Origin: Verrucomicrobiota bacterium | GTDB taxonomy: Bacteria; Verrucomicrobiota; Verrucomicrobiia; Limisphaerales; JADLHS01 | NCBI GenBank assembly: GCA_031384405.1 | Contig: JANNAO010000188.1 | Location: forward strand, 1-32,993 | Length of the DNA stretch: 32,993 bases | Reading direction: 5' to 3' | Part shown: positions 1 through 32,993 of the stretch, one piece after another | How positions within the stretch are numbered: the stretch's first letter is position 1 | Layout of the letters: every line of letters starts with the position of its first letter | Notes under the pieces: model-generated | Databases searched by the model: none | Seen by the model: the letters and a program-made list of their open reading frames with translations, nothing else | Told to the model about the DNA's origin: nothing | Position numbers and translations under genes: made by a program

Positions 1-1
1 G

Positions 2-577
<576 letters not shown>

Positions 578-580
578 TCC

Positions 581-1561
581 ATGCCGCGCGCACTGATCAC
601 CGGCATCACCGGACAGGACGGATCGTATCTCGCCGAACTGTTGTTGGAAAAAGGCTACGCAGTTCACGGCGTTGTCCGTCCGGGACAAACCTTGGAGCGC
701 ACGCGGCTGAAACATCTGGCCAGTGCCGACGTGTTGGGCAAAAATTTATTCCTCCACGAAGCCGCGCTCGAAGATTCTCCAGCACTCAAACGCATCATCA
801 CACAAGTCGCCCCTGATGAGTTGTATCACCTGGCGAGCATGACTCATGTGGGCTTGAGCTTTGAGCAACCGGAACAGACTTGCGACATGACGGGCATGGG
901 CACGCTGCGACTCTTGGAGATTGTGAAGGCGATGCCGAAGCCACCGCGATTTTTCCACGCATCCTCCAGCGAAGTTTTCGGCAAACCAGAAACCGCGCCG
1001 CAGGACGAACACACCGCGTTTCGCCCCGTCACGCCTTACGGCTGCGCGAAGGCGTTCGCGACGAACATGGTTTCCGTCTATCGCCAGACGCACGGGTTGT
1101 TTGCCTGCAATGGAATCCTGTTCAATCACGAATCGCCACGGCGTGGAGAAAATTTCGTTACGCAAAAAATCTGTCGCGCCGCTGCGGCCATCAAGCTGGG
1201 TCGTCAAAGCGAACTGGTTCTCGGCACAATCACCTCGTTTCGCGATTGGGGACACGCGAGAGATTACGTGCGCGGCATGTGGTTGATGCTCCAGCAGGAG
1301 AAGCCGGCGGATTACGTTCTGGCCACGGGCGAACTGCACACCGTGCAGGAAGTCATCGAGCTTGCGTTTGAGACTGTGGGGCTGGATTGGAAGAAATATC
1401 TGAAACAGGACCCGCGCTTCATGCGCCCCGTCGAACCGAGCCAACTTGTCGGCAACCCTGCCAAGGCCAAGCGCGAACTCGGCTGGCAACCGACGGTGGC
1501 GTTCAGAGAATTGATCGTCGAGATGACCCGCGCAGCGTTGGAGGAGATGGGGTCGGGTTAA
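581..1561 (+). CDS. gmd: second GDP-mannose 4,6-dehydratase-type SDR (short form, 326 aa)
   Basis: ATG lies 3 nt after the stop of the preceding gmd. Rossmann motif ITGITGQDGSYLAELLL, YGCAK (YxxxK), Gmd block [21 protein letters not shown] and DPRFMRPVEP...GWQP. About 55-60% identical by eye to the upstream copy over the ~160 comparable aa. Confidence 0.85.
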   Translation: MPRALITGITGQDGSYLAELLLEKGYAVHGVVRPGQTLERTRLKHLASADVLGKNLFLHEAALEDSPALKRIITQVAPDELYHLASMTHVGLSFEQPEQTCDMTGMGTLRLLEIVKAMPKPPRFFHASSSEVFGKPETAPQDEHTAFRPVTPYGCAKAFATNMVSVYRQTHGLFACNGILFNHESPRRGENFVTQKICRAAAAIKLGRQSELVLGTITSFRDWGHARDYVRGMWLMLQQEKPADYVLATGELHTVQEVIELAFETVGLDWKKYLKQDPRFMRPVEPSQLVGNPAKAKRELGWQPTVAFRELIVEMTRAALEEMGSG

Positions 1562-2142
1562 TCTCGCGCCACTATCCGATCCAGTTGTGCCGCCGTCATC
1601 GCCACTTCTCCCTCCGTCCAGACGACGTGATTGGCTCGCGCCATTTTTTCTGCCACGGGCATCTGTGCGTTGATGCGTTGCGCGATCTGTTCCGGCGACC
1701 AACCGCGTGATGCGAGGCGCGCGTTCTGCGTTGCGTCGGAACAGGCGAGACAGATGACGGCATCAAATACCGACTCCGCCTTCGTTTCAAACAACAGCGG
1801 GATGACGACGACCGCCACCGCCCTGCCCTCAAGACGCCACGCTGCCAACTGGGTTTCCCAAAGTGAACGGATGCGCGGATGCAGAATGGCTTCGAGCTTG
1901 GTGCGGGCAACGGGATTTGAGAACACCATAGCTGCCAGTTGATCGCGTTTCAGTGACCCATCATCTCCCACAAGTTCTCGACCGAAGGCGTTTTGGATTT
2001 CATTGAGCGCGGGTTGACCGGAAGCGACGACTTGCCGGGCGAGATCATCGGTGTCCACCACGGCAACGCCGCGTTCCCGAAGAAGGGCTGCGGCGGTGGA
2101 TTTCCCCATGCCGATGCCACCGGTGATGCCAAAGGTTTTCAT
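1558..2142 (-). CDS. coaE: dephospho-CoA kinase
   Basis: Track ORF 1558..2382 trimmed to the internal ATG at 2142. MKTFGITGGIGMGKST puts the P-loop at the extreme N-terminus as in CoaE, followed by VVDTDDLARQVV and VVVIPLLFETK. The 80 upstream codons overlap the protease gene and its terminator. The stop overlaps the stop of gmd copy 2 (TTAA, 1558-1561, convergent). Confidence 0.85.
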   Translation of the reverse strand: MKTFGITGGIGMGKSTAAALLRERGVAVVDTDDLARQVVASGQPALNEIQNAFGRELVGDDGSLKRDQLAAMVFSNPVARTKLEAILHPRIRSLWETQLAAWRLEGRAVAVVVIPLLFETKAESVFDAVICLACSDATQNARLASRGWSPEQIAQRINAQMPVAEKMARANHVVWTEGEVAMTAAQLDRIVARD

Positions 2143-2175
2143 AAAAAAGCCGCAGCCCGTTGTCCGGACTGCGGC
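2143..2175 (-). terminator. rho-independent terminator after the subtilase gene
   Basis: On the minus strand, 19 nt after the protease stop: GCCGCAG (2175-2169), a 13-nt loop, CTGCGGC (2155-2149), then directly TTTTTT (2148-2143). Confidence 0.6.
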
Positions 2176-2194
2176 AAAGAACTCAATCAATCGC

Positions 2195-5100
2195 TCACGG
2201 CACGGGCACCAGAGCGCGATAGTAACGCGGCGAATTTGTCGCGCTTGCCGCATCCGCGATATGCGCCACGCCGCCGAGCAAAATGTTTGTCGAGATCGGC
2301 GTCCATGTGGCGAGATCAGGCGATGTCTGGACGATGTAGGTTTGATTGGCCTGACCGGTGATGTCCACCACGTAAGAACCATCGCTCATTTTACGCAAGC
2401 TCAACGAGCCGGGAGTCGAAGCCCCAACCGCGACGCTCAATGGCAGATCAAGGTTATCAATCAATGCGCCGTCAAAACCGCCCGTCGTATTCGAGTCCTT
2501 GGAATAACGCCACTCGATGGTGTGTGTGCCTGCGCTGAGATTGAAGCTGTAGGTCTGCCATGGAACTTCACCAGACCATTCGGTGACTTGTGATCCATCC
2601 ACCAAGAGGCGGAGTGTGTCCCAAGCAAACTCAGAACTGACGCGCACATCGAATGAGGCGATGCCGGAGCGGAAGTTGCCGGTGAGGATCAAAGAGCTGG
2701 TCTGGCTGTCGCCAATGTTGCCTGAGCGTGCGGCATAAGTGCCAGCGGAGACATTGGTGTTTTGCACGAACCACGGTGTGCCGCTGGAAGTCCAAGCCAA
2801 TCCAGTGAGGTTTCCACTTTCAAACCCGTCAGTGTGAGGCTCTGCGATAAACGCTGCTGTGAGCGTCATGTTGCCGCGAACATTGAACGACAGTGGATTC
2901 GCCAAAGAAACCACGCTTCCAGTCCATTGATTGAAGATCGCTTCAGTGCCGGGAATTGCCGTGAGCGTAGCAAGCGAGTTGCTCGCATACAGCGCAGTGC
3001 CGGGCGTGACTGATCCGTTTCCAGTGGTGTTGACTGTGACGGTATAGACTTGGCTCGTGGTGAAGGAGTAGAAGAGGTTCACAGAGCCAACGGCTCCGGC
3101 GAACCCGTCCACGGCGATATGGTTCGTCTGACCCGCTTTTACAACGATGGTCACTTCGCTAAAGCTGCCGAAGGCGGAATCGTCGTTGCTCGCCACGTTG
3201 GTCAGTGAGCCGACGAGTGAGCCGGAGTAAATGCCGAGGAGCGTGTCGTAGCTCGAATTAGTGGTGCTGACTTTGAGGACGCCATCGGCTGGCGCAACGA
3301 ATCTCCACCAGACGGATTTGCCGCCGACGTTCCCGGCGTGGTTCGGCTCATTGAATTCCTTGGTGGCCAGAGCGGTGTCCGGCGCAGTGCTGTTCCCCGT
3401 GTTGTTCGTCAGGTTGATGGCGAGAACAAAGTGGTCGTTCGCTGGCGGTGCTGGAATGTAATTCACCGTGAGCGTGGTGGTGGCGGAGATGTTTCCGGCA
3501 TTGTCATAAGCCCAAACTTCCAGAGTGTTTGCGCCGAGTTGCAACAGCGTGCTGGAGGCCCAACTCGCTGTTCCATTTGCAGTGGTGGCCGGCACGACAC
3601 CGTTGACGGCGACCTGCACTTCACTCAAACCGGACGAGTTCGGCGTCGGATCAGACGCTGTGCCTGCAAGTGTGATGCGATTGGTGGTCACGCTTACGCC
3701 GCTCAGATGGCTCGTGACACTGACCGTCGGCGAGTTGGTGTCTGGAACTCCGTTGGGCGTGACGCGCAATCGGATCGTTCCGGTTTGATTCGTGTCATAA
3801 CCGGCAACAACGATCCGGTAAGTGTTGGCGGCGGTGGCATTGAAATAAAGATAGCCAGCAAGGCTGTTCGGCACGTCGTCCACAGCGGCGACTTGAACCA
3901 AGTTGGCTACGTTCGTCCCGGTATAAACAGCGAGCAGCGTGTCAAAGGAGCTGCCTGTCGTATCCACCAACACCGGGCCAGTGGCTGATGCAGACCAATT
4001 CCACCAGAGCGAGGCGGACGCAGAGGGGACACCCACATGGTTGGTTTCGCCGGGCTCCATGGAGGCAAATTTATTGAGTGCCAACGCAAGGCCGCCAGCA
4101 TTTGGGATTTTGGAGGCAGCCACAAAATTGTCATTCGTCGGAGGCGGGATGATTGAATACTCCAAAACATTTGTCAGCCCAGACTTGCCCGGTGCAGACG
4201 AGACGAGGGTGAGGGTGAAATTCGTCGTCACATTCGGCGCGATGTAGTTGCCGGAATAAATCGCGTCGTTGGCAACGACGTCCGGCGGGGCGCCTGCGTT
4301 CGCAAAGGTGATGCTACCGCCGATGGAGATGGTTGCCGTCACCGTCGCATTGGTCACCTTGAAGAGATCAGTCACCCGCACCAAGAAGAGATTCGTTGAT
4401 CCGCCGAGAATGACAGAGCCAGAAGGCGGAGCAACGCTGACTTCCAACTGACCGTCCGGCACAGCGACTAGCGCGTTGTAGGCATTGAGCCTGCCGCCCG
4501 TCACGCAACGTCCGTTCAAAGAATTGATGGGCACAGTAGAAACGAGCAAGCGCTCGCGCAATTCGAGATACGTGGCAGCGGGCGTCTGCGCCAACAACAA
4601 CGCAGCCACACCGGTGACATGCGGCGCGGCCATGCTAGTGCCTTGAAATGACGCGTAACTGGAATCGGTATTGGCAGTGCTGGAATAAATCGCCACACCC
4701 GGTGCGCCCAAGTCCACGCTGTCCTGACCGTAATTGGAGAAATTCGCCAAGCGATCTGCACGATCAATGGCTGCGACTGAGATGACGTTGTCCAAGTTGT
4801 AGCTCGCCGGATAACTGGGGCTTGCATCGTTGTTGTTCGCGCTGTTTCCCGCCGCTGCGATGAACAAGTGCCCAGCCGTGCGCGCCGCTGTGAGAGAGTC
4901 GAACAACGCCTGGCTATACGGACCGCCACCCCAACTGTTGTTGGATATTTTTGCGCCTTTAGCCACGGCATAATTCAAACACTCGATCGCGTTCGCAATT
5001 GAACCACCGCCGCTCGCACCCAGAAATTTAAGCCCCATGATCCGCACATTCCAAGTCACACCGACATGTCCACCGCCGCCATTGGCGCGCGCGCCAATAG

Positions 5101-5812
5101 TGCCGGAGCAGTGTGTTCCGTGATCGTTGTCATCGAAGGGATCGCCCGTGCCAGTGATCGAGTTGATACCGAACACGTCGTCAATGTAGCCGTTGTTATC
5201 GTCGTCTATGCCGTTGGCTTCCTTGCCGCTGCCGGACTCGCCGGGGTTGCGCCACATCTGCGTGGATAAATCCTGGTGGGTATAACGAACGCCGGTATCA
5301 ATCACTGCCACGATGACGTTGGTTGAACCCGTGCTGATATTCCAAGCTGCTTCGGCATTGATGTCTGCACCGATCACACCGCCTGAACCGCCGAGATTCC
5401 GCAAGCCCCAGAGTGTGCCGTCTTGAAAGCGGCTGTCCGTGGGTTGGAGATTGGCACTGACAATGTAGTCTGGCTCCACGTAATCAAACTGCCCGCTATT
5501 TCGCAGTGCTTGAATCCGCGCGTTCAACGCATTCGCACGAACGGCTGGAGCAGCGGCCTGAGCCGGAAGTCCATTCGCTTCCAGTACCACCAAGCCATTC
5601 ACGATGGGTAATTGTCTGCGAAGCGTCATGTTCGCAGCGGTCAGTCCCGATGCGCGCGACTGCGCGTTCACGCCGGTCTTGTATTTGGCAAGGATGCGCG
5701 TGGGGTGAACCTCGTGCTTGCCGAGCTTGATCGTGTTCGTGGTCTGGGATTGACCCGCCAGAGAAACCATTCCGGCAACGATGAAAATAAGAGCGAATCG
5801 TAACTTCAGCAT
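2195..5812 (-). CDS. secreted subtilisin-family (S8) serine protease with a ~750-aa multi-domain C-terminal extension
   Basis: Signal peptide MLKLRFALIFIVAGMVSLAGQ. Catalytic motifs VAVIDTGV (Asp172), DNDHGTHCSGT (His231) and GTSMAAPHVTG (Ser393), plus NNSWGG. Downstream are two ~125-aa ND(N/H)F...WW...DTLL..Y modules (aa 560-685 and 792-916), an InlB-B-repeat-like segment (YTVTVNTTGNGSVTPG...NQWTG), a jelly-roll-like segment, and a tail ending SPRYYRALVPVP. Confidence 0.92.
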   Translation of the reverse strand: MLKLRFALIFIVAGMVSLAGQSQTTNTIKLGKHEVHPTRILAKYKTGVNAQSRASGLTAANMTLRRQLPIVNGLVVLEANGLPAQAAAPAVRANALNARIQALRNSGQFDYVEPDYIVSANLQPTDSRFQDGTLWGLRNLGGSGGVIGADINAEAAWNISTGSTNVIVAVIDTGVRYTHQDLSTQMWRNPGESGSGKEANGIDDDNNGYIDDVFGINSITGTGDPFDDNDHGTHCSGTIGARANGGGGHVGVTWNVRIMGLKFLGASGGGSIANAIECLNYAVAKGAKISNNSWGGGPYSQALFDSLTAARTAGHLFIAAAGNSANNNDASPSYPASYNLDNVISVAAIDRADRLANFSNYGQDSVDLGAPGVAIYSSTANTDSSYASFQGTSMAAPHVTGVAALLLAQTPAATYLELRERLLVSTVPINSLNGRCVTGGRLNAYNALVAVPDGQLEVSVAPPSGSVILGGSTNLFLVRVTDLFKVTNATVTATISIGGSITFANAGAPPDVVANDAIYSGNYIAPNVTTNFTLTLVSSAPGKSGLTNVLEYSIIPPPTNDNFVAASKIPNAGGLALALNKFASMEPGETNHVGVPSASASLWWNWSASATGPVLVDTTGSSFDTLLAVYTGTNVANLVQVAAVDDVPNSLAGYLYFNATAANTYRIVVAGYDTNQTGTIRLRVTPNGVPDTNSPTVSVTSHLSGVSVTTNRITLAGTASDPTPNSSGLSEVQVAVNGVVPATTANGTASWASSTLLQLGANTLEVWAYDNAGNISATTTLTVNYIPAPPANDHFVLAINLTNNTGNSTAPDTALATKEFNEPNHAGNVGGKSVWWRFVAPADGVLKVSTTNSSYDTLLGIYSGSLVGSLTNVASNDDSAFGSFSEVTIVVKAGQTNHIAVDGFAGAVGSVNLFYSFTTSQVYTVTVNTTGNGSVTPGTALYASNSLATLTAIPGTEAIFNQWTGSVVSLANPLSFNVRGNMTLTAAFIAEPHTDGFESGNLTGLAWTSSGTPWFVQNTNVSAGTYAARSGNIGDSQTSSLILTGNFRSGIASFDVRVSSEFAWDTLRLLVDGSQVTEWSGEVPWQTYSFNLSAGTHTIEWRYSKDSNTTGGFDGALIDNLDLPLSVAVGASTPGSLSLRKMSDGSYVVDITGQANQTYIVQTSPDLATWTPISTNILLGGVAHIADAASATNSPRYYRALVPVP

Positions 5813-5879
5813 AAAACAATTTTTCCGTCGCGGCAGTCAGCACCGCCATTTTCTAAAGTTCACCCTCAACCAATTTGGT

Positions 5880-8798
5880 TCACGGCTGATAGCCGATTCG
5901 ATAATAACGTTGAGGACTTCCAGCGGGGACAACGTCGGTGACATTGGCCGATGTGGCACTCGCAGAAGTGTTCGTGTAACTCTTGAGCAGTTGCCACGTC
6001 TGAGATTGGTTCGTGACGTATTCGATCTTGTAGATCGTGTTCGCCGCCGCTGTCCAACCCAAGCTCAACGTCAACGGTGAGCTGCTGGCCAACGACAAAC
6101 TCAGCACTGCCGGGTCAAACGGACTTGAATCAAAACCATTGGCCAAACCGTCGCCGTCCGAATCCAAGATCAGGCTCTGACGCAAAGCGCGGTTCACTTT
6201 CGTAATTTGTCCATTCACCAAAAGATCAACTGAACTGTAAGCACCGGCGTAGCTCTTCACCCAGCGCAAACGTCCGCCGAGCATTCCATCCAGTTGTTCG
6301 GCTGGAAGATTCGAGTCGGCAAAATAGATGAACATGTTCGGATCGGCATAGATAGCTGTTTCCACGTCGTCAATTCCGACACCGGCGAATTGAAGGAAAT
6401 CAACGTAGAGCGCATTGCTGACTCCCGTTCCGTAAAACGCCAGTTCCGCGTCAAACCCAACACTCAGCACCAAGCGACCCACTGCCATGTTATTGCTGTA
6501 GCCAGCCACGCTGACACCCCGATCCGCCCCCGGCCATGTGTGATCAATGCTCGCGAACAGCGGTGCCGCCGTCTCCAGACTTGTGCCGAGCAGATCACCT
6601 GAAGTTGGCTTGCCGTTGCCGCTCGCGATTTCCGCATGGAAACCGTCACCGCAAACGATGCGGTTCGGGCCAGCCGCTCCGTTGTCGTAAAGTGTGTTTG
6701 TGATGCTGAAGATGACTGCGCCAGCCGTCTGGTTCGTGTAATTCCGCAACTTGAAGTCAGACGCTTTGACGTTCAGATCGCCGCCCGTATCTGAAGTGCC
6801 GTTCTCCATCCGACCAGAAACCGTGTCCACATGCAAAATCGTCCCTGAATTCATGTAGCCTGCGTTCTCGAAGTAAGCGCTCCGTGCGTAAATGCCAGCA
6901 GCCAAAATATTGCTGCGGTTCACAAAGGCCGTGAGAGGCGTGACAGCCGCAACTGCGTCATACCCAAACCGCGCTTCATTTTGTACTGTGATGTTACCAG
7001 CGTTCGTCAAGTAACGAAGATTGGGCGAGTTACCAACCGCCCAGTTTGGCAATCCACCATTCAACGTGATACCACCACCGTTTGCTTCGATGGTCATCTT
7101 CTGTGCGTCCGTGTAGAAATTATTCGTGATTCGCAATGTATCTCCCAAGAACACGTTCGTCGCACGGGCAATGAACCCAAATGTGGTCACAGGCGTCGGG
7201 AGCAAAACCAAGTCCGAGTTCATGATCATCACATGGAAGTCGTAATTGATGATGTTGGTGATGGGCGAGACGACATAATTCGGGGGGACATTCGTATCCG
7301 GCGCAAAGTTATTAGTGAGGACCAACACCTGTTGGTTACTCCACGTTCCGCTCCATAATTGAACGTCGCCACCGAACCGGTCGACCTGTTGCTTGGCGAG
7401 GTTTTTAACCCTGAGCGTTCCGTTGGTTGAACCCAGATCGAAGTTCAAATTGAACGCGTCCATGTTCGCATTCGTGCTGCTGTAAAGATGTTTGGCCCGG
7501 ACCGTCACCAAACCATCCGAACGGAACCGTGTCCGCTCCAGATTGGCTGTCCCTGCATTGATCTCGATGCGTCCGGCGATGTTCGTGATGGACGCGCCAG
7601 GGATCACCGGCTGAACACCAGAAAGTTTATCCGCCGTGAACCCGTAGCCCGCCCAACGCGCAGGCGCGAACGCATTGGTGAAATTGGGCTTGTATAACAG
7701 ATTGTTGGTCACCACCGAATTGGGCGCGCTGCCCAACGCAAATTGCAGAGGTTGCAATCGGCTGACAAGATAGGACGAGGGCTTGTACGTTCTCGGCTGC
7801 ACTGTGTTGTTGGTGGAGATCACCAAATTGGTGCCGGAAGCCAGACGATCCAAAATGTAAAGAGTCAGGATGTCGTTCTGTGTTGTGACGGGATTGTTGA
7901 TGGTGGCGGACAGTTCAACGGCGATCGTCTGAAACAGATTGGTTGGAGTTATACTCGGATAAAAACGCGCACGCGCTCCGATGTTCGGACCTGAAACACT
8001 CACGAAGGCGCCTTGAACAATCCAATTCGTCACCAGCAATATGTTCGTGACCTGACCGGTGATGTTGGTGATCGTCAGATTCAACGGAGGCGTGTTGGTG
8101 ATGTTCACGAACGAGATGGCGGGAAATGCAGTTGTCCCCAACGGCGGGGGGCCGGAAGCCTGATAGTTCGTCGTATTGCCAATGATCACCTGAGTCAGGA
8201 TGCTCGCCGTATTAATATTGTTCGTCCCGATGCCCCAATAGTTATCAATGATCGCTGTCTCCGGGAGAAAGATCGTGCCGTTGGTGTTTTCCGCCGTGCC
8301 TGAACCCGCGAAGGGCGCGACCTGAACACCGCCGCGCTTGATGTTCACATTCGTTCCCTTGAGCGACATCAATCCCAACTCGCCCACGGTCATGATGCCT
8401 TCGTTGATCAAGTTGGTCGCTCCGATCCAGAGCTGGGAAGAAAGTCCAAAATCTGACGAAGTGATCGTGCCTTGTGGATGATTGTGGAAGACTGCTGCTG
8501 CGCGACGAATCCCCGCTCCACTTGGCGCGTGATCCAGTTGAAAGCCAACAGCGCCGCTCATCGCTCCGCGATTGGTGAAGTTCTCCGTGTTCGACGTGCT
8601 GAACGGCAACGAGGTAAAAATGGAGATCGTACCGTTGTTGACGAAGTTGGTGGCGTTGACATTCGGCGGCGTGGTCACCACACCGCTGTTGATGTAAAAC
8701 GCGTCCACCGCCTGACTCACCGTGGGCAACACAACCAACGACATCGCTAAAAGAAAACGCTTCATAATCATTTGTGGCACGCTTGGCTCAAAACTCAT
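5880..8798 (-). CDS. large secreted protein of unknown function (972 aa), N/T/G-rich, beta-rich composition
   Basis: 973-codon ORF whose ATG overlaps the stop of the upstream gene by 1 nt (8798). Signal peptide MKRFLLAMSLVVLPTVSQA; alternative starts at 8771 or 8765. I can assign no named catalytic motif. The C-terminus has DSDGDGLANGFD followed by a tail ending QRYYRIGYQP. Confidence 0.8.
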   Translation of the reverse strand: MSFEPSVPQMIMKRFLLAMSLVVLPTVSQAVDAFYINSGVVTTPPNVNATNFVNNGTISIFTSLPFSTSNTENFTNRGAMSGAVGFQLDHAPSGAGIRRAAAVFHNHPQGTITSSDFGLSSQLWIGATNLINEGIMTVGELGLMSLKGTNVNIKRGGVQVAPFAGSGTAENTNGTIFLPETAIIDNYWGIGTNNINTASILTQVIIGNTTNYQASGPPPLGTTAFPAISFVNITNTPPLNLTITNITGQVTNILLVTNWIVQGAFVSVSGPNIGARARFYPSITPTNLFQTIAVELSATINNPVTTQNDILTLYILDRLASGTNLVISTNNTVQPRTYKPSSYLVSRLQPLQFALGSAPNSVVTNNLLYKPNFTNAFAPARWAGYGFTADKLSGVQPVIPGASITNIAGRIEINAGTANLERTRFRSDGLVTVRAKHLYSSTNANMDAFNLNFDLGSTNGTLRVKNLAKQQVDRFGGDVQLWSGTWSNQQVLVLTNNFAPDTNVPPNYVVSPITNIINYDFHVMIMNSDLVLLPTPVTTFGFIARATNVFLGDTLRITNNFYTDAQKMTIEANGGGITLNGGLPNWAVGNSPNLRYLTNAGNITVQNEARFGYDAVAAVTPLTAFVNRSNILAAGIYARSAYFENAGYMNSGTILHVDTVSGRMENGTSDTGGDLNVKASDFKLRNYTNQTAGAVIFSITNTLYDNGAAGPNRIVCGDGFHAEIASGNGKPTSGDLLGTSLETAAPLFASIDHTWPGADRGVSVAGYSNNMAVGRLVLSVGFDAELAFYGTGVSNALYVDFLQFAGVGIDDVETAIYADPNMFIYFADSNLPAEQLDGMLGGRLRWVKSYAGAYSSVDLLVNGQITKVNRALRQSLILDSDGDGLANGFDSSPFDPAVLSLSLASSSPLTLSLGWTAAANTIYKIEYVTNQSQTWQLLKSYTNTSASATSANVTDVVPAGSPQRYYRIGYQP

Positions 8799-11002
8799 CA
8801 GGGTAAAACGGTGATGGAATAATCCCGCACTACGAATCTCCCCACTGAATCTGTCATGTGCAAGGTGAAATCATAGATGCCCTGAGTGGTCGGATCGCCA
8901 GTGATCGCGCCTGTGCTGGTGTTCAACAACAGTCCGGGCGGAAGACCGGGCGAGCCAGCCGCCAGACTCCAGTTGTAAGGAGGCGTCGCTCCACCGGAAA
9001 CGGTGAACCCACTGAACACGGTGGAATAATTCACCGTGCCTGCCGCACTGATGGACGGCAATGCCGGGCCAGCGGGCGTAATCTGGATCAACGCCTGATT
9101 TTCGATGTTGAGAATATCCGTGCCGTTGGGATACACGACGGGCGCGTTGGTTGTTCCATCGAAGCTGCCCCAGATGAACCAGAGTAGCGCGCCAGCTTGA
9201 TCCAATAAATCCAAAGCTTGGTTTTGGTAAATCGGACCAACCTTATTATAAGTGAATACTTGCCCTGGATTGAAAACGCCCGGCCCGGCTAAACCGGGAT
9301 TAATATTCCCTTGATCGTAAGAAATACTTCGCGCAGCAGGGGGCACTGCTAGTAAAACTCCGTTAGGGCCAGGAGCCAGATCATCTGCATCCATCAAAAT
9401 GTCTGGTGTGGTCACAACTCGCCGCACGATGCGAGTTACCAAACTGTTGTTCGTCAGAACTGTGATCGGATAGTCGTTTGTGACCGGGAAAAAGAAGCGG
9501 CCAAGCAATGAATCCAAGTCGCGTCGCACGAATTGAACACGCTCAATTCCCTGGCGCAGCCCAAGAGTGTTCGCGGGGCAAACCACCGGCTTGATCTGGA
9601 AAATGTATTGATTGAATGACCCAATCGTTGTCTTTGAGAAGACTTCAATTCCAAGATTGGTCGCACCTGTCACTGCCGCGAACACAGGCGGATTGGTGAA
9701 TCCGACATTCAGAATCAACTGGGTGGAAACGATCGAGACGCCGCAATTATTGGACGGAATCAGGAAGTAATCCCCGAAGACACCATTTGTCATGAAGCTG
9801 ACTGAGGTGATGCTTTGGCAGATCAAGCCTGCGGGTGCAAACGGTGAACACGCTGTCGTCGAAATATTGGTGGTCACCACAGTCACAAGCCCATTCGTGA
9901 AGAACGTATTGGTGACAACATTCTCGAACGTATGCCGGAAATGCGTGGCGATGTTAGTCGTCACCACTGTCGCTGAGACAAGTTGTGCGGGCGCACTTGA
10001 TGGCGCGAAAGGCGAGTTGGTGAAGTAAAAGATGGTGTTGGTGGTGACCACATTGGTGAAAATGGTCACGGTGGAGGCGACTTGTAGTCCCGGGAACAAT
10101 GCGGCCATTGTCGCCGCATCGTTGGTCAACGATGCCGAGGCCAACGCTGTGAGATTCGAAGTGAAGAGCAACTGAATCGTGTTGTTCGTTACGAACGTAA
10201 TGGTTTCAGAGCCGTTGTTTTCAAAATTGTAATTGTTCGTCCGCATCAAATAGCGGAGTCCGGCGACATCGTCACGAGTCAAGCCAGTAAAGAAACTTCC
10301 ATAACCCGGCAATAACGATGCGACTGCTGTGAAAGTCAGAGCAGTAGGGTCAACTGCAAACTCAATGGCGTCTGCGAGCGGGTTGGGGCCTGTGCAGGCT
10401 TCAAGAATTAAGTAGCTATACAATGTGCCATTAACGTAGCTCGAAGGCTGCAATTGATCTGGATTTGAAAATACTGGATCGAAATTGCGTTTGATCACGT
10501 CATACACCTGATTTGCCGGACAGCTACCACCAGGAAGGGTAAAGCGGTTGTGCAAACTCCAGACGTAACGTTCCGGCTCGGCCAACCCCAATTGCTCTAC
10601 TAGTAAATTCAAAGTTGCGGATCGCAAATCATACAAGCCGAGTGCTTGAGCTAGATAATTTTCACGAGTCATTTCCAATGGCATTTCTGACAATGCACCC
10701 GTGTAACTGGAAACATTGGTCAGTCCATTCATGACCGCACAGGCACCATCAACCGCGTACAACCCATTCGATCCGAAATAATCTAGGAAGGTTTGGTTGG
10801 CGGAATAATAAATGACCGGCCTGTTCCAGCGGTATTCCTCCCCAAGATTTTTTGGCGCGCCGATGTCACCGCCTATCCCATAAGCAATCACTGGCACCTG
10901 ATAGGCTTCATTCAACGGGCCTAAAAGTGCAAACGCACCGGCTTTCTCGATGCCCAGCATCAAGACGGAGACCAAAATTAGTTGCTTCAACAATCTGACC
11001 AT
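8798..11002 (-). CDS. secreted protein of unknown function (734 aa) with a C-terminal He_PIG-like Ig segment
   Basis: ATG lies 13 nt after the stop of the upstream gene. Signal peptide MVRLLKQLILVSVLMLGIEKAGA. The C-terminal PPYNWSLAAGSPGLPPGLLLNTSTGAITGDPTTQGIYDFTLHMTD resembles the putative-Ig (He_PIG / dystroglycan-type) repeat. The rest has no motif I recognise. Confidence 0.8.
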   Translation of the reverse strand: MVRLLKQLILVSVLMLGIEKAGAFALLGPLNEAYQVPVIAYGIGGDIGAPKNLGEEYRWNRPVIYYSANQTFLDYFGSNGLYAVDGACAVMNGLTNVSSYTGALSEMPLEMTRENYLAQALGLYDLRSATLNLLVEQLGLAEPERYVWSLHNRFTLPGGSCPANQVYDVIKRNFDPVFSNPDQLQPSSYVNGTLYSYLILEACTGPNPLADAIEFAVDPTALTFTAVASLLPGYGSFFTGLTRDDVAGLRYLMRTNNYNFENNGSETITFVTNNTIQLLFTSNLTALASASLTNDAATMAALFPGLQVASTVTIFTNVVTTNTIFYFTNSPFAPSSAPAQLVSATVVTTNIATHFRHTFENVVTNTFFTNGLVTVVTTNISTTACSPFAPAGLICQSITSVSFMTNGVFGDYFLIPSNNCGVSIVSTQLILNVGFTNPPVFAAVTGATNLGIEVFSKTTIGSFNQYIFQIKPVVCPANTLGLRQGIERVQFVRRDLDSLLGRFFFPVTNDYPITVLTNNSLVTRIVRRVVTTPDILMDADDLAPGPNGVLLAVPPAARSISYDQGNINPGLAGPGVFNPGQVFTYNKVGPIYQNQALDLLDQAGALLWFIWGSFDGTTNAPVVYPNGTDILNIENQALIQITPAGPALPSISAAGTVNYSTVFSGFTVSGGATPPYNWSLAAGSPGLPPGLLLNTSTGAITGDPTTQGIYDFTLHMTDSVGRFVVRDYSITVLP

Positions 11003-11015
11003 ATAAAAGCTTTAG

Positions 11016-12890
11016 TTAGCGCAGTCTCTCGATCTGGTAGAAGCCCGCGCTGCTCCCACCCACATACATTGAATCCACAGTGCCCGCTGCAAAGCGCGGC
11101 CCGCCCACTTTCGTCCACGGGCCAGCCGGCGCCGCTGAACTCAAGACCTGATACATCAAACCGGATTGCGTGTTCCAATTCAGGAACAAGCCCTGAGCCG
11201 TCGGTTGAAGGCGCACTTTCAAGACGCTGTTCGCATCGTTGGGATTTGTGCCCGCTAGGAATTCATTCTTGTTGGATGCTCCATCGCCATCCGTATCCAC
11301 ATACGGCGAAGGCCAGCTAAAGATGTCGCCACCGAAATACGAGATCATCCATTCTTGAGGAATACCGCCCCACGTTGCTCCTGCACTGTAAGTCGTGTTC
11401 GTGGTCGCTGCCGACAGCGGTGAATGTCTGCCGTCCGTCAACACGTAGGACAATCGATAGCTATGCTGGCTGGCGGGGGCCAATCCTGTGGCATTCCAAT
11501 AGGTGTTGGTCACCACGGCGGTCGCCGTCGCCGCTCCATCAGCGAACACTTCATAGTTCGCGATGCTGAATCCGCTCACAGGCGGCCAGCTCACGCTCAA
11601 GGTGTTCGAGCTGATCACCGTGACGATCGGTGCTCCGGGTGCAGCCAAAGGTTGATTCGTGTTGACGTAGCGTTGGGCAAAGAGATCAAACACGCCTGCA
11701 CCGCCGACGAATCCACTCCAGACTGTCAGGAAACGCGCCGTACCGTCCGACGCCACTGTCGGATGAATCTGCTGGCTGATCGTGGAAGTGTTGATGCGGA
11801 ATTCGCTGCCAGCCAACATGCCGCTACCATTCAAAAATTGTCCATACACACCTTCGCGTGATCCGTCCTGTCCGAGGCTCGACCAAGTGACGATGAATTG
11901 CGTCCCTTGCACTGCGATCTTGGGAACGTATTGATCGCCGTGGGTGTAAGTGTTGATCCGCCGCGCGACTCCGCCCAAACCATTCGCTGAGAACGGACGC
12001 GCCACGATATCCCAACTGTTCGCCGCCACTATCGTGTCTTTCTCAGACCAAGCCACCGCAAAGCCACCATCAGTCGTCGCCGCCACGCTGGGATTCGCGC
12101 AGACGTTGGTGCTGCTGTTCACTAGGAATTCACCGCCGACCGCAGTGCCCGCCGCTGTAAAGAGGCGCGCGTAAATATCCGCTCCGTTCGCAACGCGTTG
12201 CTGTTCGGAAACCCACACCACGACAAATCGTCCGTCGCTCAACGGAGCGACGTTCGCAGTGCGTTGGTTGAACGCAGTAACTTGATTGACCAGAACTTCG
12301 CCACCGAACTTCGTGCCCGTCGGCGTCAAAATCTGGAGATAGACATCTCGCAAACTGTCGCCAGCCACTTGATTGAAACTCGACCACGCGACGACCGCGT
12401 TGCCGTTGGTCAACGTGGCGATGGTTGTCTCCAACTGAAACGTGTTGGTGGAGGTGTTGACATCAACATCGCCCGTCACCCATGTGCCCGCCGATGACAA
12501 AATCCGCGCTTTGATATGTTGAAAACTTTGCTTGCCGCTTTCCCACGCGAAAATCGCGCCGCCACCGTTCAACAATGAAACGACAGGCCGTTCTTGATCG
12601 TCCGCGCCATTTTGATTCACGCGAAATACACTGAGAGTTCCGCTGAGGCTGCTGTCCAGCTTCCGCGCGCTGATGCCATAGCCGTCGCCATCCGTGATGT
12701 TGTCGCGCCAGACGAGGTAACCGCCGCCGGGCTTGATGCTCAACTGCGGATGAACCTGCTCTCCGGGAAGTGTGCCTGCGATGCCGAACTCGCCACCTTC
12801 AGTGATGAAGCTGCTCTGGGCCTGCGCCAGCGTGGCCGAGACAACCAACAGACCGATGCCAGAAATCCGGGCGTAAGGGAACGATGCCAT
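11016..12890 (-). CDS. secreted 7-blade repeat (beta-propeller-like) protein with FN3-like domain and C-terminal tail
   Basis: Track ORF 11016..12986 trimmed to the ATG at 12890, where a signal peptide begins (MASFPYARISGIGLLVVSATLAQAQ). Seven ~55-aa repeats of the type GGEFxVNxxTxxxQxxPxVAxxxDGxFVVxWxS...xxGVYxQxF. An FN3-like segment (PGAPIVTVISSNTLSVSWPPVSGFSIANYEVF...). DTDGDGASNKNEFLAGTNPNDANS, then a tail ending AGFYQIERLR. Confidence 0.8.
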   Translation of the reverse strand: MASFPYARISGIGLLVVSATLAQAQSSFITEGGEFGIAGTLPGEQVHPQLSIKPGGGYLVWRDNITDGDGYGISARKLDSSLSGTLSVFRVNQNGADDQERPVVSLLNGGGAIFAWESGKQSFQHIKARILSSAGTWVTGDVDVNTSTNTFQLETTIATLTNGNAVVAWSSFNQVAGDSLRDVYLQILTPTGTKFGGEVLVNQVTAFNQRTANVAPLSDGRFVVVWVSEQQRVANGADIYARLFTAAGTAVGGEFLVNSSTNVCANPSVAATTDGGFAVAWSEKDTIVAANSWDIVARPFSANGLGGVARRINTYTHGDQYVPKIAVQGTQFIVTWSSLGQDGSREGVYGQFLNGSGMLAGSEFRINTSTISQQIHPTVASDGTARFLTVWSGFVGGAGVFDLFAQRYVNTNQPLAAPGAPIVTVISSNTLSVSWPPVSGFSIANYEVFADGAATATAVVTNTYWNATGLAPASQHSYRLSYVLTDGRHSPLSAATTNTTYSAGATWGGIPQEWMISYFGGDIFSWPSPYVDTDGDGASNKNEFLAGTNPNDANSVLKVRLQPTAQGLFLNWNTQSGLMYQVLSSAAPAGPWTKVGGPRFAAGTVDSMYVGGSSAGFYQIERLR

Positions 12891-13004
12891 AAGAAATTTA
12901 ACAATAGATAGCGCGCCCGGAATCCGTGCTTCACGGATCCAAGCTGACGGCGATTGATTCGCCCACACTGAGTTTTCTGTTTTCACGACTTCTTCTCTAC
13001 TTCT

Positions 13005-13886
13005 CTAAATCAATTCCTGCTGCCTTGTCTGCGCAGATTCCAGTTCCGCGAGCATGGAGCGAAAGCCCCAACCGCGATACAATCCCATCAACCGCCCCGC
13101 ATCCGCCGGTCTCGCAACCAACGCGTCTGCGGAAAATTCGCTTCCCACTTCCGTCTTCAACCGCACAAGCGATTGATTCCGTCGCACATCGGCCTCTGCC
13201 GTTTTCAATGCGCCCCGGATGCGTTCGGATTTCACTTCATCCAATCGCCGATACAACTCCACCACCGACCCGAATTGCTTCAACAAGTCCGTCGCCGTCT
13301 TCGGCCCGACTCCCGGCACGCCAGGAATGTTGTCCACACTGTCGCCCAGCAGACTCAACCAATCTCCGATCTGTTCCGGCTCGACTCCGGTCTTGCCTCG
13401 CACTTGCTCCGCTGTCCAAATCGTTTCCGACTTGTCGTTCGGATTCAACAAACCGATGCCCGGCGCAACGAGCTGCATAAAATCTTTATCCGCGCTGGCG
13501 ATCACCACTTCCATCCCCGCCTTCGCCGCCGCGTCCGTCACGAACGCGATGTAATCGTCCGCTTCCACACCGTCCGCGCAATACGAGGCGATGTTCGCCG
13601 CGCCGAGATACCCGATGATCTCGTCCAGTTGCGAACCGAGATCCGCTGGCATCTCCGGCCGTTGCGCCTTGTAACCCGGCAATGCCTCGCGCCGCTCCGC
13701 ACTCAACCCACCGTCCCACACCACGATCAGGTGGCTTGGATTCACCGTCGCCCGCATCTTGCCGAGCATCTTGATGAACCCGTAAATCGCATTCGTCGGT
13801 TTGCCCTCCGGCGAACTCAGACTGCGTATCGCATAAAACGCCCGGTATGCGTATGCGTGTCCATCCACTATCAAAATTCGCGCCAT
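13005..13886 (-). CDS. stand-alone 5'-3' exonuclease (Pol I N-terminal / FEN-like, PIN + H3TH)
   Basis: MARILIVDGHAYAYRAFYA, GVEADDYIA, ASADKDFMQL and the H3TH motif LLGDSVDNIPGVPGVGPKTATDLL. At 293 aa there is no polymerase domain. Confidence 0.9.
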   Translation of the reverse strand: MARILIVDGHAYAYRAFYAIRSLSSPEGKPTNAIYGFIKMLGKMRATVNPSHLIVVWDGGLSAERREALPGYKAQRPEMPADLGSQLDEIIGYLGAANIASYCADGVEADDYIAFVTDAAAKAGMEVVIASADKDFMQLVAPGIGLLNPNDKSETIWTAEQVRGKTGVEPEQIGDWLSLLGDSVDNIPGVPGVGPKTATDLLKQFGSVVELYRRLDEVKSERIRGALKTAEADVRRNQSLVRLKTEVGSEFSADALVARPADAGRLMGLYRGWGFRSMLAELESAQTRQQELI

Positions 13887-13917
13887 AACTTTGGCGTCTG
13901 CTGTCTTGTCCGACGGC

Positions 13918-13945
13918 CTTAGACTTTAGACATCAGACTTTAGAC
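13918..13945. repeat. 4 x heptamer tandem repeat (CTTAGAC TTTAGAC ATCAGAC TTTAGAC)
   Basis: Read directly in the 66-nt spacer between the secretin stop (13953) and the exonuclease start (13886). An 11-nt core AGACTTTAGAC occurs twice. Confidence 0.7.
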
Positions 13946-13952
13946 CCGCCTC

Positions 13953-16649
13953 TTACCTCCCCGCAGGTGCGCTCTGGTAGAAGGGCAAATCTTCATCGCG
14001 ATTCGCGCGATTGCCAGCAGGGTCAATGATCGTCGGCGTAACAAAGATGATGAGGTTTTTCTTGCGCGTCTGCGAGGACTCGCTGCGGAACAATTTGCCG
14101 ATGAACGGCAGGTCGCCCAACATCGGAACCTTGTCCTTGATCTTGGTCACTTCGTCAGAGATCAAACCACCAAGCACCACCGTCTGGCCGTCCCACACGC
14201 TGCAACTTGTCGTGACTTGGCGCACGCGGAAGATCGGAAGCGGAAGAACTGATGTCACGCTTTGACCGGCTGGCGTGAGAGCTTGCGGAACAAAAATTTC
14301 AGCCGTCGAAAAGTCATACCCGACGAACTCGGTCAGTGTTGGAATAATTGTCATCTGGATCGTGACTCCATCAGCAGAGACCGTCGGCAACACGTCAATG
14401 ACAGGACCGAGCGGAATCGGAGAGGTTGTTGGACTTACGAATGTTGAAGTCTGGGCCTGCTGCGTCGTTCCACTTCCAGTGTTGTTGCCGCCACCATTCT
14501 GGCCCTGCTGTTGATCAATGCCCGTGACGATGGTCTTGACTTCAGCAACTGAAATCTGCGCCTGACGACCGCTGAGTGTGGTCACTTGACCTTCGTTCAA
14601 CAGATCAATGCCGTCACGCTGCTCGATGGCGCGAAGCACCACGCGGAATTGCGGATCGGTCAGAATACCCGTGAAGGTTGCAAGAGCAGGCGTGACGGAG
14701 TTGTCGCGTCCAAAATTGTTACGCAATCCACCCGTGAGCAGCGCGTCCGTCGTTGACGGCGCAATCGCTGTGTCTGTCACAATGTTCCCGGCAATGTCCC
14801 GGATGGTCTGACCGGGGAAGCTGCCAAAGATGTTGGCAGGCGTGGGCGATCCACCCAATGTCGGCTGTGTTCCACCTGATCCCAGCGATCTGCCACCGAA
14901 GATCATGTTCCCCAGATACCAATCAAAGCCGATGGCCTTGTTGTCATTCTGGGAGATCTCTGTGAAGCGGGTTTTGATATTGATCTGGGGCGGCGCAATG
15001 TTGAGCACTCGAACCACCTGCTCGATGATGTCCAACTCCTCAGCCGTCGCGCGGACATACAGCGTGCCTTCGCGGTCGTTGAAGAAAACTGTTTTGCCCA
15101 CAGCCGGGTCCAAATTCACACCCATGGTAACGAAGAATGTGCGAACTGCGGAGTGAACTGCCTCCATCGCGTTAGTGCGGGTCAAGCCAGCGATGCCTTG
15201 ACCGCTCTGGCCGCCGCCGCCTTGTCCACCGCCGCCACCACCGCCTTGTCCACCAGTGGTGCTGCTGGTAACGCTCACGCGGGGAATTATGAAACCACTG
15301 CCCTGACCGCTTTGGCCTCCACCACCACCGCCACCTCCTCCGCCACCACCACCGCCACCGCTTGACGACTGAACGTTGAGAATCAATCCACTGACGCTTT
15401 CCAAACCTTGATAAAAAGTGTTCGGGTCAACGTGAAACTGGCGGCTTTCCAATTGCAGCAACTCCGCGCCCTTGAGCGAAACAACCACGGCGTATTCTTC
15501 AAATGAAATCTTCAACGGTGTGCGCGCCACTTTAGTCACCGCGTCCAAAACATCCGCGAGACGCACATCACGCAACGGAGGGTTCAGCTTGATCTCGATG
15601 CTGGCGACGTCCACGGATTCAGTCAGAGGTGCTGCGATGGGCAAACCGGTCGCAGGATCAATTCCCACTGGCGCACCAGCAGGTGCGGCTGCGGAGTTCG
15701 GATTGACGATGATGTTCACGCCTTGCTTTGCGGTGTCGCGCTTGCGGGCTTCTTCGCTAAGGATACGAACCACTTCGCTCAACGGCATCGTGTCCGGTGC
15801 GCCTTCAAACGGGAAGCTCTCGAACTTGATCGCGTTGAGCTTGTTCATGATCGCCTGACGACCTTTACCGGTATTGATCTGGCCGTTCTTGTTGTAGGTA
15901 TTGGGGACGGACAGTGAGTCTCGCTTTTTCGGCGTGTTCCATGTGTCCACGACTTCGAGAACCTTGTTCGCATTGTCTTGCTCAGACTTTGACTTGCTGA
16001 TGCGATAACGCTGTTCGCGAAGCTGGCTGACCTGACGGTTCGCCGCGCTGTTCTGCGGATCGAGAGCGAGGGCTTGCTTCAGTTCTACTTCAGCTTGATC
16101 GAGCTTGCCCGCTTCGAGCAACACACGCGCATTGGTGACGTGCGTGGCGGCACTGATTTTGTTTGTCCGGGCTGCCCTCGCGTCACTGATCACTTCCGGC
16201 GTGGCAATAACGCCTGCGAGTTCAGCAAGGGTCTTGTCATTGGCGGATTTCGCGGCGATGGCGGAAGCATTCTTGGGGTCGGCCTTGAGCACCAACGCGA
16301 GTTGTGTTTGCACTTCGCGATAATCCCCACGACGGCGGGCGATTTCAGCGAGCTGCAAACGCACGGACGAGAAACCCTGGATGGCGGCGGCGGATTCTTG
16401 TGGTGAATTGCTTGGCCCGATCTGCTCAACGAGACCGACGGCGGCATCGTAAATCTTCGCGGCAGAAACGAGATCGCCGCGACCGACGGCTTGTTGCCCC
16501 TCGTCAAGTTTCTGGCGCAACAGGATGAGGTTTGCCTCGCGATAGACCGCCTGATTCACGGCGGCGTCCACATCCGCGTTTTGCGCTGTGGCGATTGACG
16601 TAGAGGCGAAGGCTAATGCCAGGCCGAAGTAGATTGCTGCTTTTGTCAT
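13953..16649 (-). CDS. pilQ: secretin (PilQ/GspD family) with N-terminal TPR-like region and poly-Gly linkers
   Basis: Signal peptide MTKAAIYFGLALAFASTSIATAQ. TPR-like repeats at aa ~30-215 (RRGDYREVQTQLALVLKADPKNASA; LLEAGKLDQAEVELKQALALDPQNSAA). STN/N0-like segment NAIKFESFPFEGAPDTMPLSEVVRILSEE. Gly tracts at aa 431-445 and 466-480. Secretin signature GQTVVLGGLISDEVTKIKDKVPMLGDLPFIGKLFRSESSQTRKKNLIIFVTPTII. Confidence 0.9.
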   Translation of the reverse strand: MTKAAIYFGLALAFASTSIATAQNADVDAAVNQAVYREANLILLRQKLDEGQQAVGRGDLVSAAKIYDAAVGLVEQIGPSNSPQESAAAIQGFSSVRLQLAEIARRRGDYREVQTQLALVLKADPKNASAIAAKSANDKTLAELAGVIATPEVISDARAARTNKISAATHVTNARVLLEAGKLDQAEVELKQALALDPQNSAANRQVSQLREQRYRISKSKSEQDNANKVLEVVDTWNTPKKRDSLSVPNTYNKNGQINTGKGRQAIMNKLNAIKFESFPFEGAPDTMPLSEVVRILSEEARKRDTAKQGVNIIVNPNSAAAPAGAPVGIDPATGLPIAAPLTESVDVASIEIKLNPPLRDVRLADVLDAVTKVARTPLKISFEEYAVVVSLKGAELLQLESRQFHVDPNTFYQGLESVSGLILNVQSSSGGGGGGGGGGGGGGGQSGQGSGFIIPRVSVTSSTTGGQGGGGGGGQGGGGQSGQGIAGLTRTNAMEAVHSAVRTFFVTMGVNLDPAVGKTVFFNDREGTLYVRATAEELDIIEQVVRVLNIAPPQINIKTRFTEISQNDNKAIGFDWYLGNMIFGGRSLGSGGTQPTLGGSPTPANIFGSFPGQTIRDIAGNIVTDTAIAPSTTDALLTGGLRNNFGRDNSVTPALATFTGILTDPQFRVVLRAIEQRDGIDLLNEGQVTTLSGRQAQISVAEVKTIVTGIDQQQGQNGGGNNTGSGTTQQAQTSTFVSPTTSPIPLGPVIDVLPTVSADGVTIQMTIIPTLTEFVGYDFSTAEIFVPQALTPAGQSVTSVLPLPIFRVRQVTTSCSVWDGQTVVLGGLISDEVTKIKDKVPMLGDLPFIGKLFRSESSQTRKKNLIIFVTPTIIDPAGNRANRDEDLPFYQSAPAGR
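15195..15368 (-). repeat. coding low-complexity tract inside the secretin gene (two poly-Gly / QSGQG runs)
   Basis: Encodes SSSG(15)QSGQGSGFIIPRVSVTSSTTGGQG(7)QGGGGQSGQG. The first run is 15 consecutive Gly codons (15315-15359) using 8 GGT, 4 GGC and 3 GGA. Confidence 0.9.
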
Positions 16650-16699
16650 GATGACTTCTTCTGTTGCTTGATGCTAAAAAATAAAAAATCCCCCGTCCG

Positions 16700-17494
16700 T
16701 CACTGCGGAATGGGAACCGGCGTTTTTTTCTGGTTCGATTTCGCCAACACTACAACTTCCGTCTTTGTGATGGCAACGATATTGTAATCTTCGCCACCAA
16801 ATTTAAGCGCGCCACCGACGCGTTGATTCAGCCACGGGGGACGATTCTCCAGCGGATATCTCAAATCCACCGTGTATCCATCCACGCGTTTGAAAGGTTT
16901 TTCTTTCGAGACGCTGACCAACTCTCCGCCTTCCACCAACTCAACCACCACTTCGGTCGGCGCATCCACCGGGCCTTTGACTTCACGTAAAACAAACACT
17001 TCGTTCTTCTCGTCCTTCTTGGAGACAAACGGCTTTCTGCCACGATTAGATGCCTTCGCCGCCGCTTCACGCTCCACATACATCACATACCGGGTGCCGC
17101 TGTCGGTAGTGCTCACGGAATCGAGTGTGATGGTTAGATGGAGCGGACGCTGATTCGTCACGATGAGCGCTCCCGGCCCGGTTTCGTCACCGGTCACGAT
17201 CTTGAAGATCGTTCCATCAGCCTTCTTCTGCCACAGCATCGGATTCAACACTTTGTTGGTGGTGGACAAATCCACAACTCCCGCTGTGGATAATCTCGTG
17301 AAGCGCGCCTGTTGCGTGGAGATGTTCAAAGGAAGAATCTCCTTGGCTGGGCGGTTGATGATCTCGCTGGCCTGTTGCTCCAGCGCGGTGCGCTCGCTGG
17401 GCACCATCACCAGCATCATGACCGCGATGACCACCAGCACGAGTAACACAATGCCGAGGATGATCTTTTCGTAATGTTTTTTGAGCAAGTCCAT
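16700..17494 (-). CDS. single-pass membrane protein of unknown function, in the PilP position of the pilus-like cluster
   Basis: ATG lies 4 nt after the stop of the upstream gene. N-terminal TM helix IILGIVLLVLVVIAVMMLVMV. No named motif; the assignment rests on gene order only (between the PilO-position gene and the secretin). Confidence 0.75.
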   Translation of the reverse strand: MDLLKKHYEKIILGIVLLVLVVIAVMMLVMVPSERTALEQQASEIINRPAKEILPLNISTQQARFTRLSTAGVVDLSTTNKVLNPMLWQKKADGTIFKIVTGDETGPGALIVTNQRPLHLTITLDSVSTTDSGTRYVMYVEREAAAKASNRGRKPFVSKKDEKNEVFVLREVKGPVDAPTEVVVELVEGGELVSVSKEKPFKRVDGYTVDLRYPLENRPPWLNQRVGGALKFGGEDYNIVAITKTEVVVLAKSNQKKTPVPIPQ

Positions 17495-17498
17495 GAGA

Positions 17499-18545
17499 CT
17501 ACTTTTGGGGAGGCAACAATTTGACGACGTGGATCAGAACCGTGATCCGCAACTCCTTTTCCTTCAGGAACGGTTGCAAACCACTTTTTGAACCCAGTGG
17601 GGCGATAGGTTGAGCCACGGGCGCGGCTTGGCCGTAGGGACTTCGGTAACCACCGGCACCAGCACCGCCGTAACGATTCGCAAACGCTCCACCGGGCCGG
17701 CCTCCCTCTTCACCAAGACCACCACGAGGATAAGCTGGCACCGCGACAGGTTGCTGATAATAGACCGGAGTTACAGCCGCCAAATCCGACATCGCCGATG
17801 CGGGCGCGGCCTCGCTGTTGATGGCCTTGACCAACAATCCGTAGGGCGACCGCGCAAATCCAGCCAACACACCCGCAAGTTCCGGCGTGAAGCAACGGAA
17901 TGTCACCTCATACGGCGTGACGATTGATAGCTCATTGGTCGTGGACGACAGATCGAGATAGTCCGTCGGCGTGCCTGCGAGATCATCGGGTGACCCCGGA
18001 ACGCGCTCGCGCCGGATGCCTTCGAGAGAATTTATCTTGGCCTCATTCAATACGTCGCAGATGACCTTCACTTCACCGAGTTGAACGGCCAGCGGCTGCA
18101 ACGTCCCCTCCGCGAACTTCACCAAGCCCGCCTGTTTCTCGAATGAAAAATTATACTTCGGCGGCAGGATGACGCTGTTGTTGGTGGCACCCCGTTGGAG
18201 ATCGCTGATCGTGTCTTGCAACACAGCTTTGTAATCTTTGGAAGCGATGTTCGTCCCTTCGGGCAACGCAGGAATGGATTGGAGGCGCGTTCCGAGTTTG
18301 GTCAGAAAGGCCTGAGCTTCCTTTTGCTGCTCTTTGGCCCGTTCGATGTTATTGACCTTGCCTTCACCGGGCGACGGATTCAGCCCTTTCAGGCGTTTCA
18401 ATTCGCTGTAGCCTTCGGACAATTTGGTGGTCTGTTCAGAGCTATTTTGCCAGCCAGAAAAACTATACCAGCCAGCCAAGCCCATGAGCACCAGTGCTAC
18501 GACAGCACCGATGACGAACACTAGATTTCGTTTGATCCAGTCCAT
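17499..18545 (-). CDS. Amuc_1100-like / PilO-position pilus-cluster protein
   Basis: N-terminal TM helix (LVFVIGAVVALVLMGLAGWY), then a coiled-coil-like segment. VTPYEVTFRCFTPELAGVLAGFARSPYGLLVKAINS and the C-terminal QPFLKEKELRITVLIHVVKLLPP resemble, from my memory of the Akkermansia Amuc_1100 sequence, PMPLEIAFQGDRESVLKAMNAITG...FTVNSIRI and KPYMGKEQVFVQVSLNLVHFNQP. A G/A/P-rich insert sits at aa 246-318. Confidence 0.75.
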   Translation of the reverse strand: MDWIKRNLVFVIGAVVALVLMGLAGWYSFSGWQNSSEQTTKLSEGYSELKRLKGLNPSPGEGKVNNIERAKEQQKEAQAFLTKLGTRLQSIPALPEGTNIASKDYKAVLQDTISDLQRGATNNSVILPPKYNFSFEKQAGLVKFAEGTLQPLAVQLGEVKVICDVLNEAKINSLEGIRRERVPGSPDDLAGTPTDYLDLSSTTNELSIVTPYEVTFRCFTPELAGVLAGFARSPYGLLVKAINSEAAPASAMSDLAAVTPVYYQQPVAVPAYPRGGLGEEGGRPGGAFANRYGGAGAGGYRSPYGQAAPVAQPIAPLGSKSGLQPFLKEKELRITVLIHVVKLLPPQK

Positions 18546-18546
18546 G

Positions 18547-20439
18547 TTAATGTTTCAAAGGCTTTTTGAGTGCGAGGGTGATGCCGAAACTGAATGTGCC
18601 CGTGGCTTCATCTTCAACGATTGACGGGTCAAGCTGTGTGCCAGCCGCGTCCACCAATTGACTGGCCGTCAGTTCAGCGTGAACGGCGTAGGCAATCTTG
18701 CTGTTTGCGGACGAAATTTGTTTCAGACTCACGCCACGAAACGACAGCTTGATCGTGCCCACCGCGTTTGTGATCGCTGTGCCATCGGCAGCAACGGCAG
18801 GCGCAGCCGCGCCTGCATACGCTCCATACGGACTCGGGCGCCCTTCTTCTTCAGCCATAGCGCGGCCTGGCATTGCACCACCATAGCGAGCACGGAATTG
18901 CGCGTCCATTTCAGGACTTAGGACGGGAGACGTCGCCCCGACACCTCCGCCAGCGGGTGCCGATGACCCGGTTGTGGAATATGAATTCAACGACTCAATC
19001 CATACGCCCGTGTCTGTCCCGAACTCACGCTTCGTGCCTTCTTCGGCCCGGATCAACGCCGCACGAACTTCGCGCAAAACATCCGCCCACATGTAACGCT
19101 CTTCCAGCCACTGCGAATACTGATCCGCATTAGCCGTGATCTTTTCCAGATCACCGTAGGCGCGCTTGAAGCTCTGCTCCTTAGACTGCAACTGAGTGAT
19201 TGTCGGTTGAATCTTCTCCAACTGATCTTTCTTCACCGTGGCCAGCTTGTTGAACAGAAATCCCACCGCCAACGCCATCAACGCCAGACTCGCCAGCGTC
19301 GCGATGAAATACGGCTTCTTCTGGTTGAAACTCTGCCAGCGCAGCGTGCTTTCCGGCATCAAGTTCAACTCCACCGGACAGTTCGCCATGTTGCGAAGTC
19401 CCAACCCGACGACTTCGCCGAGCGAATGAGCCACGCGGGAGAGTTCTTCCAGATTCACACCCGGATCAATCTGCACGTTGCGGAATGGATTGAAGTATTC
19501 CACCGGCACACTCAGCTTTTCCGCAAAGAATTGCGCCGTGTAAGGCATGATGGCCGCGCCGCCAGACAAGAACAACCGCTGCGGAGCGGTGCCGCCTTGT
19601 TGTCCGCGATAAAACTGCATGGTCTGGTTGACCTGAATGTGCAGACGCGTCATGAACTGCCGCGCGATCTTGGAAATCGCCGCCTGATGCTGATTCTCCG
19701 GCTCTTCATACGCGCCACCGAGACTGACAAAACCCTCATCAACCTTAATCTTGTCCGCCATGTCGAACTTCAACTTGGCTTCGTTCGCAAAATCCTGAGT
19801 GATGGAGTTCGCGCCGAGATTGATGCTGCGGGCGAAAACTTTTCCCTTCTCGAAGAACAGCAGATTGCTCGTCTTCGCGCCGATATCGAGCAACATGGTG
19901 CAATCTTCCAGCTCGCCGTAGTTGAAACGGAACGAATTGCACAACGCCGCAGGCGACACATCGCAAATCTGCAACTGCAATCCGCTCGCCGACGCCGTGC
20001 GGAACAATCCCTCCACGATGTCCGACTTGATCGCCACCAACAGCACTTCCAGCTCGCCACCGGCAGTCGTGCCGAGGATTTGATAATCCCAGACCACTTC
20101 CGCCAACGGGAACGGCACATTCTGCTGCGCCTCGTATTGGATGATCTGCGTGACCTTGCTCGCCTCGACGGGTGGCAACTTCACGAACTTGGAAAACACA
20201 TGGAAACCCGGCGCGCAGACATTGATGTCCTTGGCTTTGATGCCAAGGGACGAGATGAGTTCCTGAAGCGTCTTGAGGATGAGAGTCTCGCGTTTGGTTT
20301 CCTGCGAGCCTTCAAGACCAAGCGACTTGATGGCGTATTGCTTGAGCACAAGCCCGCCCGCCTCGTTCGTTTCGAACTCGGCCAGCTTGAGGCTGCCTGC
20401 GCCAAAATCCACTGCCAAAAATGAATTGCTATTAAGCAT
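18547..20439 (-). CDS. pilM: type IV pilus assembly PilM (actin-like ATPase fold) fused to a PilN-like transmembrane/periplasmic region
   Basis: N-terminus FLAVDFGAGSLKLAEF, then LLDIGAKTSNLLFF and LFLSGGAAIMP (actin/FtsA-like phosphate motifs as in PilM). At aa ~357 comes LNLMPES (the PilN-type INLLP start), then TM helix YFIATLASLALMALAVGFLF, a coiled coil and a C-terminal domain. The stop lies 1 nt before the next gene's start. Confidence 0.85.
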   Translation of the reverse strand: MLNSNSFLAVDFGAGSLKLAEFETNEAGGLVLKQYAIKSLGLEGSQETKRETLILKTLQELISSLGIKAKDINVCAPGFHVFSKFVKLPPVEASKVTQIIQYEAQQNVPFPLAEVVWDYQILGTTAGGELEVLLVAIKSDIVEGLFRTASASGLQLQICDVSPAALCNSFRFNYGELEDCTMLLDIGAKTSNLLFFEKGKVFARSINLGANSITQDFANEAKLKFDMADKIKVDEGFVSLGGAYEEPENQHQAAISKIARQFMTRLHIQVNQTMQFYRGQQGGTAPQRLFLSGGAAIMPYTAQFFAEKLSVPVEYFNPFRNVQIDPGVNLEELSRVAHSLGEVVGLGLRNMANCPVELNLMPESTLRWQSFNQKKPYFIATLASLALMALAVGFLFNKLATVKKDQLEKIQPTITQLQSKEQSFKRAYGDLEKITANADQYSQWLEERYMWADVLREVRAALIRAEEGTKREFGTDTGVWIESLNSYSTTGSSAPAGGGVGATSPVLSPEMDAQFRARYGGAMPGRAMAEEEGRPSPYGAYAGAAAPAVAADGTAITNAVGTIKLSFRGVSLKQISSANSKIAYAVHAELTASQLVDAAGTQLDPSIVEDEATGTFSFGITLALKKPLKH

Positions 20440-20853
20440 CGCGTTTCTTCGCCAACCGGGTTTTTTCGCCGCCTTGCGTACACAACAGAAGGAAGCCCGC
20501 GTTGGTTAACGGAATTAACCAGAAGGGTCAAACAGAAAAAGCTTTTCCGTGCAAATCTTCTGCAATAATTCCGCTCTCTCAAACTCCGCAACAACCGACG
20601 TGAGTCGGCTCAACCATTCGGAAACTCAGAGCGAACTGATATTCGCCGCTACGTTCTGAAAGAAACGCTTCCCGAAAGTGATTATAGGTTTGATCCGACA
20701 AACACCATCTTCGCGCATTCCTTCATCCCCTCACGCCATCCATTCGCTCGCCCAAAATCGCGCCCGCACCTTTCACTCGTTTTTTCGGCGAGGTTTGAGG
20801 CAATTCAAGCTTGCCAATCGGAGCATCGCCCGGCATCGTTTCCGCCCGTTAGT

Positions 20854-20928
20854 GCGTGGTTAGCTCAGTGGTAGAGCATTACCTTGACACGGTAGGGGTC
20901 ACAGGTTCGAACCCTGTACCGCGCACCA
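20854..20928 (+). tRNA. tRNA-Val: tRNA-Val, anticodon GAC, CCA encoded
   Basis: Folded by hand: acceptor GCGTGGT/ACCGCGC (one G-U), D arm GCTC-AGTGGTA-GAGC, anticodon arm TTACC-TTGACAC-GGTAG, variable loop GGGTC, T arm ACAGG-TTCGAAC-CCTGT, discriminator A, CCA. Total 75 nt. Confidence 0.93.
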
Positions 20929-21050
20929 TCTTCAGACCAGACTCCGAACACGGAAACTCCCCAGAGCGGAGGCTCGTCGCAACGTAATTTTTCCAACACA
21001 CCGCCAAACCATGCCTCAGACCTCGTGCTTCTTTTGCAATTCGGGTTCGG

Positions 21051-21296
21051 TCACTGACGTTCGTATTCGCCTTTGCCGAGCCGCTTGAGCACGGTGAATC
21101 CGGCTTTCTTGGCGTCAGAAACGGAGAGTGGCTTGAGCTTCATCGGGGAACTGAAGGATGAAAAAACTTTCCGCACGGGCTTCTTGCACGCGGGACAATT
21201 CGTCAGCGGCTTGGCGGATAGCGGACGGTTCAACGTGAATTTCCCGCCGCACACTGTGCAGTCGCCGTCGCATAATTCGTATTCGTAGATAGGCAT
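21051..21296 (-). CDS. FmdB-family zinc-ribbon protein
   Basis: Track ORF 21051..21476 trimmed to the ATG at 21296. MPIYEYELCDGDCTVCGGKFTLNRPLSAKPLTNCPACKKPVRKVFS matches the MPxYEY...CxxC...CPxC pattern of the FmdB family. The upstream extension overlaps the divergent gene. Confidence 0.8.
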   Translation of the reverse strand: MPIYEYELCDGDCTVCGGKFTLNRPLSAKPLTNCPACKKPVRKVFSSFSSPMKLKPLSVSDAKKAGFTVLKRLGKGEYERQ

Positions 21297-21432
21297 ACCG
21301 TTCGTTATCACAGTCAGAAGTCTGACGCTCAAAGTCAATCGTGCAGGAATCTGCGGAGTCATCCGCTCCGGCGTGAACATGAAAATGTATCTGTCAGCCC
21401 CAACTGAGCGTGACAGCATGTATGCCGACTCA

Positions 21433-24174
21433 ATGAAGGTTTTACCGATCCTGATCTTAACTTGTCTGCTCACCATTGCCCGCGTGTCCAGCGCGACGGT
21501 GGTGGATGCTGACGTCGTAGTTTATGGCGCGACGTCCGGCGGCGTCTCCGCTGCCGTGGCCGCCGCGCGTCTTGGCAAATCCGTCGCCCTGCTCTCGCTC
21601 AACAATCACGTCGGCGGCATGACCGCCAGCGGGCTTGGCGTCACAGACATAGGGCCGGGCAATGACACGAGTTACGTCACCGGCATTTCGCGGGAGTTCT
21701 ACAAACGCGTCGGAGCTGTTTATGGTTCGAGCAATCTCGTCATCTGGTTCGAGCCGAAAGTGGCGGAGGGAGTTTTCTGGCAGATGCTCGCCGAGGCGGG
21801 CGTGACGGTTTATTCCAACAAACTTCTCGCGACGACGACGATGGTGAGCAATCGCATCACGCAGATCACGATGGAGGACGGAACAATTTTTCGCGGGAAA
21901 CAATTCATTGATACAACTTACGAAGGCGACTTGATTGCGGCGGCGGGCGTCACGTTCACCTGGGGGCGCGAAGGGACGAACACTTACAACGAATCTCTCG
22001 CGGGCATCCGCGCGCTTGGCGGGACTTACAGTTACGATCCGCATGTCGTGCCGGGAAATCCTGCGAGCGGTTTGCTGCCGCACGTCCAGACGAACACTGG
22101 CGGCAATGTCGGTGATGGCGACAAGCGGCTTCAGGCTTACAACTTCCGCCTCTGCCTCACGCAAAACACCACGAACAAAATCGCGATCACCGCGCCCACG
22201 AATTATTCGGAAGCGAACTACGAGTTGTTCAAACGTTACGTGAATGCGCGCGCAGCGGCTCAAGGTTCCGTCTCGCTCAGTTCGCTCATCCATATCCAGA
22301 CGATCATTCCGAACGGCAAGACGGACATCAACGCCAACGGCGAACTCTCCACCGATTGGGTCGGCTACAATTACACTTGGGCCACGAACACCTACGCCGG
22401 TCGCGAACAGATCCGCGCTGCGCACGAGAATTACATTCGCGGCCTGCTCTACTTTTATCAGACGAGCACGGGCATCCCGGCGAACTTGAATACGGAAGCG
22501 CAATCGTGGGGACTCGCGGCGGATGAGTTCACCGACAACGGCGGTTGGCCGTGGCAAATCTACGTCCGCGAAGGTCGCCGCATGGTGAGCGATTACATCA
22601 TGACTCAATCCAACTGCGAAGCGCGCGTCACTGCGCCGGACGGTATCGCGTTGGCGCGTTACCACATTGATTCGCATGGCGTGCAACGGCTGGTTTCCGG
22701 CGGACTCTCTCGATGGGAAGGCAGCATTGGCGGAACGCCGCCGTATCCGTATCCGATCAGCTATCGCTCCATCGTGCCGCGCAGCAACGAATGTCAAAAC
22801 GTGTTCGCCACGTTCGCGCTCTCGGCAAGTCATGTGGCGTTCGCGTCGTGTCGCATGGAGCCGGTGTTCATGATGTCGAGTCACGCGGCGGGTGTGGCGG
22901 CGGCGTTTGCGATTGATGACAACGTTGCGGTGCAGCAGGTGAGTTATGCCAAACTTTCTGCGCAACTTCGCGCGGATGGACAGTTGCTGACGTGGGCTGC
23001 GGCCACGTCATCAACGAACGGAATCATTCTCGATGAGAACAATTCGGGCGCAACAAACTCTGCGGGTTGGGTACTGGGCGCGAACGCTGGCGGTTGGGGA
23101 AATCCCACAGATTATTTCCACGACAACGCCAGCGGCAAAGGCACGAAGTGGGTCACCTACACACCGTCGTTGCCCACGAACGGCACTTACGAAGTTTATC
23201 TCTGGTGGGTCGAATCCTCGAACCGCGCCACGAACACGCCGGTGGACGTGATCCATCCCGCAGGCACAAACCGCGTTCTCGTGAATCAAAAACTTACGAG
23301 CGGCGGCTGGTTCAAAATCATGACCACCAACTTCAACGCAGGCACAAGCGGACAAGTCATCATCCGCAACGACAACACGGCGGCGGGAACGTATGTCATC
23401 GCGGACGGCGTGCGCTTCCTCGGTATCGGCGGCGCCGCGCAAACGTCGCCGGTGACGATTGATCTCGTGGCAAGCGACGCCGTGGCAGGTGAATTTCCCA
23501 CCAACTCCGGTCGCTTTGTTTTCGTCCGCAGCGGCGATACGAACTCAGTCATCTCGATCAACTACACGGCCAGCGGGAGCGCGATTCCAAGCGTGGATTA
23601 CTCCGCATTGTCCGGCAGCGTGGTGCTGGCATCCGGCGCGATGGCCACAAATGTTTTTGTGACTCCTTTTCTCGATACGCTGGCTGAAGGCGACGAAACT
23701 GTGACGCTTAATCTGAGCGCATCGCCAAATTACACCGTCACCACACTGACCAACGCGACATTGCTGCTGAGAGATCGCCCGCTCGATGCGTGGCGCAAAG
23801 CGAACTTCACCACGCCCGAACTTGCCGATCCCGCCATCAGCGGCGACCTCGCGAATCCAGATGGTGATAGTTTTGCGAACCTGATGGATTACGTGCTCGG
23901 CCTCGCGCCCAAAACTGCTGACCTCAATCCGCTCTCTCCGCGCATCGAAACGAATCAACTCACGATCACCTACACTAAATCGAAGTCTGCGACGGATGTT
24001 TTGCTGACGCTGGAAAAGTCCGACGACCTCATCACCTGGAACAGCAGCCCCGCGTTGTTCCAACAAGTGAGCGTGGCCGATCTTGGAGACACGGAGCAGA
24101 TCACCGTGCGTTTGGTTTCGACCATCAGCGCTTCGGCGACTTCATACATCCGTCTCAGAGCGACGCGGCTGTGA
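21433..24174 (+). CDS. secreted FAD-dependent oxidoreductase-family protein (Xly / 'xanthan lyase'-annotated type) with CBD-like, Calx-beta and C-terminal tail domains
   Basis: Start moved to the ATG at 21433, where signal peptide MKVLPILILTCLLTIARVSSA begins (the track start is 21373). Dinucleotide-binding motif VVVYGATSGGVSAAVAAARLGKSVALLSLNNHVGGM. Mid-region GWVLGANAGGWGNPTDYFHD...YEVYLWW...GGWFKI...VIADGVRF. Calx-beta-like VDYSALSGSVVLASGAMATNVFVTPFLDTLAEGDETVTLNL. NPDGDSFANLMDY, then a tail ending SYIRLRATRL. Confidence 0.85.
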   Translation: MKVLPILILTCLLTIARVSSATVVDADVVVYGATSGGVSAAVAAARLGKSVALLSLNNHVGGMTASGLGVTDIGPGNDTSYVTGISREFYKRVGAVYGSSNLVIWFEPKVAEGVFWQMLAEAGVTVYSNKLLATTTMVSNRITQITMEDGTIFRGKQFIDTTYEGDLIAAAGVTFTWGREGTNTYNESLAGIRALGGTYSYDPHVVPGNPASGLLPHVQTNTGGNVGDGDKRLQAYNFRLCLTQNTTNKIAITAPTNYSEANYELFKRYVNARAAAQGSVSLSSLIHIQTIIPNGKTDINANGELSTDWVGYNYTWATNTYAGREQIRAAHENYIRGLLYFYQTSTGIPANLNTEAQSWGLAADEFTDNGGWPWQIYVREGRRMVSDYIMTQSNCEARVTAPDGIALARYHIDSHGVQRLVSGGLSRWEGSIGGTPPYPYPISYRSIVPRSNECQNVFATFALSASHVAFASCRMEPVFMMSSHAAGVAAAFAIDDNVAVQQVSYAKLSAQLRADGQLLTWAAATSSTNGIILDENNSGATNSAGWVLGANAGGWGNPTDYFHDNASGKGTKWVTYTPSLPTNGTYEVYLWWVESSNRATNTPVDVIHPAGTNRVLVNQKLTSGGWFKIMTTNFNAGTSGQVIIRNDNTAAGTYVIADGVRFLGIGGAAQTSPVTIDLVASDAVAGEFPTNSGRFVFVRSGDTNSVISINYTASGSAIPSVDYSALSGSVVLASGAMATNVFVTPFLDTLAEGDETVTLNLSASPNYTVTTLTNATLLLRDRPLDAWRKANFTTPELADPAISGDLANPDGDSFANLMDYVLGLAPKTADLNPLSPRIETNQLTITYTKSKSATDVLLTLEKSDDLITWNSSPALFQQVSVADLGDTEQITVRLVSTISASATSYIRLRATRL

Positions 24175-24229
24175 GTTGCGGGACTTTCAAATTGCGTTCG
24201 GATTTTGAGCCGCGCATATTTCAAGCGTT

Positions 24230-24436
24230 ATGAGCGATCGAGAACTTGTCATCAACGCCGTCAAAGACATGCCGGAGAATACTTCGATGAAAGATATTTT
24301 GATTTCATTGAAGTTGCTCACCTCTATCAATCAAGGATTGGATGATACGCGGTGTGGCGCAGTGACTGCCCATGAGGATGTCGTCAAACTATTGGAAACA
24401 TGGATTACAAAATCGTCTGGACGAACCGCAGCCTGA
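24230..24436 (+). CDS. putative antitoxin of a ParE/RelE-type TA pair
   Basis: 68-aa ORF directly upstream of, and overlapping by 37 nt, a ParE-like toxin start. C-terminal INQGLDDTRCGAVTAHEDVVKLLETW resembles the ...GLxDxxxGRxxxHEEVxxxLxxW ends of ParE-partner antitoxins. Lower GC than surroundings (24, 28 and 26 G+C in three consecutive 60-nt lines). Confidence 0.65.
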   Translation: MSDRELVINAVKDMPENTSMKDILISLKLLTSINQGLDDTRCGAVTAHEDVVKLLETWITKSSGRTAA

Positions 24437-25203
24437 CTGACCTCGAAGAAATCGCCGGGTTCATAGCTGAGGTAAATCCGGACGCAGCCAGGAAAGTTGG
24501 TCGAAACATTTTCAAGAGGGTCACGCTCATATCCCAGTTTCCACGCGCAGGCCGCATCTGCTCTGAGGCTTCACGGGAAGACGTCCGCGAGATTCCTTCA
24601 CCACCCTATCGCATCATCTACCAAGTCTTGGATGACAGTAAGACCATCAGCATCCTCACGGTCTGGCACGGCGCGCAGACAGAACCCCATTTTGATTCCA
24701 GCGAATTGAAAGAGCGCGGCCCGGCGTATGGGATAAAAAAACCTTTCGTCGCCATCGCCGCCATGTCGCTCAATCGCGTCATCGGCAACGGCAATCAAAT
24801 CCCGTGGCATCTGCCGGAGGATTTCAAGTGGTTCAAAGCTGTGACCTCCGGCAACGTCATCGTGATGGGGCGAAAAACGTTCGAGTCCATCGGCAAACCA
24901 TTGCCCAATCGCGAAACCATCGTGCTAAGTCGCTCGGCGTTTTCGTTTCCAGGTGTAACGACGATTCGCAGCCTGGATGAATTGTCGCCACTGGTGGCCG
25001 ACCGTCAGGTCTTCATCTGCGGCGGCGCGCAGATTTATGGGCAGACGTTGCCGCTCTGTTCCGAGTTGTTTCTCACACTGGTGAAACGCGAGGTTTCTGG
25101 CGATGCGCTCTTCCCGAAGTTTGAAGACCAGTTTGAACTCATCGAAGAAATCCGCGACACGCCTGAGTTCAAAATTCTGCGCTACCGGAATCGCGGATTG
25201 TAG
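24400..25203 (+). CDS. folA: single 267-codon ORF: ParE/RelE-family toxin domain (aa 1-~97) continuing in frame into dihydrofolate reductase (aa ~113-267)
   Basis: Toxin part: MDYKIVWTNRSLTDLEEIAGFI...PYRIIYQVLDDSKTISILTVWHGAQ. DHFR part: FVAIAAMSLNRVIGNGNQIPWHLPEDFKWFKAVTSGNVIVMGRKTFESIGKPLPNRETIVLSR...VFICGGAQIY. There is no stop codon between them. The only candidate internal starts are TTG 24706 or the ATG inside IAAMSLN, which would truncate strand A. Confidence 0.8.
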   Translation: MDYKIVWTNRSLTDLEEIAGFIAEVNPDAARKVGRNIFKRVTLISQFPRAGRICSEASREDVREIPSPPYRIIYQVLDDSKTISILTVWHGAQTEPHFDSSELKERGPAYGIKKPFVAIAAMSLNRVIGNGNQIPWHLPEDFKWFKAVTSGNVIVMGRKTFESIGKPLPNRETIVLSRSAFSFPGVTTIRSLDELSPLVADRQVFICGGAQIYGQTLPLCSELFLTLVKREVSGDALFPKFEDQFELIEEIRDTPEFKILRYRNRGL

Positions 25204-25210
25204 TCTCCGA

Positions 25211-25313
25211 AGTGTGCCCATCCCCGGGCACAACAGCGTGGTGGTTTGAGTGACCCCGGAAAACGGTGATCGTTGGGTTGGCGAGTGTTGCTGCGCCCGA
25301 GGACGGGCACATT
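25211..25313. repeat. inverted pair of REP-like palindromic units between convergent genes
   Basis: Unit 1 (25211-25238) AGTGTGCCCATCCCCGGGCACAACAGCG matches the reverse complement of unit 2 (25286-25313) at 21 of 28 positions by hand alignment. Each unit has its own short stem (GTGCCC/GGGCAC; GCCCG/CGGGC). It lies between the folA stop (25203) and the stop of the minus-strand gene (25339). Confidence 0.6.
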
Positions 25314-25338
25314 CCGACTGCATCGTCCGCTAGCGATC

Positions 25339-26142
25339 TTACTTCTTCTTGGTTGTCGCCGCAGACTTGGGCGATGGGCTTTTTGATTTCGTTACCGCCT
25401 TCAACGCCGTGCCGTTCTGCTTCATATATTTCCCACCCTGCTCCACCGCGAGCACCTGCATGTCCGCGCACTCGATATAACCTACAGGCGGCTCGAACTT
25501 ATTCGTCTCAGCGCGCGTGAATTGAATCTGCCGGAAACGCATCACCACCGTGCCCTCGCTTTCCTTGGTGGCGACGCACACCGGAAAATTGCGCAGGCTC
25601 GTCGCCGTCCAAACCGTGGCTTCGGACTTGTGACCCGCATCATCCGTGATGACGACCTGTTGCTTCACGCACGACTGACCCTCCATCTTTTCTTTGCCAA
25701 GGGTTTTCCGTTCGATTTTGGCGCGGGTCAAGAACGCCTCTGCCTCGCTGGCTGGCATCTCAAGTTTCACGAACGCGCGCAGTTTTGGAAACGCGATCAA
25801 CGTCGTGCGTTTTTCTGGACGGATGATGCTGACCACGCTGTCCAAGCCGAGCGGTTTCATTCTGGCCAGAGCATCGGGCTGCAACTTGTTTCGCATCCGC
25901 GCCATGTCCAGTTCCACGCGGATTTTGTTTTCGAGCAACGTGAACGTCATTGGCGTGCTGATGATCTCCTTGTTGTCTTTGCCAAGGAGTTGCACTTCAG
26001 CCTGAGCGGTGAAGGCGTTGTTCGTGCCGAACAAACGGATGAGTGACGCGCTGACACCGGTGGAGCTTGGCCCATCGAGTTGGGCGAACACGGGAACAAC
26101 GCTTGCCGCCAGCATTGCGATGAACAGCCGCAGGCGCGTCAT
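25339..26142 (-). CDS. secreted hypothetical protein with Lys-rich C-terminus
   Basis: Start set to the ATG at 26142, which overlaps the yebC stop as ATGA. Signal peptide MTRLRLFIAMLAASVVPVFAQ. No named motif. The C-terminus is KSKSPSPKSAATTKKK. Confidence 0.75.
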   Translation of the reverse strand: MTRLRLFIAMLAASVVPVFAQLDGPSSTGVSASLIRLFGTNNAFTAQAEVQLLGKDNKEIISTPMTFTLLENKIRVELDMARMRNKLQPDALARMKPLGLDSVVSIIRPEKRTTLIAFPKLRAFVKLEMPASEAEAFLTRAKIERKTLGKEKMEGQSCVKQQVVITDDAGHKSEATVWTATSLRNFPVCVATKESEGTVVMRFRQIQFTRAETNKFEPPVGYIECADMQVLAVEQGGKYMKQNGTALKAVTKSKSPSPKSAATTKKK

Positions 26143-26870
26143 TTCATCGCGGCCCACACGCGGTGGACATCGTCATGTTCGTCGAGCGTGTGGAGGAATT
26201 CGCCCGCCTCGGCTTTTTGCGCGTCGGTGAGTTCAGGAATTTGCTTGGGCACGTAACCAAGTTCGCTCGTCACCACTGTCCAACCATTGCTCTTGAGCCA
26301 GGTCGCGATGGTGTGAACCGCAGTCCGCTCGCAAACAAATCGCGCGCCCGCAGTTTCCGCTGGGATGTCGTCGTTCTGTTCGTGGGTGAGGACTTCAAAA
26401 TCATTCGCGCCCGCTTCGATGGCGGCAGCTTCACGATCAATCGCCGCGTCGGGATGATGCGCTTCGACAAGGCCAACATGATCGAAGAGGAACTTGTTAC
26501 TGCCCGCGGTGCCGAGCACGCCTTTTTTGAACAACACGCGGATCTCCGGCGCGGTGCGGTTCACGTTGTCGGTATAAACTTCGACGATGAGGGCGACTTT
26601 ATTCGGCGCGTAACCCTCGAACACGACTTGTTCCATGACGAGTTTTTCGTCACCGATGCCTGCGCCTTTGTTGATGGCGCGCTGGATCGCATCCTTCGTC
26701 ACGCTGTCCTTCTTCGCCTTTTCAACAGCGGTGAAGAGTCGCGCGTTCGAGCCAATGTCAGCACCGCCCATTTTGGCAGCGACAGAGATTTCGCGGACAA
26801 GTTTCCCGGTCGAGCGGCCTTTTTTCAGCCCGGCGACCAGACGTTTTGCATGTAACCATTGACGTCCCAT
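26139..26870 (-). CDS. yebC: YebC/PmpR-family DNA-binding transcriptional regulator
   Basis: MGRQWLHAKRLVAGLKKGRSTGKLVREISVAAKMGGADIGSNARLFTAVEKAKKDSVTKDAIQRAINKGAG is the characteristic YebC/TACO1 N-terminus. 243 aa. Confidence 0.9.
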   Translation of the reverse strand: MGRQWLHAKRLVAGLKKGRSTGKLVREISVAAKMGGADIGSNARLFTAVEKAKKDSVTKDAIQRAINKGAGIGDEKLVMEQVVFEGYAPNKVALIVEVYTDNVNRTAPEIRVLFKKGVLGTAGSNKFLFDHVGLVEAHHPDAAIDREAAAIEAGANDFEVLTHEQNDDIPAETAGARFVCERTAVHTIATWLKSNGWTVVTSELGYVPKQIPELTDAQKAEAGEFLHTLDEHDDVHRVWAAMK

Positions 26871-26957
26871 GCCGGAAGACTAGCGAGAAGCCCCCGCGCC
26901 GACAAGTGGGAGTAGTGGTAGGCACGGGGCTGACGCATACGGGTGTCGAGAAGCGGT

Positions 26958-26988
26958 TTCCCTCTCCCCGTCGGACGGGGAGAGGGAA
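26958..26988. repeat. perfect 13-bp GC-rich hairpin (REP-like unit)
   Basis: TTCCCTCTCCCCG (26958-26970), loop TCGGA, then CGGGGAGAGGGAA (26976-26988). It lies in the 202-nt spacer between the ATP-grasp stop (27073) and the yebC start (26870). No U-tract follows it on the minus strand. Confidence 0.7.
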
Positions 26989-27072
26989 TACAGCGTTGCC
27001 GCGTCCATCCAATCTGTGGCTATACCGATAACAGCGAAGAACCAAACAGCACAATTCGGCATCACTTCAAAT

Positions 27073-28092
27073 TCACTCCCGCACCGTCTTCAACCCCGTG
27101 CGGATGATGCGTTCGATGAGTTGCGGATACGTCAGTCCCGCTTTGAGCGCGGATTGCGCGAAGTCTTCATCCGCAGCGAGAATCGGATTCGGATTAGCTT
27201 CGATGAAATAAATCTCGTTGGCCGCCGTGACGCGCAAGTCCACGCGCGCGTAACCGTCAATCGTCAGCAGGCGGTAGATGCGTTTGCAGGTTTGCACGAT
27301 GTCTTTGGCGAGCGCGGGATCGAGTGCCTCGGCGAACTGGTTTTGCAGCCCCCATTTCTTGCGATATTCCTCGTCCCACTTGGCGCGATACGTCGCGATC
27401 TTCGGTTCGTCCGGCGGCACTTCTTTGAACACGAGTTCGCGGATCGGATAAACATCGAGCTTATGATTGCCGAGCACGCTGACGTAAAGTTCGCGCCCGG
27501 AAATGTATTCCTCCGCGATCACATCGCAGTCGTGCGACGTGTGAATGAACAACACGCGCTCCTTGAATTGCTCATCCGTCTCGACGAACGACGCCTGTGA
27601 AATGCCGTAGCTCGCTTCTTCCTTCAGCGGCTTCACGAGAATGGGGAACTTGAGTCGCGCCGGGCGGACGGGGCGTTTGCCGCGTGCGATGACCGCGAAC
27701 TCCGGCACACGGATGCGATGGTAGCCGAGAATCTTCTTCGAGATGGCCTTGTGTTTGCAGAGCGTGAGGCCGGTCGAGCCGCAGCCGGTGAACGTGACGC
27801 CGTGCATTTCGAGGAACGAAACGATGTTCTGATCGAACGCACGATTGTTTTTGAATTGATCGGCGAGGTTGAACAGAACGTCCGGCTGAAAGCTGTCGAG
27901 CTTTTGGCGCAGCAAATTCAGGTCGTCGAAGATGGCAAGATGCTCAACGGTGTGGCCGAGTTCGGCGAGCGCGGCGAGGACGTTAGCTTCGGTCTTCCAA
28001 TCGTCCGTCTTCAATTCGGCGCTGAGGTCTTGATCAATCGTCGTCGGCGCGATGGCGTCGAACAGGGCGAGGATTTTGAGTTTTTTCTTCAC
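27073..28092 (-). CDS. ATP-grasp ligase, D-Ala-D-Ala-ligase-like family, substrate unknown
   Basis: Start placed at GTG 28092 (V/MKKKLKILALFD...); the track ATG is at 28140. Central and C-terminal ATP-grasp motifs FPILVKPLKEEASYGIS, AEEYISGRELYVSVLG and ARVDLRVTAANEIYFIEANPNP. Confidence 0.85.
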   Translation of the reverse strand: MKKKLKILALFDAIAPTTIDQDLSAELKTDDWKTEANVLAALAELGHTVEHLAIFDDLNLLRQKLDSFQPDVLFNLADQFKNNRAFDQNIVSFLEMHGVTFTGCGSTGLTLCKHKAISKKILGYHRIRVPEFAVIARGKRPVRPARLKFPILVKPLKEEASYGISQASFVETDEQFKERVLFIHTSHDCDVIAEEYISGRELYVSVLGNHKLDVYPIRELVFKEVPPDEPKIATYRAKWDEEYRKKWGLQNQFAEALDPALAKDIVQTCKRIYRLLTIDGYARVDLRVTAANEIYFIEANPNPILAADEDFAQSALKAGLTYPQLIERIIRTGLKTVRE

Positions 28093-28160
28093 AAGTAGTA
28101 TTGGTGAACGACGGTGCAACGCGCCACAGGCCGGATCCATGCAGACGAATGGAGACGGAA

Positions 28161-28290
28161 CAAACGCAAAGACGCTGAGAACGCAGAGAGGCGCAGAGAA
28201 TTCTTTTTTAGGACTCCATCACCGTACCGTGTGTTGTCATCTGCCGGTTCTGCTCTGCGTTTCTCTGCGGCCTTTGCGCCTCTGCGTTTC
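28161..28290. repeat. long imperfect palindrome built from CGCAGAG / CTCTGCG motifs (REP- or MITE-like)
   Basis: The left arm (28161-28200) contains ACGCAGAGAGGCGCAGAGAA. The right arm (28248-28290) contains CTCTGCG three times. The arms are complementary at about 29 of 38 positions by hand alignment, with a ~47-nt spacer. It lies in the 205-nt gap between two co-directional genes. Confidence 0.6.
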
Positions 28291-28345
28291 TCCCCCGGGC
28301 TTTCAATCGCATTCGTTCGGTTAAGAAAATATTTGAATCGGTTCT

Positions 28346-29389
28346 TCATTTCTTCCGTTTGAATTTTCCGGTGAACAGATGGTTCGTCACCAGCGTGGTG
28401 ATGTAGGCGGACACCTGGATGTTTTGTTTCGGATCGTACGCCTTGATGTGCAGGTTCAGTTTGTCGCAGCGATCAATCAGCCGCGCCAGCAGTTTGTTGA
28501 CGCGATACTTGTTCTCATTCGTCCACTGGCAAACCGCGCTTTCCAATTCACGCCGATGCCGGCGCAGATACACGGAAGCTTTGACGCGACCTTCCTCGCT
28601 CTCGCCCGCATCGAAGAGTTGCCGCAGATCGTTGTCGTAAAAGTCCGGGAACGAATCCTCATACTCTTTCCGCTTCTTCGCGTAGTAGGTCTTGAGTTTG
28701 ACGTTGAGACAGTCGTAGTCGGCCACCTGATATTCCGGCATGGGCAACGGCGGTTTGCCTGCGAGAGATTTCATCAACTCATCCACGTACTCGAGTTTGT
28801 GCAACGCGTTCCAGCCTTTGTAACGCGCACGCCAATCCACTTCCGGCGTGAGCCACACGGCGAACGTCTCCGCGAAATCCTCGTCGGGATGCGACTGCGC
28901 GTACCAGTCATCGAGATGCACGACGAAGCTGCGGCTGTAAGGACGCGGGCGATAGAACGAAGGCGTCTCTTCGTTGGAAGATTTGCCGAAGGTCTGCTGC
29001 CATTTGCGTTTGCGGACGAACGGAAACGCGTAGGCATAGGCGTGCGCGGCTTCGTGGCGGATGAGTTTCATGAACCATTCATCCGACTCGCCTTCGACAT
29101 CGAGAATGATTTTCTTCTCCAACTGTCGCAGCCGGTCGTGCGTGAGAAAGAACGGGACGAAGATGGACGGGATGCCCACAGGCACGAACCATTCGTCGCC
29201 GATGTGACAAGGTGGATGGAAGGTCAGGCCCTTCGCTGAAAGTTCGTCGTAAAGTTTTTGGATCAGTGCTTGGAGTTTCGTGCCGTCGAGCTTGAGGCCG
29301 AGTTGGGAGATTTTTTTCTCCAGCAACTCGTCATCGCTCAGGCTGCTCCAATCCGGGGAATCCATGCGCGGAGAGTAATGACTAAACAA
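28346..29389 (-). CDS. putative zinc metallopeptidase (HExxH)
   Basis: HEAAHAYAY (HExxH) with downstream HPDEDFAETFAVW. From memory the overall layout resembles the 'putative zinc-binding metallopeptidase' (Peptidase_Mx-type) family; this is not verified. No signal peptide, so it is probably cytoplasmic. Confidence 0.75.
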   Translation of the reverse strand: MFSHYSPRMDSPDWSSLSDDELLEKKISQLGLKLDGTKLQALIQKLYDELSAKGLTFHPPCHIGDEWFVPVGIPSIFVPFFLTHDRLRQLEKKIILDVEGESDEWFMKLIRHEAAHAYAYAFPFVRKRKWQQTFGKSSNEETPSFYRPRPYSRSFVVHLDDWYAQSHPDEDFAETFAVWLTPEVDWRARYKGWNALHKLEYVDELMKSLAGKPPLPMPEYQVADYDCLNVKLKTYYAKKRKEYEDSFPDFYDNDLRQLFDAGESEEGRVKASVYLRRHRRELESAVCQWTNENKYRVNKLLARLIDRCDKLNLHIKAYDPKQNIQVSAYITTLVTNHLFTGKFKRKK

Positions 29390-29396
29390 GACGACG

Positions 29397-30458
29397 TCAC
29401 TTAGTCTTCTGCTGTGCCGCGCCGCGCAAGTCGGCGAGAAACCTATCCACGTCGTTTTCCGTCGTGTCCCAACTGCACATCAGCCGCGCTTCCTGCCAAC
29501 CACCGACGTGCGTGTAAAACTTCCAACCGCGCGCGCGCATGGCCTTGACCAACGGCTCAGGAATCTTGGCAAACACAGAGTTGGAATCTACTGCGTAGGC
29601 TGCTTTGATTTCGGAAAATAAACGTAATCCAGTTTCGAGTCGCTGGGCCATCGCGTTGGCATGGCGCGCGTGTTTCAGCCACGCACCGTCCTTCAACATT
29701 CCCGTCCAAGGCGCGGAGAGGAAACGCATCTTGGACGCCAGTTGACCACCTTGCTTGCAACGGTAATCAAACTCCTTCGCCAGTTCGCGATCAAAAAACA
29801 CCACGGCTTCACCGATGGCGATGCCGTTCTTCGTTCCGCCGAAGCACAGAACATCTACGCCAGATTTCCAAGTCGCCTCCGCAGGCGAGACGTTGAGTGA
29901 GGCAACTGCATTGGCGAACCGCGCGCCGTCCATGTGAACGCGCAGGCCGCATCGCCGCGCTTCTTCAGTCAGCGTACGCAGCTCCGCTACCGAATACACC
30001 GTGCCCACTTCCGTCGCCTGTGTGATGCTCAACGCCCGTGGCTTGGGATAGTGGATGTCCTTCCGCTTGTTGACCGCGCGGTCAATGTCCTTGGGATCAA
30101 TCTTCCCGTTCGCACCGCGCAATAAAAGAATCTTGCTGCCGTTGGCGAAAAATTCCGGCGCACCGCACTCGGAGGTTTCAATGTGCGCGATCTCGTGGCA
30201 AAGAAAACTGTGATACGACTGGCAAAGCGACGCTAGCGCGAGCGAGTTTGCCGCCGTGCCATTGAAGACGAAGAAGACCTCGCAATCCTTCTCGAAGATG
30301 TCGCGGATCAGATCGGAAGCGCGCTGCGTCCAAGTGTCATTGCCGTAACTGACTTCGTGATCGGCGTTGGCTTCCAACATCGCCGCCCACGCTTCAGGGC
30401 AGATGCCGGAATAATTGTCGCTGGCGAAATGGCGGCGGATGGATGGCGCGTCGGTCAT
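29397..30458 (-). CDS. threonine aldolase / beta-eliminating-lyase family PLP enzyme
   Basis: N-terminal RRHFASDNYSGICPE, FNGTAANSLALA and FGGTKNG (candidate PLP lysine). 353 aa. The stop lies 7 nt before the start of the HExxH peptidase gene. Confidence 0.8.
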   Translation of the reverse strand: MTDAPSIRRHFASDNYSGICPEAWAAMLEANADHEVSYGNDTWTQRASDLIRDIFEKDCEVFFVFNGTAANSLALASLCQSYHSFLCHEIAHIETSECGAPEFFANGSKILLLRGANGKIDPKDIDRAVNKRKDIHYPKPRALSITQATEVGTVYSVAELRTLTEEARRCGLRVHMDGARFANAVASLNVSPAEATWKSGVDVLCFGGTKNGIAIGEAVVFFDRELAKEFDYRCKQGGQLASKMRFLSAPWTGMLKDGAWLKHARHANAMAQRLETGLRLFSEIKAAYAVDSNSVFAKIPEPLVKAMRARGWKFYTHVGGWQEARLMCSWDTTENDVDRFLADLRGAAQQKTK

Positions 30459-30546
30459 GGCGGAAAGCTACCGAAACGCGCCAAGAGCGAAAGCCCGAAG
30501 CGGAACGCCGCGTTCACACGGCAGCACGGGAGAAACACGAGCCGCT

Positions 30547-30562
30547 GCCGGATGAATCCGGC
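30547..30562 (-). terminator. possible weak terminator hairpin after livF
   Basis: On the minus strand, 7 nt after the livF stop: GCCGGA-TTCA-TCCGGC. Only a weak and distant T-rich stretch (GTGTTTCT) follows. Confidence 0.3.
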
Positions 30563-30569
30563 GTTCCTC

Positions 30570-31277
30570 CTATCCTCCCAAATACGCGCTACGGACTTTG
30601 GGGTCTTGGCGCAGTGCGGCTGATTCGTTCTGCAAAATGATCTTCCCCGTCTCCAGCACGTAGCCGTAGTGGGAAATCTCCAGCGCGAGGTTGGCGTTCT
30701 GTTCGACTAGCAGGATCGTAATGCCGTGGGTGCGGTTGATCTCCACGATCTTCTCGAAGATGGTTTTCACCAGCAACGGCGCGATGCCGAGCGACGGTTC
30801 GTCCATCATCAGAAACTTCGGCTTGCTCATCAGCGCGCGGCCGATGGCGAGCATCTGCTGCTCCCCGCCGCTCAAAGTGCCAGCAACTTGCTTCTCGCGT
30901 TCCTGCAAACGCGGGAAGGTTTTGAAGACCAGTTCCAGTTCGGCGGCGATGACGGCTTTGTCGTGCTGGAGATACGCGCCCATCATCAGGTTCTCGTGGA
31001 CGGTCAGGTTGGCGAATACCATCCGGCCTTCCGGCACATGCGAGAGTCCGCGCGCGACAATCTGGTGCGCGGGAAGTCCGGCGATGTTTTTACCGTCGTA
31101 AAAAATTTCACCGGAGTGCGGCTTCACCAAACCAGAGATTGCTCGCAGCGTGGTGCTTTTACCCGCGCCGTTTGAGCCGATCAGCGTGACAATGTCACCT
31201 TGTTTCACGGACAATGAAACACCGTGCAGCGCTTTGATCGCGCCGTAACCAACGTGAAGATTTTTTACTTCAAGCAT
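30570..31277 (-). CDS. livF: branched-chain amino acid ABC transporter, ATP-binding protein LivF
   Basis: MLEVKNLHVGYGAIKALHGVSLSVKQGDIVTLIGSNGAGKSTTL (Walker A), LSGGEQQMLAIGRAL (signature) and FLMMDEPSLGLAP-type Walker B. 235 aa. Confidence 0.9.
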   Translation of the reverse strand: MLEVKNLHVGYGAIKALHGVSLSVKQGDIVTLIGSNGAGKSTTLRAISGLVKPHSGEIFYDGKNIAGLPAHQIVARGLSHVPEGRMVFANLTVHENLMMGAYLQHDKAVIAAELELVFKTFPRLQEREKQVAGTLSGGEQQMLAIGRALMSKPKFLMMDEPSLGIAPLLVKTIFEKIVEINRTHGITILLVEQNANLALEISHYGYVLETGKIILQNESAALRQDPKVRSAYLGG

Positions 31278-31283
31278 GGGTCG

Positions 31284-31574
31284 CTATTTCCTCCAATTCC
31301 AAGGCAGCCATCTGCGCCATGAGTTTCTGATGAAATAATCTTTTGCAAATCTGCAGACCACCGCATCAATCTCTGGATGCCGGGAAATCAGATAGTTCAC
31401 TTCAGATCTGATCCACGGCTGCGCTAAATCACGAAGATGTTCAGTTTCATCGAACAAGGTCGCCTTCAGGGACTCCTTAGCCTCTCCATCAGCAAGTTCA
31501 ACCCAAATGCACGCCCAAATTGAGGGAGGGATGTGTTGGATATACATATCAAGCTGAGATTCCGTGAGTTTCAT
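31284..31574 (-). CDS. hypothetical 96-aa protein inserted between livG and livF
   Basis: The ATG overlaps the livG stop (ATGA at 31571-31574), and the stop lies 6 nt before the livF ATG. No signal peptide or TM helix. Trp/Arg-rich C-terminus SWRRWLPWNWRK. GC is 135/291 = 46% by hand count. Confidence 0.65.
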   Translation of the reverse strand: MKLTESQLDMYIQHIPPSIWACIWVELADGEAKESLKATLFDETEHLRDLAQPWIRSEVNYLISRHPEIDAVVCRFAKDYFIRNSWRRWLPWNWRK

Positions 31575-32359
31575 GGCCCGGCCTGCACAGCATGGTCGTT
31601 CCCAAGATACGCTTCGATGACCTTCGGGTTGGCTCTAACCTCAGCAGGCGTTCCCTCCGCGATCTTCACGCCGTAATCCAGCACGACGACACGTTCACAG
31701 ATACCCATCACCACTTGCATGTCGTGTTCAACCAACAAGACCGCGATCTGAAATTTCTCTTTGATGAAACGGATGAGCTTGGTGAGTTCGACCTTCTCAG
31801 TGGGATTCATTCCGGCAGCGGGTTCATCGAGGAGCAGCAACTTTGGTTTTGTAGCAAGGGCGCGGACGATCTCCAACCGCCGTTGATCTCCGTAAGGCAA
31901 ACTCTTCGCGTCGTCATCGCGATGTTTGCCGAGATTGAAGATGTCCAGTAACTCCATCACCTGCGCGGCGACTTCTTTTTCTCCGTCGTGAAACGCGCGT
32001 CCACGCCAGAGCGCATTGCGGATGCCGTGGGCGCGATGCAATTGCACCGCAGCGCGCACATTATCGAACACGCTCATGCTGCCGAACAATCGGATGTTCT
32101 GAAACGTCCGCGCGATGCCGAGCTTGGTGAGTTCAAACGGTTTCAATGCGGCAGTCGGTTGGCCGCTGAAAGAAATCGCGCCGCCCGTCGGCTGATAAAC
32201 GCCGGTGATAAGATTGAACACCGTCGTCTTGCCCGCACCGTTCGGGCCAATGACGCCGATAAGTTCCTGCGCGCCGATCTGGAGATCCACTTCAGACACC
32301 GCCGTCAACCCGCCGAAACGGATCGTGACCTTGTCGAGTTTGAGGAGTGGGGTGCTCAT
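31571..32359 (-). CDS. livG: branched-chain amino acid ABC transporter, ATP-binding protein LivG
   Basis: LKLDKVTIRFGGLTAVSEVDLQIGAQELIGVIGPNGAGKTTVFNLITG, LPYGDQRRLEIVRAL and LLLLDEPAAGMNP. 262 aa. The ATG overlaps the livM stop by 1 nt. Confidence 0.9.
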   Translation of the reverse strand: MSTPLLKLDKVTIRFGGLTAVSEVDLQIGAQELIGVIGPNGAGKTTVFNLITGVYQPTGGAISFSGQPTAALKPFELTKLGIARTFQNIRLFGSMSVFDNVRAAVQLHRAHGIRNALWRGRAFHDGEKEVAAQVMELLDIFNLGKHRDDDAKSLPYGDQRRLEIVRALATKPKLLLLDEPAAGMNPTEKVELTKLIRFIKEKFQIAVLLVEHDMQVVMGICERVVVLDYGVKIAEGTPAEVRANPKVIEAYLGNDHAVQAGP

Positions 32360-32871
32360 TACTTTGCCGACGATTTTTTTCCGAACGCAAACAATCCCTG
32401 TGGACGCGTGAGCATGATTCCGATCAGCAAGATCGAATAGAGCAGCGGCCTCGCTTCACCGATCCAGCGCAGTGAGGGCGACATGCCCGCGAACGAGCGC
32501 AACACTTCCGGCAGCAATGTCAGCAGCACCGCAGCGAGGATCACCCCGCCCGTGCGCCCCATTCCTCCCACGATCACCATGACGACGATCTCGATGCTGC
32601 GATTGAAGTCGAAGCCCTTGGGGTTGATCGTCAGGTTGAAGTGCCCAAATAATCCGCCCGCTATTCCCGCGAAGAATGCACCGATGACGAACGCCACAAT
32701 CTTGTAACGCGTGGTATTGATGCCCATCGCTTCGGCAGCGACTTCGTCATCGTGCGTGGCGAGAAAGCCGCGACCATAGGTGCTGTTCACCATCGTGGTG
32801 ACGACATAAACCGTGAGAGCCGCCGCGCCGAACGCCCAGAACAGATTCGTGAACGCCGGAATGACGTTCAA
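32359..32871 (-). CDS. livM: LivM-type branched-chain amino acid ABC permease, C-terminal 170 codons (gene apparently interrupted upstream)
   Basis: RGFLATHDDEVAAEAMGINTTRYKIVAFVIGAFFAGIAGGLFG...VVMVIVGGMGRTGGVILAAV...LTRPQGLF aligns by eye with the C-terminal half of E. coli LivM. The same frame continues upstream to the window end with LivM-like LRLKGDYLAIFKMCFGQII, but it is broken by TAG at 32893-32895. Confidence 0.8.
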   Translation of the reverse strand: MNVIPAFTNLFWAFGAAALTVYVVTTMVNSTYGRGFLATHDDEVAAEAMGINTTRYKIVAFVIGAFFAGIAGGLFGHFNLTINPKGFDFNRSIEIVVMVIVGGMGRTGGVILAAVLLTLLPEVLRSFAGMSPSLRWIGEARPLLYSILLIGIMLTRPQGLFAFGKKSSAK

Positions 32872-32993
32872 TCCCAGCGCGCAACCTATCGTCTAGTTGT
32901 TTCGGAAAACAACAGCGATGATCTGGCCGAAACACATCTTGAAGATGGCGAGGTAATCGCCCTTCAACCTCAGCGACGGCGCACCGACATGGA

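Follow-up and report, generated by a model that had tools for sequence, protein, structure and literature searches.

Three conserved families of secreted proteins and a variable fourth gene in a type IV pilus-like secretin locus of Verrucomicrobiota

The four consecutive genes described here, g1 to g4, make up the distal part of a locus of ~19 kb that starts with PilM-like, Amuc_1100-like and secretin genes, and this locus is a widely conserved Verrucomicrobial pilus-like one, related to the Akkermansia Amuc_1100 cluster. The conserved core is formed by g1-g3, which represent large protein families that nobody has described, and g4 is the occupant of a variable slot. The best explanation, to which we give about an even chance, is that g1-g3 are conserved exported parts of a type IV pilus-like secretin system of Verrucomicrobiota with g4 filling its variable payload slot, the system as a whole corresponding, in environmental bacteria, to the Akkermansia Amuc_1098-1101 (MUL2) locus.

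The open reading frame calls place all four genes on the minus strand of the window (the whole stretch of 32,993 nucleotides that was analysed) exactly where an earlier note had put them: g1 at 11016..12890, g2 at 8798..11002, g3 at 5880..8798 and g4 at 2195..5812. As read from the sequence, 13 nt separate the g1 stop codon from the g2 ATG and 67 nt separate g3 from g4, just as that note had it. The 1-nt overlap that it described between g2 and g3 (TGATG) is there with the annotated g3 start, but Met12 of g3 (nt 8765, MKRFLL...) is nearly invariant among 42 homologues and is more likely the true start, in which case the junction becomes a 32-nt gap. Judged by heuristic inspection, all four proteins carry the signal peptides that had been proposed for them, with 1-2 basic residues, a hydrophobic core (10-mer Kyte-Doolittle values of 2.4-2.95) and AxA-like sites, and with no lipobox Cys in any of the four; these are ordinary predicted Sec signal peptides. 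The gene gaps and the signal peptides thus bear out one closely packed set of secreted proteins. That the set is a self-standing four-gene cassette, however, does not hold, because same-strand PilM, Amuc_1100 and secretin genes lie upstream with no terminator between.

Five genes precede g1-g4 on the same strand. The first gene of the locus (18547..20439, minus strand) codes for a PilM-like protein of the Amuc_1101 family, which combines an ATPase fold with a transmembrane segment and a PilN-like tail. It matches NCBIfam Amuc_1101_fam with an E-value of 4e-147 but, at 491.6 bits, stays short of the equivalog cut-off of 650; it also matches TIGR01175 pilM with 149.1 bits, above the cut-off of 133, and Pfam PilM_2 with an E-value of 7.5e-38. 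Its 5' flank is non-coding for ~410 nt and has a tRNA-Val gene on the opposite strand. It is followed after 1 nt by the gene of a putative Amuc_1100-family pilus-like protein (17499..18545, minus strand), whose match to NCBIfam Amuc_1100_fam (E 4.8e-16, 59 bits against a cut-off of 180) covers no more than the N-terminal half; the protein of the window has no Pfam match, and its orthologues at the same position have a precomputed match to Pfam PF28028 (Amuc_1100). The next gene (16700..17494, minus strand) codes for p264, a protein of 264 aa whose N-terminus carries a membrane anchor and which matches nothing in Pfam or NCBIfam; it occupies the Amuc_1099 position, where a protein of 261-274 aa is found in all loci that extend that far. 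Then comes an Amuc_1098-like secretin of the outer membrane (13953..16649, minus strand), which has TPR repeats in its N-terminal part as well as Gly-rich linkers. It matches NCBIfam Amuc_1098_fam with an E-value of 1.2e-107 and 361 bits against an equivalog cut-off of 750, and Pfam Secretin with 107.8 bits, above the cut-off of 27.5, along with TPR families. The last of the five (13005..13886, minus strand) is, by its NCBIfam matches, a stand-alone 5'-3' exonuclease resembling the N-terminal domain of DNA polymerase I. The window was found to contain neither a pilin or prepilin gene nor an ATPase or a platform protein, and no prepilin leader motif occurs in any of its frames; the secretin machine is therefore incomplete as seen here.

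The gaps between successive genes from 20439 down to 1558, all on one strand, are 1, 4, 50, 66, 114, 13, ~0-32, 67 and 52 nt, the largest being the one 5' of g1. The far end of this array is coaE, the gene for dephospho-CoA kinase (1558..2142, minus strand; TIGR00152, E 8e-48), which comes after the locus in related contigs too. Between it and g4, starting 19 nt past the g4 stop codon, lies an intrinsic-terminator-like hairpin with an 11-bp stem containing 9 G-C pairs, followed by T6 (2149..2175, minus strand). No other terminator-like site in the window comes close to it, and the total of such sites is not above that of shuffled sequence. The view that the four genes are closed by the only clean terminator holds for the 3' end: a terminator scan of the window found no such site between the exonuclease gene and g1, so the set is closed on one side only. 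The T-run of the hairpin directly abuts the coaE ATG at 2142, which leaves coaE no space for a promoter of its own and makes some read-through likely. A similar hairpin is present 5' of coaE in the related loci L002, L004 and L017, though not in every locus.

The same order, PilM, Amuc_1100, p264, secretin, optional exonuclease, g1, g2, g3, variable gene and coaE, was found in 90 related loci wherever it is testable, i.e., as far as each contig reaches, and it is kept down to 24% g3 identity. It is identical in 8 of 8 contigs anchored on g3 (24-63% identity). Among 80 metagenome loci anchored on g2, g1 adjoins g2 in 72 of 73 testable cases and g3 adjoins g2 in 65 of 69, the exceptions being mostly ORF-boundary or frameshift artefacts; because these loci are the best g2 matches and include near-duplicates (L011/L012, L036/L037), the counts are not independent events. 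The three non-protease orthologues thus co-occur in order and stay linked in related genomes rather than being scattered. In all 43 testable loci the gene directly 5' of g1 is either the exonuclease (20 loci) or the secretin itself (23 loci), and the exonuclease is an optional passenger gene of the locus.

It is possible, though we consider it doubtful, that g1-g4 are an autonomous operon whose secreted products, for example an adhesin, coat or proteolytic set, leave the cell by another route, and that it lies next to the pilus genes only through vertical inheritance of the whole neighbourhood. Synteny may persist without common function, since the array also retains the housekeeping gene coaE and the exonuclease gene, which clearly do not serve a pilus, and the 114-nt gap could hold a promoter. 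Moreover, a published synteny description has coaE right after the secretin gene in Akkermansiaceae, with no g1-g3 insert, which means that the machine can exist without these proteins (PMC13174399). On the other hand, an adjacency without exception in the testable loci at such low identities, with g1 directly 3' of the secretin gene in more than half of them, argues for a connection, as do the single strand shared by all genes and the lack of a terminator-like site between the exonuclease gene and g1. Furthermore, no T9SS C-terminal domain, autotransporter barrel, TPS domain or PEP-CTERM that would provide g1-g4 with an alternative export signal was found with Pfam and NCBIfam. The linkage and the Sec-type signal peptides taken together suggest that g1-g3 are most likely exported partners of the secretin machine.

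Among the closest known systems is the pili-like Akkermansia muciniphila Amuc_1098-Amuc_1102 (MUL2) locus, which shares with the window genes of the Amuc_1101 and Amuc_1098 types and, tentatively, of the Amuc_1100 type, in the same order and on the same strand, with coaE downstream (PMC5332112, PMC13174399), and which was proposed to mediate glycan attachment (PMC13174399). The window differs from it in three respects. Its Amuc_1101, Amuc_1100 and Amuc_1098 matches are all below the equivalog cut-offs; no gene for an Amuc_1102 (MUL2A)-like pilin lies next to its PilM-like gene, just as in 8 related loci, where unrelated genes are found at that place; and ~11 kb with the exonuclease gene, g1-g3 and g4 separate its secretin gene from coaE.

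The product of g1 consists of a signal peptide, a 7-bladed beta-propeller, an FN3 domain, a TSP3 Ca-binding loop and a C-terminal domain that it shares with g3 and g4. Its start at ATG 12890 is backed by the presence of M1 in at least 90% of 30 orthologues; the reading frame stays open upstream as far as a GTG at 12986. The seven blades, which the earlier note had counted together with the FN3 domain, are marked in the 30 orthologues by conserved Trp residues at positions 61, 116, 169, 226, 281, 336 and 391, spaced by 53-57 aa, of which six are invariant and W169 is present in at least 90% of the sequences. Beyond the propeller the Pfam matches to fn3 and TSP3 are weak. More than 2,000 homologues exist, every one annotated as hypothetical, and the divergent g1 of L006 is a propeller alone. 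PilY1 has a C-terminal beta-propeller, binds Ca2+ and carries a type I signal peptide. The likeness of g1, a non-pilin with an ordinary signal peptide, a beta-propeller followed by a Ca-binding motif, and a gene inside a pilus-like locus, to the PilY1/PilC tip adhesins raises the question of whether g1-g3 are a tip or priming complex, i.e., Sec-exported non-pilins on a filament that serve Ca2+-dependent adhesion, rather than cargo. We regard this as improbable: neither g1 nor its 30 orthologues match the Pfam PilY1/PilC domain, the window has no minor-pilin or prepilin genes nearby, and PilY1 genes normally occur with minor pilins and not 3' of pilQ. A further difference from PilY1/PilC is that g1 carries FN3 and its private C-terminal domain.

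The g2 protein (734 aa) has a signal peptide and four domains, as seen in its AlphaFold2 model (pLDDT 81.8): a novel alpha/beta domain (~24-300), a block of 20-residue beta-hairpins (~308-474), a beta-rich domain (~480-640) and a He_PIG Ig domain (652-732, E 1.7e-9). The last is the sole Pfam match, in agreement with the claim that g2 has no other placeable motif, and outside it there is no match in Pfam, NCBIfam, PDB sequences or PDB folds. A PDB profile search returned the SraP Ig as its only match (residues 678-731), and the model itself resembles only Ig/cadherin-like PDB folds, with a TM-score normalised to the query of ~0.1. There are more than 1,900 g2 homologues; that of L006 is devoid of the hairpin block and of the Ig domain.

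The g3 protein (972 aa) has a signal peptide, an all-beta, solenoid-like body of ~850 aa with recurrent TN/Asn motifs, a TSP3-like loop (DSDGDG) and the shared C-terminal domain. It is rich in N (9.6%), T (9.7%) and G (9.1%) and, as had been claimed, belongs to no family in Pfam or NCBIfam; no PDB sequence matches it at E <=1. Its family comprises 3,008 cluster representatives at E <=1e-3 and 1,038 at 1e-30; clustered at 50% identity, the family has 1,038 clusters or more. The AlphaFold2 model (pLDDT 88.1) has long hairpins of 16-24 residues, with no match to PDB folds below an E-value of 0.14 and nothing useful in BFVD (best E 8.9e-4, TM-score <=0.15), so that g3, like g2 except for its Ig domain, has no counterpart among PDB and BFVD fold entries. 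The weak top folds include beta-helix proteins and a pectate lyase, with E-values of 0.16-2.5 and TM-scores <=0.18. Together with weak Glyco_hydro_43 matches in 2 of 30 g1 orthologues (best E 5.5e-4), they would suit an extracellular polymer-degrading complex, with g3 acting as a polysaccharide lyase or hydrolase of the beta-helix type and g1 as a lectin or glycosidase propeller. Such a complex is very unlikely, however: no significant glycoside hydrolase, polysaccharide lyase or CBM family was found in g1-g3 by Pfam, NCBIfam, PDB profile and fold searches, and the g3 invariant residues, mostly Asn, Gly, Pro, Leu and Tyr and only one Asp (D553), look structural rather than catalytic.

In fold comparisons g3 comes nearest, if only weakly, to beta-helix passengers of autotransporter and two-partner secretion systems (Hbp, EspC, Pet, EtpA), which like g3 are long, all-beta, solenoid-like and secreted. 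We rejected g3 as an autotransporter or TpsA beta-helix adhesin, given E-values of at least 0.16, TM-scores <=0.18 and no translocator barrel or TPS domain; its 16-24-residue hairpins are also atypical of such helices. Caldicellulosiruptor tapirins are large beta-helix-type binding proteins of unique fold, encoded beside a type IV pilus locus (bioRxiv 10.1101/359786). The resemblance of the g3 model to tapirin 6n2c falls short of significance (E 2.5, TM-score 0.11-0.19), and the tapirin hosts, unlike the bacteria with the locus described here, are Gram-positive and have no secretin.

The predicted C-terminal domain that g1 (last ~70 aa, 11019..11228), g3 (5883..6101) and the slot-4 proteases (in g4, 2198..2425; all on the minus strand) have in common is unannotated and ~65 aa long. 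In g1 it shows the pattern W ... YQVxSS ... W ... FYQI. Alignments of the last 80 aa compared with hhalign gave a probability of 92.6% (E 4.5e-7) for g1 and g3 and of 96.1% (E 3.2e-9) for g3 and the slot-4 proteases, and an HMM of the g3 domain matches g1 C-termini across loci with E-values of 1e-3 to 1e-7. Among ~4,600 ORFs from 88 loci and the ORFs of the window, the domain was found only in g1, g3 and slot-4 proteases, and it is a candidate sorting or attachment tag. The last 80 aa have no Pfam or NCBIfam match at E <=10 other than DUF7449 (E 0.17). A T9SS cargo signal (Por_Secre_tail) was considered and rejected, as no T9SS sorting domain was among the matches in that search.

The g4 protein is a secreted S8 subtilase with an extension of ~750 aa, as had been proposed. 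Peptidase_S8 (PF00082) matches residues 164-426 with an E-value of 3e-53 and 181 bits against a cut-off of 21.8, and the triad D172/H231/S393 and the oxyanion N292 are intact in canonical motifs. The extension contains PPC-like, Ig-like, InlB B-repeat and jelly-roll-like domains ahead of the shared C-terminal domain. The protease is not a fixed partner of g1-g3 as the earlier note had it, since the gene immediately 3' of g3 encodes an S8 or S53 protease in only ~14 of 47 loci; it encodes a giant DUF5122/Calx-beta protein in ~27 and is coaE in ~4. Slot 4 thus is variable, holding S8 or S53 on one extension (an S53 head is joined to a g4-type extension of ~750 aa in L027 and L070), a giant Calx-beta/beta-propeller protein, or nothing. 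A protease at the end of the locus recurs in three non-identical forms, S8, S53 and M36.

Exoproteins encoded beside a secretin machine are PulA with the Pul operon, SslE with the E. coli T2SS-beta and TcpF with the TCP pilus. In Dichelobacter nodosus, secretion of S8 proteases requires the type IV fimbrial system (PMC3480457). The window is alike in that its secretin gene has genes for large Sec-signal proteins next to it, one of them for an S8 subtilase extended at the C-terminus; it differs in that three conserved non-enzymatic proteins of unplaced fold are added beside the enzyme and in that its machine genes are the PilMNOPQ-like part only.

If g1-g3 are indeed exported parts of the secretin system, Sec would deliver them to the periplasm, from where they may cross or dock at the outer membrane via the co-encoded secretin, in the way of type II secretion substrates or, alternatively, of proteins released by type IV pilus machines. 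The most informative fact about g1-g4, missed by the earlier note, is their linkage to a type IV pilus-like secretin machine. Outside the cell, the propeller, the Ig-tipped novel fold and the long solenoid would constitute a Ca2+-stabilised, beta-rich binding module that may capture particles or polymers, to which the slot-4 protein would add a lineage-specific activity, proteolysis here and adhesion elsewhere.

The four genes for large secreted proteins, named g1 to g4 in the order of their transcription, were taken in the earlier note for a free-standing set, but they are part of a pilus-like secretin locus which extends from ~20439 to 1558. The ORF listing places them, as had been claimed, consecutively on the minus strand at 11016-12890 (g1), 8798-11002 (g2), 5880-8798 (g3) and 2195-5812 (g4). 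Five genes on the same strand, spaced by gaps of 1-66 nt, lie upstream of g1 and encode a PilM-like protein of the Amuc_1101 family (E 4e-147) whose tail is PilN-like, a member of the Amuc_1100 family, a membrane-anchored protein of 264 aa, a TPR-secretin (13953-16649, minus strand; Amuc_1098 family, E 1e-107) and, between the secretin and g1, a 5'-3' exonuclease, while coaE is the downstream neighbor of g4. Neither a gene for a pilin-like protein nor a prepilin leader motif was found anywhere in the window. At its N-terminus the secretin has TPR repeats, and it contains long linkers of poly-Gly, one of them a run of ~17 Gly; in several of the related loci, two ORFs of ~730-760 aa and ~205-217 aa stand in its place, which may have arisen by a real split or by frameshifts at the Gly-coding repeats. 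Beyond coaE, two tandem GDP-mannose 4,6-dehydratase reading frames are present on the plus strand (62-577 and 581-1561), the first of which covers no more than the C-terminal half of the family and probably represents a split duplicate or a remnant.

When read from the sequence, the junctions are those described before, i.e., 13 nt between g1 and g2, a 1-nt overlap (TGATG) between g2 and g3 and 67 nt between g3 and g4, but the overlap is probably a 32-nt gap, because Met12 of g3 (MKRFLL..., nt 8765) is the nearly invariant first methionine in an alignment of 42 homologues. The reading frame of g1 is open to a GTG at 12986, and among 30 orthologues its ATG at 12890 is conserved in at least 90%. 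The proposal that the genes form a terminator-bounded cassette holds for the 3' end, where a hairpin of 11 bp with nine G-C pairs followed by T6 (2175-2149, minus strand) is the only strong terminator-like site within 33 kb, but not for the other end, since a sequence scan detected no terminator-like site between g1 and its upstream gene. The latter result also speaks against the rival reading, according to which g1-g4 would constitute an independent operon. The T-run of the hairpin abuts the start codon of coaE (2142), an arrangement in favor of partial read-through into this gene. Folding of the spacer between the exonuclease gene and g1 was not significant (z -1.24), an Rfam search returned tRNA-Val as its sole match, and a sigma-70 promoter scan, which is uninformative for this phylum and gave fewer sites than shuffled sequence, detected none near g1.

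The gene order is conserved far beyond the window. In each of the eight contigs selected through a g3 homologue (24-63% identity), genes for the PilM-like protein, Amuc_1100, a protein of ~265 aa, the secretin, an optional exonuclease, g1, g2, g3, a variable gene and coaE follow one another. In a second sample of 80 metagenome loci, which were picked by their resemblance to g2 and contain near-duplicates, so that the counts overstate independence, g1 adjoins g2 in 72 of the 73 loci where this can be tested, with one exception due to an ORF-boundary artefact, and g3 adjoins g2 in 65 of 69, with two of the four exceptions caused by frameshift splits. The earlier note had rightly pointed to undescribed secreted proteins with a conserved linkage, and its interpretation is supported in part. 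The gene preceding g1 in these loci is the exonuclease in 20 cases and the secretin itself in 23. Scanning of genome contigs with g2 as the sole query yielded one close locus, L001.

In Akkermansiaceae, the MUL2 locus, the pilus-like cluster Amuc_1098-1101, is followed by a secretion-channel gene and then by that of dephospho-CoA kinase (PMC13174399), and therefore the locus studied here is an extended form of MUL2, which differs from the Akkermansiaceae one by the presence of g1-g3 and a payload gene between the secretin gene and coaE. The most parsimonious interpretation is that g1-g3 encode exported partners of the secretin machine, which would be either its cargo or a surface-docked complex, with the protein encoded after g3 adding a lineage-specific activity. 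A precedent for the export of Sec-signal proteases by type IV pilus machinery is provided by D. nodosus, where such proteases leave the cell in this way (PMC3480457). Synteny alone is a weak proof of common function, because coaE and the exonuclease gene are also kept in the array.

All four N-termini resemble Sec signal peptides and lack a lipobox as judged heuristically, in agreement with the signal peptides assigned to them earlier, and the domain composition first proposed for the four proteins was likewise recovered. The seven blades of the g1 propeller are marked by conserved Trp residues 61, 116, 169, 226, 281, 336 and 391, of which six are invariant and W169 is found in at least 90% of sequences; the propeller is followed by FN3, by a Ca-binding loop of the TSP3 type and by a beta domain at the C-terminus. 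A match of g1 to Amuc_1099_fam (E 8e-7, residues 506-556) is confined to the TSP3-type loop, and g1 was rejected as an Amuc_1099 homologue. The only recognizable part of g2 is its terminal He_PIG Ig domain, and PDB fold and profile searches gave no match outside it. An AlphaFold2 model of g2 built with 52 sequences (pLDDT 81.8) contains, in this order, an alpha/beta domain, six beta-strands of ~15-21 residues each (residues 308-474), a beta-rich region and the Ig domain. The G+C content is 0.49-0.51 over g2 (9000-11000) vs. 0.55-0.59 elsewhere, which is probably due to a composition rich in N/T/I/F and not to a foreign origin. No match to g3 was found in Pfam, NCBIfam or PDB-sequence searches. 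Its model is all-beta (pLDDT 88.1); the PDB fold search gave nothing below E 0.14, the weak best matches being beta-helix passengers and tapirin with TM of at most 0.18-0.19, and nothing useful was found in BFVD (TM at most 0.15). PDB profile searches with g1-g3 matched generic FN3 and Ig domains alone, and in profile-profile comparisons g3 showed no homology to g2 and a weak repeat-like match to g1 (probability 77%). In L006, a locus from a divergent lineage, g1 consists of the propeller alone, and g2 is devoid of the Ig domain as well as of the beta-hairpin block at residues 308-474; these reduced forms define the core of each protein. A rival reading of g1-g3 is that their products make up a PilY1-like tip complex.

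g4 is a subtilase of family S8 whose catalytic triad is intact and whose extension of ~750 aa contains PPC-like, Ig-like and InlB-B-repeat domains. The protease is an optional member of the set, a point missed in the earlier note. In 47 loci that reach beyond g3, with Pfam assignments made for representative proteins, the position after g3 (slot 4) is occupied in ~27 loci by a giant protein that is related to the DUF5122/Calx-beta giant of locus L003 and exceeds 2,000 aa in complete sequences, by an S8 head with the extension in 5-6, by an S53 (pro-kumamolisin) head with the same extension in 4-5 and by the extension alone in two, while in ~4 loci coaE directly follows g3. The extension alone matches at E 1e-160 to 1e-200 between the S53 sedolisins of loci L027 (12600-16628) and L070 (5462-9445) and the S8 subtilase of the window, which makes a clear case of swapping of S53 and S8 catalytic heads on one extension. 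A further secreted protease can come after the giant, S53 in L003 (21714-22958) and L089 (22088-23006) and M36 in L090 (13872-14530). In two of these three loci (L003 and L090), CLIPPER domains are present in both proteins, which suggests, as a parallel case, that protease and giant may be paired through this common domain. Another rival reading takes the set for a polymer-degrading complex.

Profile-profile comparison of the last 80 residues connects g3 with g1 (probability 92.6%) and with the slot-4 proteases (96.1%), the link between g1 and the proteases being weaker (55%). A combined HMM of this C-terminal domain, which has no Pfam or NCBIfam entry, matches only g1, g3 and the slot-4 proteases among ~4,600 ORFs of 88 loci and the window; g2 lacks the domain. 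A g1 paralogue of ~800 aa carrying it is encoded on the opposite strand just after coaE in locus L017 (19878-22304, minus strand). A 933-aa secreted protein with FAD_oxidored, Golvesin_C and Calx-beta domains and a TSP3-like loop near its end (21373-24174, plus strand), encoded divergently at a distance of ~0.9 kb from where the pilus-like locus begins, was considered as another carrier from its similar-looking ending and was rejected when the HMM gave no match. Next to it, a 267-aa ORF (24230-25203, plus strand) combines a ParE toxin (residues 5-93) and dihydrofolate reductase (residues 117-251) with no intervening stop and no ATG ahead of the first DHFR strand, and the start of ParE is overlapped by a ParD-like ORF of 68 aa; either toxin and DHFR are truly fused, or the DHFR begins at a codon other than ATG. 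It is conceivable, though we hold it to be unlikely, that the ~65-aa C-terminal domain of g1, g3 and the slot-4 proteases is a sorting signal of an unrecognized export or display route for which g1-g3 form an obligatory extracellular scaffold. Very large folded beta-proteins would then cross the Verrucomicrobial outer membrane by means of a PilMNOPQ-like machine that has no pilin gene next to it, in a logic resembling that of the T9SS C-terminal domain, and this would be a new secretion-system variant.

Under the reading of g1-g3 as exported partners of the secretin machine, the locus would encode a secretin/pilus-like system with dedicated exoproteins from three uncharacterized families and with one new C-terminal domain. 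Homologues (E up to 0.001) number >2,100 proteins for g1 and >1,900 for g2, and for g3, clustered at 50% identity, there are 3,008 cluster representatives at E up to 1e-3 and 1,038 at 1e-30. All g1-g3 homologues are named "hypothetical" or "Ig domain-containing" and come from uncultured Verrucomicrobiota, with g3 clusters named at the MAG level, e.g., Verrucomicrobiae or Verrucomicrobiales. The three families are absent from Pfam and NCBIfam, and their PDB and BFVD matches are limited to common Ig and FN3 domains.

The Amuc_1100/MUL2 locus has been intensively studied owing to the effects of Akkermansia on its host, and many uncultured Verrucomicrobiota carry the extended locus of this type. 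If g1-g3 are cargo or an external part of the machine, the locus would be an apparatus for secretion or adhesion whose clients can be identified, which would give a concrete handle on the role of the Akkermansia-type system; in addition, three protein families and a C-terminal domain would be newly defined.

What the first reader, a model, noticed from the sequence alone, without database searches (positions are those of the whole stretch)
13953..20439. Compact pilM/N - Amuc_1100-like - unknown - secretin cluster with no pilin, ATPase or platform gene nearby
Four tightly packed minus-strand genes have gaps of 1, 4 and 50 nt. They reproduce the pilM-N-O-P-Q order of type IVa pilus alignment and secretin subcomplexes, but with non-canonical parts. 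PilM is fused to a PilN-like region. The PilO position holds a 348-aa protein that, from memory of the sequence, resembles Akkermansia Amuc_1100, the outer-membrane pili-like protein encoded in the Amuc_1098-1102 cluster. The PilP position holds an unassignable 264-aa single-pass protein. The secretin carries TPR repeats and poly-Gly linkers. No pilin, PilB/PilT ATPase, PilC platform or prepilin peptidase gene lies within 6 kb on either side. The flanks are a tRNA on one side and an exonuclease plus the giant secreted-protein cassette on the other. The machine these four proteins serve in PVC bacteria (a pilus, a T2SS-like exporter for the neighbouring tail-tagged proteins, or DNA uptake) is not established.
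Basis: partly seen in the sequence, partly recalled or inferred. Interest (0 to 1): 0.7.

Follow-up and report, generated by a model that had tools for sequence, protein, structure and literature searches.

The report
Verrucomicrobial MUL2-type pilus alignment–secretin module
These four genes are a soil/freshwater Verrucomicrobiota version of the Akkermansia Amuc_1098–1101 ("MUL2") pilus-like envelope module, a kind of system already known and curated, although its third protein is still unclassified and the module is always linked to a downstream string of large secreted proteins.

Summary
Four co-directional genes sit at exactly the stated coordinates with gaps of 1, 4 and 50 nt. They are PilM fused to a PilN-type motif, TM helix and periplasmic tail (630 aa), an Amuc_1100-like protein (348 aa), an unassigned single-pass protein (264 aa, "p264") and a TPR-secretin (898 aa).

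The 348-aa protein hits NCBIfam Amuc_1100_fam and lies in Pfam PF28028 (Amuc_1100). Its AlphaFold model finds the Amuc_1100 crystal structures first and PilO next. PilM and the secretin hit Amuc_1101_fam and Amuc_1098_fam.

The implied novelty does not hold. The PilM–N fusion and the TPR-secretin are traits of the Akkermansia family, that cluster is published as MUL2, and pilMNOPQ modules are commonly encoded apart from pilins and ATPases.

Three things remain new or unexplained:
- p264 belongs to a large, length-conserved family (705 clusters at 50% identity). Its model is confident, has no PDB fold match, and resembles Amuc_1099 only at the N-terminus.
- No MUL2A (Amuc_1102) gene is adjacent.
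- The module sits in a deeply conserved eight-gene block with a 5'-3' exonuclease and three large secreted proteins.

Most likely it is the alignment and secretin subcomplex of a type IV filament machine. Interest is moderate to low.

The parts
18547..20439 (-). pilM/N fusion gene (630 aa). It has a cytoplasmic actin-like PilM domain (aa 1-350), a PilN-type 'VELNLMP' motif (aa 356-362, nt 19354-19374), a TM helix (aa 378-396, nt 19252-19308), a periplasmic coiled coil, a Gly/Ala/Pro-rich linker and a terminal alpha/beta segment.
   Evidence: Pfam PilM_2 7.5e-38. TIGR01175 scores 149 bits against a cutoff of 133, and Amuc_1101_fam gives 4e-147 over aa 1-462. The best PDB match is M. xanthus PilM at 1e-37, with no GspL hit. 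The junction aligns with the PilN peptide of the 5EOU PilM-PilN chimera. The junction and TM helix are near-invariant in 22 loci.
17499..18545 (-). Amuc_1100-like, PilO-position gene (348 aa). It has an invariant cytoplasmic N-terminus 'MDWIKRNL', a TM helix at aa 8-26, long helices, a core alpha-beta-beta domain at aa ~145-250, a disordered Gly/Ala/Pro-rich insert at aa 251-320 and a last strand at aa 332-343.
   Evidence: NCBIfam Amuc_1100_fam 4.8e-16 over aa 1-187, below cutoff. Precomputed Pfam PF28028 = Amuc_1100. The ten best Foldseek hits of the AF2 model are Amuc_1100 structures 6laf/6kny/6lad (E 4e-6 to 4e-5, target TM 0.66-0.75), then PilO 2rjz, 5uvr and 3jc8_O.
16700..17494 (-). p264, the PilP-position gene (264 aa). 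It has a conserved cytoplasmic N-terminus 'MDLLKKHYEKI', a TM helix at aa 11-29, a periplasmic helix, a linker and a beta-rich region at aa 88-261.
   Evidence: No Pfam hit. 522 close homologues are all 'hypothetical'. 705 clusters at 50% identity match, all about 260-275 aa. AF2 pLDDT is 81, about 90 in the beta region. No PDB fold match reaches E<=1e-3. Amuc_1099_fam matches only the first ~50-70 aa, with sporadic sub-threshold PilP and GspC hints in the beta region of some members.
13953..16649 (-). TPR-secretin gene (898 aa). It has a signal peptide, TPR region (aa ~87-232, nt 15954-16391), Gly-rich linker (aa 413-499), Secretin_N (aa 513-555) and secretin domain (aa 674-876, nt 14022-14630).
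   Evidence: Pfam Secretin 5.7e-31 plus TPR families. Amuc_1098_fam 1.2e-107, GspD 1.7e-40, MshL 4.2e-35 and PilQ 7e-27, all below their cutoffs. PDB: GspD 2e-18, PilQ 2e-15. The architecture matches Amuc_1098 (907 aa, TPR 71-239, secretin 650-876; PMC4960237).
20440..20546 (-). Conserved promoter-like element and 5' leader of pilM. It contains 'TTTTTCTGTTTGACC' (TTGACC at 20526-20531), 15 nt, 'GTTAAC/GATAAC' (20505-20510), then a possible 8-bp hairpin (arms 20489-20496 and 20468-20475).
   Evidence: The ~107 nt before the ATG are conserved in 24 loci while DNA further upstream is unrelated. The stem pairs in 80% of cells against 49-66% when slid, with 5 pairs changed on both sides. RNAalifold predicts no structure and the consensus promoter scan found nothing.
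5880..13886 (-). Co-conserved downstream string: 5'-3' exonuclease (13005-13886), 656-aa TSP3/FN3 protein (11016-12986), 734-aa He_PIG protein (8798-11002) and 972-aa protein (5880-8798). Gaps are 66, 18, 13 and -1 nt. It is linked to the module by synteny; a functional link is inferred only.
   Evidence: Pfam. The order is the same in every related locus long enough to show it, including L031, where p264 is 32% and p348 36% identical.

Best explanation
The four genes encode the envelope-spanning alignment and secretin subcomplex of a type IV filament machine (T4aP-like). It is the Pedosphaera-type counterpart of the Akkermansia Amuc_1098-1101 (MUL2) module.

Proposed mechanism:
- Cytoplasmic PilM is covalently joined, through a PilN-type 'xLNLMP' motif, to a TM helix and a periplasmic PilN-like tail.
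- The PilN-like tail pairs with the bitopic PilO-fold protein (the 348-aa Amuc_1100-like protein).
- The bitopic p264 takes the PilP/GspC role, linking this inner-membrane pair to the periplasmic N-domains of the secretin.
- The secretin's fused N-terminal TPR region substitutes for a separate TPR pilotin or accessory protein.
- Pilins, the PilB/PilT ATPases, the PilC platform and the prepilin peptidase are encoded elsewhere.

Shown: the homology or fold of PilM, the PilN motif, the PilO/Amuc_1100 fold and the secretin; the conservation and purifying selection of all four genes. Inferred: the protein-protein contacts, the PilP-like role of p264, and the existence and output of the filament (adhesion to or uptake of polymeric substrates, by analogy with MUL2).
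For: PilM passes the curated pilM cutoff and is closest to T4aP PilM structures, not GspL. The fusion junction aligns with the PilN N-terminal peptide and is invariant across 22 loci. The 348-aa protein is Amuc_1100/PilO-like by profile, Pfam family and fold. All four NCBIfam Amuc_109x/110x models are the best or only specific hits. The gene order is pilM-N-O-P-Q, tightly packed. The four-gene order is conserved in every sufficiently long locus among 31 fetched (28 with flanks, 3 duplicate contigs), with dN/dS 0.06-0.23. Some relatives carry an adjacent Che-type chemosensory cluster, a single-domain response regulator or a prepilin-leader gene. coaE lies downstream on the same strand, and in Akkermansiaceae coaE flanks the MUL2 secretin. 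The literature treats MUL2 as a type IV-like pilus system required for mucin use (PMC13174399) and places Amuc_1098 in the outer membrane (PMC4960237).
Against: No pilin, ATPase, platform or peptidase gene was seen in the window or within 10 kb in the 28 flanked related loci, so a filament is assumed and not shown. The Amuc_1098/1100/1101 family matches fall below the equivalog cutoffs. p264 shows no PilP fold and no lipobox, and only its N-terminus resembles Amuc_1099. Pfam PilN and PilO models do not hit, and the PilN-like tail shows no significant profile similarity to the 348-aa family. The secretin domain scores higher with GspD than with PilQ. The MUL2A/Amuc_1102 pilin-like gene is not adjacent.
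Confidence: 0.7

Rival explanations
1. This is a T2SS-like exporter or surface-display system. The PilM-N fusion acts like GspL, the 348-aa protein like GspM, TM-anchored p264 like GspC and the secretin like GspD. The co-conserved downstream large Sec-dependent proteins (656, 734, 972 and perhaps the 1205-aa subtilase) are its dedicated substrates or partners.
For: The exonuclease and three large secreted proteins follow the secretin in every sufficiently long locus, down to 32-36% identity of the middle proteins, while the upstream side varies. Gaps are short (66, 18, 13, -1 nt). The secretin scores best with GspD. The fused L-like and TM-anchored C-like topologies resemble T2SS (established knowledge of GspL, GspM and GspC). 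There are weak GspM and GspC_delta hints. [quoted passage not shown]
Against: PilM is T4P-type and above the pilM cutoff, with no GspL similarity. A cytoplasmic housekeeping-type exonuclease sits between the secretin and the large proteins. No pseudopilin or GspE/F is nearby. In Akkermansiaceae the secretin is followed by coaE, not by such proteins, so the linkage is lineage-specific. The large proteins show no secretion-system signature.
Confidence: 0.17
2. This is a DNA-uptake (competence) pilus module like Thermus PilMNOWQ or E. coli HofMNOPQ. The conserved adjacent 5'-3' exonuclease would process incoming DNA.
For: The exonuclease directly follows the secretin in all loci. The secretin weakly hits the HofQ models. 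T. thermophilus competence PilM is a significant PDB hit.
Against: The exonuclease is a standalone Pol I N-terminal/FEN-type enzyme with no signal peptide, which makes it a replication and repair gene. polA-type genes and coaE are common housekeeping neighbours (own knowledge). No comEA, comEC or dprA gene is in the window.
Confidence: 0.05
3. This is a stand-alone outer-membrane channel complex for polymer uptake ('selfish' glycan import) that works without a canonical filament.
For: mul genes are reported to be needed for intracellular mucin accumulation in Akkermansia, and Pedosphaeraceae take up laminarin into the periplasm (PMC13174399). No filament genes are linked.
Against: No secretin is known to import polymers without a motor and filament. 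PilM/N/O homologues are only known as parts of type IV filament machines (established knowledge). No glycan-binding or CAZyme domain occurs in the four proteins.
Confidence: 0.08

Closest known systems
Akkermansia muciniphila Amuc_1098-Amuc_1102 cluster (MUL2: Amuc_1101 = MUL2B PilM, Amuc_1102 = MUL2A)
   Same: The gene order and strand logic are the same. PilM is fused to a TM segment (Amuc_1101_fam 4e-147). There is an Amuc_1100-fold protein (Pfam PF28028; Foldseek top hits). The secretin has the same TPR-plus-secretin architecture and a similar length (898 vs 907 aa). The third protein shares an Amuc_1099-like N-terminal anchor. coaE lies downstream on the same strand.
   Different: The Amuc_1098/1100/1101 family matches are below NCBIfam equivalog cutoffs, and sequence identity to the Amuc_1100 structures is about 10%. 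The periplasmic part of p264 (264 aa) does not match the 321-position Amuc_1099 profile. No Amuc_1102/MUL2A gene lies upstream; the window has a tRNA-Val there. An exonuclease and several large secreted proteins sit between the secretin and coaE. The host lineage (Pedosphaera-type MAGs) was not covered in the published MUL2 survey.
Type IVa pilus PilMNOPQ alignment/secretin subcomplex (P. aeruginosa, M. xanthus, T. thermophilus)
   Same: PilM is a true homologue. A PilN N-terminal motif and TM helix are present, and the 348-aa protein has a PilO fold. The order is M-N-O-P-Q. As in P. aeruginosa, the module is encoded apart from pilins and ATPases.
   Different: PilM and PilN are one polypeptide. 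The PilO-like protein carries long helices and a disordered insert. The PilP position holds a TM-anchored protein with no detectable PilP fold, where a lipoprotein would be expected. The secretin has TPRs in place of AMIN domains.
MSHA pilus MshI-J-K-L (+MshN) block (comparison from own knowledge, apart from the MshL score)
   Same: MshI is a PilM-PilN-type fusion followed by PilO-like, PilP-like and secretin genes, and a TPR protein (MshN) belongs to the system. The window secretin covers the whole MshL model (4.2e-35).
   Different: The MshL score is below its cutoff (121 vs 250 bits). No MshI, MshJ or MshK model hit. Here the TPR is fused to the secretin, and no mshE/G/pilin genes are adjacent.
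Type II secretion GspL-GspM-GspC-GspD
   Same: The topology is the same: a cytoplasmic actin-like domain fused to a TM helix and periplasmic domain, a bitopic ferredoxin-fold partner, a TM-anchored secretin connector, and a GspD-like secretin domain (the best-scoring known secretin type).
   Different: The PilM domain is T4P-type, not GspL. The gene order is that of pil, not gsp. No pseudopilins or GspE/F are linked.

Membership tests
MUL2 / Amuc_1098-1102 cluster | Amuc_1101-type PilM fused to a TM segment | tested here: met
   Amuc_1101_fam 4e-147 over aa 1-462 of profile positions 1-461/608, although 491 bits is below the equivalog cutoff of 650. The TM helix is at aa 378-396.
MUL2 / Amuc_1098-1102 cluster | Amuc_1100-family protein next to PilM | tested here: met
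   Pfam PF28028 (Amuc_1100) is precomputed on the window protein and its relatives. The ten best Foldseek hits are Amuc_1100 crystal structures. NCBIfam gives 59 bits against a cutoff of 180, covering the N-terminal half only.
MUL2 / Amuc_1098-1102 cluster | Amuc_1099-family protein between the Amuc_1100-like gene and the secretin | tested here: inconclusive
   The position and N-terminal anchor match (profile 1-52; E 0.04 for the window protein, down to 2e-5 in 13 of 46 family members). The remaining ~270 profile positions are unmatched. No Amuc_1099 structure or sequence was available for a fold comparison.
MUL2 / Amuc_1098-1102 cluster | Amuc_1098-type TPR-secretin | tested here: met
   Amuc_1098_fam 1.2e-107 (361 bits, cutoff 750). 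The TPR-plus-secretin layout is as described for Amuc_1098.
MUL2 / Amuc_1098-1102 cluster | Adjacent MUL2A (Amuc_1102, archaeal-type pilin-like) gene upstream of PilM | tested here: not met
   There are 414 nt without a plausible ORF, then tRNA-Val on the other strand. No recurrent small upstream gene appears in related loci. A copy elsewhere in the genome cannot be excluded.
T4aP PilMNOPQ | PilM (actin-like, binds the PilN N-terminus) | tested here: met
   TIGR01175 scores 149.1 bits against a cutoff of 133. PDB PilM hits range from 1e-37 to 1e-18.
T4aP PilMNOPQ | PilN (INLLP-type motif, TM helix, periplasmic alpha/beta domain) | tested here: inconclusive
   The motif and TM helix are present and align with the PilN peptide in 5EOU. 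The Pfam PilN model does not hit, and the fold of the tail was not modelled.
T4aP PilMNOPQ | PilO fold | tested here: met
   Foldseek hits PilO 2rjz (1.1e-3, prob 1.0), 5uvr and 3jc8_O. The Pfam PilO model does not hit.
T4aP PilMNOPQ | PilP lipoprotein with a beta-sandwich that binds secretin N0 | tested here: not met
   p264 has a TM anchor and no lipobox. No PilP or GspC-HR structure is among the listed Foldseek hits, and none reaches E<=1e-3. pilP_fam gives only sub-threshold hits in 2 of 46 family members.
T4aP PilMNOPQ | PilQ secretin with AMIN domains | tested here: not met
   The secretin domain is present, but TIGR02515 scores 94 bits against a cutoff of 284. There is no AMIN hit, and TPRs are present instead.
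T4aP PilMNOPQ | Pilin, PilB, PilT, PilC and PilD in the genome | not testable with these tools
   The window is the whole 33-kb contig, and only +/-10 kb of related contigs can be read. None of these genes was seen there.
T2SS (GspC/D/L/M) | GspL-type cytoplasmic domain and a GspD equivalog | tested here: not met
   No GspL hit. GspD scores 139 bits against a cutoff of 351.

The most novel reading that the evidence does not exclude
In Pedosphaera-type Verrucomicrobiota the module is not just a pilus part. It would be the core of a conserved eight-gene unit in which a generalist TPR-secretin complex, with p264 as a new kind of PilP/GspC-like connector, exports, displays or works with the three co-inherited large Ca-binding/Ig-like proteins. 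That would make it a lineage-specific hybrid between a type IV pilus and a type II secretion system, possibly tied to polymer capture.
Probability: 0.15. Interest if true: 0.65.

Novelty: new variant of a known kind. Interest (0 to 1): 0.35.

Why it matters
Amuc_1100 and Amuc_1098 are studied intensively as host-active "outer-membrane pili-like" proteins. Here the homology and fold evidence places the Amuc_1100 family in the PilO position of an inner-membrane alignment complex. It also shows that the module is widespread in environmental Verrucomicrobiota outside the orders already surveyed. The p264 family (at least 705 clusters at 50% identity, confidently modelled, no solved analogue, labelled 'hypothetical' everywhere) is the one clearly uncharacterised component. 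The deep linkage to an exonuclease and three large secreted proteins gives a concrete, testable lead on what the machine does in free-living relatives. None of this changes the known picture of type IV filament systems.

Tried and rejected
- Sequence searches of the 348-aa and 264-aa proteins and their family profiles against the PDB found nothing, not even Amuc_1100. The Amuc_1100 link appears only through the NCBIfam/Pfam profiles and through fold.
- hhalign of the PilN-like tail against the 348-aa family gave probability 20%, so no demonstrable N/O paralogy.
- The genome-contig scan with a PilM alignment used very narrow patterns. It returned only 23 close relatives and did not reach Akkermansia, so Amuc_1099 and Amuc_1102 could not be compared directly.
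- Motif scans for PilB/T Walker boxes in the fetched loci found none. Prepilin leaders turned up only as scattered DUF1559-like genes.
- Upstream neighbours are conserved only within sub-clades and are unrelated to pili.
- The promoter/terminator consensus scan was at or below chance.
- Rfam found only the tRNA.
- RNAalifold predicted no structure on the leader alignment.
- PDB and NCBIfam searches of the large downstream proteins gave only FN3, TSP3 and subtilase hits, with no PilY1-like signal.
- Davey et al. 2023 (PMC11741908), Hughes et al. 2025 (PMC13312221) and Mou et al. 2020 (PMC7137384) are not held, so MUL2 phenotypes are cited second-hand from PMC13174399.
Full report
**Observation.** Upstream there are 414 nt with no plausible ORF, then tRNA-Val on the plus strand at 20854-20928. 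Downstream on the same strand are a 5'-3' exonuclease, four large signal-peptide proteins (656, 734, 972 and 1205 aa) and coaE. Nothing in the 33-kb window is a pilin, PilB/T, PilC or PilD.

**PilM/N (630 aa).**
- Residues 10-350 are a PilM domain (Pfam PilM_2 7.5e-38). TIGR01175 pilM scores 149 bits, above its curated cutoff of 133.
- The closest solved proteins are T4aP PilM from M. xanthus (1e-37), T. thermophilus and P. aeruginosa. There is no GspL hit.
- The best model overall is NCBIfam Amuc_1101_fam (4e-147, aa 1-462), so the extension beyond PilM is shared with Akkermansia Amuc_1101.
- The junction '...GLGLRNMANC-PVELNLMP' aligns with '...GLALRSFDSSGMARINLLP' of the engineered P. aeruginosa PilM-PilN(N-terminus) chimera 5EOU. 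A TM helix follows at aa 378-396.
- This junction and TM helix are nearly invariant in 22 related loci.
- The periplasmic tail is a coiled coil, a Gly/Ala/Pro-rich linker and a terminal alpha/beta segment. It has no Pfam PilN hit and no significant profile similarity to the 348-aa family (hhalign probability 20%). 'PilN-like' therefore rests on the motif and the topology.

**348-aa protein.**
- NCBIfam Amuc_1100_fam matches aa 1-187 (4.8e-16, 59 bits, cutoff 180).
- The public precomputed annotation places it and more than 100 relatives in Pfam PF28028, which is the family named Amuc_1100. PGAP names relatives at 54-58% identity 'Amuc_1100 family pilus-like protein'.
- Sequence searches against the PDB fail, even with a family profile.
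- The AlphaFold model has mean pLDDT 63, with the core (aa ~145-250 plus 330-345) at 80-88. Its ten best PDB matches are Amuc_1100 crystal structures (6laf, 6kny, 6lad; E 4e-6 to 4e-5, target TM 0.66-0.75, about 10% identity). Next come P. aeruginosa PilO (2rjz, 5uvr) and M. xanthus PilO.
- The protein has one N-terminal TM helix (aa 8-26) preceded by an invariant 'MDWIKRNL'. That pattern fits a bitopic inner-membrane PilO-like protein better than a cleaved signal peptide; this is an inference.

**264-aa protein (p264).**
- It has no Pfam hit. Its 522 close homologues are all 'hypothetical', and PGAP agrees.
- A profile search of 1.84 billion cluster representatives finds 705 clusters (300 at E<=1e-30), all about 260-275 aa.
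- The AlphaFold model is confident (pLDDT 81, about 90 over the beta-rich aa 110-264). Foldseek finds no PDB match at E<=1e-3. The weak top hits are small beta-barrels (KOW, Tudor, the TraI translocation-signal domain), and no PilP or GspC structure is listed.
- Amuc_1099_fam matches the window protein at E 0.04. It matches 13 of 46 spread family members (best 2e-5), but always only the first ~50-70 residues against profile positions 1-52(-70) of 321.
- Two members give sub-threshold pilP_fam hits and one a GspC hit in the beta region.
- p264 is thus the positional equivalent of Amuc_1099 and PilP with a shared N-terminal anchor, but its periplasmic domain is unassigned.
- It is under purifying selection (dN/dS 0.12-0.23).

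**Secretin (898 aa).** It has a signal peptide, TPRs at about aa 87-232, a Gly-rich linker at aa 413-499, Secretin_N and a secretin domain at aa 674-876. The best model is Amuc_1098_fam (1.2e-107), followed by GspD, MshL and PilQ, all below cutoff. PDB matches put GspD slightly ahead of PilQ. Ottman et al. 2016 described Amuc_1098 as a 907-aa protein with TPRs at 71-239 and a secretin domain at 650-876. [quoted passage not shown] The TPR-secretin is a known family trait.

**Relatives and context.**
- Long contigs encoding relatives of the 348-aa protein and a genome scan with a PilM alignment gave 28 flanked loci, three of which duplicate the same contig.
- All are uncultured Verrucomicrobiota MAGs. 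The titles include 'Pedos-510' and 'Pedosphaera sp.', and several are clearly mislabelled as Bifidobacterium or Akkermansia muciniphila.
- Every locus long enough shows the same order: PilMN, Amuc_1100-like, p264, secretin, 5'-3' exonuclease, a ~650-aa TSP3 protein, a ~740-aa He_PIG protein and a ~970-aa protein.
- The same holds on a 253-kb contig whose p264, 348-aa and secretin homologues are only 32-36% identical.
- The upstream side is variable. It is a tRNA here, a CheW-MCP-CheA-hybrid cluster in one species, a divergent single-domain response regulator in three, a prepilin-leader DUF1559-like gene in a few, and exosortase genes in L031.
- No PilB/T-type Walker motif occurs in any locus.

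**What is already known.** The Akkermansia cluster Amuc_1098-1102 was described as a pili-like cluster in 2016-17 (PMC4960237, PMC5332112). It is now called MUL2 (Davey et al. 2023, cited in PMC13174399), with amuc_1101 = MUL2B (PilM), amuc_1102 = MUL2A (archaeal-type-IV-pilin-like, PDB 7DSZ), and amuc_1099 and amuc_1100 uncharacterised. It is modelled as a type IV-like pilus system for attachment and glycan use. At least three of the locus genes were found in 190 of 238 non-Akkermansiaceae Verrucomicrobiales and 97 of 235 Chthoniobacterales, and there was no strong presence in Methylacidiphilales. Its flanks are the secretin, dephospho-CoA kinase, rho and 3-dehydroquinase. Pedosphaera-type lineages were not in that survey. 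The Amuc_1100 core is reported as two alpha-beta-beta motifs resembling T4P and T2SS proteins (PMC13119276).

**Interpretation.** The most economical reading (confidence about 0.7) is that the module is the alignment and secretin subcomplex of a type IV filament machine, homologous to MUL2 and Amuc_1098-1101. Separation from pilin and motor genes is ordinary for pilMNOPQ; in P. aeruginosa these genes are unlinked (established knowledge). The topology (fused M-N, bitopic O-like, TM-anchored connector, GspD-like secretin) also mirrors GspL-M-C-D and the MSHA MshI-J-K-L block (own knowledge). Together with the deep linkage to large secreted proteins, this keeps a T2SS-like export or display role alive as the main rival (about 0.17). 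A competence role suggested by the exonuclease is unlikely, because the enzyme is a cytoplasmic Pol I-type FEN and a typical housekeeping neighbour of coaE.

**Differences from MUL2.** No MUL2A gene is adjacent, the periplasmic domain of p264 does not match Amuc_1099, and an exonuclease plus large proteins are inserted between the secretin and coaE. On that basis I file it as a new variant of a known kind and not as a strict member.

**Side observation.** The ~107 nt before the pilM ATG are conserved in all loci ('TTTTTCTGTTTGACC'-N15-'GATAAC'), whereas the sequence further upstream is unrelated. A possible 8-bp leader hairpin pairs in 80% of cells against 49-66% when slid, with limited covariation. 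RNAalifold predicts nothing, and I picked the stem by eye from these same sequences, so this is only a lead.

**Verdict.** The system is a recognisable and already curated kind, and its remaining novelty lies in p264 and the conserved eight-gene block. Interest is 0.35.

Noticed in passing
window 5880-13886 (-); L001, L003-L005, L007-L010, L012-L014, L018-L022, L024, L026-L028, L031: The pil module is always followed by the same string: 5'-3' exonuclease, a ~650-aa TSP3/FN3 protein, a ~740-aa He_PIG protein and a ~970-aa protein. This holds down to 32-36% identity of the middle pil proteins, while upstream genes vary. The ~650-aa protein (43% identical in L031) is better conserved than p264 or the 348-aa protein.
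   Followed up: partly
window 20440-20546 (-): A promoter-like element ('TTTTTCTGTTTGACC'-N15-'GATAAC/GTTAAC') and a ~70-nt leader upstream of pilM are conserved in 24 loci. A possible 8-bp hairpin pairs in 80% of cells against 49-66% when slid. RNAalifold finds no structure.
   Followed up: partly
window 11016-12986 (-), aa 538-588: The TSP3-type Ca-binding motif of the 656-aa protein hits the NCBIfam Amuc_1099_fam profile at positions 104-153 (E 8.5e-7, below cutoff), whereas p264 hits positions 1-52 of the same profile. This is probably a shared short motif, but it hints that Amuc_1099 combines features that are split between two genes here.
   Followed up: no
window 2195-5812, 5880-8798, 11016-12986 (-) and 21373-24174 (+): Four large secreted proteins, including a subtilase and a FAD-oxidoreductase/Golvesin_C protein on the other side of the module, end in a small C-terminal domain. 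Its last strand reads [FY][YI]R[IAL]x... ('GFYQIERLR', 'RYYRIGYQP', 'RYYRALVPVP', 'SYIRLRATRL'). The tail is conserved in orthologues ('FYRIVRLR').
   Followed up: partly
window 17499-18545 and 16700-17494 (-), first ~10 codons: Both bitopic proteins have near-invariant short cytoplasmic N-termini of similar form ('MDWIKRNL...' and 'MDLLKKHYEKI...'). This suggests a cytoplasmic contact, for example with PilM or the motor, and not a mere signal-anchor.
   Followed up: no
window 1558-2382 (-): coaE (dephospho-CoA kinase) lies downstream on the same strand. In Akkermansiaceae coaE directly flanks the MUL2 secretin, which suggests ancestral synteny with later insertion of the exonuclease and large-protein genes.
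   Followed up: partly
L003/L018 1-7813; L004/L013 and L026 just upstream of pilM; L031 2348-4161: Some relatives carry, next to pilM, a CheW-MCP-CheA(Hpt-CheW-REC) cluster, a divergent single-domain response regulator, or exosortase EpsH/EpsI genes.
   Followed up: partly
L007, L009, L014, L015, L019, L020, L023, L026, L027 (record titles): Several GenBank MAG titles ('uncultured Bifidobacterium sp.', 'Bifidobacteriaceae', 'Akkermansia muciniphila isolate MH-08apr19-10') are attached to contigs that are clearly Pedosphaera-type Verrucomicrobiota (68-87% PilM identity to the window). These are mislabelled bins.
   Followed up: no
window 24400-25203 (+): One ORF carries both a ParE toxin domain (aa 5-93) and a dihydrofolate reductase domain (aa 117-251). 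It is either a fusion or two genes merged by the ORF caller.
   Followed up: no
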